Origin: Nitrosopumilus sp.
Lineage (GTDB): Archaea > Thermoproteota > Nitrososphaeria > Nitrososphaerales > Nitrosopumilaceae
Assembly: GCA_963662625.1 (NCBI GenBank)
Contig: OY759726.1
Coordinates: 928,001 to 992,000 of the forward strand
Reading direction: 5' to 3'
DNA: 64,000 nt
The translations under genes and the position numbers were made by a program. This document shows, piece by piece, positions 1 through 64,000 of the stretch (positions within the stretch are counted from its first letter, which is position 1; the number at the start of each line of letters is the position of its first letter). The notes beneath the pieces were generated by a model. That model had not been told where the DNA came from, made no database searches, and saw only the letters and a list, made by a program, of their open reading frames with translations.

Positions 1-104
1 GCGGCAGGATCCTCTTGTTGTCCCCGCTGGAGATCGCAGATGACGCGGACTATATAACCCGAATGACCCAAAACCTTGACAGTCTCAAGGAGGCACTGTG
101 TTAA
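1..104 (+). CDS. znuA: Zn/Mn ABC transporter substrate-binding protein, 3' end only
   Basis: Frame from nt 3 reads GRILLLSPLEIADDADYITRMTQNLDSLKEALC*, a typical ZnuA/TroA C-terminus (L.PLE...Y...M..NL..L..AL); overlaps the ATPase start. Confidence 0.75.
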   Translation, partial: GRILLLSPLEIADDADYITRMTQNLDSLKEALC

Positions 105-820
105 AGGCTGTAGAAGTCGAGGGGCTGACAGTAGAGTACCCGGGAGTAAAGGCGCTTGACGGCATCACATTCTCCGTTAACCGTGGAGACTTTCTGGGCA
201 TCATCGGCCACAACGGCGCGGGCAAGTCTACCCTCTTTGCATCCATGTTGGGCCTTAACACAAAATACCGCGGCATGATCAAGTTCTTCGGGCGGGACAT
301 CAGAAAGTCATCCGACTACCTCCGTAACGTTGGCTACGTGCCACAACGGCTTGTATTTGAGAAGAATTTCCCGGTCACCGTGACCGATGTCGTGAACATG
401 GGCGTGCGTGACGAGTCAACCAGGAAAAACGTCGATAAAGTATTACAGCAGCTGTGGATCCATGAGTTGGGAAACAGGCGCATAGGCGCCCTGTCCGGCG
501 GGCAACTGCAGCGCGTATTTATCGCAAAAGCCCTTGTTAACAACCCCTCACTGCTGATCCTCGACGAGCCGGTCGTCGGGATTGACCGGCAGAGTGTAGA
601 GATATTTTACAGCATCCTACGCGAGTTGAACACCAAGGAAAAGATCACGATCATCTGGTCGTCACATGACCTTGACGCAGTAAACCGGCTTGCAAACCGT
701 GTGGCGTGCCTTAACAGGACGCTATTCTTCCACGGGGAATCAGACATCTTCTTTGAGAACAGCAAGCTGGTAAGGCAATACTCTGAGTCACCAATGCAAC
801 AGCACACGCGCCACAACTGA
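98..820 (+). CDS. znuC: Zn/Mn ABC transporter ATP-binding protein
   Basis: Walker A GHNGAGKST, signature LSGGQLQRV, Walker B LILDEP, SHD switch, GYVPQ. Confidence 0.92.
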   Translation: MLKAVEVEGLTVEYPGVKALDGITFSVNRGDFLGIIGHNGAGKSTLFASMLGLNTKYRGMIKFFGRDIRKSSDYLRNVGYVPQRLVFEKNFPVTVTDVVNMGVRDESTRKNVDKVLQQLWIHELGNRRIGALSGGQLQRVFIAKALVNNPSLLILDEPVVGIDRQSVEIFYSILRELNTKEKITIIWSSHDLDAVNRLANRVACLNRTLFFHGESDIFFENSKLVRQYSESPMQQHTRHN

Positions 821-821
821 C

Positions 822-1640
822 ATGTCACTTGAAATACTGTCATACGGTTTCATGCAGAGGGCGCTGATCTCGGGCGTTGTCATCGCAGTCCTGTGTTCCA
901 TCGTGGGCCTGTTCCTAGTCCTGCGCCGACACTCCCTGTTTGGTGACGCGATGGCCCACTCGTCTTTTGGCGGCATCGCGTTGGGACTGATGGCAGGCGT
1001 CTACCCGATGTGGGCTGCCTACGGGGTCTCGCTGCTCAGCGCGCTGGTCATAACCCGCATCAAATACAAATTCGACATATCTGGCGAGGCGGCCGTGGCG
1101 GTGCTGCTGTCCTCGGGCATTGCCATAGGGCTAGTAATCATTAGCATAACGGGAGGGTTCACGGTAGACATCTTTAGCTTTCTATTTGGCAGCATCATGC
1201 TTGTAAGCCTGAATGACACGATCCTGATCCTGGCGCTTGTGGGAGCGATCCTCACCGTGATCCTCCTGACGTACAGGCATCTGATTTATTCCACATTCAA
1301 TGAGGATCAGGCAAAGGCAAGCGGCATCCCTGTGGAGAAGATCAACTACATGATCATCTTTATGGCAGGAGTGACAGCAGTCACGGCAATACAGCTGATC
1401 GGCGTGTTGCTGATATCGGCGCTGTTTGTGATTCCGAACGTGAATGCGATCATGTACGGCCGGGGGTTCAAGCAGACGGTAGCCATATCCATCTCCTTTT
1501 CCGTCTTTGCAGTCGTCGTGGGAATCATGGTCTCATACGTGCTTGACATCACTCCTTCCGGGGCCATAGTATTGTTGTCGATCGGGCTGCTTGCCGGGAC
1601 TCTGGGAATAAAGTCGGCGGGCCTGATGCCTACCCGTTAA
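822..1640 (+). CDS. znuB: Zn/Mn ABC transporter permease
   Basis: FMQRAL...GDAMAHSSFGG ABC-3 motif, multiple TM helices, follows ATPase. Confidence 0.92.
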   Translation: MSLEILSYGFMQRALISGVVIAVLCSIVGLFLVLRRHSLFGDAMAHSSFGGIALGLMAGVYPMWAAYGVSLLSALVITRIKYKFDISGEAAVAVLLSSGIAIGLVIISITGGFTVDIFSFLFGSIMLVSLNDTILILALVGAILTVILLTYRHLIYSTFNEDQAKASGIPVEKINYMIIFMAGVTAVTAIQLIGVLLISALFVIPNVNAIMYGRGFKQTVAISISFSVFAVVVGIMVSYVLDITPSGAIVLLSIGLLAGTLGIKSAGLMPTR

Positions 1641-4407
1641 TGAGTTCGTTCAGCCTTCTCTTGTCGCCGACGGCCTTCACGTAGAACAGCGACATCGTGA
1701 TGACCCCCAACGCAATCAACGGCGATGCGATCTCCGTGTATTTCAGGCCAAGTAACTGCGGCGGCCCCTCTGCCTGCGCGGGGGGCGGGAGCTCTGTCTT
1801 CTTGACCATCCCAAGCTTGTTCCCCCGCTGCTCTACGAACCATACGTCTTTCTTGCCGTCCGTGGTGGTGAACTGTACCCATGAGGTGGTGGTGGGGATG
1901 GGTACCTCCAGCACGGCGTCGTTGTCGGGGTCATGCACTGCCAGGCTGTCCACCGCATGCTGCGCAATCCAGACGTTCCCGTACCTGTCAAGCGACATCC
2001 CGAACGGAAGCGCCCCGTCGTTGGGCACGGCAACCCTCTCAAAGGTCTCCAGCACGGTGTCAAACCTTGCTATTCCAGCCCCAGTGTGCTCCCCGATCCA
2101 GACGTTCCCGTCATCGTCAAACAGTAGTGATTCTGGTGACTTGAGGGGGATCTCGGGGGCAAACTCCGTGACCTCGTTGCCCTCCGGGTCGATGTACCCG
2201 ATGCGCCCGCTCTGGGATCCTGTAAACCAGATCTTTCCCTCGTCGTCCACCGCCAGCGCAAACGGCATCGATCCCTCCCCCGGCAACCTGACCTCCTGGA
2301 ACGTACTACGTGCCTGGTCGTACTTGAGGATCAGATCCTTGGATCCAATCGCCGTCCAGACGTTTCCCCTGCCATCTGACTGGATGAAGGTGGAGGTATT
2401 GTTAATCCCTGCGGGTTCCAGCTCCGGCAGGCCTATCCTGGTTATCTCCCCCGTCGCAGGATCTATGAAACCGATCTGGTTTCCTGGCGGATCGTTGAAC
2501 CAGATCTTCCCCTCGTTGTCTTTTGTGAGCACTACCGAGGTCATTCCCTCAAACGAAAATGACTCAAACTCCTTGGAGTCTAGATCAAACTTCCAGAGCC
2601 TTGGAGCGGAGGCATCGCTTATCCATACTGATCCCCTCCCGTCATACAGCGGATAAAGTGGCGCGGCCTCTGCGGGAAGCTCGTACTCGACCAGCTCTAT
2701 TTTGAGATCCGTCAGCCTTGGCTTGACCGTCAGCGGGAGCAGCACCGACTCGTTTGCATTCTCCGTCCTCTGGATCTCGATCTCCACGTGCCACGTCCCA
2801 GAAAACCCGAAGGCCGCCTCGCCCCTGAACTCCACCACGCCGTCCTCGCCATTGATCTTCTCCAGGGCGACCTTTACGGGGGCGATGCCCTTCTCCGGGT
2901 TTGATACCTTGACTTTCAGCTCGCCTTGATCGTAAATCGGCCCGCCGCCAGGATCGGTCACCTTCACTGCTATGGAGTTTTCTCCCACGTAGAACGGCAC
3001 TACCTCGACGTCAAACCTTGCATTCTCGGAAAACTCCGTGGTTTTAAAGTCGTACAGGATTTCCTGCGCCTCCGCCTTCTGGATCTCGCCCGCAGGCAGG
3101 GTCCCGTTCGAAAGCAGGGCCACGACCCCGAGGAGGATCACGCCTAGCGCGGCCTCCCCGGCCAACGATCGCCGCAACTTCCTGTGCACCGAGAGGGCCT
3201 TTGTCCTGATTGCCTCTTCCCCCGCCTTCTGAATCATGAATTGGGAGAACCCGCCCATGCCTACCATGGCCCCGGCTATCGCTATCTTGGCCATGATCAG
3301 CTTGCCGTACGTGGACTCTACAATCACGCCCACGTCGCTCTCCAGGTGCCACATCAGTGTCGGGCCGGTTATTATGACTATCCCCACAGCTATCACAAAC
3401 GCGATGGAAAACCTCGGGATCACGACCAGGGACATCCTCTCCTTCTTGTCACCGTCCAGTCTTGAAAACGTGGGAAGCAGCGTCGACACGAAGAAGATGA
3501 TCCCGCCTATCCATACCGCCGCTACCAGGTTGTGCACGTAGTCGAGGGCCGCCGCTGACAGCTGCTCGCTTGCGGCGCCGTGACCCATCATCGTGGTCGT
3601 GGCGATCAGGACTAGCGACAGGGCCAGCATGGGAGCCTGGTTGATCTTCGTGACGTGTTTCTTCCTGTTCATCCAGAACCACACTCCGAGAAGGACCACG
3701 GTGATCGCCATCCTGAGCATCCACGTGGATCCGAACGACGTCTGGACTGTCTCCAGCACCGACGCCTCCAGCCGCCAGGCATGTACTCCCAGCACCATAA
3801 GGTTGGATGCCATGACCAGCACCAGCCCGATTCCGGTAACCGACATGAACCTTCCGTGGTAGAACGTCTTTAGCTTGCCAAGATCGGCCCTTATCAGCCG
3901 CGTGTTCTGCGTTCCCCAGATCAGCAGCGAGGCGATTGCCGCGCCCAGTACTATCGTCTGGCCTACAAGTCCGGGAAACCTGGCGCCGGCCTCGTGCAGG
4001 AACACCACGTCCTTGGCGGGATCCTCCAGGCCTGACCGTTCCAGCTTTGCGTTGCCCACAGCAAACACAAACGCGTCAGGCACAAGATGCCCGTCAACCC
4101 TTGACAAGACCTTGCTTGCGACTGTATACACCCCGTCCTCCAATGGCGGGGTGCTCACAACGAGGGACTCGTCACTCCCGCGGTGCTGCGTGTCTCTGTT
4201 GTCGATCTGGTCGCCGTTGCTGTCAAAGACCTTGAGAGAGCTGAAGCCCAGTTCGATGGATTCCGAATATACGACGTACACTTCGGTGATCCCGACCTGC
4301 GCGTTGCCCGTCGAGCCCGGGCTTGTCTCCACCATATACGGGTGTGCGGCGGCAGAAGGGACAGAAACGCAAATCAAGAGTACCAGGATCACGGGCAGCT
4401 TTTTCAT
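1630..4407 (-). CDS. CopC-CopD fusion with Ig-like (YtkA-like) domain and C-terminal Vgb-lyase-like beta-propeller; copper uptake/resistance protein
   Basis: Signal peptide MKKLPVILVLL...AAA|HPY; CopC motif VLSRVDGHLV; CopD TMs with GHGAA and HNLVAAVWIGG; repeated D.dG.vWf propeller motifs; C-terminal TM. Start moved from 4602 to ATG 4407. Confidence 0.85.
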   Translation of the reverse strand: MKKLPVILVLLICVSVPSAAAHPYMVETSPGSTGNAQVGITEVYVVYSESIELGFSSLKVFDSNGDQIDNRDTQHRGSDESLVVSTPPLEDGVYTVASKVLSRVDGHLVPDAFVFAVGNAKLERSGLEDPAKDVVFLHEAGARFPGLVGQTIVLGAAIASLLIWGTQNTRLIRADLGKLKTFYHGRFMSVTGIGLVLVMASNLMVLGVHAWRLEASVLETVQTSFGSTWMLRMAITVVLLGVWFWMNRKKHVTKINQAPMLALSLVLIATTTMMGHGAASEQLSAAALDYVHNLVAAVWIGGIIFFVSTLLPTFSRLDGDKKERMSLVVIPRFSIAFVIAVGIVIITGPTLMWHLESDVGVIVESTYGKLIMAKIAIAGAMVGMGGFSQFMIQKAGEEAIRTKALSVHRKLRRSLAGEAALGVILLGVVALLSNGTLPAGEIQKAEAQEILYDFKTTEFSENARFDVEVVPFYVGENSIAVKVTDPGGGPIYDQGELKVKVSNPEKGIAPVKVALEKINGEDGVVEFRGEAAFGFSGTWHVEIEIQRTENANESVLLPLTVKPRLTDLKIELVEYELPAEAAPLYPLYDGRGSVWISDASAPRLWKFDLDSKEFESFSFEGMTSVVLTKDNEGKIWFNDPPGNQIGFIDPATGEITRIGLPELEPAGINNTSTFIQSDGRGNVWTAIGSKDLILKYDQARSTFQEVRLPGEGSMPFALAVDDEGKIWFTGSQSGRIGYIDPEGNEVTEFAPEIPLKSPESLLFDDDGNVWIGEHTGAGIARFDTVLETFERVAVPNDGALPFGMSLDRYGNVWIAQHAVDSLAVHDPDNDAVLEVPIPTTTSWVQFTTTDGKKDVWFVEQRGNKLGMVKKTELPPPAQAEGPPQLLGLKYTEIASPLIALGVITMSLFYVKAVGDKRRLNELING

Positions 4408-4656
4408 TTGTCTTATAACCCGCCAATGATAATATAAAGAGTTTTTATACCGCGGCGCCACTGCAGTCAACGCGCCATGAGCTCTCACAAGGAGGCCACC
4501 AACACGCACTGTGGATGATCCTGTGGCCGCCACCGCACGGAAAACGAAATCAATTCCGTCCCAATGAGTGGATGACCAGCGCGCCGGGGTGGCTACCTGC
4601 ACAAGACGGCACCTGCACGGGTTGATTCACTTAAATAAGCTATCGCCCGAAATGGA

Positions 4657-5301
4657 ATGGTATTCGTGAATATCCTCGCCCTGACCGTGACCATGTTGCT
4701 GTTTTCTGCAACCTTCGTATCCGTCGCGTCAGCACACGTGACTGTCGAGGTGGAGCCGTATGAGATCGAGATTGGGTGGGGTACCGAGCCCCCCATCGTA
4801 GGAATAAGAAACGACATTGTCTTCCGGATAGCCGAGACCGGCGAGACCCAGGGATCTTTCGTAGGGGTCCTGAACGCGTTCCACGAACTTGACGCGACTG
4901 CGATGTTTGGAGGCGCATCGAAGGGTATCCACGTCAATTCTGACCCACGGCCAGGATACTATTATTCCCCGATAATTCCTACAAAGACGGGCTCGTACAT
5001 GATCTCCCTGCAAGGACAGATCAACGGCATACCAATAGACGTCCAAACCCCGATTGAGAGTGTAGAAGGCACCGCCGTACTGGACTTTCCCCCGACCGGG
5101 GGCTCTTCGTCTGGTCAGGACGTTGCAGCACTAAAGAACGCGATATCCGACATCCGGCAGGACGTCTCGTCGATCAAGTCGGGCTCGGGCATCGCGGCTG
5201 CCCCCGACGGCGGTCTTGCATACGACTTTGCAGTGTTCGGGCTGTCAATCGCATCTGCCGCAATAGTCTTGGCAATAGTGGCCCTGGTAAAAAGAAGATA
5301 G
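4657..5301 (+). CDS. Secreted, C-terminally anchored hypothetical protein with predicted N-terminal His (HVTV)
   Basis: Signal peptide ending ASA|HVTV, short coiled coil, C-terminal TM plus KRR. Confidence 0.8.
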   Translation: MVFVNILALTVTMLLFSATFVSVASAHVTVEVEPYEIEIGWGTEPPIVGIRNDIVFRIAETGETQGSFVGVLNAFHELDATAMFGGASKGIHVNSDPRPGYYYSPIIPTKTGSYMISLQGQINGIPIDVQTPIESVEGTAVLDFPPTGGSSSGQDVAALKNAISDIRQDVSSIKSGSGIAAAPDGGLAYDFAVFGLSIASAAIVLAIVALVKRR

Positions 5302-5309
5302 GGGAATCC

Positions 5310-6560
5310 CTAAAGCCGCGGAATTACTCTGGATTTTGCCGTGATGGCAATGATGCTGACAATCGCGACGGCAAGCACCACCATCGCAATCGCTCCGAAT
5401 TCCGGGACGACATTCGTGAATATCAGCTCCTCGTCTACCGGCCCGGTGATGTCAATCGGGTCATGAGGATGGGACTCAATACCGGTCGCGTCCGGGTCGT
5501 ATCCATGGCCACGGAACACTATGCTGATGTCCACGGGATCACCGGTGCTGAGCGGCGCTGTCTTGAACGTCTCCAATCCGTGGCTGTGTGCGGTTTCTCG
5601 CAGGACTTCCATGCCGTTCTGCGACACTGTGACACCGTAGTTTGGATGGCCTTCGTCCACATGCAGGATGATGATCTGCAGCTGCTCGCCCGCCGCGGGC
5701 TCGCCAGTCCATACCGAGACCACCGTGCCGTCAGACAGCATTCCCTGTACCGTAGGATCGGAATTCGTAACCACTGCGACATCATCTCCTGGCATAACAC
5801 TAGTGAACGCCAACTCCTCGCCGATTGGTCCGGCCAAGTCATTCACTCCATAACCCTGGAACACTATGCTGATGTCCACGGGATCACTGGTGCTGAGCGG
5901 CGCAGTGCTCATCGTCGCCACCCCCTCGTGCTCGTGTCCGCCTTCGTCGCGCAGGACGTCTTCGCCGTTCTGCGTTACCACTACGTCGTAGTTGACATGG
6001 TCCGAATCGGCGAACTTGATGGTGACCTGCAGCTGCTCGCCCGCCGCGGGCTCGCCAGTCCATACCGAGACCACCGTGCCGTCAGACAGCATTCCCTGTA
6101 CGGCGGGATCTCCCGGATCAGCCCCTGACTTCCCGCCGTGATCGTCCATGCCATCCGCTCCGTCGTCGTCTGCCTGCACCACGATCAGCCCCTCCATCCA
6201 CGGGTGGACTATGCAAAAGTACTGGACCTCGCCCACTTCCTCCGTCTTGAACTCGTAGGAAGCGCCAGCCATGACCAGGGAGCTGTCAAACACGCCGCTT
6301 GGGCCGTCCCTCGCGGTGCCGCCGGTGAACGTGTGCGCGACAGTGTCCGTGTTCGAGAATATCACGACCCCTCCGACGTCAACCGTCACCGTGGAAGGGA
6401 TGAAGCACCCCTCGGGGGTGGTCTCGCATCCTGCCACGCCGGATCCCTGCGCCGGCACGACGGTGACTTCGGAATGATCCGCGAGTGCCGCGGGGGACGC
6501 CGCAAGCCCTGCCATGGCCGCAAACAGCACGAAAAAAGCGCCTATCGTTATTTTCTTCAT
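5310..6560 (-). CDS. Blue copper (cupredoxin) protein with duplicated Ig-like module and PEFG-CTERM sorting signal
   Basis: HTFT...YFCIVHPWMEG type-1 Cu ligands; C-terminal VPEFGAIAMVVLAVAIVSIIAITAKSR. Confidence 0.88.
   Translation of the reverse strand: MKKITIGAFFVLFAAMAGLAASPAALADHSEVTVVPAQGSGVAGCETTPEGCFIPSTVTVDVGGVVIFSNTDTVAHTFTGGTARDGPSGVFDSSLVMAGASYEFKTEEVGEVQYFCIVHPWMEGLIVVQADDDGADGMDDHGGKSGADPGDPAVQGMLSDGTVVSVWTGEPAAGEQLQVTIKFADSDHVNYDVVVTQNGEDVLRDEGGHEHEGVATMSTAPLSTSDPVDISIVFQGYGVNDLAGPIGEELAFTSVMPGDDVAVVTNSDPTVQGMLSDGTVVSVWTGEPAAGEQLQIIILHVDEGHPNYGVTVSQNGMEVLRETAHSHGLETFKTAPLSTGDPVDISIVFRGHGYDPDATGIESHPHDPIDITGPVDEELIFTNVVPEFGAIAMVVLAVAIVSIIAITAKSRVIPRL
5676..6101. repeat. Intragenic 75-bp identical direct repeat (5676-5750 / 6027-6101)
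   Basis: ctgcagctgctcgcccgcc...ttccctgtac occurs twice, encoding VQGMLSDGTVVSVWTGEPAAGEQLQ. Confidence 0.9.
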
Positions 6561-7203
6561 TGGTTAAGTGCCATGCTTGGAGCATAAAAACCTCACTGAT
6601 CTCGTGGTGCCCGGACCGCTTCCGCACCTAGTCGCCCCTGCCCCCGGCGGCGGATCCTGCCCGGAACAGGACGGGCGGGATGGTGCCCCCGTTCTGGCAT
6701 GCCCGCATGCTGGCCCGGGGCGTGTACGCCCCGTGGGAACGGGGCGGCGGGCCGCACTGCCGCGCGGGTGGCGGCACGCCTTCCGCAAGTCGGGCGGGGG
6801 AGGCCCGCGCACGGCAGGGGATCCCTTGCCGCGTCCGCCTTCCAGCGGATCAGGGATCGTCGGCCTCCACCGGCCCGAGTCGCGGGGCGCCACCATGCCC
6901 CTCCAGCGCCTGACGCATTTCGCGTTGTAGGTTGCCGCCAGCAGGCACGGCGGGGGCCGCGATCCAAGGCTTTTCCGGCCAGGCATGTTGGATCAGTTGA
7001 TCATATGTTTTCACCCGGCAGTTCTGGGGGTTACGCAACATGCTATGATCCCAGCCTGTTGCACAAACGCGTCTAACCGAAAAACGCCATGAATCTTGCG
7101 CCTGAAATCTGAGCCATGCAGCAGGCCGCGATCCAGGCGACTCACGTTTGTTCCCTGCGGATCCAGGCATCGCCCCAGTGACGCGGGGACCCGGCCAACG
7201 CGC

Positions 7204-8040
7204 CTACCGCCTTCTCGACCGGCACAACTTCACCACGCCAACCGCGGGAATTCCCACATACATCCCCACGTTCAACATAACCACCGCCATGCCGTAGACA
7301 AGCATCTCGTGCTCGGAGTCAATCCCTGCATAATCCAGTATTGATAATGACGACAGCAGCGGCACCAGCGCTATCTTAGTGGCTTCCTTGAATGCAGGAT
7401 GCTCCCTCTCAAAGTCTGCGATTGACGGCGAGAATGAGTAATAGATTTCGTTGAACGCCGTCATGAACGCCGTCCCGGACTCCGTCATGAGTATCGTGCC
7501 GTCCCTGAGCTCCCTTAGTCGCTGCACCTGTGGCGCAAGTTCAGACCCGTACGCCGCAGTAGCAATCAGGCAGCCTCCCCCTCCGTCGTCCCCATTTACG
7601 CCAAGATCCGGAATCTCCGTCTGGCCCACCATGATGCCAAACGTCACAGCTTCTTCTGGGATTGGCAGAAACAGGATGCCCTCTACTTGGACATATACGT
7701 CGTGTGCCCCCTCTTCGACAAATTCCACCGGGATCCTTACCGAGCCCTCCGAAGTATGCGTCAACGGAATCGGCCCAAAAATGGCCTGGTTTCCCTTTGA
7801 AACCGTCACCGTGTAATCGATGTGTTCCTGCACCATTTGTGTCTGTGGGTTGATAAAATCTATGCCCAGCCTGGTCTGCTGGCCGGGAACCATTTCCCCG
7901 TATGACAACTTAACATCTAGCGTCCCCCCGTCCGTGGGGCGGGTCACCTCCGATTCCTGGGCAAACGCGGGCGTTGCCAGCAGGGGAACCAAAGCCAGCA
8001 GCAGCAGGAATCTCACAACGCTGGTTTTTCCAACCCGCAA
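7204..8040 (-). CDS. Secreted protein with CFI-box-CTERM domain
   Basis: Signal peptide (AFA|QE), GGGCLIATAAYGSELAPQVQRLRELRD motif, C-terminal TM; alternative start GTG 8016. Confidence 0.85.
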   Translation of the reverse strand: MRVGKTSVVRFLLLLALVPLLATPAFAQESEVTRPTDGGTLDVKLSYGEMVPGQQTRLGIDFINPQTQMVQEHIDYTVTVSKGNQAIFGPIPLTHTSEGSVRIPVEFVEEGAHDVYVQVEGILFLPIPEEAVTFGIMVGQTEIPDLGVNGDDGGGGCLIATAAYGSELAPQVQRLRELRDGTILMTESGTAFMTAFNEIYYSFSPSIADFEREHPAFKEATKIALVPLLSSLSILDYAGIDSEHEMLVYGMAVVMLNVGMYVGIPAVGVVKLCRSRRR

Positions 8041-8379
8041 ATAAAAACATCACTAATCCGCCAGTTGAGCCGGACGCACCAGGGGCGTGGCTGGAATCCG
8101 TGCCGACAAGCTTCGCCCGGTACCTGATCCGAGCCGCACTCCATTGGCCGCCAGCTGGCATTTTCCTGCATCCCATCCCGCGGCCTGCGGACAAGCCCGC
8201 GCCGCATGGCGGCCCCCCCCTTTCTGCGGCGACCCCGCGCCCGCATCCTGCAAACGCAAGGACGGGCAGGTGCCACTGACCGAGCCACCTTGGGCTGCAG
8301 GCAAGCCGCTAAAGGCAGGCGCGAAATTTGACCCCACGTTCCTGTATTCTTTAAATATGGAAATACGCGAATAGATCCT

Positions 8380-10059
8380 GTGTCTGGCCAGTCCGCAATG
8401 CTTTTCGTCATAGCCGGCATCTTCGCAGCTACTGCCTTGGCTCCCCAGGCGTACGGCCACGGGCTGGGCGGCGACCAGGCCCCCGCACTGACATTTGGCG
8501 ACATGGAGGTGACCGTCAGGACAGAGGTCACGCCGTCTGATATCACGGTAGGAGACATTGACAACATCAACATGAGCGTGCGCTTCTTTGACACCCTCAC
8601 CGACACGACGCTGGAAAAGGTGACCTACAGGATTGAGGTCTGGCAGAAAGGCGAACTCTTGGCCAGGAACCTGTTTTACGACTTGGACGGAACTCTAAAC
8701 GTCGAAATCCGGCCGCAGGCTGGGTGCCAGGACGTGGATCTGTGGCGGTGCACCGTCTACGGGGGCTCTGAACACGTAACCGCGCCGGGCGCATTGTTCG
8801 TTCAGGGAGACGGAAAGCCGACGATAACCGGCCCTCTGTTCGTCCAAGGTGGGCTGTACAACGTCAGGGTGGACATAGAGGGCGCCACCAGTCCGAAAAC
8901 CATGGTTGCGGATCTGCTGAGCTACGACACGTTTATCAGCGTTGCGCAGGAACAGGACTTCCTCATCCAGACGGCAAGCGCCGAAGAAGTACCCGTAGTC
9001 GTGAAAACGTACTACGACGAAGTGGATAACTTCCAGTTCGACCAGCATGACAATTCCATCTCGTTTGAGATGCCGTTTGACTGGACCCCGAGCTATGTGG
9101 ATCTGGTCCAGGTAGTGCACGAGGAGATCAGGGTGCCTAAATCGTTTACGCCGTATGCGGAGGGAAAACAGTTCACGGGGTATGTCAACGGGGTCGAAAT
9201 CGAGCAGCGGGCGCTGTTAAACGATCCATACTCGTACGACGACACCAACATCATGCATTTTCTCATCTCAAAAAACGACCTGCAGAGGATCAACGAGACG
9301 TTGGGTCCTGAGAACCACTCGAACCCCACGATGAAACTAAAACTCGTCCCGCAGAGCGGGATCTCAAAGAACTCGACCCAGTTTTACCTGGTGGACTCGG
9401 AAAACAACCGGGTACCGGCCAACGTGAGCCTGTCTTGGGACGGCAACTATGGAGCAGGCGACCAGGTTCCGTTCGAGATAACCTTCTTGGACGACGATGG
9501 CAACCTGATTCGCGACATCCGCTATGCGGTGTTCCTGATTGACGGGAACGGGCAGGAGCTTGCAGTGCTCGCAGGAGACGATCCTGCCAACCCCGGAATC
9601 CCAGCCCCCGAGGGAATCGACGTCCAAAAGATGCTCGTTCCGTCCCAAGGGCAGTACAGGATCGACATTCTGGTCTACGGCACCGGCCTGGACTATGACG
9701 CGACATACTCCGGAATAGGCTCCGGGCTGATCGAACTGGGGCCGAGCCTCGTCCAGGGCACCGCGCCCGCGTCCTCACAGCCCGCAGAGATCCCCGGCTG
9801 GATAAGGAACAACGCCGGGTGGTGGGCCGCGGGCCAGATAGACGACGCCTCGTTCGTCCAGGGTCTCCAGTACCTGATCAAGGAAGGAATCCTCAACATC
9901 CCCCAGACCGCGCAGGACCCGGAGGCGGGCTCCGGCGAGATCCCCGGCTGGATAAGGAACAACGCCGGGTGGTGGGCCGCGGGCCAGATAGACGACGCCT
10001 CGTTCGTCCAGGGTCTCCAGTACCTGATCAAGGAAGGAATCCTGAAAGTGGGCTCGTAG
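8380..10059 (+). CDS. Secreted thaumarchaeal surface protein with twin C-terminal IPxWI(R/K)NNAGWW repeats
   Basis: Signal peptide AYG|HGLGG; two copies of [35 protein letters not shown]. Confidence 0.85.
9787..10043 (+). repeat. Intragenic 107-bp perfect direct repeat (9787-9893 / 9937-10043)
   Basis: gagatccccggctgg...aaggaatcct identical in both copies, offset 150 bp. Confidence 0.95.
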
Positions 10060-10091
10060 ATTTTTAAATAGATTCTGCTGAGGTAAGGCTG

Positions 10092-10298
10092 TTGAAGGAC
10101 ATCAATGACATCATGCCGAGGATCCCTAACATGAGGTGGGGCGCCCTGATGAACAAGGCGCCCACCAACCAGCGAATCCATGAAATGAACAGCATCTTCC
10201 CGTCAAATGGGAGGTGGCACACCGTCTTTGAGGAAAAAGACAACATTACCATCGACGGAAAACAAGTCTGGAAAAAAGATCCCAAAAAATGGACCTAA
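10092..10298 (+). CDS. Small hypothetical protein (68 aa)
   Basis: TTG start after TATA-like tttttaaata; overlaps next gene; protein-like composition. Confidence 0.65.
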   Translation: MKDINDIMPRIPNMRWGALMNKAPTNQRIHEMNSIFPSNGRWHTVFEEKDNITIDGKQVWKKDPKKWT

Positions 10299-11839
10299 AA
10301 AATTTTACAAAGCACCCCGCCATGCCCCTGGCGCTCTCCCTGGTTCTTCTCGCCCCCCCCGGCAGCGCCCTCGGCCACGGGGTCGGCAGCGAGACGTTCC
10401 CCCCGGTGGAACTAAACGGCAGGCAGGTCGCGCTGGAGGCCTCCTCCTCCCAGGGCGATCCCGCCGCCGGCCAGCAGATCTCGATCTCGCTTCTTGACTT
10501 TGACTCCAAGATCACGCTGCGGGACGTGGCCTTCCACATAAGGTCCGAACGCGGTACGCAGTTCCTCTTTGAGGAGGAGTTCAAGGCAGACAACGGGGTA
10601 CTCGTCTTCAACTTCGTGTCAGAAGACGCCGGCCCCGTCGTGGTTGAGGAGGCAGGCGGCGACCTGTTCGGTTCGCTGCTGGGACTGGAAAGCAGGGAGA
10701 TCCACGTCAAGGGCCCGAAACTAGCTGACGGCGGGCTCTACAAGTTCGACGTATCGGTGCTGGCAGCCGACGGGTATTCCAAGACGCTTGACGAGCCACT
10801 GGTGTACAACGTCGGAATCTCCGTCCCGCAGACGGTGGAGCACGAGATACACCACCCCGACTACGGCAGCCAGACCATACAAACCATCACGTACTACGAC
10901 GAGCTTTCAGACTTCAACTACGACATACCGTCCAAGGAGGTCTCGTTCTCAATGCCGTTTGACTGGACCGAAAGCAACATAGAGCAGACATCAGTGGTCC
11001 ACGAGGAGCTGGTGATCCCCAAGACGTTCGGCGACCTGCTGGCGTCGGGATTCGTCATGTACATCAACGGCGTCCGACTATCCGACGGCATAGTCTCCAT
11101 AGACGACTTTGCCGACGTGCGCACCGTCCACTTCATCGTGAACCAGCAGGAGCTGGGGAGGGTGTTCGAGAACAGCGACCGCCCGGGAATGGACTTTGTC
11201 GTAAAGCCCGCATCGGACAAGACTCAGCTCAGCTCCGTCACCCAGAACGGGCAGTTCCGGGTACTCGTGTCGTGGGAACCGGGCAGGCTGGAGTCAAACT
11301 CCGGGGCGGCCATATCGTTTGACATCATGGACGTGTTTCTCAAGGACCTGCCCGTTGCAGTAAGCTACGACTTTTCCGTGACCCATGGCGAGGAAACCAT
11401 ATTCTCCCAGAGCGGGATCGCCGCCGGCTCGAAAGACAGCCGCAACACCGCGGAATTCACGATCCCGGATGGCGTAAGCGGGATAATCCGCCTCAATTTT
11501 GACAACCTGTCCGGCAATCCCTTCGCGGCCACCTCTGTCCCCGTCATAGTGGACAGCACGGTACCGCGCGCAGCCCCGGTCCCGTCCTGGATCAAGGCCA
11601 GCGCCGGCTGGTGGGCCGAAGGCTCCATCGGGGACGACACCTTCCTGCGGGGAATCGGGTTCCTGATCTCAAACGACGTGATACGCATCCCCTACTCGCA
11701 GGGGCCTTCCCCGTCCCCGGGGGAAATCCCGTCCTGGATCAAGGCCAGCGCCGGCTGGTGGGCCGAAGGCTCCATCGGGGACGGGGAGTTTGTCCGAGGC
11801 ATCCAGTTCCTGATCGAACAGGGGATACTCGTGGTCTGA
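10289..11839 (+). CDS. Secreted surface protein, paralogue of 8380..10059
   Basis: Signal peptide ALG|HGVGS; shared TYYDE...FxMPFDW...VVHEE motif; twin PSWIKASAGWW repeats. Confidence 0.85.
   Translation: MDLKNFTKHPAMPLALSLVLLAPPGSALGHGVGSETFPPVELNGRQVALEASSSQGDPAAGQQISISLLDFDSKITLRDVAFHIRSERGTQFLFEEEFKADNGVLVFNFVSEDAGPVVVEEAGGDLFGSLLGLESREIHVKGPKLADGGLYKFDVSVLAADGYSKTLDEPLVYNVGISVPQTVEHEIHHPDYGSQTIQTITYYDELSDFNYDIPSKEVSFSMPFDWTESNIEQTSVVHEELVIPKTFGDLLASGFVMYINGVRLSDGIVSIDDFADVRTVHFIVNQQELGRVFENSDRPGMDFVVKPASDKTQLSSVTQNGQFRVLVSWEPGRLESNSGAAISFDIMDVFLKDLPVAVSYDFSVTHGEETIFSQSGIAAGSKDSRNTAEFTIPDGVSGIIRLNFDNLSGNPFAATSVPVIVDSTVPRAAPVPSWIKASAGWWAEGSIGDDTFLRGIGFLISNDVIRIPYSQGPSPSPGEIPSWIKASAGWWAEGSIGDGEFVRGIQFLIEQGILVV
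11580..11783 (+). repeat. Intragenic 57-bp perfect direct repeat (11580-11636 / 11727-11783)
   Basis: tcccgtcctggatcaaggcc...ggggacg twice. Confidence 0.9.
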
Positions 11840-11961
11840 GGCGCCCTTGCCCCGCGCGCGCCGCGCGGGCGGGCGGCGGACGCGCATTATATTAAACCGT
11901 GACGCCCTGATAAGCTGGTTGAATGCAACGCACAGGACTTGCATGAGCGCCCGGTGCGGGG

Positions 11962-13173
11962 ACGCCAGCCCGGTTCGGCCGTGCGCTGCCGGCCGCCCTG
12001 GCACTGCTGCTTGTGCCGCTGCTCTCCCCCGCATCGGCGGAGGTATACGTTCCCGAGCACGAGTATCTGGGATACTTTGACGGACACGGCGTGTACACGG
12101 TGGTCGGAAACGTAAAAAACGCGAACGCCTTTGCCGTGATCCCCACCGTCACGGTTCACGTCGCCGATGGCTCGCAAACCCTGTCAAAGGCGATCAGGTA
12201 CGTGCCGGCTGCGGCCGGAAGCGAGGCCCCATTCAAGGTCAAGTTCCCAGGAGTCGGGCTCGAATCGCCCGTGCTACGGGGCGCCGGCCTGGAGTTCGTC
12301 CGCACGGAGCACGCACCTTCCACGCTGCGGGTCCTCTACGACGACACCCTGGTAATGCACGCAGGCGGCCACCTTACCGGAAGGCTCCAAAATACCGGCG
12401 ACAGGACGGTGCACTTTCCAACGGTGCACGCGGTGGTTCACGGCCGTGATGCCCCGCTTGACGTAGCGCAAAACATCGGGCTGATTGAAAAGATAGGGCC
12501 CGGGGAGACGGTGGCCTTCTCGATGCACCCCGATCCCGCCATAACGGCCAAGGTCTCCCACTACAGCTGCTTTGCCCCGGCAGACACCACGGTGATCCCC
12601 GTGACTGCCATTAAGAACGGCGGCAAGTTTGACTTCAGGTACGACTCGGGGGCCTGGTTCTATGCAGCAAAGTTTGACGGGGAGGGGACCGCGATGACGA
12701 TGCGTGGATACAACAGCTTCCCCTTGGAGACCCATGCAAACTTTGAGTTTGCCCCGATCTCCGGCAACGAGGTCTTCTCAGTCACGGTCAACGGAGAGCC
12801 CGTGGAGTTCATCCAGAGCATGGACGAGATGGGGTTCTGGCACGTCGCGTTTTCGGTGGGGCCCACCTCTCAGGGCGTGCTGGAGATCTCGGGCTTTGAG
12901 AAGGGGCTGCCCCCGGTGCCGCAGTGGGTCAAGGAAAACGCCGGGTGGTGGAGCGAGGGAAAGATCCCAGACTCGGAGTTCCTCGAGGCGGTGGGGTTCC
13001 TGGTGGAAAGGGGGGCAATCACCCTGCAGGGAGATGCCGCCCCCGGCGCGGCCGCGGCCGTCCCGTCATGGGTGAAGGATCTCTCCGGCTGGTGGTCAGA
13101 GGGCAGCATCTCCGACGAATCTTTTGTCAACGCGGTATCCTACCTGCTTGACCGGGGGATCATGCGGGTCTAG
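11962..13173 (+). CDS. Secreted protein with FxLYD-like Ig domains and twin PxWVK...GWW repeats; start uncertain (ACG 11962 or GTG 12013)
   Basis: YTVVGNVKN and LTGRLQNTG strands; C-terminal PQWVKENAGWW / PSWVKDLSGWW; in-frame signal peptide extends upstream of 12013. Confidence 0.78.
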   Translation, partial: TPARFGRALPAALALLLVPLLSPASAEVYVPEHEYLGYFDGHGVYTVVGNVKNANAFAVIPTVTVHVADGSQTLSKAIRYVPAAAGSEAPFKVKFPGVGLESPVLRGAGLEFVRTEHAPSTLRVLYDDTLVMHAGGHLTGRLQNTGDRTVHFPTVHAVVHGRDAPLDVAQNIGLIEKIGPGETVAFSMHPDPAITAKVSHYSCFAPADTTVIPVTAIKNGGKFDFRYDSGAWFYAAKFDGEGTAMTMRGYNSFPLETHANFEFAPISGNEVFSVTVNGEPVEFIQSMDEMGFWHVAFSVGPTSQGVLEISGFEKGLPPVPQWVKENAGWWSEGKIPDSEFLEAVGFLVERGAITLQGDAAPGAAAAVPSWVKDLSGWWSEGSISDESFVNAVSYLLDRGIMRV

Positions 13174-13234
13174 CTTCGGCACGTACCGCCTGAAACAATC
13201 TTATTATACAAACCTCCTATAAAGCCACCATACC

Positions 13235-14011
13235 ATGTTTCCCTTACGGGATGAAAACCCACACCCGCCAGGATTCAAGCCCAAAGTAACCTATGCTCTG
13301 ATTGTGATAAACGTGGCGGTGTTTTTCATCGAGGTCGCGTACACCGGGCAGTTTTTCGAGTTCACAAACAACAGGGCGTTTGACTTGTTCTACAACTGGG
13401 GCGCGGTGCCCCACTGCGTCATGGGCGGAACCGTCATGAACATAGACTTTGGCGCGGGGCCCGTCCGCATCCCGTGCACCGACATGCCGTACGTCTCCCT
13501 GATCACCTCCACCTTCCTGCACGGCGGCCTGATGCACCTGGGGGGCAACATGCTGTTCCTGTGGATATTCGGCGACAACATCGAGCAGAAGTTCGGCAAG
13601 CTAAAGTACATAGGGATCTACCTGGCGTGGGGCGTGGCAGCGGGCATGATCCACATACTCGGCGACGTCAACAGCGCCATTCCGGCAGTCGGGGCGTCGG
13701 GGGCAATCTCGGGGATCCTGGGAGCCTACCTCGTAATCTTCCCGAGGGCGCGCGTCCAGACGTTCCTGATCCTGGGGTTCTTTTGGAGGATGATGCACAT
13801 CCAGGCAAAGTGGTTCCTGCCATTCTGGCTGATCTTCCAGAACCTGCTGCCGTTCTTCATAGGGGGATTCGGCGTGGTCGCATCCGACAGCGTGGCGTAC
13901 CTTGCGCATATCGGCGGCTTCGCGGTGGGGCTGGGAACGGGCTACCTGTACAAAAAGATGCACGGCTCGGAGTTCACGTACGGCACGCGGTACGGGTACA
14001 GGCCCGACTAG
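13235..14011 (+). CDS. Rhomboid family intramembrane serine protease
   Basis: FLHGG..HLGGNMLFLWIFGDNIE, GASG catalytic Ser, AHIGG catalytic His. Confidence 0.95.
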   Translation: MFPLRDENPHPPGFKPKVTYALIVINVAVFFIEVAYTGQFFEFTNNRAFDLFYNWGAVPHCVMGGTVMNIDFGAGPVRIPCTDMPYVSLITSTFLHGGLMHLGGNMLFLWIFGDNIEQKFGKLKYIGIYLAWGVAAGMIHILGDVNSAIPAVGASGAISGILGAYLVIFPRARVQTFLILGFFWRMMHIQAKWFLPFWLIFQNLLPFFIGGFGVVASDSVAYLAHIGGFAVGLGTGYLYKKMHGSEFTYGTRYGYRPD

Positions 14012-14046
14012 CCAAGGAATAAATCAACGGGGCCCCACCACACCAC

Positions 14047-14223
14047 ATGCCACTGATCACGGTGTCCATGTACCCTGGCAGGACCCAGGAACAGAAGGAC
14101 GAATTTGCAAAGGCGGTGACGAGGTCCGCGGCGGAGATCCTCAAGACTAAGGAGGACCACGTCATCGTGGTCTTTGAGGACAACCCCCGGGAGAACTGGT
14201 TCCTGGCAGGGCGCCGGCTCTGA
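14047..14223 (+). CDS. 4-oxalocrotonate tautomerase family protein (58 aa; not in the ORF track)
   Basis: MPLITVSMYPGRTQEQKDEFAKAVTRSAAEILKTKEDHVIVVFEDNPRENWFLAGRRL: catalytic Pro1, GRT.EQK motif. Confidence 0.9.
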   Translation: MPLITVSMYPGRTQEQKDEFAKAVTRSAAEILKTKEDHVIVVFEDNPRENWFLAGRRL

Positions 14224-14308
14224 CGGCCGGTTCGTCCAGGCCTCGCCGGCGCGGGTCCTGCCAAGCCGTCCCCCCGCGCGCCTTACCCTTTTATCCCCGA
14301 TGGGACGC

Positions 14309-15118
14309 ATGAGACCCGTGAAAGTGGGGGTTGTGCAGCTAAGGGCGTCTACGGACAAGGGGGCCAACCTGGAAAAAGCGCTGGGCCACATATCCCGGGC
14401 GGCCGGGCGGGGGGCGGGCCTCGTGGCGTTTCCAGAATTCATGATGCTCTACACGGATTCGTCGCAGACCCCCGGGCAGCTTGCGGGCCTCGCCGAGACG
14501 CTCGACGGCCCGTTTGTCTCCGGGATCGCAGATTCCGCGAGGCGGAACCGGATACAGGTGGTCGGATCGTTTTACGAAAGGAGCGGCAGGCGGGACCGCG
14601 TCTACGACACCTCGTTCCTGATCGGCAGGTCGGGAAAGGTAATCTCCGCATACAGGAAGATCCACCTGTATGACGCGCTGGGGTTCCGGGAGTCCGACAA
14701 GATGGCCCCCGGCTCCGGCATTGCCAGGCCGGCAAGGACGTCGGTCGGAATGGTCGGCATGCTGATCTGCTACGACCTGAGGTTTCCGGAGATGTCGCGC
14801 CTGCTTGCGACCGCGGGATCCGAGGTCCTGGTCGCGCCGTCTGCCTGGGTGGCAGGCGACATGAAGGAGGATCACTGGCTCGCGATAAACAAGACGCGCG
14901 CCATTGAAAACGGCTGCTATGTGGTCGCGCCCGACCAGGTGGGAAACATCTACTGCGGGAGGAGCCTGGTGGTGGACCCGTTCGGCAGGGTGATCCTAGA
15001 CATGAAAAAGAGGCAGGGCATCGGCTATGCCGACATAGACCCGGACAGGGTAAGACAGGTCAGGAAGGCGCTGCCGCTGCTGAAGAACAGGAGGCCTGAC
15101 GTGTATTCAGCGTTTTAG
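14309..15118 (+). CDS. Carbon-nitrogen hydrolase (nitrilase superfamily, Nit1/YbeM-like)
   Basis: FPE, YRKIHLYD and ICYDLRFPE catalytic triad motifs; start refined to ATG 14300/14309. Confidence 0.92.
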   Translation: MRPVKVGVVQLRASTDKGANLEKALGHISRAAGRGAGLVAFPEFMMLYTDSSQTPGQLAGLAETLDGPFVSGIADSARRNRIQVVGSFYERSGRRDRVYDTSFLIGRSGKVISAYRKIHLYDALGFRESDKMAPGSGIARPARTSVGMVGMLICYDLRFPEMSRLLATAGSEVLVAPSAWVAGDMKEDHWLAINKTRAIENGCYVVAPDQVGNIYCGRSLVVDPFGRVILDMKKRQGIGYADIDPDRVRQVRKALPLLKNRRPDVYSAF

Positions 15119-15558
15119 CCCTTCCTGCTCTTGCAGTTAAAGTTGGAACACTGCCTGGTCCATTTCTGGTTTCTTGAGTAGCGGAAGATCACCATCGGCC
15201 ACTTGCACTCGGCGCACGCGGACTTTGTAGCCCGGAGCCTTGCCTTCTGCAGCAGCGGCGACGATGCCTTGCAGCCGCCGTAAAAGTTAGAGCACCCCAT
15301 AAACCTCTTCCTCGTGGTCCTGGACCTGATCACCATCAGCTGCCCCAACCCGCACACCGGACACCTCACAAGGCCGTTTTTTGGGGAATTGGTGCCGAGA
15401 ATCGTATATTTTTTGTCCTTTGCGGACCAGGACAGGTACCCGTTCCCGTCCAGGTACTGCATGATCTCTTTCTTAAACGCGCTCGTCCCCGACTTTGTGG
15501 CCCTTACCGTGTGCCTTGACCCGGCCACATGGACCGCCTTGAGACCAGCCTTCTTCAA
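15115..15558 (-). CDS. Stand-alone topoisomerase IA-type C4 zinc-ribbon protein
   Basis: CPVCGLGQLMVIRS...FMGCSNFYGGC and CAECKWP...CSNFNC; TTG start at 15558 inferred. Confidence 0.75.
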   Translation of the reverse strand: MKKAGLKAVHVAGSRHTVRATKSGTSAFKKEIMQYLDGNGYLSWSAKDKKYTILGTNSPKNGLVRCPVCGLGQLMVIRSRTTRKRFMGCSNFYGGCKASSPLLQKARLRATKSACAECKWPMVIFRYSRNQKWTRQCSNFNCKSRKG

Positions 15559-15601
15559 AGGTTCACCGCCTATCTTACTGCCACGATTTTTATAGGGATT
15601 T

Positions 15602-16771
15602 TTGTCAGCTACGTTTGTGGAAAAGGTCTGCGTTCTTGGCGCCGGAAGCACCAAATACGGGAAGCTGGAGGACAGTCTTGCAGATATCACCACCCAGGCG
15701 TCGGTAGCGGCCATAGAGAGCGCGGGCATAGAGCCGGGGGAGATCAAGGCGTCCTACATATCAAACGTATTTGGCGTTGCGGACAAGCAGGTGCACATCG
15801 GCCCCGTACTGATGAGCCGGCTGGGGATCCCGGACAGGCCGTCCCTGACAATCGAGTCTGCATGCGGCAGCGGCTCCGTATCGTTCAGGGAGGCCTATGC
15901 AAACATCGCCGCGGGCTTCTATGACTGCCTTGTGGCCACCGGCGTTGAAAAGGTGACGCACACGGGAACCGAGTGGACCACGACCTACTTTGCGTACTGT
16001 TCTGACTTTTTCTACGAGGGGCAGGCGGGGGCCTCGTTTCCGGGGCTGTTCGCATCGATGGCGAGGGCATACCTGACCGAGTTTGGCGCAACCGAAGAAG
16101 ATTTTGCCAAGGTTGCTGTAAAAAACCACGATAACGGGGTATTAAACCCCAAGGCGCACATGCAGAAGAGGATCACGGTAGACGACGTAATGAACTCCGC
16201 GGTGGTCGCAAGCCCGCTCAAGCTTTTTGATTGCTGCCCGTTCTCTGACGGGGCAAGCTCCGTCATACTCTGCTCCGAAAAGTTCGCAAAGGAGCACGGC
16301 GGCGACTACATAGAGGTGATCGGCTCGGGGAGGGGTGGCTCGCCCGCCGCACTGCAGGGGCGCAACCACATGACGACCATCCCGAGCACCAAGATCGCCG
16401 CAGAGGCGGCATACAAGATGGCCGGCGTCGCCGCAAAGGACATAGACTTTGCAGAAGTCCACGACTGCTTTACGATTGCCGAGGTGGTAGACACCGAGGA
16501 CCTGGGATTCTTCGAGAAGGGCAAGGGCGTCGAGGCCGTCCGGGAGGGCAGGACGAGTCTAAACTCCGATATATCAGTCAACCCGTCCGGAGGCCTCAAG
16601 TCGAAGGGGCACCCAATAGGGGCCACCGGCATCGGCCAGGTGGTCGAAATGTACGACCAACTGACCGGGAATGCTGGCGCGAGGGCCGTCAAAGACGCAA
16701 AAGTAGGCCTGGCCCATAACTTTGGCGCAACCGGGGCAAGCTGCGCAGTCCACATCTTCCAGAGTATTTAA
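15602..16771 (+). CDS. Acetyl-CoA acetyltransferase (archaeal SCP2-type thiolase)
   Basis: ESACGSGS, EVHDCF, GHPIGATG motifs. Confidence 0.93.
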   Translation: MSATFVEKVCVLGAGSTKYGKLEDSLADITTQASVAAIESAGIEPGEIKASYISNVFGVADKQVHIGPVLMSRLGIPDRPSLTIESACGSGSVSFREAYANIAAGFYDCLVATGVEKVTHTGTEWTTTYFAYCSDFFYEGQAGASFPGLFASMARAYLTEFGATEEDFAKVAVKNHDNGVLNPKAHMQKRITVDDVMNSAVVASPLKLFDCCPFSDGASSVILCSEKFAKEHGGDYIEVIGSGRGGSPAALQGRNHMTTIPSTKIAAEAAYKMAGVAAKDIDFAEVHDCFTIAEVVDTEDLGFFEKGKGVEAVREGRTSLNSDISVNPSGGLKSKGHPIGATGIGQVVEMYDQLTGNAGARAVKDAKVGLAHNFGATGASCAVHIFQSI

Positions 16772-16772
16772 A

Positions 16773-17138
16773 ATGTCAATCGAACAGCAAGTGATAGAGG
16801 CGGCAAAACAGGGCAAATTCCTGGTTCACAGGTGCGAAAAGTGCGGCCACACGCGCCTGCCTACCGCGTATTTCTGTACGAAATGCGGCGGCAAGGGGCA
16901 CGAAGACGTCATTTTGGGGGGCGCGGGCAGCATCGCCACCTACACCATAATCACGGTGGCGCCTGCGGGCTTTGAAAAGTACACCCCGTACGCGTTTGTA
17001 GTCCTCAAACTGGACGACGCGGATCTGAGGATCTCCGGGTTCATGGCGGGAATCGCAACCCCCGGCGATCTTCCCGTCGGCACTAGGGCCAAGATCGCAG
17101 GCTTCGACGAGCGCGGGATAATAATCGAAAAGCAGTAG
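16773..17138 (+). CDS. DUF35 Zn-ribbon/OB-fold protein (thiolase partner)
   Basis: CEKCG...CTKCG plus OB fold (YTII..AP.GF...PY); adjacent to thiolase. Confidence 0.9.
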   Translation: MSIEQQVIEAAKQGKFLVHRCEKCGHTRLPTAYFCTKCGGKGHEDVILGGAGSIATYTIITVAPAGFEKYTPYAFVVLKLDDADLRISGFMAGIATPGDLPVGTRAKIAGFDERGIIIEKQ

Positions 17139-17146
17139 TTTTTTTT
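17139..17146 (+). terminator. Oligo-T archaeal terminator candidate
   Basis: T8 run immediately after the DUF35 stop codon. Confidence 0.55.
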
Positions 17147-17208
17147 GTTACAATTATTAAAAAAAATCAAAGCCGATTCTTAATAATTCTGCAGGGCCGA
17201 TCACTCCC

Positions 17209-17370
17209 ATGTCAGTTGAGGTAGTGTGCGGAAAGTGCGGAGAAAAGATCGCGAGCATGAAGATGCTAAAGTCGCTCAAGGACGCAATGCACCCGTCCGG
17301 CGGCAAGTGCCCCTCGTGCGGGCAGAGGCTGTCCACGTCGGAGTTTTCTCTCGACGTGCATGAGAATTGA
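17209..17370 (+). CDS. Small CPxCG-type zinc-finger protein (53 aa; not in the ORF track)
   Basis: MSVEVVCGKCGEKIASMKMLKSLKDAMHPSGGKCPSCGQRLSTSEFSLDVHEN; AT-rich promoter upstream. Confidence 0.75.
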   Translation: MSVEVVCGKCGEKIASMKMLKSLKDAMHPSGGKCPSCGQRLSTSEFSLDVHEN

Positions 17371-17610
17371 CCGGGTCCGCCGCCCGGGCCGGGGGCGCCG
17401 GAAGTGCCTTGCCCTGCGGTGCCGGACCGGCCTACGCCCCGCCACCAAGCCGCGCGGATGTCGGGAAGCTCCATGCTACACCGCGCATAACCGCCACGGG
17501 ACAGCGCCGCCCCTGATCGGCATGCATGCAAAACCGGATCAAACCCCCGGTCCGGTGACGCCTGCCTGCACGTCACAAGTCTTATTTACCGTTTAATAGA
17601 GCATGAACGT

Positions 17611-19704
17611 GTGGAACTAAAGGGGAGTGTGGAAGAACCCAAGAGGAGCGGGATACTGCAGTCCACGTCAAAGCGCGTGAAGATGATCTTTTCCGTCATG
17701 GCAAGCCCCAACAGGATCGACATCCTCCGAATCCTGAATTCAAAGGGGCCGCTGACGTACTCCGAACTGAAATCACTCGCGGGGTTCAAGTCCAAAAAGG
17801 AGAGCGGGAAGTTTGCCTACCACCTGAGAAAGCTGCTGAGGCAGTCCCTCGTGGGGCTAAACAAGTCCGAGAGGCGCTACACCATAACAAACCTCGGGAA
17901 GCTCGTCCTGAGCCTGGCAAAGCAGATCGAGGACCGCTCGATCATCGAGAGCGGAAACATGTACGTCAGGACCTCGCACGAGTCCATCGACGAGTTCAGC
18001 CAGCATAAAATCATCCAGTCACTGGTTCGCGAGGGCAACCTCCCGCTGGAATTGGCACAAAAAATCGCCGAGGAGGTCGGGAACAGGATCAACAAGTATC
18101 AAACCACCTACCTCACAGGCTCGCTAATCAGGGAAATGACTAATTCCGTCCTACTGGAACACGGGTACGAGGAATACCGCAACAAGCTTACGCGCCTGGG
18201 CCTGCCGGTATACGACGTCCAGAGCATGCTCGCAAACCCGGACGCCGTTGAAAACGGGGCCGAGGGGGTGCTGTTCAATACGGGCCAGAGGGTCTTCGCC
18301 GAGCACCTGCTGACCAACACCCTGCAAAAAGACGTCGCGGACTCCCACCTGTCAGGCGATCTTCACATCACAAACCCCGGAACCTGGTCGATGATACCGG
18401 ACACCCTCTTCGTAAATATAAGGGAACTCCTCTCGGACGGGATCTCGCTTGGCGGGAAGTACACCGACGTGTCGCGCGTCCCCCCCTCAAAGCGCCTCGG
18501 CGAGACTGCCTCGGCGCTTTCCATAGCCATTTCGCTGCTGTCAAAGGAGGCCTCGCACGAGGTCGTGCTGGACGACTTTACGCAGCTCTTTGCCAAGCAC
18601 TTCAAGTCAATCTCGGAGCTGGAGCAGGAACTGACCGACGCGTTCACGTCCGTGTCGGCGTCGTCAAAGTACGACAGGGCAAGCACCAGCGTGTCAATAA
18701 GGCTACAGCTAGGCACCGACGCCAAAATCGTCACCGCCACAATCAACGCGTACAAGAACTACGTCGGGATCACCCCGGTGCCCAGGATCGGCCTGGTGAT
18801 AGACCACGAGAAGGGCAAGATCTCGGACGTGTCACAGGCGCTTTCCGAAATAATCTCACTCGGCGGAAAGGTGATGTTTGCGAAGGGCCAGGTGTCGGGG
18901 AGCGGGATCATGAATGGCAAGGCAAGGAACTCCGGCCTGCTCTCGATCATGCTGCAGTCAACATCGATCAACCTGCCGAGGCTCGCGTTTGAGTCAAACA
19001 AGGACGAGACCTACTTCCGGGCAAGGCTTACGTTGCTGATGAAACCGGCGCTGTCATCCATGGTGCAAAGAAAGCGGGACATCTCCGACCTTACCCGGCG
19101 GGGGTTCAACCCGATCCTTGCCAAGAACACCCAGTACATGCAGAGGAGCTCCATATCCCTCGTGATCAACCTGGTCGGCCTGAAAGAGGCCGTCTTCAAC
19201 ATACTCGGGTACCAGAACAACAAGGAGGGCAGGGACGTCCTTCGCAAGGTCGTCGAGACCGCAGTCGACGTGGCGGCCAAGAAAGGCAAGGAATTCGGCG
19301 ACCCGGTGACCATTTCCATGGTAGAAACCGAGAGTTCTGCCCGGTTTGCGAGCCTGGACGGGGAAAAATACGGCAAGAATTCGGCCCTGAACGCCATGGA
19401 TGGCGACTCTTACTCCCAAGGCGTGGTGTTTGACGCGGCGGAGATCGTCAATTATGCTGCTAAAGACGAACCTATCTCGGAGTGCAACAAGCTCTCAAAG
19501 ATCCTCAACGGGGGCCTGCTGGTGGCGCTCAACATCGACAGGGACGCGGCGGCAGGCGAAATCAAAAAATCCATCGAGGCGGCGGCGGAACTGGTGCCGT
19601 CCTTCAAGCCAGTAAAAAACGCGTCTATCTGCGGCGAGTGCGGGTTCAAGGAAGCCTCGTTTGCAGACAAGTGCCCCAGGTGCAAGTCCTCGCACGTCAT
19701 CTGA
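17611..19704 (+). CDS. ArsR-like wHTH + ATP-cone + degenerate class III RNR (NrdD-like) fusion; probably non-catalytic
   Basis: wHTH (SPNRIDILRIL...FAYHLRKL), ATP-cone, NrdD motifs RLGLPVYDV, HLSGDLHI, SINLPRLA, terminal CxxC..CxxC; no RxxGY glycyl-radical loop. Confidence 0.85.
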   Translation: MELKGSVEEPKRSGILQSTSKRVKMIFSVMASPNRIDILRILNSKGPLTYSELKSLAGFKSKKESGKFAYHLRKLLRQSLVGLNKSERRYTITNLGKLVLSLAKQIEDRSIIESGNMYVRTSHESIDEFSQHKIIQSLVREGNLPLELAQKIAEEVGNRINKYQTTYLTGSLIREMTNSVLLEHGYEEYRNKLTRLGLPVYDVQSMLANPDAVENGAEGVLFNTGQRVFAEHLLTNTLQKDVADSHLSGDLHITNPGTWSMIPDTLFVNIRELLSDGISLGGKYTDVSRVPPSKRLGETASALSIAISLLSKEASHEVVLDDFTQLFAKHFKSISELEQELTDAFTSVSASSKYDRASTSVSIRLQLGTDAKIVTATINAYKNYVGITPVPRIGLVIDHEKGKISDVSQALSEIISLGGKVMFAKGQVSGSGIMNGKARNSGLLSIMLQSTSINLPRLAFESNKDETYFRARLTLLMKPALSSMVQRKRDISDLTRRGFNPILAKNTQYMQRSSISLVINLVGLKEAVFNILGYQNNKEGRDVLRKVVETAVDVAAKKGKEFGDPVTISMVETESSARFASLDGEKYGKNSALNAMDGDSYSQGVVFDAAEIVNYAAKDEPISECNKLSKILNGGLLVALNIDRDAAAGEIKKSIEAAAELVPSFKPVKNASICGECGFKEASFADKCPRCKSSHVI

Positions 19705-19828
19705 GTCCGGCCGGCGCAGGCAGCCCCCGGCCGTCCCGTGAGGGCCCTGCACGCGATCACCTGTTACCGTACAAGTCGTGCCAGCATGAAATCCATAGTA
19801 CTGCCCTATCGATCTTTTTTTACAACAA

Positions 19829-19848
19829 AGTTAATATCTGTATTAACT
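19829..19848. promoter_or_regulatory. Palindromic operator candidate overlapping the nrdJ TATA region
   Basis: AGTTAATA-TCTG-TATTAACT, perfect 8-bp inverted repeat ending 26 bp before the nrdJ start. Confidence 0.6.
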
Positions 19849-19873
19849 CATCTTCTCTGCTAGGAGATTATAA

Positions 19874-22525
19874 TTGGATAATTCGCAAGTAGAAAACACC
19901 ATCAACGAGATCCGAAAGAGGAACGGGAACGTCGCCGATTTCAACCAGGACAAGATCTCAAACGCCATATTCAAGGCACTGGCAGCCACCTCTAAAGCCG
20001 ACCGTGGGCTGGCCGATCAACTCGCCGAAAAAGTAGTTGACAGACTAGTGGAGCAGGGCTTCACGCGCAGCAGGGCGCCCAGCGTGGAACACATCCAGGA
20101 CATCGTCGAGTACACGCTGATCGACAGCGGCAACAGCGACATCGCAAAGGCGTACATCGTCTACCGCCACGAACGGCGCAAGCTCAGGGACGAAAAGATG
20201 AAGGTCCTAAACGCAAAGACCCTGGACGAGACCTCCAAGAAGTTCGATCTCAACTGCCTGAGGGTCCTGGCGTCTAGGTACCTCATGAGAAACGGCAAAA
20301 ACGAGATCGTCGAGACCCCCACCCAGATGTTTGAGAGGGTGGCGATCCTGGTGGGGATAGGCGACATGCTGTATGACTCCCAGGTATTTAACCGGTTGGG
20401 AAACACGCCGCAGGACGTAACGGAGGCCCGGACATACCTCGAGAAACTGGACAATTTCGACTACAAGTTCAAGATCGGGGGGTACTTCCTCAACAAGTGG
20501 CACTTTAGGAGCCTTATAAACCACTATGCCACCCTCGCGTCCCAGGGGCAGATGAGGGTAAGCTTCAAGCAGGTGCTGGTGATGCTTGCGGCCAAGAAAT
20601 TCGACAGCTATGCAGACAAGATAGCGGAATACTTTGACCTGATGACCTCCCAGGACTTCCTGCCAAACTCACCCACGATGATGAACGCCGGCGGAAGGCT
20701 CGGGCAGCTGTCCGCGTGCTTCGTCCTCGGGATGCCCGACGACATGGAGCAAATCATGAAGTCCACCACTGACGCCGCGCTTATATTCAAGTCGGGGGGA
20801 GGCGTCGGGATAAACTACTCGGACCTCCGCCAGGAGGGGGACATAGTGGCGTCCACCTCCGGGGTGGCGTCCGGCCCGGTCTCCTTCATGAACATCATAA
20901 ACACCGTCACCGAGGTGGTCAAGCAGGGCGGGAAGAGGCGCGGCGCCAACATGGGAATCATCGAGGTGTGGCACCCCGACGTCGAAAAGTTCATCACGAA
21001 CAAGACGGAGCCGGGAATACTCGAAAACTTCAACGTGAGCGTCGGCATCTGGGAGGACTTTTGGGACGCGCTTGTCAACACGGCCGACGGCAAGTACATG
21101 CTGCGCAGCCCGAACGACAGGAAGCCGGTCAAGGAGATCAACGCGCACCACCTGATCGACCTGATAGCGCTGTCCGCGTGGAAGAGCGCGGAGCCGGGAC
21201 TGATCTTCTTTGATCAGATTAACAAGTACAACGTGTTTGCAAAGGCAAGGCACGCCCCGCTGAGGGCGACGAACCCGTGCGGGGAGCAGAGCCTGTACCC
21301 GTACGAGTCGTGCAACCTCGGCTCGATCAACCTGGCAAACCTCGTCAAGAGGAAGGCCGACGGGGAGTACGAGTTTGACTGGCAGAGGTACGAGGAGACG
21401 ATCCGGAAGACGACCAGGTTCCTCGACAACGTCATCGACGTAAACCACTACCCAGTACACCAGATCAACGTGGCGTCAAAGGACTCCAGGAGGATCGGAC
21501 TGGGGGTGATGGGGGTGGCCGACCTGCTTTACAAGCTCCGGATCCCGTACAACTCCAAGGAGGGCTACGACCTGCAGTCCAAGCTGTCCGAGGCGCTCAC
21601 CTACTACTCCATGGAGGAAAGCGTGGCCCTTGCAAAGTCAAGGGGGGAGTTCCCGCTGTGCCCTGACACGGAATACCCGGAGGGAAAGATCCCGGTGGCC
21701 GGCTACTACGAGAAGCCAAAGGAGATGCATTCCTACGAGTGGGACGCGCTAATAGAAAAGATCAGGAAGCACGGGATACGCAACGTGCTGACCACGACCG
21801 TCGCGCCCACCGGCACGCTCTCGATGATCGCCGACTGCTCCAACGGGATGGAGCCCGCGTTCGCGCTCGTCTTTGAAAAGCGGGTGAACGTGGGCCGGTT
21901 CTTTTACACCAACAAGATCATCGAGGAGGTCCTCAAGGAGAACGGCCTCTACAACGACGAGATCCTCGCAAAGATCGCCGACAACTACGGCTCCCTGAGG
22001 GGGATCCCGGAAATCCCGGAATGGATGCAAAGGGTCTTCGTGACCGCGATGGACATCCACTGGTCTGACCACCTGATGGCCCAGGCGGTGTGGCAGGACT
22101 GGATCGGCAACGCGATCGCCAAGACGATCAACATGCCGTATGACGTGGCGACCGAGGACGTAAAGTCGGCGTACCTGCTCGCGCACGAGCTGGGCCTGAA
22201 GGGGATAACCGTGTACCGCGACGGCTCGCGGCAGACGCAGGTGCTCCACATGACCAGCGACAACGCAGAAAAGACGTTTGACGTGTTCCCCAGCCCCTAC
22301 CTCACGAGCTACGTGGCCACCGCGATACAGAACCCGTACATAAAGTCCCAGGTCACCAGCGCGCTGGAGCTCAAGCCACGCGACGAGGCGATCGCGCCAG
22401 AGCCGCCGAGGCACGACGCGGTGGCGGAGGACCGGCTGTGCCCCACCTGCAAAAACAACCTCATCTTCGTGGAGGGGTGCAGCATCTGCATCGAATGCGG
22501 CTACAGCGGGTGCGCGTCCGGGTAG
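19874..22525 (+). CDS. nrdJ: Adenosylcobalamin-dependent (class II) ribonucleotide reductase with N-terminal ATP-cone
   Basis: ATP-cone IRKRNG; PNSPTMMNAG, LSACFV, TNPCGEQ, CNLGSINL, APTGT, TVYRDGSR; C-terminal CPTC...CSICIECGYSGC. Confidence 0.95.
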   Translation: MDNSQVENTINEIRKRNGNVADFNQDKISNAIFKALAATSKADRGLADQLAEKVVDRLVEQGFTRSRAPSVEHIQDIVEYTLIDSGNSDIAKAYIVYRHERRKLRDEKMKVLNAKTLDETSKKFDLNCLRVLASRYLMRNGKNEIVETPTQMFERVAILVGIGDMLYDSQVFNRLGNTPQDVTEARTYLEKLDNFDYKFKIGGYFLNKWHFRSLINHYATLASQGQMRVSFKQVLVMLAAKKFDSYADKIAEYFDLMTSQDFLPNSPTMMNAGGRLGQLSACFVLGMPDDMEQIMKSTTDAALIFKSGGGVGINYSDLRQEGDIVASTSGVASGPVSFMNIINTVTEVVKQGGKRRGANMGIIEVWHPDVEKFITNKTEPGILENFNVSVGIWEDFWDALVNTADGKYMLRSPNDRKPVKEINAHHLIDLIALSAWKSAEPGLIFFDQINKYNVFAKARHAPLRATNPCGEQSLYPYESCNLGSINLANLVKRKADGEYEFDWQRYEETIRKTTRFLDNVIDVNHYPVHQINVASKDSRRIGLGVMGVADLLYKLRIPYNSKEGYDLQSKLSEALTYYSMEESVALAKSRGEFPLCPDTEYPEGKIPVAGYYEKPKEMHSYEWDALIEKIRKHGIRNVLTTTVAPTGTLSMIADCSNGMEPAFALVFEKRVNVGRFFYTNKIIEEVLKENGLYNDEILAKIADNYGSLRGIPEIPEWMQRVFVTAMDIHWSDHLMAQAVWQDWIGNAIAKTINMPYDVATEDVKSAYLLAHELGLKGITVYRDGSRQTQVLHMTSDNAEKTFDVFPSPYLTSYVATAIQNPYIKSQVTSALELKPRDEAIAPEPPRHDAVAEDRLCPTCKNNLIFVEGCSICIECGYSGCASG

Positions 22526-22532
22526 CCGGAAC

Positions 22533-22554
22533 TTTTTTACCTTCTTTTCCTTTT
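22533..22554 (+). terminator. T-rich terminator candidate after nrdJ
   Basis: ttttttaccttcttttcctttt just after the stop codon. Confidence 0.5.
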
Positions 22555-22562
22555 GAACCCGT

Positions 22563-23657
22563 GTGAACGGGAGAACCCTCCTCGTCGCGCTTGCCGGAAT
22601 CGCGGTCGTAGTCGGGAGCGCGCTGGCGCTGCTCCAGGAGCCCGCTACGCGGGAGCCTGCCGAGAAGATCGGCCTGGTGATAAACACCCCGGGCCAGTCC
22701 GCGTCGATGCAGGAGCTGGATCGGATATACTCGGCCGCCGCCGCCACCGGGATCGGGAGAAACAACGTCTACCTATTCTGGGACGCGCTGGAGCCTGCGA
22801 GGGGCCAGTTCGACTGGGAACAGCCGGACGTCCTGATGGGCCTTGGCAAGAGTAACGGCCTCAAGGCCACGCTCTACTTTTCCGTAATCAACGGCGAGAC
22901 GCTGGGCCCGTTCCCCGACTGGATCGGCAGGCCGTCGCTCAACGCAATCGACGGGACGCACCTCTTCAACGCGCTTGACGCGGTACTGTCACGGTACGAC
23001 ACAATCGACACCGTCATAATCGCCGGGGAGGCAGAGTCGCACTTCCGCTACTCCGAGCAGAGCATCCCCGTCTACAAGGAACTGTTCGCCGGCCTGTACG
23101 ACCGGCTGAAGGAGAGGCACCCCGACGTGAGGATCGGCAACGCGTTTGGCCTCCACCACGTCCTGAACAAGAACCTGGGCCACATAGTAACGGAGCTTGC
23201 AGTGGGGGACTTTGTCGGGTTTACGTACTTTCCAGTCGACTCCCTGAACGACATCGCAAGGACCCCCTCCGAGGCAAAGGATGATCTGGCGGCCTCGCTG
23301 GAGCTGGTGCCCGGCAAGAGGGCCGGGTTCCTCGAGGTGGGCTGGAGCACGTCGGACTTTGTAGGGGGGAGCGAGCCGGCACAGGCGGCGTTCGTCCAAA
23401 AGTCGATGGAGTTTTACTCGGAGAATGAGCCCGGAATTGAGTTCCTCACGTGGTACAGGCAGTATGACCGGCACGCGGGCACCTGCGCGGCAGGGCAGGT
23501 GCCGCAGGACAGCCCCGGCGGCGTGGGGCTTGCAGGCAGCGAGCATGTGATCGAGAGGCTGGGCCACTACGTGTGCAGCTCTGGGCTGATATCCTCCGAC
23601 GGCACGCCAAAGCCGGGATGGGGCGAGTTCCGTGCCCGGATCGGGGATGTAGGCTGA
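22563..23657 (+). CDS. Membrane-anchored glycoside-hydrolase-like TIM-barrel protein
   Basis: N-terminal TM; WDALEPARGQFDW GH-A-like motif; IIAGEAE and FLEVGW putative acid/base and nucleophile. Confidence 0.65.
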   Translation: MNGRTLLVALAGIAVVVGSALALLQEPATREPAEKIGLVINTPGQSASMQELDRIYSAAAATGIGRNNVYLFWDALEPARGQFDWEQPDVLMGLGKSNGLKATLYFSVINGETLGPFPDWIGRPSLNAIDGTHLFNALDAVLSRYDTIDTVIIAGEAESHFRYSEQSIPVYKELFAGLYDRLKERHPDVRIGNAFGLHHVLNKNLGHIVTELAVGDFVGFTYFPVDSLNDIARTPSEAKDDLAASLELVPGKRAGFLEVGWSTSDFVGGSEPAQAAFVQKSMEFYSENEPGIEFLTWYRQYDRHAGTCAAGQVPQDSPGGVGLAGSEHVIERLGHYVCSSGLISSDGTPKPGWGEFRARIGDVG

Positions 23658-23737
23658 ACCTGGGGCGGGGATCGACGCGCCGGCCGTGCTAATATGAAAA
23701 CCATTTTTATGTAGGAAACAAAGCCTGCTTTTTTAAT

Positions 23738-23814
23738 GCAGTCATCGTATAGCCTGGTGAGTATTCGGGGTTTCCAACCCTGCGACGCGGGTTCGAATCC
23801 CGCTGACTGCACCA
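23738..23814 (+). tRNA. tRNA-Gly(TCC), CCA encoded
   Basis: Acceptor GCAGTCA/TGACTGC, anticodon loop TTTCCAA, T-arm GCGGG-TTCGAAT-CCCGC, ends ACCA. Confidence 0.95.
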
Positions 23815-23861
23815 TCCAACCAAGCGCAAACTAATTTTTAGGCCCCTCCCGTACAGGCGTC

Positions 23862-24164
23862 GTGAAGCCGTCCGTTAGAAAGATAGCGCTGGAGAGGATG
23901 CAGATTCTGATCGACAGCGCGATAGCAAACGCCAGGGCCGACCCGCAGATCGCGCAGCGCCATGCCATGCTTGCCAGAAGGATCAGCACCAGGCACAAGG
24001 TCCGCATGCCGTACCACATGCGGATGGCGTTCTGCAAGGGGTGCAAATCGTTCATCGCCCCCGGGATCGGCTCCAGGATCCGGGTAGGCGGGGCCTCCGT
24101 AAAGTCGATCAGGATCTCCTGCAACCTGTGCGGGCACGTTTACCGGAAAATAATACCTACATGA
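23862..24164 (+). CDS. rnp4: Ribonuclease P protein component 4 (Rpp21)
   Basis: IALERMQIL, FCKGC...CNLCG zinc ribbon. Confidence 0.92.
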   Translation: MKPSVRKIALERMQILIDSAIANARADPQIAQRHAMLARRISTRHKVRMPYHMRMAFCKGCKSFIAPGIGSRIRVGGASVKSIRISCNLCGHVYRKIIPT

Positions 24165-24195
24165 TTTATAAGGCGATTCCGGACTTTCCCACTTC

Positions 24196-24648
24196 ATGGC
24201 AAAGGTGTACGACGTGCCGTCAGACCTGTTGATAAGCAGGCTGGCCGAGAGCCTAAAAAACGAGGACATCCCGGCCCCGCCGTGGATCCCGTTCGTAAAG
24301 ACCGGCGCGCACGCCGACAAGCCGCCGCAGGACCGGGACTGGTGGCATACCAGGTGCGCCTCCATACTGCGAAAAATATACCTGCACGGCCCGGTAGGGA
24401 TCAACGGCCTGAGGAAGATCTACGGCGGCGGCAGGCCCTCCGGGTACGGCGCCGCGCACCACAGGAGCGCCGGCGGCGCGATCATCCGCAACGCAATCCA
24501 GGGGCTGGAGAAGCTCGGCTACGTCGAAAAGGCGGAGCGGAAGGGCCGGGCCATCTCGCGGCAGGGCATGCAGAAACTTGACAGGCTTTCCACCGAAATC
24601 CTAAACGAGATGATCTCAGCCACCCCGCAGCTCAAAATCTACTCCTGA
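24196..24648 (+). CDS. rps19e: 30S ribosomal protein S19e
   Basis: VKTGAH...WWHTRCASILRKIY...YGG motif. Confidence 0.97.
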   Translation: MAKVYDVPSDLLISRLAESLKNEDIPAPPWIPFVKTGAHADKPPQDRDWWHTRCASILRKIYLHGPVGINGLRKIYGGGRPSGYGAAHHRSAGGAIIRNAIQGLEKLGYVEKAERKGRAISRQGMQKLDRLSTEILNEMISATPQLKIYS

Positions 24649-24654
24649 TTCAAA

Positions 24655-24936
24655 ATGAGTTTTCCTGATTCCTCCGAATCGCAGGGCAGCCCGAACGACA
24701 AGGATCTCGCGGCGCAAAAAGAGCAGGTCCTGAAGCAGATCCTCAGTTCCGAGGCCAGGCTGCGGCTCAACAACATCAAGATGGTAAAGCCGGAACTGGC
24801 AGACCTTGTGGAGCAGTACCTCATCGGGATGGCGACCCAGGGGAAGCTCCCGGGCAAGCTGTCCGACGACCAGCTAAAGCAGGTACTGCTGTCCCTCCAG
24901 CAGCCCAGGCGGGACTTTAAGATAAGCCGCCGCTGA
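24655..24936 (+). CDS. PDCD5-family DNA-binding protein
   Basis: LKQILSSEARLRLNNIKMVKPELA..VE..LI; conserved position after S19e. Confidence 0.92.
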   Translation: MSFPDSSESQGSPNDKDLAAQKEQVLKQILSSEARLRLNNIKMVKPELADLVEQYLIGMATQGKLPGKLSDDQLKQVLLSLQQPRRDFKISRR

Positions 24937-25086
24937 GGCGCCCGCTGGTGCCCTGGACGGGGGCCAACGCACGCCTGCCCGCCCTCTGGCGCAGAGGCTG
25001 CAGGCGCCGCCCGCCGCGCGCCCCACAGCTGGCCTGGGAGGATCCGCCTGATAAAATATAATTATGGGAAAAACGCCGGACTAGAC

Positions 25087-26166
25087 ATGAAAGCTGTAAT
25101 CTACGACGAGTACGCTCCAGATGACAATTACGCCAGAATCCTCAAAGTCCGGGATATGGATGATCCGAAACCCAAGGCGGACGAGGTGGTCTTCACGGTA
25201 AAGGCCGCCGCCCTCAACTACAACGATATTTGGGGGATGAGGGGGGAGCCAGTGGCAGTCCCCCTGCCGCACGTGTCCGGATCGGACGCCGCCGGCGACG
25301 TGGTCGCGGTTGGGGAGGACGTGAAAAACATCAAGGTCGGCGACAGGGTCGTCTCACACTCCAACATGTCGTGCAGGGTATGCATGGCGTGCACCGCCGG
25401 GCGCGAGTTTGACTGCGTCAAGAGGACCATCTGGGGCTTCCAGACTGGCCCCGCGTGGGGCGCATACCAGGAGGTAACACACCTGCCGGAAGTCAACGTG
25501 TCCAAGATCCCGGAGGGGGTGTCCTATGACGAGGCCGCGGCCGCGTCGATGACAATACTCACTTCTTGGCACATGCTGGTAGGCAGGGCGAGAATCACGC
25601 CCGGGCAGACGGTGCTGATCATGGGAGGCGGCTCGGGCGTCGGCAGCTTCGGCATCCAGATCGCCAAGCTGTACAACTGCGACGTGATCGCGACCGCCAG
25701 CCCGGACAAGCTGGACAAGTGCCTGGAACTCGGGGCAGACTATGCCGTGGATCACAGAAAGGACGACTGGCACAAGGAGGTAAGGACGATCTCAAAGGAG
25801 ATCGCTAAAAGAAAGGGCGAGGCGCCCGGGATAGACATCTCGTTTGACCACATAGGCCAGACCCACTGGAACAAGCAACTCACGCTGCTCAAGTACGGCG
25901 CCACCCTTGTCTCTTGCGGCGCGACCACCGGCTATGACGCAAAGACCGACCTGAGGCACATCTTCTTCAAGGGGACCAACATCCTCGGCTCGACGCAGGG
26001 AACCAAGGCCGAGCTTGACCAGGCGCTGTACTGGATGGGCCAGGGGAAGATAAAGTCCGCAATAGACTCCGTGTACTCGTTTGAGCAGGCGGCAGAGGCC
26101 CATACCAAGATGCTGACCGGCAAGGGCCTCTTTGGCAAAATCTTAATGAAGCCAGAGGGCGCATAG
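25087..26166 (+). CDS. Zinc-binding medium-chain dehydrogenase/reductase
   Basis: GSDAAG, structural Zn CRVCMAC...C, GGGSGVG nucleotide-binding motif. Confidence 0.88.
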   Translation: MKAVIYDEYAPDDNYARILKVRDMDDPKPKADEVVFTVKAAALNYNDIWGMRGEPVAVPLPHVSGSDAAGDVVAVGEDVKNIKVGDRVVSHSNMSCRVCMACTAGREFDCVKRTIWGFQTGPAWGAYQEVTHLPEVNVSKIPEGVSYDEAAAASMTILTSWHMLVGRARITPGQTVLIMGGGSGVGSFGIQIAKLYNCDVIATASPDKLDKCLELGADYAVDHRKDDWHKEVRTISKEIAKRKGEAPGIDISFDHIGQTHWNKQLTLLKYGATLVSCGATTGYDAKTDLRHIFFKGTNILGSTQGTKAELDQALYWMGQGKIKSAIDSVYSFEQAAEAHTKMLTGKGLFGKILMKPEGA

Positions 26167-26173
26167 TCACTGC

Positions 26174-27031
26174 ATGGCGCAACCCTTCCGGAGCCTCATT
26201 TTCGTCCCCGGGAACAACCCCCGCTTCATAGAGAGGGCAAAGCGGATCGTGGCAGACGTCGTCTGCTTCGACCTGGAGGACTCGGTGCCGGACGGGGAAA
26301 AGCCCGCGGCTAGGAAGCTGGTAAAGGAGGCCCTAAAGTCGCGTTCCTCCTACGCCTCGCCGGTATACGTCAGGACAAACTCCGCGGCGTCCGGCAAGAT
26401 CCCAGACGACCTCGGCCAGGTGGTGCAGGAGGGAATCGACGGCATAGTGGTCCCCAAGGTGGGGGGCGCCGAGGAACTCAAGAAGGTGATAGGCGACCTT
26501 TCCGCCCTGGAGCAGATGCGCGGGATGGGGCCGGTCTCGGTAATCCCGTCGATAGAGTCCGCCGCCGGCGTGGTCAACGCGTACCGGATAGCCTCCTCGA
26601 GCGAGCGGGTCGTCGCGGTCGTCTTCGGGGTATTTGACCTGCTCAACGACATGGGGATCGAGTATTCCAAGAACCCCGAGGGCGGGAGGTACCCCCGGGC
26701 GAAGATACCCGTAGACGCGGCCGCCGCAGGGGTCGCGTCGATCGACGCCATATGGCAGGACCTGAAGGACTCCAAGGGGCTGGAAGAGGACTGCGAGATT
26801 GGAAAGGGGCTGGGCTATTCGGGAAAGAGCATAATACACCCCGACCAGATACCCGCCGCGCACAGGATCTTCCGCCCCACCAAGACGGAGATCCTGTGGG
26901 CAGAAAAGGTCTGCGGGCGGTACCTCGAGTCCGTCCGGGCCGGCAAGGGCGCTACCACGGTGGACGGGAAGATGATCGACGAGGTCCACTACAAGCAGGC
27001 GAGGGCGCTGCTCGACGCCGCCAAACCCTGA
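26174..27031 (+). CDS. CitE/HpcH-family CoA-ester lyase
   Basis: RSLIFVPGN, DLEDSV, PKV, IESA, GKSIIHPDQI. Confidence 0.9.
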   Translation: MAQPFRSLIFVPGNNPRFIERAKRIVADVVCFDLEDSVPDGEKPAARKLVKEALKSRSSYASPVYVRTNSAASGKIPDDLGQVVQEGIDGIVVPKVGGAEELKKVIGDLSALEQMRGMGPVSVIPSIESAAGVVNAYRIASSSERVVAVVFGVFDLLNDMGIEYSKNPEGGRYPRAKIPVDAAAAGVASIDAIWQDLKDSKGLEEDCEIGKGLGYSGKSIIHPDQIPAAHRIFRPTKTEILWAEKVCGRYLESVRAGKGATTVDGKMIDEVHYKQARALLDAAKP

Positions 27032-27079
27032 CCCGACGTTCCCGCCTGAGCCCCGCGGAACCCTGCTGAAACAATATAG

Positions 27080-27808
27080 GTGGCGGGGTGCCAACAGACG
27101 GCATTGGTAGACCTACTCGATCCCAACGCCGTACTCAACAGGATGTTTGACGCGGGAAAGTTTGACGACATGTTCAGCTACTGCCAGACGCTGCTCAAAA
27201 AGGATCCGGGCGACATGCTCGCGCTGCAGAACTCCGCCCTGGCCCTGTTCCGCCTAGAGCAGTATGCCGACGCGGTGGTTTTCTGCGACAGGGTGCTCAA
27301 CACCGCCGACTCTGACTCCTACGCGCTAAAGATCAAGATCTACTGCCTCGAGCGCATGAAAAGGCACGGGCAGGCCTTGGAATGTTGCGCCAGGCTTCTG
27401 GAGGACGACCCGCGCGACGCTTGGGCGCTAAACAGCACGGGCCTGTCGCTGAACGAACTGGACAGGCACGAGGAGGCGATCACGTACTATGACAGGGCGC
27501 TTGCCATCGACGGGGGAGACATCACCGCGCTTATGAACAAGGCGATGTCCCTCTACCACATGGGCGACTACGACGGGTGCATAGCGTGCTATGACAGGGT
27601 GCAGACGCTGGATCCTGCCCAGGCAGACGCGGCGGCGGCAAAGTCCAGGGCCTTCTCCAAGCTGGGGCTCGAGGACGAGGCGTTTCTCGCAGCCCAGGGC
27701 GTCTTGGTAAAGGACATGGAGAAGATAAAGCGGGACGCAAAAAATAACAAGTACACCGTATTTCACCAGTTCTGCACTGACGAGTTCGAGGCCATGAACA
27801 AGAGGTGA
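27080..27808 (+). CDS. Tetratricopeptide repeat protein
   Basis: Repeated 34-aa units (A...YDRAL.IDP). Confidence 0.85.
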   Translation: MAGCQQTALVDLLDPNAVLNRMFDAGKFDDMFSYCQTLLKKDPGDMLALQNSALALFRLEQYADAVVFCDRVLNTADSDSYALKIKIYCLERMKRHGQALECCARLLEDDPRDAWALNSTGLSLNELDRHEEAITYYDRALAIDGGDITALMNKAMSLYHMGDYDGCIACYDRVQTLDPAQADAAAAKSRAFSKLGLEDEAFLAAQGVLVKDMEKIKRDAKNNKYTVFHQFCTDEFEAMNKR

Positions 27809-27851
27809 TCCCTCCTTTCCATTTATAAAAAGAACCGGCCCGCACTAGACA

Positions 27852-28436
27852 ATGTTCACCGGAATAGTGGAGGGCACCGGAAGGGTGGAGAGGATCTCGA
27901 GGGACACGAAAAACAGGAGCGCGGTCAGGATGGCCGTGAACCTAGGAAGGCACGCGCGGGGGCTGAAGGCGGGCCAGTCCGTCGCGCTAAACGGGGTCTG
28001 CCTCACCGTCACGAAGATCTCCAAGTCAACCTGCACATTCGAGATGATCGACGAGACCGTCCGGAAGACGGATCTCGGCAGCCTCGAGCCCGGCGTGACG
28101 GTCAACCTGGAGCGCAGCCTCAGGGCCGGGGAGAGGCTCGAGGGGCATTTCGTGCTTGGCCACGTGGACGGGGTCGGCACGATAACGAAGATCAGCAGCG
28201 CGCCGGGGGAGGTGCGGGTAAGCTTCGAGATTCCCAGGGCGCTGTCAAAGTACGTGGTCAAGAAGGGCTCGATCGCCGTGGACGGGATAAGCCTGACGGT
28301 CACCGGCATAAGGGGCACGCTGGTGTCAGTTAGCCTCATCCCCCACACGATCGACGTCACGAACTTCAAAACAAAACAGCCAGGCGACAAGGTTAATATT
28401 GAAACCGACATCCTTGGGAAATACGTCCTGAAATAA
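27852..28436 (+). CDS. ribE: Riboflavin synthase (bacterial-type alpha chain)
   Basis: MFTGIVE N-terminus, GVCLTV, GHFVLGHVDG, VNIETDILGKY. Confidence 0.96.
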   Translation: MFTGIVEGTGRVERISRDTKNRSAVRMAVNLGRHARGLKAGQSVALNGVCLTVTKISKSTCTFEMIDETVRKTDLGSLEPGVTVNLERSLRAGERLEGHFVLGHVDGVGTITKISSAPGEVRVSFEIPRALSKYVVKKGSIAVDGISLTVTGIRGTLVSVSLIPHTIDVTNFKTKQPGDKVNIETDILGKYVLK

Positions 28437-28515
28437 GCTGCCACACCTACAATTTTATTGGTAGTTACCCATTTTTTAGTAAGCTTTATAATCGCGGCGG
28501 CGGGATTTCAGAATA

Positions 28516-29181
28516 ATGTCCCTTGAAACGGGCCTGGAGACGCTCAGGCAGGGCGAATTCGTCCTGCTGCACGACTCGGAAGGCAGGGAGAACGAGATCG
28601 ACATGGTGGTCGCAGCCGAGTTCGTCACCCCGGAACACGTGGCGCGGATGCGGCGGCACGCTGGCGGCCTCCTGTGCATGGCAGTGGACAACGGCTTTGC
28701 CAGCTCGCTTGGCCTGAGGTACATGCACGAGCTGCTCGCAGAGCACCCCGATTCGGACAGGGAGATGATCATGGGGCTCGCCCCGTACGGCGACCACCCC
28801 ACGTTCTCGATTTCGGTAAATCACTACCAGACATACACCGGCATCACCGACAACGACAGGTCGCTGACCATACGCGAGCTTGCCAACATCCACGGGGTTG
28901 AAAACAAGAGGAAGAGGTTCATCTCGTCATTCAAGACGCCTGGCCACGTCCCCATCCTGATCGCGTCGCGGGGACTGCTGCATGAAAGGCAGGGGCACAC
29001 GGAAATGTCGGTATACCTGGCACGCGTGGCAGGCCTGACGCCGGTCACCGCGATATGCGAGATGATGGACGCGGAGACATACAAGGCCCTGTCCCTTGAG
29101 AAGGCGCATAGGTATGCGAGGCAGAACGGGATCCAGCTGGTCGACAGCAGGGAGCTCCTGGAATACGCCAAGGTGCATTAA
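28516..29181 (+). CDS. ribB: 3,4-dihydroxy-2-butanone 4-phosphate synthase
   Basis: RENEIDMV, PGHV, RQGHTE, ICEMM. Confidence 0.95.
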   Translation: MSLETGLETLRQGEFVLLHDSEGRENEIDMVVAAEFVTPEHVARMRRHAGGLLCMAVDNGFASSLGLRYMHELLAEHPDSDREMIMGLAPYGDHPTFSISVNHYQTYTGITDNDRSLTIRELANIHGVENKRKRFISSFKTPGHVPILIASRGLLHERQGHTEMSVYLARVAGLTPVTAICEMMDAETYKALSLEKAHRYARQNGIQLVDSRELLEYAKVH

Positions 29182-29183
29182 CA

Positions 29184-29600
29184 TTGAACATCGCCGTAGT
29201 GGTCTCGGACTTTCACGAAGAGGTGACCTCCAGGATGCTTCTGGTAGCAGAGGAAAAAGCAGCGGAACTCAAACTGGATGTGACGCACGTCTGCAGGGTC
29301 CCGGGCGCCTACGACATGCCGGTCCTGGTGGACTCGCTGCTGCGTAGGGCCGACGTCGACGCGGTAGTGACGCTGGGGGCCGTCATAAGGGGGCAGACGA
29401 GGCATGACGAGGTGATCGCCCACGCCGCCGCCCTGGCGCTGACCGACCTTTCCATAAAACACGGGAAACCCGTGTCCCTGGGGGTGTCGGGGCCGGGCAT
29501 GCACGCGAGGCACGCCCATGCGAGAATACGGCCCGTGGCAGAACGCGCAGTGCTGGCAGCGGTAAAGATTTACGACGAGCTCGGCAAGGTTAGGAAATGA
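29184..29600 (+). CDS. ribH: 6,7-dimethyl-8-ribityllumazine synthase
   Basis: VPGAYDMP, LGAVIRGQTRHD. Confidence 0.95.
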   Translation: MNIAVVVSDFHEEVTSRMLLVAEEKAAELKLDVTHVCRVPGAYDMPVLVDSLLRRADVDAVVTLGAVIRGQTRHDEVIAHAAALALTDLSIKHGKPVSLGVSGPGMHARHAHARIRPVAERAVLAAVKIYDELGKVRK

Positions 29601-30349
29601 TCCAGCTGAGCATTCTCAAGATCATGGGGTACGGCCCATGGACCCTGACGCTGGGAAGCGACAGGGAACACGAACTGCAGATGCTCCAGGCGTCGCTGTA
29701 CAGGGAAGTGCAGAGGCTGTTTTCAGAGAAGGGCTGCATAGTGTTCCTGAACCGGTTCGACGAGTTCTTCGCGGTATCCAACGGCCTGACGCTTGACGAG
29801 CACGTGGCCATCCAGGAGAGCCTCGAAAAGTCGTTTGACGTCCGGCTCTCGGTCTCGATCGGCAGCGCCGAATCCCCCTTCGAGGCCAACCTCGCGGCGC
29901 ACGAGGGGATGAAGAGAGAGGCGGTCCTAAACGAGGAGCACAGCATCTTCGGTTCCGTGAACGGCGAGTCGCCGCACGCCGTGTCGATAATGCACCTCGA
30001 CGTCGACAACCTCGCCTCGAGGAAGCGGACGGACTCCCCCTACGAGATCTCGTCGAAGATCTTCGAGCTGTACGCCATGATGTCGAAATACTTTCTTGCA
30101 AGAAACTCGCTGGCCTTCTTCATGGGCGGGGACAACTTCATGGTGGTGGCAGACGGCGGCGCAAAAAAATCCGCCAGCGAGTTCATCAGCATAGCCAGGA
30201 AGGAACTCGGCATCGCCCTCAACTGCGGCATCGGCAACGCGGCGACCGCAAGGGAGGCCATAAGGCTTGCCACAAAGTCGCTTGACACAATCAGGGAGAT
30301 ACGGGATTCGGGCAGGGAAAAGCCCGACGTCTACGAGATGTCATGCTAG
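29597..30349 (+). CDS. arfA: GTP cyclohydrolase III (archaeal)
   Basis: GYGPWTLTLGSDREHELQMLQ, RFD, FMGGDN. Confidence 0.9.
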   Translation: MIQLSILKIMGYGPWTLTLGSDREHELQMLQASLYREVQRLFSEKGCIVFLNRFDEFFAVSNGLTLDEHVAIQESLEKSFDVRLSVSIGSAESPFEANLAAHEGMKREAVLNEEHSIFGSVNGESPHAVSIMHLDVDNLASRKRTDSPYEISSKIFELYAMMSKYFLARNSLAFFMGGDNFMVVADGGAKKSASEFISIARKELGIALNCGIGNAATAREAIRLATKSLDTIREIRDSGREKPDVYEMSC

Positions 30350-31533
30350 TCAGGAACGTCGGCGCCCTCCTGGGCAAGGAACTCGAGTACGCCCGAAGGA
30401 CCAGCATCAGGATATCCGGCGGCAGGTTCTCGCAGATCCGGCCCGCCCTCAGCCGGAGGGCGGGCGAGGAGGCAGTAGACTGCGAGGGGCTGCTGGCACT
30501 CCCGGGATTCGTCAACTGCCATACCCACCTGGGAGACTCGATAGCAAAGGACGTCTTTCTTAACAGCTCCGTCGACAAGAGGATCCACCCGGTATTCGGG
30601 ATCAAGCCGAGGATCCTGAGGAACACCGGGGAGGGACACCTTGCCAGTTTCATGAGGAACTCGTGCATCTCAATGATGAGGAAGGGAATAACCACCTTTG
30701 CGGATTTTCGGGAGGGCGGGGTCCCGGGGGTGCTGCTGTTGAGGAAGGCCCTGTCGGGGCTTCCCATCCGGCCCGTCATACTGGGACGGCTGGAACTGTA
30801 CCACGCCCCCCGCGAGATCAGGCGGGACGCCGGGTTCCCAAGGGACAGGGCATGCGAGCTTGCCGATCTAGCCGGCTCGTGCGACGGGCTTGGCATCAGC
30901 GGAGCCAATGAGAACAGCGCCTCCGTGCTACGCCATTACTCCGGGACGCCGAAACTGAGGGCGATCCACGCGGCCGAGACCGAACAAAGCGCCTCCGCCT
31001 CGAAGAAGCTCACGGGCAGGTCAGAGACCTCAAGGGCGCTGGGCCTCAAGCCGCACTTCTTGGTGCACATGACCCACGCGTCAAGGGCGGATCTGCGCTC
31101 CGCGGCCAGGCGTTCCGTGGGGATCGTGGCGTGCCCGAGGGCCAACGCCGCCCTTGCGGAAGGGATCCCGGACATAGGACTGATGCAAGGGTCAGGCTGC
31201 ACCGTGGGGCTGGGTACCGACAACGTTATGGTAAACTCGCCTGACATGTTCAGGGAGATGGACTACGCCTGGAAGGCGACCATGGGCCTTGGCAAGAAGC
31301 GGGTGGATCCGGGGGGGATCCTGAAGATGGCCACCGTCAACGGGGGGAGGATCCTGCGCATGGACGTCGGCGCCATCGAGGGGGGCATGCTTGCCGACTG
31401 CATATTCCTGGACAAGCACGCCCTGGATCTGGAGCCGATGCACAGCCCGCACGCGTCAATAGTGCACAGGGCCAGCGAGGCGTCAATCCGGGCGGTGATG
31501 ATCGGGGGAAGGGTAGTGCATGGAAAGCTGTAG
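30343..31533 (+). CDS. Metal-dependent amidohydrolase/deaminase within the riboflavin operon
   Basis: PGFVNCHTHLGD, IHAAE, LVHMTH, CPRAN, GTDN motifs; overlaps both neighbours. Confidence 0.88.
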   Translation: MLVRNVGALLGKELEYARRTSIRISGGRFSQIRPALSRRAGEEAVDCEGLLALPGFVNCHTHLGDSIAKDVFLNSSVDKRIHPVFGIKPRILRNTGEGHLASFMRNSCISMMRKGITTFADFREGGVPGVLLLRKALSGLPIRPVILGRLELYHAPREIRRDAGFPRDRACELADLAGSCDGLGISGANENSASVLRHYSGTPKLRAIHAAETEQSASASKKLTGRSETSRALGLKPHFLVHMTHASRADLRSAARRSVGIVACPRANAALAEGIPDIGLMQGSGCTVGLGTDNVMVNSPDMFREMDYAWKATMGLGKKRVDPGGILKMATVNGGRILRMDVGAIEGGMLADCIFLDKHALDLEPMHSPHASIVHRASEASIRAVMIGGRVVHGKL

Positions 31534-32221
31534 GCCCCGCATCATCCTGAGCGCGGCGATGTCCGCAGACGGAAAGATCGCCACCGTCTCTGGCGATTCC
31601 AAGCTGTCGTCGCGCAGGGACAGCGTCAGGGTCCACAAGCTCCGCTCCAGGGTCGACGCAATCCTGATTGGCAAGAACACGGCAGTCCGCGACGACCCGC
31701 TCCTGACGGTGCGCCTTGCCAGGGGGAAAAACCCGATCCGCGTAATCCTGGACTCGTCGGGGGGCCTCCCACCCACCTCAAAAATCCTGAAGACGTGCCA
31801 CGACGTCCCCACGATCATCGCAGTATCCAAGAAAATCCCCCAGAGGAGGCTGTCCCGGCTGCGCAGTCTCCCAGTCGAGGTGGTCGTCGCCGGGCAAAAC
31901 ACGGTCAGCCTGAGGCTGCTGATGGGCACGCTGGCCAAAAAAGGCATCAAGTCGGTCCTCGTGGAGGGCGGCGGCACCGTGAACTGGGCCCTATTCAAGG
32001 ACGGCCTGTTCGACGAGCTGTACATCGCGGTGTCGCCTTTCATAGTCGGAGGTGCCAGGGCGGTGCCACTGGTCGGGGGAAGGGGGTTCGGGACGGTCGC
32101 GGGCTCTGCCAGGCTCTCCCTGGTCTCCGCTGCCAGGCTGGGGGACCACGTCGTCCTGCACTACAAGAGGGCGCCCCCCGCCGGTCCGCGGGCCGCGCCT
32201 ACCCGTGCCGGAGCATTCTGA
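31520..32221 (+). CDS. arfC: 2,5-diamino-6-ribosylamino-4(3H)-pyrimidinone 5'-phosphate reductase (RibD C-domain only)
   Basis: AMSADGKIA, DDPLLTVR, VEGGG; no deaminase domain. Confidence 0.92.
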   Translation: MESCRPRIILSAAMSADGKIATVSGDSKLSSRRDSVRVHKLRSRVDAILIGKNTAVRDDPLLTVRLARGKNPIRVILDSSGGLPPTSKILKTCHDVPTIIAVSKKIPQRRLSRLRSLPVEVVVAGQNTVSLRLLMGTLAKKGIKSVLVEGGGTVNWALFKDGLFDELYIAVSPFIVGGARAVPLVGGRGFGTVAGSARLSLVSAARLGDHVVLHYKRAPPAGPRAAPTRAGAF

Positions 32222-32231
32222 GGCCGGGCCT

Positions 32232-32753
32232 CTAGAAGACCTGCTGCATGTCTTTTTTTATCTCGTCTATCTTCCTGGCATACGCCTTCTTTGACCGGTC
32301 GTTCTTCTTCAAGTTCAGGACGTTCCCGCACGACGGGCACTTGAACATCTCCTCCAGCGCCTCCTCGAACGTGACCCTAGGGCAGTCGTCGTTCTTGCAG
32401 TGGTAAAAGTCAGACGCGTTCTCGTAGTCCAGCCTCTGCTGCAGCCTCTCTGCGATCTTCTTCTTCTGGTTCTCGATAAAGTTTTCAACCTCCTCCCGCC
32501 TGGTCCTCCACCTGTACACGAACCAGCCCTTCCTCTCGTCCTTGACCCTTATCCCGGTGATCAGGGACTTTCCGAACAGGTCGTACAGCACCTTTCTAAC
32601 CATGTTTATCCTCAGCCCCGTGGAGCTGGCAATCTCCTCGTCCGTGGCGTCGTCCGCCTTCAGGAGGGATCTGGCCACCTTGAGGTACTCGTCCCCCCCG
32701 ATCATCGCGGCGATCCTGACAAACGGATCCTCGTACTTGTCCACCAAGCGCAT
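32232..32753 (-). CDS. tfe: Transcription factor E (alpha)
   Basis: TDEEIA...VRKVLYDL...GWFVYRW; FKCPSCG. Confidence 0.95.
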   Translation of the reverse strand: MRLVDKYEDPFVRIAAMIGGDEYLKVARSLLKADDATDEEIASSTGLRINMVRKVLYDLFGKSLITGIRVKDERKGWFVYRWRTRREEVENFIENQKKKIAERLQQRLDYENASDFYHCKNDDCPRVTFEEALEEMFKCPSCGNVLNLKKNDRSKKAYARKIDEIKKDMQQVF

Positions 32754-32773
32754 TCCCTCCCGGCCCCCCGTTA

Positions 32774-33304
32774 TTAATCCCTTGTCTCCCTCACCACGAC
32801 GTTCTTGCCTTTTTTTACGGGCACTATCTGCCGCCTTGCCCCCGCAAACCCCCCCGCGAACTGGCCCCCGCCTTGGACGCGGTCCAGGAATATGGCCAGG
32901 GCGCTGATCTCGGAGTGGGGCTGGGTCCCTATCGACACGTTAAAGTCGGCAAGCTCGTATGCCTCCCTCGGAACCTTTTCTGCCCCCACGACCACCAGCA
33001 TGTCCTTCTCCGCCCGCAGTTCCGCCTGGACGTCGTTGATCGGTTCGCCGTACATGGTAAGGTGGACTATCTTGAAGGCCCCCTTCTTTTCCCTCACCAC
33101 GCGCCTCCAGCCGTCGATGAATTCGATCTCGAAGCTGCCCCCCCAGGTTGCGTTGACCTTGCTTATCGTGTCCTTGATCTCGGGATTCACCTCGGTCATG
33201 AAGATCCTTCTGGCGCCAAAGGCCCTTGCGACCAGCGCCACGTGCGTGGTCACCCTGTCGTCCCTGACCGGCCTCTGCCCGATCCGCACCACCTCAATTG
33301 CCAT
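32774..33304 (-). CDS. trm56: tRNA (cytidine56-2'-O)-methyltransferase
   Basis: [37 protein letters not shown]. Confidence 0.96.
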
Positions 33305-34409
33305 GCCCGCCCCCCGGCCCCGGCTGCCCGCCGTCCGGCCGCGGTGCCCCCTGCCCCCTGACGACGCCGGCTATCATGCCCTTCAGCCCGGAGATGTTCT
33401 GGCCAGTGGCTGCCGATACCGGCACGTGCCTTTCGTCGTTCAGCTTCAGCCCGTCTATCTTCCCCCGCATCTCCCCCGGCCCGAGGAGGTCCGCCTTGTT
33501 CAGCGCGAACACGATCCTGTCCTTCTCCACCCCGAGCTCGCCCAGCGTCCCCATGCAGCTCCTGAACTTCTTCTTCATGTCGCCCCCGGGATCGCTGGCG
33601 TCCACTACGACGACGACCACGTCCGTGTGGACCAGCTCCTCCAGCGTCGACTTGAAGGCGTCGATCATGTATGCCGGCAGCTTGCTGATGAAGCCCACAG
33701 TGTCGGAGATCAGGAACGGCTCCCGGCCGATGGCCGTCCTCCTCGTCGTGGTGGACAGGGTGGTGAACAGCTCGTCGCCCTCCGCGCGCGCCTCCCCCGT
33801 CATCCTGTTGAACAGCGTCGTCTTGCCCGCGGACGTGTACCCTGCCAGGGACGCCGTCTTGAACCCGAGCCTCTTCCTTCCTTGGCGGTGCAGCTCCCTC
33901 TGCTTGCCGGCCTTTTCCAGCTTGGCCATGACCGACTGCATCCTGTGTTTGATGTCGTTGTAGTAGACGTCGACCCCGAACTTCCCGATGCCCATGAACC
34001 CGGGCTGCTCCCCCATGCTGGCCAGGCGAACCCTTTCCTTTGCCCTTGCCATCTCGTACCGCAGCTGTGCAAGCTTTACCTGCAGTTTCGATTCCGCGCT
34101 AGACGCCCTCTTCTCGAAAATCTTGAGAATCAGGGTCTCCCTGTCAAGTATCTCCTTGCGCAGGGCGGACGCGAGGTTGTAGTTCTGCACCGGCTTCAGT
34201 ATCTCGTCATACACGATCACGTCGGGCCTGATCGCCTGGGACGTCTCCTTGAGGCCGTCAAGGGCCTCCTTGCTGATCCCGTACTTGGGCCGCTTCAGGA
34301 AGTCCTGCCTCACCGTGTGGATGATCTCGTAGCCGGCCGCATCGCACAGGCCCTCGGCCTCGTTGAGCGCGTCGTCCACGTCATACGTGATCAGAACCGC
34401 AGAATCCAC
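33294..34409 (-). CDS. hflX: GTPase HflX
   Basis: [24 protein letters not shown]. Confidence 0.95.
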
Positions 34410-34654
34410 ACCGACAGTCGCCGCCCCCGTAAGTTAAACATTCCATCCGTGCCCCCGAGCCTTTCCCCGCCGGCCCGGAGCGCGTCCGGGCCCGCAGGAT
34501 CCCCGCGCCCGGCCGCGACGCGGGGCGTGCCCCGGAACCGATCTCCCGACAGAGGGGCCGGCCGCGCGGGACGCCGGGTCCGGAACCGCGCCCAAAGGCG
34601 CAGCCGCGACCTGAATAATCGATAAATACCTTCCGTGCGTTATATACCGGTAGG

Positions 34655-35515
34655 ATGGGCATAGACGTCTTTGACAACTCCCTGGTGGAGCCGATAGGAA
34701 TCAGGATGATCAGGCCGTCCCAATCCCCGGTAAGGTATGCGGATCCGGCTGACTCGGCCGAACTGGCCAACCTTAAATCGAGCATAAAGGAGCACGGCCT
34801 GCTCCAACCCATAGTGGTGCGCCCCCTGGAGCACGGGTTTGAGATCGTCGCGGGCCACAGGCGGTTTGCGGCCTGCAAATCCCTCCGGTGGAGGTTCATC
34901 CCATGCAAGATATGCGAGTTCTCAGACAAGCAGGCCTATGAAATCCAGCTCACTGAAAACCTGCAGCGAAAGACGATGGATCCGATAGAGGAGGCGGAGG
35001 CCTACCAAAAATACGTCGTCGACTTTGGCTGGGGAGGGGTAAGCGAACTGGGAAGGAAGATCGGCAAGAGCGAGGAGTACGTCTCGCACAGGATGCAGCT
35101 CCTAAAGCTTCCCGAGGACGTCCGCGTGAAGGTCGCCGGCAACGCCATCGGCATAAGCCAGGCCTTGGAGATCACAACCGCCGATCCCTCGATCAAGGAG
35201 GAACTGGCAAACGACATCGCGTGCAACAAACTGACAGTCAGGCAAATCAGGCAGATAAAACACAGGCTGGCCAAATCCCGGAAAAATGACTTTGACGCGT
35301 ACGCAAAGTCCAAGGGGGATCAGGTCATCCGAAAAAGCAGCCTGGCCCTGAGGATCGCGCTGTCCAGGATCGACGACCTGGTGGAGGACGCGCACCGGGC
35401 AAACGCAAAGGAGCGAACCGAGCTGGTCCAGTTTCTGCTGGGACTCCGCAGGAGGGTCCATTCCATGATCGACGACACGCTCAAGTACAAAAAAGAGCGG
35501 TCAAAAAACCGGTAG
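34655..35515 (+). CDS. ParB/Spo0J-family protein (no ParA adjacent)
   Basis: GLLQPIVVR, VAGHRR, ENLQR, HTH. Confidence 0.9.
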   Translation: MGIDVFDNSLVEPIGIRMIRPSQSPVRYADPADSAELANLKSSIKEHGLLQPIVVRPLEHGFEIVAGHRRFAACKSLRWRFIPCKICEFSDKQAYEIQLTENLQRKTMDPIEEAEAYQKYVVDFGWGGVSELGRKIGKSEEYVSHRMQLLKLPEDVRVKVAGNAIGISQALEITTADPSIKEELANDIACNKLTVRQIRQIKHRLAKSRKNDFDAYAKSKGDQVIRKSSLALRIALSRIDDLVEDAHRANAKERTELVQFLLGLRRRVHSMIDDTLKYKKERSKNR

Positions 35516-35547
35516 GCGCGCGGGGATCCTGCGGCCTGGCGCCCGGC

Positions 35548-36087
35548 TCACTTTCCGATAAACGGGGGAAACCATTCCTTGAGGAACCTCTCGTATTCGA
35601 ATTTGGTGTACGTCAGGGCATAAAGCGAGGCGTTGGTCTGCGGGATGAAATCATACACCTCGTATGTCTGCAATATGTCCCCGAACAGGTTCCTGTAGAT
35701 GTCGTTTTCCTCGTCTGCCATCTCCGACGTCAAAAAAGATTTTATCGTAATCCAGTCGTACCCGCCCCTAGTCTTGCCTGAAAAGACAACGAACGGGGCG
35801 TCCTTGAGGTACTTCTTCAGGCCCTCGAGCCTCTTCGGCAGGGCCTGGGACGTCCTGAACGTCACCAGATCCACCCGGATGACCCTCCCCGGCAGTTTCC
35901 TCGAATCCACCGTAATGGTATAGTTTTTGATGACCCCCTCGTCCTCCAGCATCTGCGTCCTTGCCTCGATCTCCTCCTCCGAGATGTTGTAGCCCGAACC
36001 CCTCAAAAAGTCCCAAATCTCGAACGCCCCCTGCTTGGAGTTCTGGCTGAGGGCCGCGATGATCAGCTCGTCTATCTTGTCTACCAT
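35548..36087 (-). CDS. Lrp/AsnC-family transcriptional regulator
   Basis: DKIDELII...LEDEGVIKNYTI wHTH plus RAM-like C-domain; divergent from the urea transporter. Confidence 0.75.
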   Translation of the reverse strand: MVDKIDELIIAALSQNSKQGAFEIWDFLRGSGYNISEEEIEARTQMLEDEGVIKNYTITVDSRKLPGRVIRVDLVTFRTSQALPKRLEGLKKYLKDAPFVVFSGKTRGGYDWITIKSFLTSEMADEENDIYRNLFGDILQTYEVYDFIPQTNASLYALTYTKFEYERFLKEWFPPFIGK

Positions 36088-36200
36088 TTACCCACATTCG
36101 TCCTTCCCATATTTAACAGATTTACCGGGGTGCGCGGGGCCGCGCGCCGCGGGACGGAGCCATTGTTTTAATACCGCAAGCGCCCACCTTTTACCTTACG

Positions 36201-38504
36201 ATGTCTGCAATCCTGTCCGAGAACCTGGGGTACCTCGTACTCATCGGCGTCGGCCTGATAATGTCAATCGCCGTGACCCTCATGGTAAAGGTCGAAACGA
36301 AGTGGCTCGGCACCCGAAAGACCTCGGAGTGGTTCTACACCGCGGGAAGGACGATCAAGACGGGGCTGATCGCGTCGTCCATAGTCTCCGCATGGACGTG
36401 GGCGGCCACGCTGCTGCAGTCGTCCACGGTGACCTTCGAGTTTGGCATAGCCGGGGCCTTCTGGTACGCCGCGGGCGCGAGCATCCAGGTAATCCTGTTC
36501 TCGATACTTGCAATAGAGCTCAAGCGCAAGGCGCCCATGACGCACACGTTTCCGGAGATGCTCTACGTCCGCTACGGGAGGCACTCCCACAAGGTGTTCC
36601 TGTTCTTCGCGCTGATGACGAACACCATAGTCACCGCAATGCTCGTGCTGGGCGGCGCGGCCGTAGTCAACTCGCTCACGGGCGTCAACATAACGCTCGC
36701 GGCGTTTTTGCTCCCCATCGGGATCATCATATACACGATTTTCGGCGGGCTGAAGGCGACCTTCTTTGCAGAATACCTCAACGCCGGGTTCATCTTCGTG
36801 GTGGTCCTAATCTTCGTGACCGTGATCTATTTCGCCAGCCCCAACATCGGGGGGTTCTCCGGGATGTATGACAAACTCAGCGACGCCTCCGTGCTGCAGC
36901 CTGTCGAGGGCAACGTCATGGGGAGCTTTCTGACCCTCGCGTCCATAGGGGCGCTGATCTTCGGCATAATCAACATAGTGGGAAACTTTGGGACCGTGTT
37001 CGTGGACCAGTCGTACTGGCAGAGGGCCATCGCCGCAAGGCCGAAGGCGGCCACGGGCGGGTTCATCATAGGCGGCCTCGCGTGGTTCGCAATCCCGTTT
37101 ACCCTGGCGACCACGCTGGGCCTGGCCGCCGTGGCAACGGGCGTGACGCTGACCCAGGACGAGATCGGCCAAGGGCTGGTGGCGCCCACCGCAGCGGTGG
37201 ACCTGATGGGGGACCTGGGGGCAATACTGATCCTCGCCATAATCTTTACCGCGGTCACCGCCGCGGGTTCCTCCCAGCTCGTCAGCGTGTCGTCGCTGAT
37301 AACCTACGACGTCTTCCGGACATACCTCAAGCCGTCGGCCACGGGGAGGGAGCTTATCCGGATTTCCAGGTTTACCATACTGACCTTTGGCATAGGGATG
37401 GGGATTCTGGCATCCATACTGTTCCAGTTCGGCGTCAGCCTGCAGTACGTCTACCTGATGATGGGGATACTCATCGGCTCGGCCGTAGCCCCTATATCCC
37501 TTGGGATCCTGTGGAAGAAGACAAACCGGTACGCCGCCACGACCGCCGCAATAGCCGGGCTGGCGTGCGGAGTCCTGGCGTGGATCGTCTCGGCAAGCCT
37601 GATGTTTGGCGAAATCTCGATCGAGTCTACCGGCAACATCATCGCCCTCCTGACCGGGAACACAGTATCGATCGCCGTCAGCCTGACAATCACCGTAGTC
37701 GGGAGCATGCTCATTCCGGAGAAGTTTGACTTCCGCGCGCTCAGGCAGAAGATCCTCCTGGTCGACGACAAGGTACGCTCCATGATAAAGCACGACACCG
37801 ACGAAAAACTGCTCCAGAAGGCATCGACGCTTTGCAAGAGGGTGGGCTTCGGGATCGCGGCATTCCTCGTGATCGTCTGGCCGGTGACGTTCTACGCAAC
37901 CGAATACGTCTTCACCGTGGAGTCGTTCACCGCCTGGATCGTCCTGGCGCTGGTCTGGGCGTTCGGCGCCGCCGCCGTGGTTCTGCTTTTGCCCGTAATA
38001 GAGGCCAGGCACAGCATAATGGAAATCCTCACGCGTGCAAGGTCAACCCGCCCGTTTGAGGACAACCTGGACGCGGACGACTCGTCTGACGCGACCGTGA
38101 TGAAGATCCTCGTGCCGGTCGACGGCTCGGTAAAGTCCCTCAAGGCCCTCAACAACGCGAATTACCTGTTCAGGGGATCTGCGAAAGTGAAGATTTACCT
38201 GCTGCACGTGATCGAGTGGCCCGACGAGGACGACGAGAACATGGACGAGGAACTCAGCTCCCAGATGCATGAGGAGGGCAGGATGATGCTGCGCAGCGTT
38301 GTGGTGCCGCAGCAGGTCGGCGACTACAAACGGATAGTAAAGCTCGGGGATCCCCCGGCCAAGATCGTGGAGGTGGCAGACAAGCTCGGCGTCGACCTCA
38401 TCGCCATGGGGCAGAAGGGGCTGGGCAGGTCGGAGGACGACCTCGGCCACGTCACGCGGAGGGTCCTGAAGATCACGCACAAACCCGTGATCCTGCTGAA
38501 CTGA
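36201..38504 (+). CDS. dur3: DUR3-type urea active transporter (SSS family) with C-terminal universal stress protein domain
   Basis: SAWTWAATLLQS, NFGTVFVDQSYWQRAIAA DUR3 motifs; C-terminal KILVPVDGS...GDP...DLIAMG...PVILL. Confidence 0.92.
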   Translation: MSAILSENLGYLVLIGVGLIMSIAVTLMVKVETKWLGTRKTSEWFYTAGRTIKTGLIASSIVSAWTWAATLLQSSTVTFEFGIAGAFWYAAGASIQVILFSILAIELKRKAPMTHTFPEMLYVRYGRHSHKVFLFFALMTNTIVTAMLVLGGAAVVNSLTGVNITLAAFLLPIGIIIYTIFGGLKATFFAEYLNAGFIFVVVLIFVTVIYFASPNIGGFSGMYDKLSDASVLQPVEGNVMGSFLTLASIGALIFGIINIVGNFGTVFVDQSYWQRAIAARPKAATGGFIIGGLAWFAIPFTLATTLGLAAVATGVTLTQDEIGQGLVAPTAAVDLMGDLGAILILAIIFTAVTAAGSSQLVSVSSLITYDVFRTYLKPSATGRELIRISRFTILTFGIGMGILASILFQFGVSLQYVYLMMGILIGSAVAPISLGILWKKTNRYAATTAAIAGLACGVLAWIVSASLMFGEISIESTGNIIALLTGNTVSIAVSLTITVVGSMLIPEKFDFRALRQKILLVDDKVRSMIKHDTDEKLLQKASTLCKRVGFGIAAFLVIVWPVTFYATEYVFTVESFTAWIVLALVWAFGAAAVVLLLPVIEARHSIMEILTRARSTRPFEDNLDADDSSDATVMKILVPVDGSVKSLKALNNANYLFRGSAKVKIYLLHVIEWPDEDDENMDEELSSQMHEEGRMMLRSVVVPQQVGDYKRIVKLGDPPAKIVEVADKLGVDLIAMGQKGLGRSEDDLGHVTRRVLKITHKPVILLN

Positions 38505-38528
38505 AGCGGCGCGGGCCCCGCCCCCGGG

Positions 38529-39452
38529 CTAGCTCTTCCTGATTCCAGAAAACGGGGCCCCGATGCAAGCCTGCCTCACGTGCCCGACAACCCCGAGGAC
38601 CGCGTCCTTCACGTCTTCCGTCCGGCTTCCGAGGATCCTGACCAGCAGCCCGTTGCCGTCCCTCATGACGCTTGCCCCGCCGGAGACCCCGCCTCCCGAA
38701 ACCACGCCCCTGATCCTGCCGTGCAGATCCCGGACGTTCTTCCCTTCGGTCAGGATGTAGACGGATCCGGCCACGGAACTGTCCCCTAGAACTCCGAACG
38801 ACGCCAGTCTCTGTTTCTTCGGCTCCAGGTTCGCGGCGTCGGTAAACCTCAGGATTTTCTCCTGGTTGGTGGCCCTGGTCTTGACGTAGCACGCGTCGTA
38901 CTCGAACGCCTCCCCCATGGCCACCCTGCCCGGCGTGATGATCTCCGAATAAACCATGGTGGCCGAGTCATGCACGCTGAGGTTCGTCTCCTGGTAGAAC
39001 CTAGATCCCCCGTAAGGAATGATCTGGTCCGGGACGAATTCCAGGTACGCCCCCTCCTCCAGCGTCACGTTGACCGCCTGCACCGCGCTGTTGGAGTCCA
39101 TGCCGTAGATCCTGGTGGCCCCCTGCGTCGTGACATGCGCCATCGAGCCCCTCTTCATCGTGATGTCGATCCTGTACCTGTCCCCCTGCAAGATTCCCCC
39201 CGACGCGGAGACGATGTAGAGGTGGGCCATGCCAGGACAGCGCTCGTCGCAGTACAGCGCCCTCTGCGCATGCAGCGGCACCTCCGAAAACTGCTCCCCT
39301 ATGAAGGTCTTCCCGCCCCCGTCTCTCTGAAAAACCAGCCGGAGCGCGCCCTTCTTCCCGGCCTTTCCCACGGCAAGCTGCCTCACGTCAGAGTCAAAGG
39401 CCCTGATGCCCTCTGGAATGCGGGCGGACGCGGAAAAATCCCCGCCGGTCAT
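38529..39452 (-). CDS. ureD: Urease accessory protein UreD
   Basis: GGILQGD, TTQGATRIY, PDQIIPY, EIITPGR. Confidence 0.93.
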   Translation of the reverse strand: MTGGDFSASARIPEGIRAFDSDVRQLAVGKAGKKGALRLVFQRDGGGKTFIGEQFSEVPLHAQRALYCDERCPGMAHLYIVSASGGILQGDRYRIDITMKRGSMAHVTTQGATRIYGMDSNSAVQAVNVTLEEGAYLEFVPDQIIPYGGSRFYQETNLSVHDSATMVYSEIITPGRVAMGEAFEYDACYVKTRATNQEKILRFTDAANLEPKKQRLASFGVLGDSSVAGSVYILTEGKNVRDLHGRIRGVVSGGGVSGGASVMRDGNGLLVRILGSRTEDVKDAVLGVVGHVRQACIGAPFSGIRKS

Positions 39453-40108
39453 GTCTTTGCGCCTGGCAAGGCCGCCTTGGGCGGCGCGTCAAACAGCACG
39501 TCACGGATGATGTGCCGCGCCACCTCGTCGATTCCCTCGCCGGTCATGCAATTTATGAACAGGAACGGCCTGTCCTTCCTCAGCCGCACGGCGTCGTTTT
39601 TCATGACTTCCAGGTCCGCCCCCACGAGCGGGGCCAGGTCGATCTTGTTTATGACCAGGAGGTCGCAGCTTTCGATGCCCAGCCCGCCCTTCCTTGGGTA
39701 CTTGTCCCCGCCCGCGACGTCGATGATGTACACGAAATAGTCGGCAAGGAGCGGGCTGAACGTGGTCGTGATGTTGTCCCCGCCGCTCTCTATGACTATG
39801 AGGTCCAGCTCGGGGTGCCCCCCCTCCATCTCCTCTATCACGGCCATGTTCATCGACGGATCCTCCCTTATGGCGGTATGGGGGCAGCCGCCCGTGGCGA
39901 GGCCCACCACCAGATCCTCGGGCAGCAGCCCGCGGTCCGTGGCCAGGTTCTGCCTCATCCTGTCCGCGTCCTCCTTGGAGATCACGTCGTTTGATATGAT
40001 GCTGACGGCGTACCTTTTTTTTGCGAGGGCCGGGACCACCCGCTCTATCAGCATGCTCTTACCCGATCCCACCGGACCGCCAATGCCCACCCTTGGAATC
40101 CTGGCCAT
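39449..40108 (-). CDS. ureG: Urease accessory GTPase UreG
   Basis: GGPVGSGKS, TGGCPHTAIRED, ESGGDN, NKID; start ATG 40108. Confidence 0.97.
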   Translation of the reverse strand: MARIPRVGIGGPVGSGKSMLIERVVPALAKKRYAVSIISNDVISKEDADRMRQNLATDRGLLPEDLVVGLATGGCPHTAIREDPSMNMAVIEEMEGGHPELDLIVIESGGDNITTTFSPLLADYFVYIIDVAGGDKYPRKGGLGIESCDLLVINKIDLAPLVGADLEVMKNDAVRLRKDRPFLFINCMTGEGIDEVARHIIRDVLFDAPPKAALPGAKT

Positions 40109-40113
40109 CCCTC

Positions 40114-40815
40114 TCACGTAATGAACATCTTGGAGTCCATCTCCTCGTGCTGCATCTGGCTGATCTCTATCTGCGGCGAAAACTGCCACATGTCCTCGAC
40201 CGACTTCGCGGCGCTTTCCCTGGCAATCCTCAGCATAAGCGGCTTCAGGCCGTGAATCACCCCCTGGCCCTCGAAATGCTGGATCATCCCAAGGCGCAGC
40301 GCCGCGCCCACGGTGCTCACGACAAAGCCGTACATCAGCATGAGCAGGGATCTCTCCCCGGTGATCCCCAGCGCGTTGCAGCACGCTGCGAGAGACACCG
40401 GGTAGACTCCCGTGACGCCCCCCTCCTGCATCTCGCCGTAGTACCAGTTCAGGACCCTGTCCCCCCCGTGAAACTCCCTGACGCACCTTGCCATCTGGAT
40501 TCCTGACCTGGAGGACGCATCCCTGGCCTCCCTGACCGCCCTGGTGGAGCTGCACGCCGCATCTACCTCCCTGATCTTCTCCAAGTCCCCCGACACGCAG
40601 TGCGCGTGCGCGTTTGCCAGCGCCACGCAGTCGCAGGGGCCGAGCTGTTGCTCCAGGCAAACCCTGTTGAACTCGGCCAGTTCGGGCGCCGTGGTGACCT
40701 TCCCGTCCATGAACAGGCTCTCCAGGCCGCTGGACGTCGCAAACAGCCCGGTCGGAAAAAACGAGTCGGACAGCTGCATCATGTCCAGTTCCCACCCGGG
40801 GCTACCCGTGCCCAT
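40114..40815 (-). CDS. ureF: Urease accessory protein UreF
   Basis: QLSDSFFPTG..A.S.GLE; C-terminal HEEMDSKMFIT. Confidence 0.95.
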   Translation of the reverse strand: MGTGSPGWELDMMQLSDSFFPTGLFATSSGLESLFMDGKVTTAPELAEFNRVCLEQQLGPCDCVALANAHAHCVSGDLEKIREVDAACSSTRAVREARDASSRSGIQMARCVREFHGGDRVLNWYYGEMQEGGVTGVYPVSLAACCNALGITGERSLLMLMYGFVVSTVGAALRLGMIQHFEGQGVIHGLKPLMLRIARESAAKSVEDMWQFSPQIEISQMQHEEMDSKMFIT

Positions 40816-41287
40816 GCACATCCGCTCCCGCATGCGGGGTGAAAACCACCTCCTCCGTGGACAGCTCCACGTGGCCGGCAATCTCTGAGAACAGCCTGCC
40901 AAAAACCTCCAGCTCGGTTCTCGCCTGGATCGGAAAGGACACCACGTCGCCCCTTGCCGAAAACGGCCTGTGCCTGTTCCCGATGACGTGCCCGACCAGC
41001 ACCATGTGGGACGCCTCGCTGGTCTTCAGTCTGACCGAAATGACCTTCTCCGGGAGCTGCTCTACCACTATGGTCCTCCCGCCGCCCGACAGCACGTCGC
41101 CGTGGCGCAGGGACTGGCCCGCCTCCAGGGCGAGGGCCACGTCGGTCCCCCTGTCGGTCCGCCGCCGCATCCTCTTCTTCCCAAGATCCGACCTGGGCAC
41201 CCGGAGCCGCTCGTAGTCCCCCTCCTCGGGGGGAGCGTACCCCTTGTCATGGAAAACGTTTCCGGAAATCGACGTGACTGTCAGCAC
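40802..41287 (-). CDS. ureE: Urease accessory Ni chaperone UreE
   Basis: TDRG...[15 protein letters not shown], His-containing tail; GTG start inferred. Confidence 0.92.
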
Positions 41288-41369
41288 GGTAACCGGTGCA
41301 CCGATCTGGGTTATATCTTGTTGGTCTTTCCCTTTAATTATTAAATACGTCGCCTGGGTAACAGATCCA

Positions 41370-41672
41370 ATGATGCTTACCCCGCGGGAGATGGACAAGC
41401 TGCACATTTTTCTGGCCGCGCAGCTTGCCCGGCGGAGGATGGGCCGGGGGCTGAAGCTGAACCACCCGGAGGCGGTGGCGATAATCGCGGACTACATTCT
41501 GGAGGGCGCGCGGGACGGAAGGTCGGTGCCCGACCTCATGAGCTCGGGAAAGCGGGTCCTGACAAAGGACGACGTGCTGCCCGAGGTGCCGGAACTGATC
41601 CACTCGATACAGGTAGAGGCCACGTTCGACGATGGGACGAAGCTCGTGACCGTGCACGACCCCATAGTGTGA
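41370..41672 (+). CDS. ureA: Urease gamma subunit
   Basis: [10 protein letters not shown]...KLNHPEA...[17 protein letters not shown]. Confidence 0.97.
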
Positions 41673-42046
41673 GGCGCATGAAGCCGGGCGAATACATGAT
41701 ATCCGAAGGCGAGATCATCGCCCACCGGGGCAAGGCGACGGTCTCGCTGCAGGTGACCAACACGGGCGACAGGCCGGTGCAGGTCGGATCCCACACGCAT
41801 TTCTTCGAGGTGAACAAGGCGCTTTCCTTCCAGAGGGAGAGGGCATACGGGTACCACCTCAACATCCCGGCAGGCACCTCGGTGAGGTTCGAGCCTGGAG
41901 ATTCCCGGGGAGTGGAGCTGACAGAATACGGCGGGCGGAGGGCCGTCTTTGGCTTCAGCGGCCTGGTCAACGGGAGCCTGGACGAGAAAAGGGGCGACGC
42001 GATCTGCAAGGCCAGGGAGAGGGGATTCAAGGGGGTCTCTGAGTGA
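41669..42046 (+). CDS. ureB: Urease beta subunit
   Basis: [28 protein letters not shown]. Confidence 0.97.
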
Positions 42047-43755
42047 CGCTGGCCATCCCTAGGAGCAGGTACGTGGATCTCTTCGGCCCGACCGCGGGCG
42101 ACCGGGTGAGGCTCGGAGACACAGACCTGATCGTCGAGGTAGAAAGGGACCTGATCAAGTACGGCGACGAGACCGTCTTCGGCGGCGGAAAGAGCGCCCG
42201 GGACGGCATGGGCCAGGCAAGCGGCGTCACCAGGGAGGGATCGCTGGATCTGGTGATAACAAACGCGATAATCATGGATCCCGTGCTGGGGATAGTAAAG
42301 GGCGACATCGGGATCAAGGACGGAAGGATAGCCGGGATCGGCAATTCGGGCAACCCCAACATCATGGACGGCGTCGACCTGGTCATCTCGTCCAACACCG
42401 AGATCATCGCGGGGGAGCACACCATCTGCACCCCGGGGACCATAGACACCCACATCCATTTCATCTCCCCGCAGCAGGCCGTCGAGGCGATCTGCAACGG
42501 GACGACCACCATGATCGGGGGCGGCACCGGGCCGGCCGACGGGACAAACGCGACGACCTGCACGCCCGGGGCCTGGAACATCCACAGGATGATCGAGGCG
42601 GCCGAGGAGTTCCCCCTCAACTTTGGCTTCCTGTGCAAGGGAAACGATTCCCTGGAACCGGCCCTGCTGGAACAGGTCGAGGCGGGCGCATGCGGCCTGA
42701 AACTGCACGAGGACTGGGGATCCACCCCCGCGGCGATCGACTCTGCCCTGCGCGTGGCCGAAAAGACCGACACCCAGGTGGCAATCCACACCGACACGCT
42801 GAACGAGTGCGGCTTTGTAGACGACACGATCGAGGCGATCGCCGGCAGGACCATACACACCTACCACACGGAGGGCGCGGGCGGCGGGCACGCGCCGGAC
42901 ATCATGAAGGTGGTCGCAGAGAGCAACGTGCTCCCGTCCTCCACGAACCCCACCAGGCCGTTCACGGTAAACACCCTGGCAGAGCACCTTGACATGATGA
43001 TGGTGTGCCACCACCTCAACCCTTCGGTGCCCGAGGACGTATCGTTTGCCGAATCGAGGATCCGGGGCGAAACCATAGCGGCAGAGGACGTCCTGCATGA
43101 CATCGGCGCCATAAGCATGATGTCCTCTGACAGCCAGGCCATGGGGCGCGTGGGCGAGGTCACGACCAGAAACTGGCAGACTGCCGACAAAATGAAGAAG
43201 ATGACCGGGGCTCTGCCCGGGGAGGCCGGCAGCAACGACAACCTGAGGGTCAAGCGGTACCTGGCAAAAATCACCATAAACCCGGCGATAACCCACGGGA
43301 TATCGGAGTATGTCGGGTCCATGGAGCCCGGAAAACTTGCGGACATCGTGGTCTGGACCCCGCAGTTCTTCGGCATAAGGCCCAAGCTCGTCATCAAGGG
43401 CGGGCTCATCGCGTATTCCCTGATGGGCGATCCAAACGCGTCTATACCCACCACGGAGCCCGTATACTACAGGCCGATGTTTGGCGCGATGGGAAACGCA
43501 AAACACTCCACCTCCCTGACGTTTACCTCGGGGCTGGCACTCGAGAAGGGCCTGGAGTCCGCGCTGAACGTAAGGAAGAGGCTGGTCCCGGTCAAGGGCT
43601 GCCGCACCATAGGCAAGAAGGACATGGTGCACAACGACCTGATGCCAAACGTGGAGATCAACCCCGAGACGTACGAGGTGCGGGTCGACGGAAACACGGC
43701 AACCGTAAACCCGTCAGACAGGCTTTCGCTCTCCAGGCTCTACAGCCTGTACTGA
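42043..43755 (+). CDS. ureC: Urease alpha subunit
   Basis: [41 protein letters not shown]. Confidence 0.98.
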
Positions 43756-43853
43756 CCGCCTCTAGTCGACATCGACTATTCCGCGGCCGGCGCCTGGTAT
43801 ATAAAGAAAATAACACCTTGAACTGCTAAGTAATCCGGGCCCAGCTTACCTTC

Positions 43854-45842
43854 GTGAATCGCGGATTCGTCGCCATCATCCCGATCTTGGTCATTGTTGC
43901 CGTTGCCGGTTCTCCCCAGGCCGTCTTCGGCGCCGGCGCCATCTCAGAAGGCTTTACCATAGGTGATGTGCTTGACGAGCAGTGGGGCTGGTTCATAGTA
44001 GTCGGACTCGGAGCCGTCTTTGCCATCGTAATCACCCTTGAGACCAAGGTTGAGGAGAAATATCTGGGCGTCTCCCAAACTTCCGAGTGGTTCAACACCG
44101 CAGGAAGGGTCATCAAGACGGGCCTGACTGCCGCGGCAATCGTCTCGGCATGGACGTGGGCCGCAACCCTGCTGCAGTCCTCCACCGTGGCGTACCAGTA
44201 CGGGATAAGCGGACCGTTCTGGTACGCGGCTGGAGCGTCCATCCAGGTGCTGCTGTTCGGGATACTGGCCATAGAGCTCAAGAGAAAGGCCCCAAACGCG
44301 CACACGTTCCTAGAAATCATACGAGCAAGATACGGTGACGGCGCCCACCGCGTCTTCTTGGTTTTTGCGCTGATGACCAACATGATCGTGACTGCCATGC
44401 TCCTCCTGGGAGGGGCGGCGGTTGTCAACGGGCTGACCGGAATGGACATCTCCCTTGCGGCGTTCCTCATACCGATAGGCGTGATGATATACACCCTCGT
44501 CGGGGGGCTGAAGGCCACGTTCGTCGCCGACTATATGCACACCATAATAATCTTCATAGTGATCCTGACGTTCGTGGCCACGGTCTACTTTGTAAGCCCG
44601 GTCACGGGGGGGATCGAGGGGATGTTTGACAAGCTCACGGAGGCCGCCAGGCTCAACCCCGTCGAAGGAAACGCGATGGGCGCGTACCTGACCATGGCCT
44701 CCCTCGGAGGCCTCATATTCGGCATAATCAACATCGTCGGGAACTTTGGAACGGTGTTCGTAGACCAGGCGTACTGGCAGAGGGCCATAGCGGCCCAGCC
44801 CACCTCCACCGTCAAAGGCTTCCTGCTGGGCGGCGCGTGCTGGTTCGCGATCCCCTTCACGCTGGCCACCACCATGGGGCTCACCGCGGTGGCGCTTGGC
44901 GTTGACCTGACCCCGGAGCAGGTCCAGCTGGGGCTGACCGTGCCGGCGGCGGCGTCGGTCCTCATGGGCGAGGTGGGCGCGGTGATGGTGCTTACCATGC
45001 TTTTCATGGCGGTGACTTCTGCAGGATCGGCCGAACTGATCGCGGTGTCGTCGCTTATAACGTATGACGTGTACCGGACGTACAAGAACCCGCAGGCGTC
45101 AGGCAAGAAGCTGCTGAAGGTCTCCAGGGCGACCATCGTAGGGTTTGGAATAGGGATGGGCGGCCTGGCCGTGGTGCTGTTGAGCATGGGGCTGAGCCTG
45201 GGATTCGTCTACCTGGCGATGGGGGTCCTCATCGGATCGGCGGTAATCCCCATAGCCCTGACCATAACGTGGAAGCGGACCAACAAGTACGCCGCCACGA
45301 TCGGCGCCATAGCCGGGCTGTTCGTCGCGCTGGGAACGTGGGTGGGAGTCGCCGCCTCCCTGCCCGAGCACGGCGGGGTGGTCTCCCTTGCGAGCCTCGG
45401 GAACAACTATTCCATGCTGTTTGGCAACATCGCAGGAATCCTCACGGGCGGCGCCATAGCCGGACTGGGAAGCCTGGCTACGAGGACCAAGTTTGACTGG
45501 GAGGAGATGAAACAAAAGATCAAGCTCGTCGACCTGAGCGAGGAGGACGCGCGCAAGCTCGACGCCGACGAGGCCACCCTCAAGAAGGCCTTCAGGTTCA
45601 GCCTCAAGGGCGGCGGCCTGATGACGCTCGTCCTGATAATAGCGTGGCCCATGCCGCTGTTCTTTGCAGGATACGTGTTTGACATCAACTTCTACTCGCT
45701 GTGGGTGGGGATATCCATAGTGTGGGTGAGCGCCGCGACGTTCTTCATCGTGGGCCTGCCGATAATCGAGGCAAGGCACGGGATTGCCAAAGTCGTGCGG
45801 GGCAACGCGCCGGAGCAGGATTCCGGAGGGGACGCCAAATGA
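43854..45842 (+). CDS. dur3: Second DUR3-type urea active transporter
   Basis: Same DUR3 motifs; extra N-terminal signal-like segment; no USP domain. Confidence 0.92.
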   Translation: MNRGFVAIIPILVIVAVAGSPQAVFGAGAISEGFTIGDVLDEQWGWFIVVGLGAVFAIVITLETKVEEKYLGVSQTSEWFNTAGRVIKTGLTAAAIVSAWTWAATLLQSSTVAYQYGISGPFWYAAGASIQVLLFGILAIELKRKAPNAHTFLEIIRARYGDGAHRVFLVFALMTNMIVTAMLLLGGAAVVNGLTGMDISLAAFLIPIGVMIYTLVGGLKATFVADYMHTIIIFIVILTFVATVYFVSPVTGGIEGMFDKLTEAARLNPVEGNAMGAYLTMASLGGLIFGIINIVGNFGTVFVDQAYWQRAIAAQPTSTVKGFLLGGACWFAIPFTLATTMGLTAVALGVDLTPEQVQLGLTVPAAASVLMGEVGAVMVLTMLFMAVTSAGSAELIAVSSLITYDVYRTYKNPQASGKKLLKVSRATIVGFGIGMGGLAVVLLSMGLSLGFVYLAMGVLIGSAVIPIALTITWKRTNKYAATIGAIAGLFVALGTWVGVAASLPEHGGVVSLASLGNNYSMLFGNIAGILTGGAIAGLGSLATRTKFDWEEMKQKIKLVDLSEEDARKLDADEATLKKAFRFSLKGGGLMTLVLIIAWPMPLFFAGYVFDINFYSLWVGISIVWVSAATFFIVGLPIIEARHGIAKVVRGNAPEQDSGGDAK

Positions 45843-46360
45843 CCCACTGCAGCGGGTGCGGAATAACGCTGGGCTGGAAAAAGTACAAGTTCCAGAGGAT
45901 GTGGCGCATTCCGGGGTACTACTGCAAGCCGTGCATGCTGGATCTCGGACAGGACTTTGACAAGTACGGGAGAATCACGTTGCCCACTAGAAAGTGCGAC
46001 CTCTGCGACGTCGACTATTACTTCCTAAAGCCGTACAACAGGGGCCCCAAACACCGCAACTACTGCCACGTGTGCCACGAGGCCGCAACCAACGGCGTCA
46101 TACCAACCTCCAAGGACCTGCCGCAGCCGCCCAAGAAACTCCCGCTCGTCATGATGATCTTCGCCGGCCTCGGGGGCTTCATGATGCTCGCGGGGCTGGC
46201 ATTCACGATGATGTCCACGGGGAGCGACGCCAGCATCACGAACATCCTGTTTGGCGCGATAACCACGGCCCTCGGGTTCGTCCTGATCAGAAAGACGCTG
46301 AAATCCCGCTCCATGCTGCTGGGAAAAAAAAACGTGGCGCCGACTGAAGCCGCGAGGTAG
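45839..46360 (+). CDS. Double zinc-finger protein with two C-terminal TM helices
   Basis: CSGC, CKPC, CDLC, CHVC; ATGA overlap with the dur3 stop. Confidence 0.75.
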   Translation: MTHCSGCGITLGWKKYKFQRMWRIPGYYCKPCMLDLGQDFDKYGRITLPTRKCDLCDVDYYFLKPYNRGPKHRNYCHVCHEAATNGVIPTSKDLPQPPKKLPLVMMIFAGLGGFMMLAGLAFTMMSTGSDASITNILFGAITTALGFVLIRKTLKSRSMLLGKKNVAPTEAAR

Positions 46361-46373
46361 CCGGGGGGCCCGG

Positions 46374-47129
46374 TCACCGCCCGCCGCCGTGATCCTGCCG
46401 GCCCGCGCCATCTGCGGGCGGGTTCAGGTACTTTACGCCCTGCCCGCCATCGATCTGGTAGCCTGCCCCCCGCCAGAAGCCCTCGTTCTGGACGTCCCTG
46501 ACCCACAGCTTGACAAACCCGTTGCGCCCCAGCTCCCCCTCCATGTGCCCCAGGAGAATCCCTGCTCTCCCCTGCCCCTCCCTTGAAACCTGTATGGAGA
46601 CCACGGTGGGCTCGTACTCGCCCATCTCCGGGTTGAAGTAGTCCACCAGCGCCCTTCCTATGAGGGACTCGCCCTCGTACAGCAAAAAAACCGAGAGGGG
46701 GACCCCCCGGTCCGGCGACTCCACGATCCCGGACGCCGTCCTCACGGACACCCGCCCGGACACGACCTCCTCCTTCTCGACGTGCGGCACCCTGCCGACA
46801 ATGTGTCGAAAGTACCCGAAACTGTCCCTTAAAATCCCGGCAATGTCGTCGCACAGCTGCAGGGACGCGTTTGCCACCAGCCACACGTAGTGCGAGTCTA
46901 TGGTGCCAGCCCTCCGCCCCCCGCTGAAGATCATCGCGCTCAGCACCGTCCCGTCCTTGAGCGAGGACCTGACGGCGTACCCCCTCTCCTTGAGCGACTC
47001 TGCCAGCGAGTTTAGCACCTGGTCGGAGTACTGCGAGTGCACCGAAAATATCATGGTTGCCACCCCGGGGTCGACCAGCATCTCGTCGCGCGAAAAGACT
47101 CTCCCGTCCACCAGGAACCTCGGCTCCAC
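46374..47129 (-). CDS. Hypothetical protein with C-terminal GNAT-like domain
   Basis: IQVSREGQGRAGILL (motif A-like) and NEGFWRGAGY (motif B-like). Confidence 0.6.
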   Translation of the reverse strand: MEPRFLVDGRVFSRDEMLVDPGVATMIFSVHSQYSDQVLNSLAESLKERGYAVRSSLKDGTVLSAMIFSGGRRAGTIDSHYVWLVANASLQLCDDIAGILRDSFGYFRHIVGRVPHVEKEEVVSGRVSVRTASGIVESPDRGVPLSVFLLYEGESLIGRALVDYFNPEMGEYEPTVVSIQVSREGQGRAGILLGHMEGELGRNGFVKLWVRDVQNEGFWRGAGYQIDGGQGVKYLNPPADGAGRQDHGGGR

Positions 47130-47169
47130 AGCACGGCTGTGGGCCGGGCGGCATAAAACGGTATTGGGC

Positions 47170-47919
47170 TCACAGGAAGCCGGGGAAGCCGGGAACGACG
47201 ATGCCGGCGATTACGTCCAGCCCTATGGCCCCGGTGACGGCGCCGGCCAGAACCCGCACCCACTTCCCCATCCCCGCAAACCTGCCCGAAATGAGGAACG
47301 TGGAGGACAGCGCCCCGGCCACCGCCATCATGCCGATCACCGAGCCCAGCCCGAACACCAGGACGAACGCCAGCACCTCCGAGATGTCGCTCAGCGCCAC
47401 CACGCCCACCGCGATCAGGCTCCCGCTCCCGGCCAGGCCGTTGAGGCACCCTATTAGGTAGGACTTGTGGGTGTGCGAGTGGCCCCTGCCGTGCTCGTGC
47501 GGGTGCGTGTGGACGATGCCGCCCTCGTGCGCGTGGGGATGCTCGTGTCGCACCCGGAATGCCTTCCTTCTGCCGCACATGGATATTCCCAGGGCGACCA
47601 GCACCGCCCCGACCGCAATCTCAAGCCCGTCAAACGCCATGGCCGGGATGCCCAGCGCAAACACGAACACCAGGGCGCTGACGAGGAGGATCGTGGACAT
47701 GTGGCCAAACCCCCAGAACGCGCCCAAGAGGGAGTTCCTGAGGGCCGCCGCCCAGGTTCCCCCGAAGGGCCCGGCCGGATCTTTCTTCCCGCCGCCCCGC
47801 ACCTGCGTCAGCATGGCAGCCACGTGATCCGGCTCGAAGGCATGCAGCAAGCCCACCAAAAACCCCGCAGACAGCAGCAGGCCGCCTCCCAGCTGCGCGA
47901 GCGACTCCCCCACTACCAT
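47170..47919 (-). CDS. Nickel transporter-like membrane protein (UreH/NicO-type)
   Basis: GLLHAFEPDHVAAM, WGFGH, His-rich loop HEHPHAHEGGIVHTHPHEHGRGHSHTH, GLAGS; ATG 47919. Confidence 0.85.
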   Translation of the reverse strand: MVVGESLAQLGGGLLLSAGFLVGLLHAFEPDHVAAMLTQVRGGGKKDPAGPFGGTWAAALRNSLLGAFWGFGHMSTILLVSALVFVFALGIPAMAFDGLEIAVGAVLVALGISMCGRRKAFRVRHEHPHAHEGGIVHTHPHEHGRGHSHTHKSYLIGCLNGLAGSGSLIAVGVVALSDISEVLAFVLVFGLGSVIGMMAVAGALSSTFLISGRFAGMGKWVRVLAGAVTGAIGLDVIAGIVVPGFPGFL

Positions 47920-48308
47920 GCGCCGCCTCCGTCCAGCGGGCTTTCGCCGTGGGTGGCAGGTATGGGGCGGCTCAGGGAGACGGTGAACCTCTCGCCTGCC
48001 ATGACAACCTCGAAGTCCAGCCCCTGCAGCATCTCCGGGACCCCGATCATGACCTGCCCGGGCGACAGGATCGACGCCGCCTCCCTCCCGATCCGCCCCC
48101 CGTCCTTTCCCTCCCTGAGCGACGAGACGACGAACGCAGAGAACAGCAGCAGCGCGTCGTTGACGTTGATCCTCTGCCGCCGGCCCAGCATGCATCCCAC
48201 CCTATCGCAGGCCGCAAGGAAGGCCGCGTCGTCGGGCCCGTCGAACTGGAAGTTCTTCGTGTACGGCATGACGTCGGGCTCGCCCCTGACGGTGATCGTG
48301 ATCCGCAT
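47913..48308 (-). CDS. Divergent urease gamma-subunit-like protein (131 aa)
   Basis: RRQRINVNDA...SLREGK...ILSPGQVMIGVPEML...FEV...VSLSRPI aligns by eye to Ure[11 protein letters not shown]...ARDGR...[19 protein letters not shown]...VTVHDPI; ATGA-coupled to the ureohydrolase. Confidence 0.7.
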   Translation of the reverse strand: MRITITVRGEPDVMPYTKNFQFDGPDDAAFLAACDRVGCMLGRRQRINVNDALLLFSAFVVSSLREGKDGGRIGREAASILSPGQVMIGVPEMLQGLDFEVVMAGERFTVSLSRPIPATHGESPLDGGGAW

Positions 48309-49423
48309 CAGTCTCTCTTTGGGATTTCCGCCCTCGGGCCGCCGAAACTGTACGTGTGCCCGGTGCCCCTGTAGTCGTGCGGCCTGACCGGGCTCCCGCC
48401 GTCCAGCCCCCGTTTCGTGAGGGACAGCCCCGCCAGCAGCTCCACGACGAGCCTTTGCCCCAGCCCCGACGTTATGCCCCCGTTGTACGAGCTGTTGTCG
48501 CTTACGTCGTAAGCCGGAGAAACCTCGACGAGGTCCATCGCGAACCTGTCCGGGTCGAACGACTTGGACAGCAGCCGGATCATCCTGATTCCCTCCCTGG
48601 AAGTGAGGCCGTTGGGCTCCGGCTCCCCGGTACCGGGCGCGTATGCCGGGTCGAAGGAGTCTATGTCCCAGCTCAGGTACACCGCGTCGGTGCCGTCGTT
48701 TGCCCTGTCCGCGATCTCCTTTGCGATGTAGTCGATCCCCAGCTCCTCCACGTCCAGCATGGTGAACCACTGGAAGTCCTGGTCTGCCATCCACTTGTAC
48801 AGGTCCGGCCCGGGCCAGTACCCCCTAGGCCCCACGAGGGAGTAGTTCTTCCCCTTCAGGCAGCCCATCTCCATTATCCGCCGGATGTGCGCCCCGTGGT
48901 CGTACTTGTAGCCGGTCAGGCCCTGCGGGGCGCAGTCCGCGTGGGTGTCGAAATGGATCATCCCTATGTTCTTGTATTTCTTGGCAAAAGCCCGCACGTT
49001 GGCGTACGTGATGGAGTGGTCGCCCCCCAGCATGACCGGGATCCCGTCCTGCTCGAGGACCTCCTTGACCTTCACCGTCATCCTCTTGTGCGACTCTATC
49101 ACGTCCCCGGGGGATACCTGCACGTCCCCGTAGTCCACCGTCTTGAATGTGCCAAACGGGTCTGCCCCCGTCTCTATGTTGAACCTCTCGTACGGGGGGG
49201 ACGGGATGGTGGATGCCGCCCTGATCGCGCGCGGCCCGTACCTTGCGCCGGGGCGGATCGTGGTCCCAAAGTCGAACGGCTCTCCGATTATCGCAACGTC
49301 GGGCTTGACCTCCTTGAGTTCCTCGCTAGACTTTACCCAGGGAAGGTGGAGAAAGGTGTTGATTCCGACAAATGGCGCCACGTCGGCACCCCTGTAGTCG
49401 TCGCCGTAGAACTCCATCCCCAT
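48308..49423 (-). CDS. Ureohydrolase (agmatinase/guanidinase family) of uncertain substrate
   Basis: RPGARYGP, GGDHS, DTHAD, DIDSFDP, GTGEPEP, VEVSP. Confidence 0.92.
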   Translation of the reverse strand: MGMEFYGDDYRGADVAPFVGINTFLHLPWVKSSEELKEVKPDVAIIGEPFDFGTTIRPGARYGPRAIRAASTIPSPPYERFNIETGADPFGTFKTVDYGDVQVSPGDVIESHKRMTVKVKEVLEQDGIPVMLGGDHSITYANVRAFAKKYKNIGMIHFDTHADCAPQGLTGYKYDHGAHIRRIMEMGCLKGKNYSLVGPRGYWPGPDLYKWMADQDFQWFTMLDVEELGIDYIAKEIADRANDGTDAVYLSWDIDSFDPAYAPGTGEPEPNGLTSREGIRMIRLLSKSFDPDRFAMDLVEVSPAYDVSDNSSYNGGITSGLGQRLVVELLAGLSLTKRGLDGGSPVRPHDYRGTGHTYSFGGPRAEIPKRD

Positions 49424-49543
49424 GATGATCCAGCGTTTCTACCAGATTTCTATAAATAAACATTCTAGGTAAAGTACGTTTGGGGAGGGGGCCGGCCCGG
49501 GGAGACGATCTGATTATAAGCGGAATCCCCCGCATGCTACACT

Positions 49544-50767
49544 GTGTTTTCCAAGGCCAGGAACGAGTGGAGCATGATCAACAAGGGGCTGTACTGGGAG
49601 CGCTACGGCGAGTTCGGCAGGGCGGCCCGGTGTTTCGGCAAGGCGCTGAGGATAGACCCGCACAACGTCGTGGCAAACCTGCACATGGGAACGTCCCTGT
49701 ACCGCGCAAGCAGGTTCGCCGACGCGCTGGCGTGCTTTGACCGGATCCTCGCCGACGATCCAAAAAACATCGACGCCTCGCACAACAGGGGGCTCTGCCT
49801 GGAAAAGCTGGGCAGGTACCCGGAGGCCATCTCGTCCTTCCGCCGCGCGCTCGAGGCGGATCCCGGCTGCCTCGACTCAAAGACGTACATGGCGGCATGC
49901 GAGAGCGGCCTGGGCAGGCACGGCGACGCCATCGCCCTGCTGGACGACGTGCTGGGAAAGGATCCGAGGAACTCCGCGGCCCTGTACAACAAAAGCACGG
50001 TCCTCGGGCGAATGGGCAGGCAGTCCGAGTCCATATTCCACCTGAACCTGGCGCTGGGGGAGGACTCGAGGCAGTCGGGGATCTGCCATGGCAAGGGCAG
50101 GCTGCTCGCCTCCAGGGGGCGCCACGAGGAGGCGATAAAGTGGTACTCCAAGGCCCTCGAGTACGACCCAAAGAACCTGGACGCGCTGGTCGCGAAGGGC
50201 TGGACGCTGGATCTGGCCGGGTTTTCCCCAAAGGACGTCTTTGCGTTCTTTGACAGGGCGCTCGAGATCGACCCGGAGTTCACCGAAGCCTGGCTGAACA
50301 AGGGCTTCGTCCTGGACCGGACGGGGCTGTTCAAGAAGGCAGTCGGGTGCTTCGAGAGCGTCCTGGAATACGACCCCCGGAACGTCCGGGCGCTGTACAG
50401 CAAGGGGGTGTCGCTGTTCTCCCTCAAGCAGCACAGCGCGGCGATCTTTTTCTGCGGCGAGGCCATACGGCTCGATCCGTCCAACGTCAAGGCGCTGTGC
50501 AGCATGGTGTGGGTCCTGGAACACAAAAAAAACTACGCCGACGCCCTAAAGTACTGCGACAGGGCGCTCGAGATCGACCCGGACTACGCCTACGCGGTCA
50601 GCTACAGGGGAAAGATCCTGCTGTCCATGAAAAGGTATGACGAGGCCCTGGAATGCTACGACACGGCCCTGAAGCTGGATCCCAAAAACCAGACTGCGAT
50701 CTACCACAAGGAAAAGGTGCTGGAACAGATGAGGAAGAGGGACCGGGGGAGCCCCGCCAAAACCTGA
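49544..50767 (+). CDS. Tetratricopeptide repeat protein (about 11 repeats)
   Basis: Repeated NKG..L..LG...EA...FD.AL..DP units. Confidence 0.9.
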   Translation: MFSKARNEWSMINKGLYWERYGEFGRAARCFGKALRIDPHNVVANLHMGTSLYRASRFADALACFDRILADDPKNIDASHNRGLCLEKLGRYPEAISSFRRALEADPGCLDSKTYMAACESGLGRHGDAIALLDDVLGKDPRNSAALYNKSTVLGRMGRQSESIFHLNLALGEDSRQSGICHGKGRLLASRGRHEEAIKWYSKALEYDPKNLDALVAKGWTLDLAGFSPKDVFAFFDRALEIDPEFTEAWLNKGFVLDRTGLFKKAVGCFESVLEYDPRNVRALYSKGVSLFSLKQHSAAIFFCGEAIRLDPSNVKALCSMVWVLEHKKNYADALKYCDRALEIDPDYAYAVSYRGKILLSMKRYDEALECYDTALKLDPKNQTAIYHKEKVLEQMRKRDRGSPAKT

Positions 50768-50859
50768 TCCCAGCGGGAAATTCGTACTGTACGCCTGGGA
50801 CGGGCGGGGCCAAAGCCATGCTGCAAAATTCTTATATCGTACGACCTTTTGTTCCATCT

Positions 50860-51111
50860 ATGGTAAGGGTCTCGACGCCTGAGGACATAAGGAGGGAATC
50901 CATGCGGGTGGTCAGCTCGCTGTACGGCGAGGTGTCGGACTTCCGCGTCAACGAAACATTCCAGATGCCCGAGAAGGGGCCGAGAGAGGCGTGGGACGTC
51001 CAGGTAAACTTCATGCTGAACGGCCTCAAGTACACGGTGGATCTTGAGATACAGGAAAGCGACGGCCAGGTGACCAACGCGCGGCTGATAGACACCATGA
51101 CCCCGCTCTAG
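50860..51111 (+). CDS. Small hypothetical protein (83 aa)
   Basis: ATG 50860 about 25 bp after TATA-like ttatat; alpha/beta pattern. Confidence 0.7.
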   Translation: MVRVSTPEDIRRESMRVVSSLYGEVSDFRVNETFQMPEKGPREAWDVQVNFMLNGLKYTVDLEIQESDGQVTNARLIDTMTPL

Positions 51112-51130
51112 TCCCGGGGCCGCCGCGCTC

Positions 51131-51652
51131 CTAGACTGTCAGCAGCTCCCTTGCGGCCTTGATCTTTTGGAGCAGCTCGTTGATGTAATGGTCGGCAAAC
51201 CTCTCAAACGGCACCCGTCCCGCGCCGTTTTTCGAGCGCCGGCAGTGCTTCTGGTACTCTTTTTGGAGCCAGCCAAAATCCGACTCCTTGAGCCTGATGA
51301 CGTTTTGCTGCGAGTCAAACTTGGACTCGAAGAGGTTCGCAAGGAAGTAAGCCACGAAATGGGCAAAAGCGCTGATCCGGTACTTCGCCCTGTACTCCTC
51401 GCCCAGCCTGCGGTGGTTTTCCTCGAGCCACCCCTTCACGTCGGAACGGACGGTGAGCGTGCTGTACCTTCCGGCCAGGTCCACGGTGGTCCTGCGGGAT
51501 TCCACCGTGTATCTCCCCAGCTGCACCTCGTTCATCAGAATTATCAGCGTGCTCGGCAGGAACATGCCCGGGTAGAACGTGTCCGTCACGCTCTCCAAGC
51601 GCGCCAAGACGCTTGGCTTCAGGCCAATGGTGGAATAGCCTTTGCCGGGCAT
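51131..51652 (-). CDS. Hypothetical protein with internally repeated ribbon-helix-helix-like units
   Basis: GYSTIGLKPSVLARL / RYSTLTVRSDVKGWL / QNVIRLKESDFGWL. Confidence 0.65.
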   Translation of the reverse strand: MPGKGYSTIGLKPSVLARLESVTDTFYPGMFLPSTLIILMNEVQLGRYTVESRRTTVDLAGRYSTLTVRSDVKGWLEENHRRLGEEYRAKYRISAFAHFVAYFLANLFESKFDSQQNVIRLKESDFGWLQKEYQKHCRRSKNGAGRVPFERFADHYINELLQKIKAARELLTV

Positions 51653-51701
51653 GGTTTGCTAGTGCCGCTATGGGTTATATCGTTTGTGAAAGGGAGCGGG
51701 A

Positions 51702-51866
51702 TCATTTTTTCAGATCCTTGATTATCCTGAACACTATCCACACCGCCGCAATCACGATGGTGCCCACCCCCAGCCCGCTGAGAAAGGGATCGCCGCCCTG
51801 CTCCACGTGGATCAGCCCGAAACCCAAGATTATCAGGATTACCGCGAGCGCGAACTGCTTGTCCAT
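51702..51866 (-). CDS. Small two-TM membrane protein (54 aa; not in the ORF track)
   Basis: MDKQFALAVILIILGFGLIHVEQGGDPFLSGLGVGTIVIAAVWIVFRIIKDLKK. Confidence 0.7.
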   Translation of the reverse strand: MDKQFALAVILIILGFGLIHVEQGGDPFLSGLGVGTIVIAAVWIVFRIIKDLKK

Positions 51867-52047
51867 GGACTCCGATCAGGAATTCAGGTTAAAAGTCTGC
51901 CAGGCGCCCCGGGTTCCGGATCGCGCCCCCCGCCGGGCCGGAGATCTGGCGGCCTTGGTGTAATGTTTTGGATTTTTGGCGGCCATTCTTGTAAAAATCC
52001 ATATAACCTGTACTATACGCATTATTTTTTATTCATAAAACGTACTT

Positions 52048-52063
52048 TACTTAAAAATTTCAA
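52048..52063 (+). promoter_or_regulatory. Promoter element TACTTAAAAATTTCAA (copy 1)
   Basis: Identical 16-mer also at 53710-53725; contains TATA-like TTAAAAAT. Confidence 0.6.
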
Positions 52064-52094
52064 TATTTAAATAATTTTTTGCCCAAGCTTACCT

Positions 52095-53660
52095 GTGGCC
52101 GCCTTTGGGGATTTTGGAATTGCGATAGCAGCCTTCATCGTGCTGACTCTGGTAGTCGGCATACTGACGGGCAAGCTGGTGAAGCAGAGCGGAAGGCGCC
52201 TCATCGTGGCGGGAAAGAGCCTGCCGCTTGCGATGGTCGGCACGATGCTGGCCGCCCAGGCAGTCGACGGAAACTCCACGCTCGGAAACGTGGCGCTAGT
52301 GTTCGAATTCGGGTTCTGGGCCGGGGCCGTGGTGCCAATCGGCCTGGGGGTCTGCCTGCTGATCACCGCAGCGTTCTACGCCAAACCGCTCAACAAGATG
52401 ATGATGATCACCCTGCCCGACTTTTACTTTAGGAGGTACGGGAACGGCGCCGAAGGGATCTCCGGCGTGCTGATGATAATAAGCTTCATAGTGCTGGTTG
52501 CCGGCAACCTGGCGGCCAGCGGGTTCATCCTGGAGACGGTGTTTGGGATCGACTATTTCTGGGGAATCCTGATCTCCGCGCTGGTGGTGGTGGCGTACAC
52601 CGTGGCGGGGGGGCTTTTTGCGTCTGCCTATACCAACCTGTTCCAGGTCTACCTCGCCATCGGGGCTTTCTGGGTGGGGTTCCTGTTCTTCGCGGGCGGG
52701 TTCTCCGGCGCCCCGTGGGACGTGATATACAACAGCGCCCCGCCGGAATACCTGGACCTGTCGGGCCTGTACGACATCGGCAACGGGGCGCTGATCAACT
52801 GGGGCGCGATACTTGCCCTGGGACTCGGGGACATCATTGCGCTCGACTTTATGGAAAGGGTCTTCGCGGCAAAGAACCCCAAGACCGCCAGGAGGGGGGC
52901 GTTCATGGGCGGCGCGCTGACGCTGTTCACGGTGGTCCCCACCAGCATGCTGGGAATAGTGGCCCTGTACTACCTCCCGGCAGACACGCTTCCTGACTTC
53001 GCCCTGCCCCTGCTGGCCACCGAACACCTCCCGTTCGCCATAGGCGCCGCCATACTGATGGGGGTCATAGGGGCGTCCATGTCCACCGCCAGCGGGGGCC
53101 TGCTGGCCATATCGAGCGTCGTGTCCAGAAACCTGGTCACCAGGATCATACGTAGGCGCTGGCTGGGAAAGCCAGGCACCGACGACAGGAAGCTGCTCTT
53201 CATGACGCGAGTAGTCATAGTGCCGATGATGGTGGCCGGGACGACCCTGGGCTACTTTGTTCCGGCGCCCGGCGTTTACCTGGTTTTGGCGTTTGACATC
53301 ATGTTCGCGGGGGCGTTTGCCCCCCTGACCTTCGGCCTGTTTTGGAAAAAGGCGAACATGCCGGCGGCGATAGCGTCGCTGCTGGTGGGATCGTCCCTGA
53401 GGCTGTCGTTCTTTTTCACCATGCCGGAGGAATGGGCGGGGCTGGACACGATGATCCCTCCGGTCGTCTCCTTCGTCGTATTCATTGGGGTGGCCCTCGC
53501 CACCCAGGGCAGGTACCCCGGAAAGGCGCGGCACGACGTCAGGGACTACGTCCCGCCGGAGGAGGACATCATCATCGGCGAGGACCTCAAGCACTTCAAG
53601 GGCGATTTTATGAGCTCCGGGTTCGACGTGAGCGCTGACCGGCCAGAAGGCAAGACATGA
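52095..53660 (+). CDS. Sodium:solute symporter (SSS; choline-transporter-like subgroup)
   Basis: AGKSLPL, TLPDFYFRRYG, YTVAGGL, ERVFAAK, ASMSTASGGLLA; about 13 TMs. Confidence 0.9.
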   Translation: MAAFGDFGIAIAAFIVLTLVVGILTGKLVKQSGRRLIVAGKSLPLAMVGTMLAAQAVDGNSTLGNVALVFEFGFWAGAVVPIGLGVCLLITAAFYAKPLNKMMMITLPDFYFRRYGNGAEGISGVLMIISFIVLVAGNLAASGFILETVFGIDYFWGILISALVVVAYTVAGGLFASAYTNLFQVYLAIGAFWVGFLFFAGGFSGAPWDVIYNSAPPEYLDLSGLYDIGNGALINWGAILALGLGDIIALDFMERVFAAKNPKTARRGAFMGGALTLFTVVPTSMLGIVALYYLPADTLPDFALPLLATEHLPFAIGAAILMGVIGASMSTASGGLLAISSVVSRNLVTRIIRRRWLGKPGTDDRKLLFMTRVVIVPMMVAGTTLGYFVPAPGVYLVLAFDIMFAGAFAPLTFGLFWKKANMPAAIASLLVGSSLRLSFFFTMPEEWAGLDTMIPPVVSFVVFIGVALATQGRYPGKARHDVRDYVPPEEDIIIGEDLKHFKGDFMSSGFDVSADRPEGKT

Positions 53661-53709
53661 CCCCGTCCGGGCCCCGGGCGGCACGGGTTCCGGGCGCCGC
53701 CCGTGGCAA

Positions 53710-53725
53710 TACTTAAAAATTTCAA
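53710..53725 (+). promoter_or_regulatory. Promoter element TACTTAAAAATTTCAA (copy 2)
   Basis: Identical to 52048-52063; ends 16 bp before the chaperonin ATG. Confidence 0.6.
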
Positions 53726-53740
53726 CAAGGGAGCATCAGG

Positions 53741-55426
53741 ATGAAATACCCCGATCTGATCAACCCGGAAATCTCGCGGATCGGCGTCCAAGAGTCACAG
53801 ATGTATAACATAGTCGCCGGGCAGCTGGTGACCGAAATCGTCAAGACGTCATTTGGCCCGCGAGGAATGGAGAAGGTGTACATCGACATCCTCGGAGAGG
53901 CCACGGTCACCAAGCACGGCGGGGCCTTCCTGAGGAAGATAGACGTCGACCACCCTGCAGCAAAGACGGTGGTCGAGGCCGTCAACGCCGTGGACACGCA
54001 CGTGGGCGACGGCACCGTCACAGCGGCGGTGCTGATCGGGGCTCTGCTCAAGCGGTCCCGGGCCCTGCTGGGGATGGGGGTCCCGACGGCCGCAGTCATC
54101 CGGGGCTTTGAGGTGGGCCTGGACTTTGCACTGGAGGCCCTGGAGGGGATGAAGATCAAGTCGGACCACGCAGACAGGCGGATGATGGCGAGGGTGCTTG
54201 ACTCCTGCCTGGAAGGAAAGGCGATCTTCGACTCCCTGCACGAAGACTCGCAAATCAGCAAGATGATAATCGACGCCGTATGCAGCGTGACTGACTTTGC
54301 CAAACGGAAGACGGACGTGGACAGCATCAAGATCGAGGAAAAACAGGGCAACTCGTCAGACATCCGGCTCGTGATGGGCACCGTGGTGGACAAGACCATA
54401 GACAGCCCCGCAATGCCAGTCGCGCTGGAGAACGCCAGGATCCTCCTGCTAAACGACCCGCTTGAGACCATGCGCACGAAGACGGAGTCGGAGATAGAGG
54501 TGTCCTCCCCCGGCCAGATGGGACAATTCCTGAAGCAGGAGGGCGCCGACGTCCTCTCCCTGGCCAAGAAGATCGTGGACTCTGGCGCAAAGGTGGTCGT
54601 GTCCCGAAAGGGAATCGGCGACCTCGCGCAGGAATACCTCGCAAGGGCCGGGATAATCTCCGTCCGCAGGGCAAAATACAACGATCTCTGGTGGCTGGAA
54701 AAGTCCACCGGGGCCAAGACGTGCATGGATGTCGAGAGGATCTCCGACGGCGAGCTGGGCTTTGCCTCGTCGGTGTATGAGCAGGACGTCGGGGGGGACC
54801 GGATGCTGTTCGTTGAGGCGAGGCAGCCCAGGTCCGTGACGCTCCTGCTGCGCTCCGTCTCCAAAAGCTACCTGGACGAATTCCACCGCACCGCAAAAAA
54901 CGGGATCTTTGCGCTGAGGAACTTCATCGAGGATCCCCACATCGTCTTCGGGGGCGGCGCGTGCGAGGCGGCGTTGGCGCAGAAGGTCAGGGAGCGCTCC
55001 GGGTTCGTGGAGGGGAGGGAGCAACTTGCGGTGCGGGGGCTTGCCGACGCGCTAGAAGAGATACCGCTGACCCTGGCCAGGAACGTGGGGATGAACGCGC
55101 TGGACGTGCTGCCGCAGCTAAGGGCAAGGGCGGCAGGGGCCAGGAATGCGCGGTGGTACGGGATCGACTCGCGTGCGAGGAGGGTCGGGGACATGCGTTC
55201 CGCAGGAATAGTCGACACCGCGGCAGTCAAGGAGCAGGTGTTGAAGACCGCAGTCGAGGTGACCAACATGATCCTGAACGTGGACGACGTCTTCGTGAAG
55301 GACCTGATCGACAACACGCACTGCCACATAGACGGGACGGTCCATGCCCACAAGGATCCCGGAAGGAACCACAACCACTGGGAACAGGAGGGGCTGGAGC
55401 AGCGCCAGATGCACCACTACTACTGA
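53741..55426 (+). CDS. Divergent group II chaperonin (thermosome paralogue) with His-rich C-terminal tail
   Basis: SFGPRGMEK, VGDGTVT, GGGACE, IPLTLARN; tail THCHIDGTVHAHKDPGRNHNHWEQEGLEQRQMHHYY. Confidence 0.9.
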   Translation: MKYPDLINPEISRIGVQESQMYNIVAGQLVTEIVKTSFGPRGMEKVYIDILGEATVTKHGGAFLRKIDVDHPAAKTVVEAVNAVDTHVGDGTVTAAVLIGALLKRSRALLGMGVPTAAVIRGFEVGLDFALEALEGMKIKSDHADRRMMARVLDSCLEGKAIFDSLHEDSQISKMIIDAVCSVTDFAKRKTDVDSIKIEEKQGNSSDIRLVMGTVVDKTIDSPAMPVALENARILLLNDPLETMRTKTESEIEVSSPGQMGQFLKQEGADVLSLAKKIVDSGAKVVVSRKGIGDLAQEYLARAGIISVRRAKYNDLWWLEKSTGAKTCMDVERISDGELGFASSVYEQDVGGDRMLFVEARQPRSVTLLLRSVSKSYLDEFHRTAKNGIFALRNFIEDPHIVFGGGACEAALAQKVRERSGFVEGREQLAVRGLADALEEIPLTLARNVGMNALDVLPQLRARAAGARNARWYGIDSRARRVGDMRSAGIVDTAAVKEQVLKTAVEVTNMILNVDDVFVKDLIDNTHCHIDGTVHAHKDPGRNHNHWEQEGLEQRQMHHYY

Positions 55427-55516
55427 CTGCGGGAGCCGGCCGCGGGCGATCATGCCTGCCCGGGGGCGCCGCGTTCCGTCCTGTCGCCCTCCCGCGGGAC
55501 GCGCTGCCCGCAGCGG

Positions 55517-56557
55517 CTATTTTTTCAGCGTCTTTTCGACGTTCATGTTAAGCACTATCTCCGAGATGTCGCTGGCGTACTCGGAGACGCGCCTTATGTT
55601 CTCGGTCATCCTCCTGACCCTGTACACCTCCTCGTCGTCCTTACGCGATTTCAGCGCGTCCCTTATCCTCTTCTCGAACTTTACTATCTGCTCGGTCTCC
55701 ACGATCGTCCTTTCTGCCTGGGAATAGTCCTCCTTGAACAGTGCCAGGCACGCGTCGTCGAGCATGGACAGGCAGAACCGGTTCATCTCCTCGATCTTCT
55801 CCAGGATGTCCCTCTTTATCGGCTTTTTGAACTCCAGTATGTCGCTTGCGACAAAGGCCGCGTGGTCACCCGTCCTCTCGATGTTCTTGACGATCAGCCT
55901 GTAGCCCAGGCAGTTCCTGGCGTTCCTGAACCCCATCTCCTTCAGCATGTGCTCGTTCTGGATGGCGATCTTCAGCTGCCGGATGATGTAGAACCCGAAC
56001 CTGTCCACCTCGTCGTCGGTGTTGATCACCTCCCGGGCCAGGTCCTGGTTGCCTTCCTTTACGGCCAGTATCGCGTCGCTTGCCATGGACTCTGCCAGGT
56101 GGATCATCCTCTTGAAGGCCCCGTCCACAGAGATCTCCAGCAGGTTTACGAGGACCTGTACCGTGATCCCGCCACTGGAGTCCGATATTATCTCGGAGCC
56201 CATCAGCATCCTCTTCACCGCCTCCTTGACCGTGTTCCTCTGGTTGGGGCTCAGCCTCCCCTTCTTTGGCTTTACGTTGATGGTCTTGAACCCCAGGAAG
56301 TACAGGGAGATCAGCTTCCGGATGATCGACGAGGGCTCCTCCTCCGCATTGATCTCTATGGTGGCGTCCTCCTTCTTCTGGGACCTGGCCTCGAACTTTG
56401 GCGGAAAGAGCTCCAGGGTGGAGGCCCCCTTCCTGACCATCTTCACGTGGTCCCCCTGCTTCAGGTTGAGCTCCGTAACCCACTGTTTTGGCAGCGAGAC
56501 TATATAGGAAGACTTGCCGGTAAACTGGATCTTCCTGGTCTCCTCTCTCTCTTCCAT
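55517..56557 (-). CDS. phoU: AbrB-PhoU family phosphate uptake regulator
   Basis: RKIQFTGKSSYIVSLPKQW AbrB domain; DDEVDR and IERTGDHA PhoU repeats. Confidence 0.92.
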   Translation of the reverse strand: MEEREETRKIQFTGKSSYIVSLPKQWVTELNLKQGDHVKMVRKGASTLELFPPKFEARSQKKEDATIEINAEEEPSSIIRKLISLYFLGFKTINVKPKKGRLSPNQRNTVKEAVKRMLMGSEIISDSSGGITVQVLVNLLEISVDGAFKRMIHLAESMASDAILAVKEGNQDLAREVINTDDEVDRFGFYIIRQLKIAIQNEHMLKEMGFRNARNCLGYRLIVKNIERTGDHAAFVASDILEFKKPIKRDILEKIEEMNRFCLSMLDDACLALFKEDYSQAERTIVETEQIVKFEKRIRDALKSRKDDEEVYRVRRMTENIRRVSEYASDISEIVLNMNVEKTLKK

Positions 56558-56647
56558 GCGCTACATGGCAAACCCCAGTCTATATAGTTTGATTTTTAAA
56601 ATATATTGCTTCATTGGACTAATATTCGGACAGGCCCACACAAAGCC

Positions 56648-57121
56648 GTGGATCCAGTCCTGAAACTAAGGCACACGGTGGACGCGCTGTTCGGCGCCGG
56701 GGTATCGCGCCGCCTCCCAAGGGACGTCGAGTTTACCTTTTCCAGGAAGACGGGGAGGATAAGGACCGTGGCCCACCAGGGCAGGCTGCTCTGCACGCTG
56801 AGGATAGACGGGGGCCTGGCAATCACCCCGTACTGCGCCAGCCTGCTGCTAAAGAGCAGGAGGTTCAGGGAAAACTGCATCGAGGTGAACGACGACGCCG
56901 CCCCGTTCGTGGAGCGCGGGAGATCGGTCTTTTGCAAGCACGTGGCATGGTGCGGAAAGAACGTCCGCATCGGAGACGACGTCCCGGTGCTGTTCGACGG
57001 CAGGGTGATTGCGGTCGGCAGGGCAGTCCTGTCGTCCGAGATGGTGCGGGATTTCCAGAGGGGGGTCGCAGTGCGCGTCAGGGATAGCTTAAAAAGTTCC
57101 GGCGGTGAACCAAAGGCATGA
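56648..57121 (+). CDS. PUA-domain RNA-binding protein (archaeosine TGT C-terminal-like)
   Basis: SRKTGRIR, GRSVFCKHV, AVGRA...GVAVRVR. Confidence 0.85.
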   Translation: MDPVLKLRHTVDALFGAGVSRRLPRDVEFTFSRKTGRIRTVAHQGRLLCTLRIDGGLAITPYCASLLLKSRRFRENCIEVNDDAAPFVERGRSVFCKHVAWCGKNVRIGDDVPVLFDGRVIAVGRAVLSSEMVRDFQRGVAVRVRDSLKSSGGEPKA

Positions 57122-57459
57122 TGCGCGGCGGGAACAGGGAGATGCGGCGGATGATGGGCAGGATGGGCCTAGAAATGAACGACGTCCCAAACGTCCAGGA
57201 GGTGGTCATCAAGACCGACAAGAAGGAGATAATCCTCTCGAAACCGTCGGTGACCGAGATGAAATCCAAGGAAAACTCGATTTTTACGGTCACAGCCGAC
57301 AGCTATGAGGAGGTCGAACTGGAGTCCCAGATCTTCTCCGAGGAGGACATCCAGCTGGTCAGCCTGCAGGCCGGCGTCAGCGCGGAGAAGGCGAGGCAGG
57401 CGCTCGAGGACGCAAAGGGCGATCTGGCACAGGCGATCATGAGCCTGACCACGGGATAG
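57118..57459 (+). CDS. nac: Nascent polypeptide-associated complex protein
   Basis: MMGRMG, EVVI, EEDIQLV..QAGVS...A..AL....GDLA.AI UBA domain. Confidence 0.95.
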   Translation: MMRGGNREMRRMMGRMGLEMNDVPNVQEVVIKTDKKEIILSKPSVTEMKSKENSIFTVTADSYEEVELESQIFSEEDIQLVSLQAGVSAEKARQALEDAKGDLAQAIMSLTTG

Positions 57460-57569
57460 CGCCCGCGCCGCGGCAGGGAGCCGGCTTCCCGGCGCGGCCC
57501 AAAAGCTGGCAGGAGCCGCGGCGGCGACACGCAGGCGGTGGGGCCAAACCGAGGCCCGTGGGACGGCCC

Positions 57570-58906
57570 CAGTAGTTGAAAATGTACCCCCGCGGGGCAC
57601 CGGCCAGCATGTTTTGACACGATCCGTGAACGTTTTGGACAGAAAAACCAATGGATCAGGCGCCCCTGTCATCCATCGTGTACCACCAAAACGAACCACG
57701 GGGGCGCCGGCTTGAGGTGGTGGGCAAGGCGTTTAAAACGTTGCCACGGCTGCTTGGGAAGGCGGGCATCAGGTTCTCGGGCCGGCACAACGCCGCGTGC
57801 GGCATGGCCGACTTCGTGCGCGTGTTGGTACCGGTGTGCAGGGACCGCTCGTGCGCGTCGGGCGCCACCGGGGCGCTCGCCGTGCGCCACGGGCCCCGCC
57901 GCGTGCCGTCGTCGGCGTGGTTCCTGTCCAGGATAGGGGGGGCGTGCCGGGATCCCGGCACCATGGAGGGCAGGTGCAGGGACGCCCTGCGCTCCACGGT
58001 GCGCGGGGCCCGTCGCGCCGGGATCATCAGGGGGGCGTCCCACGCCGTGGCCCTGGACTATCACCTGATACCCAGGTATGACAGGAACCCCGCCACCAGG
58101 GGGGAGCAGCTGGTGCGCGCGAGGCACAGGAACGGGACGTCGCGCTTCGAGGGGTACGCCACCGCCCAGATGGTGGACGGGCCGGGGCTGAACCTGGCGT
58201 GCAGGCCCAAGAAGGGGAGCACGGGGGCCGAGACCGTGCGTGAACTGCTGCGTGACTGCGCTGGCGCGGGCGTCCGCCCGGGGCTGGTCCTGCTGGACCG
58301 GGGCTTCTTCTCGGCAGGGGTCGTCGGGGAGCTGTCCAGATCGGGCCACAGGTTCATCATGCCCGCGTCGCGGACGGCCGGCGTGAAGAGGGCCGTGGGG
58401 GAGCACGCGCGCGGGGAGAGGGATGCGGCGTCCCCGCACGTCCTGACGCCCCAGGACAGGAGCAAGAGGGAGCCGTTCACCCTGGTGATAGTCCCGAAGA
58501 AGGAGGGCGAGGACGGGTGGGACTCGGAGGACGCGCAGGAGAGGTACCTGGCGTACGCCACCAACGCCGGCGCCGGCAGGGCGGTCCGAGCCGCCGACGT
58601 CCCCGACGAGTACAGGAAGAGGTGGGGGACAGGGACGGGGCACGGGGACGCCGAGAAGGCCAGGCCCAGGACCACCGGCACGAACCCCTCAGTCAGGACG
58701 TTCATGTTCTTCATGGCGCTGGTCATGCACGACCCGTGGATGATCTCGGTGGAATGGTCCGCCGGGTGGTACGGGAGGCGCGACACCGCCCCGGTCCGGC
58801 TGGCGATCATGCTGGAGTACGTGGCGAGGCTGGCCGCGTGCGCGGCGTATGGCGGCCGGGCCTGGCCCAACCAGGCGTCTGCCGGCTAGTACATTTTCAA
58901 GTACTG
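57570..58906 (+). mobile_element. ISH3/IS4-like insertion sequence (1337 bp)
   Basis: 18-bp TIRs CAGTAGTTGAAAATGTAC (57570-57587) / GTACATTTTCAAGTACTG (58889-58906), 17/18 match; 5-bp target duplication GGCCC (57565-57569, 58907-58911). Confidence 0.93.
57651..58889 (+). CDS. DDE transposase, likely inactivated
   Basis: ALDYH (D1), LLDRGF (D2), YRKRWGTGTGHG where YxxRWxIE is expected. Confidence 0.85.
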   Translation: MDQAPLSSIVYHQNEPRGRRLEVVGKAFKTLPRLLGKAGIRFSGRHNAACGMADFVRVLVPVCRDRSCASGATGALAVRHGPRRVPSSAWFLSRIGGACRDPGTMEGRCRDALRSTVRGARRAGIIRGASHAVALDYHLIPRYDRNPATRGEQLVRARHRNGTSRFEGYATAQMVDGPGLNLACRPKKGSTGAETVRELLRDCAGAGVRPGLVLLDRGFFSAGVVGELSRSGHRFIMPASRTAGVKRAVGEHARGERDAASPHVLTPQDRSKREPFTLVIVPKKEGEDGWDSEDAQERYLAYATNAGAGRAVRAADVPDEYRKRWGTGTGHGDAEKARPRTTGTNPSVRTFMFFMALVMHDPWMISVEWSAGWYGRRDTAPVRLAIMLEYVARLAACAAYGGRAWPNQASAG

Positions 58907-59073
58907 GGCCCGGGGAACCGCGGCTTTCCCGCGCTTGCGCGCACCTGCAACCCGCGCGCAGGGACTGCCGGCGCGGACGGGGGCGCCGGCATGCCGTGCA
59001 ATGGATGCGGATCCCGCGCTGGCGCGGCCGGCGGACTGAATGGTTTAAGTACGGGATTCGATCCAAGTGTTTC

Positions 59074-59409
59074 ATGAGCAGCGTCGCAGAGTCCAAGGTG
59101 TCGGGCATCATCAAGTCCCTGGGCGAATTGGAGGAGGATCTCGACTCGCTGAACGGCAAGGTCGAGGACATGAAAAGGCAGATGTACCTCAAGACGACCA
59201 GCAAGATAGACTCCATGCTTGAAAAGACGAGGGACATGGCCACAAAGGAGGCCGAGGCCATAATCGACGCCGCAAAGGAACAGGCGACTGCCGAATCGGC
59301 AAAGATAGAGGAGGAGGGCCAGTCAAAACTGGCCGAGATCCAGTCCAGCATCGACGCGAATTTTGATAAAGCGGTAAGCCACGTCGTGTTAACTGTTTTG
59401 AAGCCATAA
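59074..59409 (+). CDS. Coiled-coil protein resembling A/V-ATPase subunit H/G
   Basis: Charged helical pattern EAEAIIDAAKEQA, NFDKAV C-terminus. Confidence 0.6.
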   Translation: MSSVAESKVSGIIKSLGELEEDLDSLNGKVEDMKRQMYLKTTSKIDSMLEKTRDMATKEAEAIIDAAKEQATAESAKIEEEGQSKLAEIQSSIDANFDKAVSHVVLTVLKP

Positions 59410-59440
59410 ACCTAAATCGTACGCCTTGCCTAGTTAACCC

Positions 59441-60094
59441 ATAGACCCGCTACGGAACATACGCATAGGAATCGCCACCACGCACGGCAGGCCCTACTAC
59501 AGGTTCTCCACCTGCCTGAAGGCGCTGAACCTGCCATTCGACGCGATACTCCCGCAGGAGATTCCGGCCTACCGCGGCCACCTGGTGCTGACCACCAGGC
59601 TCGAGGCCCACGACGAGTGCGGAAAGCCCGTGCTGTACGAGGACGTCACCGAGCACCACCCTGCCGTGACGCGCGGCATCATGATCCGGAAACTCGGCCT
59701 GGGGTGCCGCCACGAAGAGCTCCTGATAGGGATAGATCCCGGGCAGCTGACGGGGCTGTCGGCATTCTACTGCGGCCGGGAGATAGAAAGCTCCGTCTAC
59801 TCGTCGGTAGACGGACTCGTCGCCCACATAGTGCAGATCCTAGGGGGCCTGAGGGCCGGGCGCAAGATAGTCAAGATCGGCAACGGCAACATGGCAGTCG
59901 CCAGCCAGATCGCCACCACGCTTAACCTGAAGTTCTGCTCCGCGTTCGAGCTAGAATTCGTAGACGAGCGCAGGACGAGCCGCAAAACCAAGCACTTCAA
60001 CCAGAGGGGCAAGCGGGACATGCTGTCTGCAAGATACATCACCATGCGGGAGGGATTCAGGCGTTCAGTCATGCCCCTCTCCATAACCGGGTGA
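59441..60094 (+). CDS. Hypothetical protein with RNase H-like (YqgF/RuvC-type) motif; start non-canonical or uncertain
   Basis: LIGIDPGQLTG, IGNG, VDERRTS motifs; protein-like frame open from 59438 but first GTG only at 59585. Confidence 0.7.
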   Translation: MDPLRNIRIGIATTHGRPYYRFSTCLKALNLPFDAILPQEIPAYRGHLVLTTRLEAHDECGKPVLYEDVTEHHPAVTRGIMIRKLGLGCRHEELLIGIDPGQLTGLSAFYCGREIESSVYSSVDGLVAHIVQILGGLRAGRKIVKIGNGNMAVASQIATTLNLKFCSAFELEFVDERRTSRKTKHFNQRGKRDMLSARYITMREGFRRSVMPLSITG

Positions 60095-60166
60095 TCCCCG
60101 CGCACGCGCCGCCGTTCCGCCCTGCAAATCCGCGCAACCCGCCAATCCCGACCCGGGCGCCTTGAT

Positions 60167-60238
60167 CCGGCCCCCAGAGGCCCGATGCGCGGCTGACCCG
60201 GCCCCCAGAGGCCCGATGCGCGGCTGACCCGGCCCCCA
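60167..60238. repeat. 31-bp tandem repeat, about 2.3 copies
   Basis: ccggcccccagaggcccgatgcgcggctgac x2 plus ccggccccca. Confidence 0.9.
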
Positions 60239-60303
60239 CGATCCTGCGCAAAAAGGTAGGCTTTTATTCTAGAGAGCAACGTTGCAGATCAAGTGAATAA
60301 CCA

Positions 60304-60546
60304 GTGTCGCAAACGAGCGCAAAAAGACCATTGACCGTGCTTCAAAAGAGCACCAAAAAGAAGGTCACCATACGGCTGAAAAACGAGGTCGAGTACAAGG
60401 GGAAGATGGACAACGTGGACTCTTACATGAACCTCATCATGACCGATGCCGAGGAGCTTCATGGCAGCCGGGTGATTGCCAACTACGGGCGCGTGATTGT
60501 GAGGGGCAACAACGTATTGTTCATCAAACTCGAAAATGAGCTATAA
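60304..60546 (+). CDS. Sm-like archaeal protein (LSm/SmAP)
   Basis: YKG...D.YMNL...DAEE and IVRGNNV Sm1/Sm2 motifs. Confidence 0.95.
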   Translation: MSQTSAKRPLTVLQKSTKKKVTIRLKNEVEYKGKMDNVDSYMNLIMTDAEELHGSRVIANYGRVIVRGNNVLFIKLENEL

Positions 60547-60558
60547 GGTAGTGCCTCC

Positions 60559-61725
60559 ATGACCGCCACCTTCCTGTTTACGTCAGAATCGGTGAACGAG
60601 GGGCATCCCGACAAGATATGCGACCAGATCTCCGACGCGTTCGTGGACGAGTTCCTCAGGCAGGATCCCGAATCAAGGGTGGCGGTGGAGGCGATGGTCA
60701 CCACCGACTTTGTCCTGGTGTCCGGCGAGGTGACCTCGAAGGCCGACCTGGACGAGAAGGCGCAGGAGGAATTGGTGAGGAAGACCATCCGCGAGATCGG
60801 CTACAACAACAAGGACCTCATGTTTGACACGGACACCTGCCAGGTCGTCCTGAAGCTCCACGCGCAGAGCCCGGACATCAGCATGGGGGTGACCCCAGCC
60901 GACGGGAAGGAGCAAGGCGCGGGGGACCAGGGCCTGATGTTCGGGTATGCCTCAAACGAGACGGCCGAACTCATGCCGATGCCGGTGCTGCTGGCGCACA
61001 AGCTGACGGAGAGGCTGGCCGAGGTCAGGAGGGACGGCACCCTGCCGTGGATGCGCCCCGACGGCAAGTCCCAGGTGTCGGTCAGGTACGAGGACAGCAA
61101 GCCGGCAAGCATAGAGACCGTGGTAATCTCCGCGCAGCACGACCCGGGGGTACCGCAGGACGAGATCTCAAGGGAGGTGACGGACAAGGTCATCAAGCCC
61201 GTACTGGGCCACCTGTGGAGCGGGCAGATCAAGATACACGTCAACCCCACGGGAAAATTCGTGATAGGCGGGCCCCACGGGGACACGGGAATCACCGGGA
61301 GAAAGATCATAGTGGACACCTACGGCGGCTTTGGAAGGCACGGCGGCGGGTCGTTCTCCGGGAAGGATCCCTCCAAGGTGGACAGGTCGGCGTCCTACAT
61401 GTGCAGGTACATTGCCAAGAACCTGGTGGCCGCCGGCCTGGCAGACAGGTGCGAGGTGCAGCTGGCGTACGCCATAGGGGTGGCAGATCCGGTATCGCTC
61501 TACGTGAACTCGTTTGGCACAAACAAGGTCCCCGAGGGCAGGATCGAGGAGCTGATCCGGCGTCACTTTGACATGAGGCCCTCCCAGATAATCTCCCAGC
61601 TGGACCTGAAGCGGCCGATCTACAGGAATACCGCGTCGTACGGGCATTTTGGGAGGGACCTCCCCGAGTTTACCTGGGAGAGGACGGACAGGGCCGACGC
61701 GCTAAAGAAGGACGCCGGACTGTAG
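60559..61725 (+). CDS. metK: S-adenosylmethionine synthetase (bacterial type)
   Basis: [41 protein letters not shown]. Confidence 0.97.
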
Positions 61726-62571
61726 CAGCCCAGACACCCTCTGGAACCTGACGCCCGAGGCCCTCTCGAGCCTACCAAAGTCGCCGCAAAAGTTTCCCAC
61801 CAGCAGGTTGAGATCGTCCACGTCAAAGTCGCCGCCGCGCCTGGTCACGGCCTCGCGGTAGGCCCTCTCGAGCGGGACCCTCCTGACCGTGGCGCCGGCG
61901 TTCCTGGCAAACCGCCTGGCGTAGCTCCCGTAGGTCGTCACTTCGGGCCCCACCAGGTCAAGCACCCTGTTGGAGAGCCTCCCGCCTGCCAGCGACTCCG
62001 AGATGACCCTGGCGGCGTCGCCTACGTGTATTGGCTGGATCAGGAACCTGCCGGAACCGGGAACCGTTACCAGGCCCCGCCTGGCCTGCCTCCTGAGTCG
62101 CCTGGTCAGGGGGTCGCCCCCCCCAACTATGTAGGAGGGCCGCAGGATGGTAAAGTCCAGGCCGGATCCCGCGATCTCCCTCTCCGCCCTGTATTTTGAG
62201 AGAAAGTACGCGAGCGGGCTGTCCCTCGAGGCGCCCAGGCCGCTCAGGTAGACGATCTTCCCTATCCGGGCCCGCCTGCACAGGTCGACGATCCTTCCGG
62301 TAAGCCGGAAATTCACGGCGTCAAAGCCCTCCCCCGCGGACTGGCTGCCCAGCCCCACCAGGTGGACCATGGCGTCGCATCCCCGGATCCCGGGAAGGAT
62401 GTTGCCCGGGTCGTAGCGCTCGGCGACGATCGCCTCTTCGTTCCGGAGCCTCCTGAAGCCCCTCCGGGACACCGAGCGCAGCTCCGCGCCGTTCTCGGAC
62501 AGGTGCCTCCTGACGTGCCTTGCCACAAACCCGGTAGCGCCGGTGACTGCAACCCGGAGGCCCCTTCCCAT
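61702..62571 (-). CDS. NAD-dependent epimerase/dehydratase (NDUFA9-like SDR)
   Basis: [28 protein letters not shown]; ATG 62571. Confidence 0.88.
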
Positions 62572-62680
62572 GCTACCGGTGCGGGGCCTAATTTTAAATA
62601 CGTTACAGGGAGTGGCGCAGGCCGCACTCGCCGACCAAGCGCAAAGAAGGGTTAAAACATCACGGGGGGCTACGCTGGTC

Positions 62681-63763
62681 GTGAAAGGGAGGGAAAAGCT
62701 CCGGACCGGCTTTACCACGGGCACGTCGGCCGCGGCAGCGTCAAAGGCGGCGCTGCTTGCCGCCATGGCGCAGGAGGGCGTCGGCGCGGTAAGCGTCACT
62801 CTGCCAAAGGGGGGGAGCGTGAGGATCCCTGTGGCCTCGTGCAGGTTCGGCCCGGGTTCTGCAAGGTGCTCCGTGATAAAGGACGGGGGCGACGACCCCG
62901 ACGTGACCCACGGGGCAGAGATAGTGGCGGACCTGGAGCTCAACGGCGCCGCAAGCGAGATCCAGATCGACGGCGGCGAGGGCGTGGGGACGGTCACAAA
63001 GCCCGGGCTGGGGCTCGAGATCGGCAAGCCGGCGATAAACCCAGTGCCAAGGCGGATGATCGACGAGAACCTGAGGGACGCGGCCGGGGACGCCCTGGCC
63101 AGCAGGGGGATCAGGGTGGTGATCTCGGTCCCGCGGGGGAGGGAGCTGGGCCCCAAGACGGACAACCCGAGGATCGGGATCCTCGGAGGGATCTCCATAC
63201 TGGGCACGAGCGGCATCGTGATCCCGTTCTCGACTGCGTCGTACGCGGCGTCGATCCGGCAGAACATCGACGTGGCGGCGGCCATGGGGGACCGCGTGCT
63301 GGTGCTCTCCACCGGCGGCAGGAGCGAGGATTTCGCAAGGAGGCTGGTATCCCTGCCCGACCACTGCTTCGTCCAGATGGGGGACTTTTCAGGCTATACC
63401 GTGCAGCAGTGCGCCAAAAAGTCGATCAAGAAGGCGTACGTGGTGGGGTTTATAGGCAAGCTGGCAAAGGTGGCCGCCGGGGCCAGGCAGACCCACGTCA
63501 AGGGCTCCAAGGTGGACATGGCGTTCCTTGCGGGGCTGGCCGGGAGGTGCGGCGCCGGGGAGGAGACGGCGGCCGAGATCCTGGGGGCAAACACGGCAAG
63601 GCACGTGTCTGAGATCGTCGCGCGGAGGAAGGTGGACGGGTTCTTCGAGCTGGTCTGCCGGGAGGCGCACAGGCAGCTGGGGGGGCACTCCGAGGGGAGG
63701 GTCCCGCTGGAGGTCATACTGTTCGATTTTGACGGCTGCGTCCTTGCCAGGTATGGGGAGTAA
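62681..63763 (+). CDS. cbiD: Cobalt-precorrin-5B C1-methyltransferase
   Basis: LRTGFTTGTSAAAA, KDGGDDPDVTHG, AINPVPR, GGISILGTSG. Confidence 0.96.
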   Translation: MKGREKLRTGFTTGTSAAAASKAALLAAMAQEGVGAVSVTLPKGGSVRIPVASCRFGPGSARCSVIKDGGDDPDVTHGAEIVADLELNGAASEIQIDGGEGVGTVTKPGLGLEIGKPAINPVPRRMIDENLRDAAGDALASRGIRVVISVPRGRELGPKTDNPRIGILGGISILGTSGIVIPFSTASYAASIRQNIDVAAAMGDRVLVLSTGGRSEDFARRLVSLPDHCFVQMGDFSGYTVQQCAKKSIKKAYVVGFIGKLAKVAAGARQTHVKGSKVDMAFLAGLAGRCGAGEETAAEILGANTARHVSEIVARRKVDGFFELVCREAHRQLGGHSEGRVPLEVILFDFDGCVLARYGE

Positions 63764-63794
63764 GGTATTTTATTAAAACATTACAGGTTTAACT

Positions 63795-64000
63795 GTGGAC
63801 AAGGTATCGGTGGTCGCCATCACCAAAAACGGCATAGCGGTGGGAAGGGACATCCTGCGGGCCTTTCCCGACTGGACGGTCATGGCGCCTGCAAAGCTTT
63901 CGGACGGCGGCGGGGACGTGACGTGGTATGCCGAGCCGACCGCCGAAAAGGCAGTCGAGCTCTTCAAGGCCAGCGACGCGCTGGTCTGCGTCTTCTCGCT
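63795..64000 (+). CDS. cbiG: Cobalt-precorrin-5A hydrolase, 5' part (truncated by window)
   Basis: MDKVSVVAITKNGIAVG...ELFKASDALVCVFS, CbiG N-terminal pattern, follows cbiD. Confidence 0.8.
   Translation, partial: MDKVSVVAITKNGIAVGRDILRAFPDWTVMAPAKLSDGGGDVTWYAEPTAEKAVELFKASDALVCVFS

Follow-up and report, generated by a model that had tools for sequence, protein, structure and literature searches.

The window, the whole 64-kb stretch of Nitrosopumilus sp. DNA that was analysed, contains a ureohydrolase gene (UH) next to a urease cluster. UH forms the enzymatic core of an extended, conserved and urease-dependent module, the features of which are located as follows.

38529–45842: urease cluster with ureDGFE (minus strand), ureABC (plus strand) and a DUR3-like SSS gene at 43854–45842, from Pfam matches
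46374–47129, minus strand: fourth gene ("GNAT"), a species-specific orphan with no family match, present in 0/40 related loci
47170–47919, minus strand: MEM, His-rich NiCoT/NicO-like membrane protein, from the alignment and a weak NicO match
47913–48308, minus strand: GAM, urease-gamma (UreA) paralogue of 131 aa, translationally coupled to UH, from its fold and a TGATG junction
48308–49423, minus strand: UH, ureohydrolase of the GTGEPEP clade and catalytic core, 371 aa, PF00491
49469–49479, minus strand: ACGTACTTTAC box, candidate operator, from motif conservation
49544–50767, plus strand: TPR-repeat protein, encoded divergently from UH, matching TPR families at E 9e-66
51131–51652, minus strand: p173, probable single-chain tandem ribbon-helix-helix protein and candidate regulator, from its model fold
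52040–52050, plus strand: a further ACGTACTTTAC box, 54 nt before the SSS3 start codon, from the motif
52095–53660, plus strand: SSS3, sodium:solute symporter and candidate substrate importer, PF00474
53741–55426, plus strand: THS3, group II chaperonin subunit with a His-rich C-terminal tail, thermosome_alpha

Four minus-strand ORFs of the same orientation occupy positions 46374–49423, and the coding GC pattern of this genome is found in all of them (GC3 of 0.86–0.91). These ORFs were described in the initial annotation as one operon in which the first three genes overlap. The overlap of the GAM stop with the MEM start at 47913–47919 was located correctly, as was an overlap at 48308, but the latter junction reads TGATG with a common A at 48308 and not ATGA; GAM therefore extends from 47913 to 48308 and encodes 131 aa. 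The fourth gene starts 40 nt past the MEM stop without overlap. As a unit the proposed operon is reduced by one gene: UH, GAM and MEM recur in related loci and form the conserved trio, whereas the fourth gene was detected in 0 of 40 related loci and in 0 of 60 relatives and lies outside the conserved module. The GNAT identity assigned to it is not upheld, since no GNAT family (PF00583) was matched in Pfam at E ≤ 5 and nothing was matched in NCBIfam at E ≤ 0.01; an Atlas language-model feature search, the one source of support, returned GNAT-like clusters at 0.93 and serves as a lead only. The GC3 of 0.86 indicates that this gene is real coding sequence. The genuine partners of UH beyond these four ORFs are SSS3, the probable regulator p173 and the His-tailed thermosome THS3.

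UH matches PF00491 with an E value of 3.7e-82 (276.4 bits against a cut-off of 22). Because the match covers only residues 42–329 of 371, stopping short at both ends, UH carries the N- and C-terminal extensions that had been noted previously. About 213 of the 371 columns are invariant in the alignment of 40 orthologues, including the GTGEPEPNGLT stretch and all six metal ligands (H136, D159, H161, D163, D253 and D255; 40/40), which had been recognized as intact from the single sequence. The equivalents of the guanidinase residue T97 (the Thr in FGTTIRPG) and of the proton-shuttle His and the Glu are kept and are likewise invariant. Judged by these residues, UH is a catalytically intact ureohydrolase. 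The site after GTG is as unusual as was first proposed, reading GTGEPEP in UH, GTGTPE in GbuA and GTGWPE in Sll1077. The pocket position occupied by Trp in the guanidinases and by Thr in GbuA is Glu in UH, and a comparison of the 150 nearest cluster representatives shows this Glu in the UH clade only. UH accordingly lacks Trp305 (Synechocystis numbering), the residue that narrows the pocket together with Thr97 and is held to define guanidine specificity.

UH is annotated as an agmatinase in public databases, where clustering at 90% identity places it in a group of 1,326 proteins, and the best NCBIfam models for UH by score are agmatinase models. The AOA copies are treated as speB in the available portions of PMC11131427, PMC10753782 and PMC6790972, one of which notes the position beside an SSS gene. 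UH could on this basis be an ordinary Mn agmatinase, a second SpeB for polyamine synthesis with an incidental urease neighbourhood. However, UH falls below both agmatinase cut-offs, with 159.7 bits against 174.3 for the TIGR01230 equivalog and 209 against 302 for NF002564, whereas a separate paralogue in the same genome (L002:1471-2346) passes TIGR01230 with 209.5 bits. In the phylogenetic tree the AOA UH clade (support of 99) joins homologues from Halobacteria and Aquificaceae (98), far from the SpeB of this genome, which is found in the other half of the tree. The clade marked by GTGEPEP has its homologues in Halobacteria and in one Aquificaceae genome. The best solved relatives of UH are a guanidinobutyrase and two guanidine hydrolases (E of 8e-52 to 1e-47), with agmatinases at 1e-33, and the Thr that follows GTG in agmatinases is replaced by Glu. 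What UH has in common with SpeB is the arginase fold, the urea-releasing reaction and the database name; the gene for the true SpeB lies at another site in the genome. By sequence and phylogeny UH is set apart from the housekeeping agmatinase as a ureohydrolase of its own kind, in agreement with the initial annotation.

The distribution of UH was determined in a sample of 301 Nitrososphaeria genomes, 80 of which are UH-positive and 221 UH-negative. The orthologue group is 74–100% identical and the next best match is at 39%, whereas weaker arginase-family matches (≤39% identity) are present in 282 of the 301 genomes. UreC was detected in 79 of the 80 UH-positive genomes. The 80th (G237) has ureAB at a contig end and, of the 177 genomes in which UreC was not matched, is the only one with UH; 45 urease-positive genomes are without UH. 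Since related genomes are not independent, these co-distribution counts overstate the number of events. UH is nested within the urease carriers of the Nitrososphaeria. This nesting, the absence of UH from 221 genomes, and its possession of its own transporter, regulator and chaperonin all argue against a second agmatinase, which is regarded as highly improbable. A distinct ureohydrolase with its ligands kept and its occurrence confined to urease genomes fits an enzyme that would release urea for the neighbouring urease. In the one Aquificaceae genome the urease cluster itself contains UH, with an ABC importer next to it.

SSS3 matches PF00474 with 96.9 bits against a cut-off of 22.8 and falls below every NCBIfam equivalog cut-off. 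SSS3 orthologues are found in 78 of the 80 UH-positive genomes and in none of the 221 UH-negative genomes. By this co-occurrence SSS3 is the tightest partner of UH and a candidate importer. An alternative is that UH recycles nitrogen through urea from an internal metabolite, by turnover of arginine or agmatine, and that SSS3 is another urea importer. The SSS family includes the DUR3 urea transporters, the linked SSS is treated as a urea transporter in the accessible text of PMC11131427, and the module always occurs together with urease. Against this, SSS3 shares just 23% identity with the DUR3-like SSS encoded in this window, and among solved structures it is closest to high-affinity choline transporters (E of 9.5e-25). 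Furthermore, the pair recurs beyond the ammonia oxidisers: 42 of 51 such loci, nearly all of them from Halobacteria, have homologues of SSS3 and UH side by side, and urease genes are present in only 8 of the 51. Because SSS3 resembles choline transporters and the pocket of UH gains a Glu, a small cation is favoured over the anionic or zwitterionic substrates that had been suggested initially. The substrate is probably a small, cationic guanidino compound.

The ACGTACTTTAC box (ACGTA-N3-TAC) precedes the UH start codon by 55 nt and is followed closely by a TATA-like box. The 64-kb window contains two matches, against 0.4 expected, and these are found at UH and SSS3, 54–55 nt from the starts. 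At UH, 36 of 41 loci from two families have CGTA-N3-TAC no more than 130 nt from the start, and in 34 of these 36 the distance is 54–61 nt; at SSS3, 24 of 38 loci have the motif close to the start, compared with a background rate of 0.055 per 150 bp. The product of p173, a gene present in 36 of 40 loci, has no match in Pfam or NCBIfam. Its structural model (pLDDT of 86) contains two beta-alpha-alpha units, and fold matches of modest strength (Foldseek E of 0.04) were obtained to TraY (Z of 6.0), AvtR (5.7), DndE (5.2) and single-chain Arc (4.2). All 27 of the p173-positive genomes with a known UH state are UH-positive. The modelled fold and this distribution suggest that p173 is probably a tandem ribbon-helix-helix DNA-binding protein and a candidate regulator of the module, which most likely would bind the box common to the UH operon and SSS3. 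A dedicated regulator with a common operator suggests induction by an external compound, a further point against recycling of an internal metabolite. That alternative is considered unlikely.

GAM was assigned to the urease-gamma family in the initial annotation, and the fold of its structural model confirms this assignment. The Pfam match to Urease_gamma (PF00547) is weak, 28.1 bits against 23.9, and covers profile positions 27–99 only. The model has a pLDDT of 90.7, and Foldseek matched it at E ≤ 0.001 exclusively to chains or domains of urease gamma; free-standing urease gamma aligns with a TMt of 0.75–0.80 and an rmsd of 2.4–2.5 Å over 89 columns (probability of 1.00). GAM has the same fold as UreA and keeps the LN..EA and VM.GVPE motifs, but it differs in having a beta-hairpin in place of the N-terminal helix, shares 20–29% identity with gamma subunits of solved structure and has its gene downstream of UH rather than in ureABC. 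GAM scores 30.4 bits against the 123 of the functional UreA equivalog in NCBIfam; the canonical ureA of the window (41370–41672) has 151 bits. No conserved His or Cys and no conserved metal ligand appear in the alignment of GAM orthologues. GAM lies directly 3' of UH in 35 of 40 related loci and is missing from the other five. It would be a UreA duplicate that serves as a dispensable accessory.

MEM was initially described as Ni-transporter-like. The H-x4-D-H motif (H26, D31 and H32), the metal-binding signature of NiCoT transporters, is invariant in 27 of 27 orthologues together with ten loop histidines, and to this extent the description holds; the NicO (PF03824) score of 16.1 bits, however, is below the cut-off of 27.7. 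Among the 27 orthologues NicO is matched at E ≤ 1 by 14 (best 1.4e-6) and DsbD_2 by five. MEM thus resembles the NiCoT/NicO proteins (HoxN, NixA and UreH-like) in the motif of its first helix, its His-rich loop and these weak matches, and differs from them in its subthreshold score, its short length (~250 aa) and the occurrence of its family in genomes that lack both urease and UH. MEM follows UH and GAM in 28 of 40 loci. Its family is present in 42 UH-negative genomes, 26 of which are without urease, and is absent from 25 UH-positive genomes. MEM is neither necessary for UH nor specific to it, and its function may simply be to serve urease or to take up cobalt.

THS3 passes the thermosome_alpha equivalog with 468.8 bits against 450. 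Its C-terminal tail with 7–9 histidines is kept in 30 of 30 linked copies, and a profile of the tail detects it in 75 of the 80 UH-positive genomes. Among the 221 UH-negative genomes the tail was found as a single 64-aa remnant, in G207. Three genomes of family f5 without a His-tailed thermosome bear a similar HxH-rich tail of 45 aa on UH itself. The tail tracks UH rather than urease and moves onto UH in f5. The Helicobacter pylori protein HspA is a GroES with a His-rich C-terminal nickel-binding tail that is linked to the maturation of nickel enzymes. THS3 is likewise a protein of a chaperonin system with a His-rich C-terminal tail, but it differs from HspA as an archaeal group II chaperonin subunit whose tail follows a ureohydrolase and not urease.

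Alternatively, GAM, MEM and the His-tailed thermosome could together serve urease maturation or the supply of nickel, with UH as a passenger. GAM derives from ureA, MEM is the only NiCoT/NicO-type candidate in this urease-positive genome, and HspA provides a precedent for a His-rich co-chaperonin that helps nickel enzymes. However, among the 45 urease-positive genomes without UH the tail is present only as the G207 remnant, and a near-full-length match to GAM, from one GAM query, was obtained in none of them. The behaviour of the tail in f5 and the presence of a canonical ureDEFG set also argue against this explanation, which appears very unlikely. Absence of HypA and HypB had been noted at the locus and extends to the whole genome (99.5% complete): HypA gave 0 matches, a cobW search gave UreG and two weak matches, and HupE/UreJ was not found.

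The evidence for nickel dependence of UH is indirect and consists of His-rich elements on three module proteins, a transporter with an H-x4-D-H motif and structural relatives that use Ni. The binuclear ligands are identical in Ni and Mn ureohydrolases. Mn is the usual metal of the ureohydrolase superfamily, which counts against the Ni reading, as does the occurrence of MEM apart from UH, and GbuA, the top structural relative of UH, is a Mn enzyme; Zn, Co and Cu are also bound by His-rich stretches. It is plausible, from the sequence features listed, that UH has a Ni or Co centre and that a dedicated chaperonin assembles it.

Taken jointly, the data favour, with moderate confidence, a pathway in which a small guanidino compound is imported, hydrolysed and passed on as urea to urease, with a Ni/Co centre in UH and control by p173. 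SSS3 would import the compound with Na+, probably as a cation, guanidine or a close derivative being the leading candidate. UH would split it to urea and an amine or ammonia, and the adjoining urease would convert the urea to ammonia, which would support energy metabolism and growth. Ni or Co, rather than purely Mn, would probably occupy the binuclear centre of UH. The His-rich tail of THS3 may line the folding chamber and aid assembly of this metal centre, with MEM as an optional metal importer. A more specific version can be put forward only tentatively: a second, unrecognised guanidine-type hydrolase pathway in archaea, in which guanidinium or a closely related small cation is imported and split to urea and ammonia, a Ni centre is built within the His-tailed chaperonin and GAM helps to dock or stabilise UH.

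The closest known parallels are GdmH of Synechocystis (Sll1077; 7esr/7oi1) and the guanidinase of Nitrospira inopinata (9fek), which match UH at E values of 1e-48 to 1e-47. These enzymes belong to the same superfamily and share with UH the six ligands, the T97, His and Glu equivalents and terminal extensions. They work with urease, to which hydrolysis supplies urea, as is proposed for UH. UH differs from them in forming a separate clade at ~35–40% identity and in having Glu for Trp305. No riboswitch accompanies it, and HypA/HypB-like loading chaperones of the Synechocystis type are absent from the genome; its candidate importer is an SSS and not an ABC or APC transporter, and it is accompanied by a UreA paralogue and a His-tailed thermosome as accessories. 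The N. inopinata guanidinase is also without known Ni chaperones, according to the available part of PMC11410670. GbuA of Pseudomonas aeruginosa (3nio) is the best solved relative (E of 8.3e-52, residues 12–315), but UH differs from it after GTG and has extra conserved termini, and no feature of the UH context points to an acidic substrate.

AOA are among the most abundant microbes of oceans and soils, and their sources of ammonia shape models of nitrification. Urea and cyanate are the accepted organic sources. If the tentative guanidinium version holds, guanidinium or a small cationic derivative would be used by about two thirds of the urease-positive AOA species (80 of 124 sampled) and by many Halobacteria. 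Genes for guanidine degradation were not found in AOA by a published screen (PMC11410670), nor were any reported in a 2025 study whose nitrifier genomes included AOA (PMC12625717), as far as the accessible portions of both reports state. That version of the pathway would overturn the view that AOA cannot use guanidine, and a newly opened substrate would change niche models of AOA versus comammox and AOB. Delivery of metal by the His tails of a chaperonin would be a form of metal-centre assembly not described before, and a His-tailed thermosome that tracks one enzyme offers a testable case of a client-specific, metal-delivering chaperonin. The conserved promoter box and p173 constitute a candidate archaeal regulator-operator pair that is directly testable. 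The TPR-repeat protein, which is not linked to UH in the loci of the other two families, lies next to UH in divergent orientation in most loci of the window's own family.

The window corresponds to G000:C1:928001-992000 of a source genome that consists of a single contig of 1.86 Mb, belongs to the class Nitrososphaeria and is read as an ammonia-oxidising archaeon (AOA). Four co-oriented ORFs are located on the minus strand at 46374-49423, and the GC3 of 0.86-0.91 in all four is the coding GC pattern of the genome. A complete urease cluster (ureDGFE and ureABC plus a DUR3-like symporter) lies just upstream. The start/stop overlaps described in the initial annotation are present, that of UH and GAM at 48308 as TGATG with the A common to both rather than as the claimed ATGA, and that of the GAM stop with the MEM start at 47913-47919. 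The MEM stop is separated from the start of the fourth gene by 40 nt.

Features of the locus
36201-38504, plus strand: third sodium:solute symporter, with a fused C-terminal universal stress protein domain; adjoins ureD
45845-46360, plus strand: small protein; Cys-rich motifs, membrane segment at the C-terminus; 3' of the DUR3-like symporter
46374-47129, minus strand: fourth gene
47170-47919, minus strand: MEM, NiCoT/NicO-like membrane protein
47913-48308, minus strand: GAM, urease-gamma paralogue of 131 aa, its extent set by the TGATG overlap with UH
48308-49423, minus strand: UH, ureohydrolase
49544-50767, plus strand: TPR protein of 407 aa, divergent from UH with a common intergenic region
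51131-51652, minus strand: p173, 173-aa protein
52095-53660, plus strand: SSS3, sodium:solute symporter
53741-55426, plus strand: THS3, thermosome paralogue with a His-rich tail

Other loci also have homologues of the symporter/stress-protein fusion close to the module. The protein at 45845-46360 matched no known family; copies of 58-74% identity appear beside the DUR3-like symporter in loci L044, L060 and L061, and locus L007 has the end of one, 73% identical, at its edge. The TPR protein, which might be a co-chaperone-like adaptor, is linked to UH only within the window's own family.

Neighbourhoods of 20 kb around the UH orthologue were compared in 40 other genomes from three families of the order.

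Genes found at the 40 UH loci
GAM, starting -3 to +15 nt from the UH stop: 35/40
MEM, after UH-GAM: 28/40
SSS3, full length: 37/40, with a 117-aa fragment at one further locus
p173, of no known family: 36/40
THS3: 30/40
Fourth gene: 0/40

Conservation of UH with its neighbours across AOA, as initially proposed, was therefore observed for GAM and MEM and not for the fourth gene, which was also absent from all 60 relatives searched, the two same-genus genomes included. The four-gene operon was rejected on this basis. The assignment of the fourth gene as a GNAT was not borne out either: no GNAT family was matched in NCBIfam, or in Pfam even at E ≤ 5, and the sole support for the label is a likeness of 0.93 in language-model features. 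In its boundaries, partners and regulation the module departs from the first reading: the fourth gene is absent, SSS3 and THS3 are present, and UH and SSS3 have a promoter box in common. At locus L039 (genome G283), UH, GAM, MEM, p173 and the TPR gene are present, SSS3 is the 117-aa fragment and no His-tailed thermosome was found; the module may be decaying there.

The survey of these genes covered 301 genomes of Nitrososphaeria, with the unpublished G282, G132 and G230 among them. The UH query gave 81 matches of 74-100% identity in 80 genomes, and the next best match was 39% identical. Since related genomes are not independent, the counts below should be read as a pattern, not as a statistic.

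Co-distribution with UH (UH-positive genomes; UH-negative genomes)
UreC: 79/80; 45/221 (124 genomes in total)
SSS3 orthologue: 78/80; 0/221
THS3 tail profile: 75/80; 1/221 (G207, 64-aa remnant)
MEM family: 55/80; 42/221, 26 of these without urease

Among the UH-positive genomes, only G237 gave no UreC match; it carries ureA-ureB at the end of its UH contig. At E ≤ 8e-29 the THS3 tail profile was matched in 76 genomes; the remaining matches, none better than 1e-12, were confined to its generic part. MEM is both optional and non-specific as a partner, because 25 UH-positive genomes lack it, and its reading as a UH-specific transporter was rejected on these together with the UH-negative genomes that carry it. 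p173 was sought in the window's family (126 genomes, with the unpublished G344 among them). Every p173-positive genome whose UH state is known also has UH (27/27); among the p173-negative genomes listed, 3/16 have UH, each of them a fragmented assembly. In G207, which has urease and MEM and lacks UH, a 64-aa open frame (G207:C1:333793-333984) shows similarity to the His-tail end of THS3 alone (E 8e-29) and looks like the remnant of a lost module.

The module is real, widespread and uncharacterised. No description of it was found in the main texts of the open-access literature searched. Excerpts of PMC11410670 report guanidine-degradation genes as absent from AOA, a statement on which the supplementary tables listing the screened genomes may bear; the physiological tests there covered AOB and N. 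inopinata only. The corresponding excerpts of PMC12625717 report no such genes in the nitrifier genomes studied, and in those of PMC11131427, PMC10753782 and PMC6790972 the gene is named agmatinase or SpeB.

Residues 42-329 of the 371 in UH match PF00491 (E 3.7e-82), and UH scores below every NCBIfam equivalog, including that for agmatinase (TIGR01230; 159.7 against a cut-off of 174.3). A second arginase-family gene in the genome passes TIGR01230 with 209.5 bits, so the housekeeping SpeB is encoded elsewhere, and the identification of UH as a plain SpeB was rejected. The nearest solved enzymes are a guanidinobutyrase (8e-52) and two guanidine hydrolases (1e-48 and 1e-47), with agmatinases behind at 1e-33. 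The equivalents of Thr97, His and Glu of the guanidinases are kept in UH, whereas Trp305 is replaced by Glu. In a set of 1.84 billion cluster representatives, the full-length relative closest to UH shares 50% identity with it and likewise contains GTGEPEP; its cluster is haloarchaeal and annotated as "agmatinase family". Within the 150 nearest representatives, Glu after G-T-G is found only in the UH clade.

A FastTree phylogeny was constructed from 89 sequences: the 19 members of the clade, SpeB from the same genome, and the first 69 full-length representatives out of 123 (the remaining 54 were omitted). The AOA sequences of UH form one clade (support 99), whose sister comprises Halobacteria and Aquificaceae (98), and the genome's own SpeB falls in the opposite half. 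Because the tree includes no characterised enzyme, its clade labels come from searches against solved structures. At 51 loci found with the 50%-identical relative, nearly all from Halobacteria, an SSS3 homologue is present at 42 (41 within 5 kb) and urease genes at 8; the order at one Haloarcula locus is SSS, AbrB/PhoU regulator, UH. In an Aquificaceae MAG (L119:8782-15826), a 54%-identical UH homologue is embedded in a bacterial urease cluster, the gene order being ureA, UH, NMT1/SsuA-type ABC transporter (importer), ureG and ureD, with an adjoining sigma-54 activator.

GAM matches the Pfam Urease_gamma profile weakly (28.1 bits, profile positions 27-99 only). Its model (pLDDT 90.7) has urease gamma chains as its only structural matches at E ≤ 0.001, with TMt values of 0.75-0.80 for free-standing gamma subunits, and contains an N-terminal two-strand hairpin in place of the first helix. 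No His or Cys is conserved among 35 GAM orthologues. MEM scores under the NicO cut-off; among 27 orthologues, 14 match NicO and 5 match DsbD_2, and H26, D31 and H32 (H-x4-D-H) together with ten loop histidines are invariant. The reading of GAM, MEM and THS3 as urease-maturation factors was rejected.

THS3 passes the NCBIfam thermosome equivalog. Among its last 50 residues are 7-9 histidines, and this C-terminal tail is conserved in 30/30 linked copies. The tail is missing from five UH-positive genomes, three of which make up another family of the order, f5 (loci L065-L067 of G173, G191 and G265). A tail-profile search of these three genomes found no His-tailed thermosome; their UH is 417 aa long, its last 45 or so residues forming an HxH-rich extension similar in pattern to the THS3 tail. 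GAM is present at 2/3 of the f5 loci as a shorter protein of 109-110 aa that is closer to canonical UreA (32-38%, tblastn), and was not detected at the third. The strongest argument that the His-rich tail may act on UH is this complementary placement, because the tail sits on THS3 or, in f5, on UH itself.

Mn is the default metal of the ureohydrolase superfamily. Several features point indirectly to Ni or Co as a plausible metal of UH: the HxH-rich elements on THS3, MEM and the f5 UH, the H-x4-D-H motif of MEM, the use of Ni by relatives, and the absence of HypA and HupE/UreJ from the genome. The lack of HypA agrees with the earlier statement that HypA/HypB-like chaperones are missing.

The solved relatives nearest SSS3 are choline transporters, and choline is a small organic cation; identity with the DUR3-like symporter is only 23%. 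These relationships, combined with the proximity of UH to guanidinobutyrase and the guanidine hydrolases, favour a pathway in which a small cationic guanidino compound would be imported by SSS3 and hydrolysed by UH to urea, which would then be passed to urease. The foremost candidate for this compound is free guanidine.

Two copies of ACGTACTTTAC are found in the window, with 0.4 expected; one precedes the start of UH by 55 nt, the other that of SSS3 by 54 nt. At 36/41 loci the motif CGTA-N3-TAC is no more than 130 nt from the UH start, and in 34/36 it is located at 54-61 nt and followed by a TATA-like box. Near the other gene starts it was detected for SSS3 (24/38), p173 (2/36), GAM (0/31) and MEM (0/29), against a background of 0.055 per 150 bp. 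p173 matched nothing in Pfam or NCBIfam. Its model (pLDDT 86) consists of two beta-alpha-alpha units, and the best structural matches, with modest scores, are single-chain tandem RHH proteins (TraY, Z 6.0; AvtR, 5.7; DndE, 5.2). We infer that p173 may be the regulator that binds the shared UH/SSS3 box. An Rfam search of 36000-56000 (E ≤ 0.1) identified no riboswitch; the sole match, RF02514 (5' ureB sRNA of Helicobacter; 42196-42488, minus strand, 42.2 bits against a gathering score of 40), is antisense within ureC and most likely reflects conserved urease coding sequence rather than an RNA gene.

Across families, UH is 74-98% identical and UreC from the same genomes 73-88%, by which UH appears somewhat more conserved yet in the same class; the description of this conservation as exceptional was toned down. 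Four genomes of a second family (G234, G243, G199 and G274) each encode two UreC types, one 76-79% and the other 67-68% identical to the UreC of the window. The UH-negative genomes listed for this family contain only the 67-68% type. The window-type UreC is within 10 kb of UH in 3/4 of the two-urease genomes and on another contig in G199. The UH module and a urease of its own may therefore travel together, and whole-module transfer may contribute to the conservation pattern of UH.
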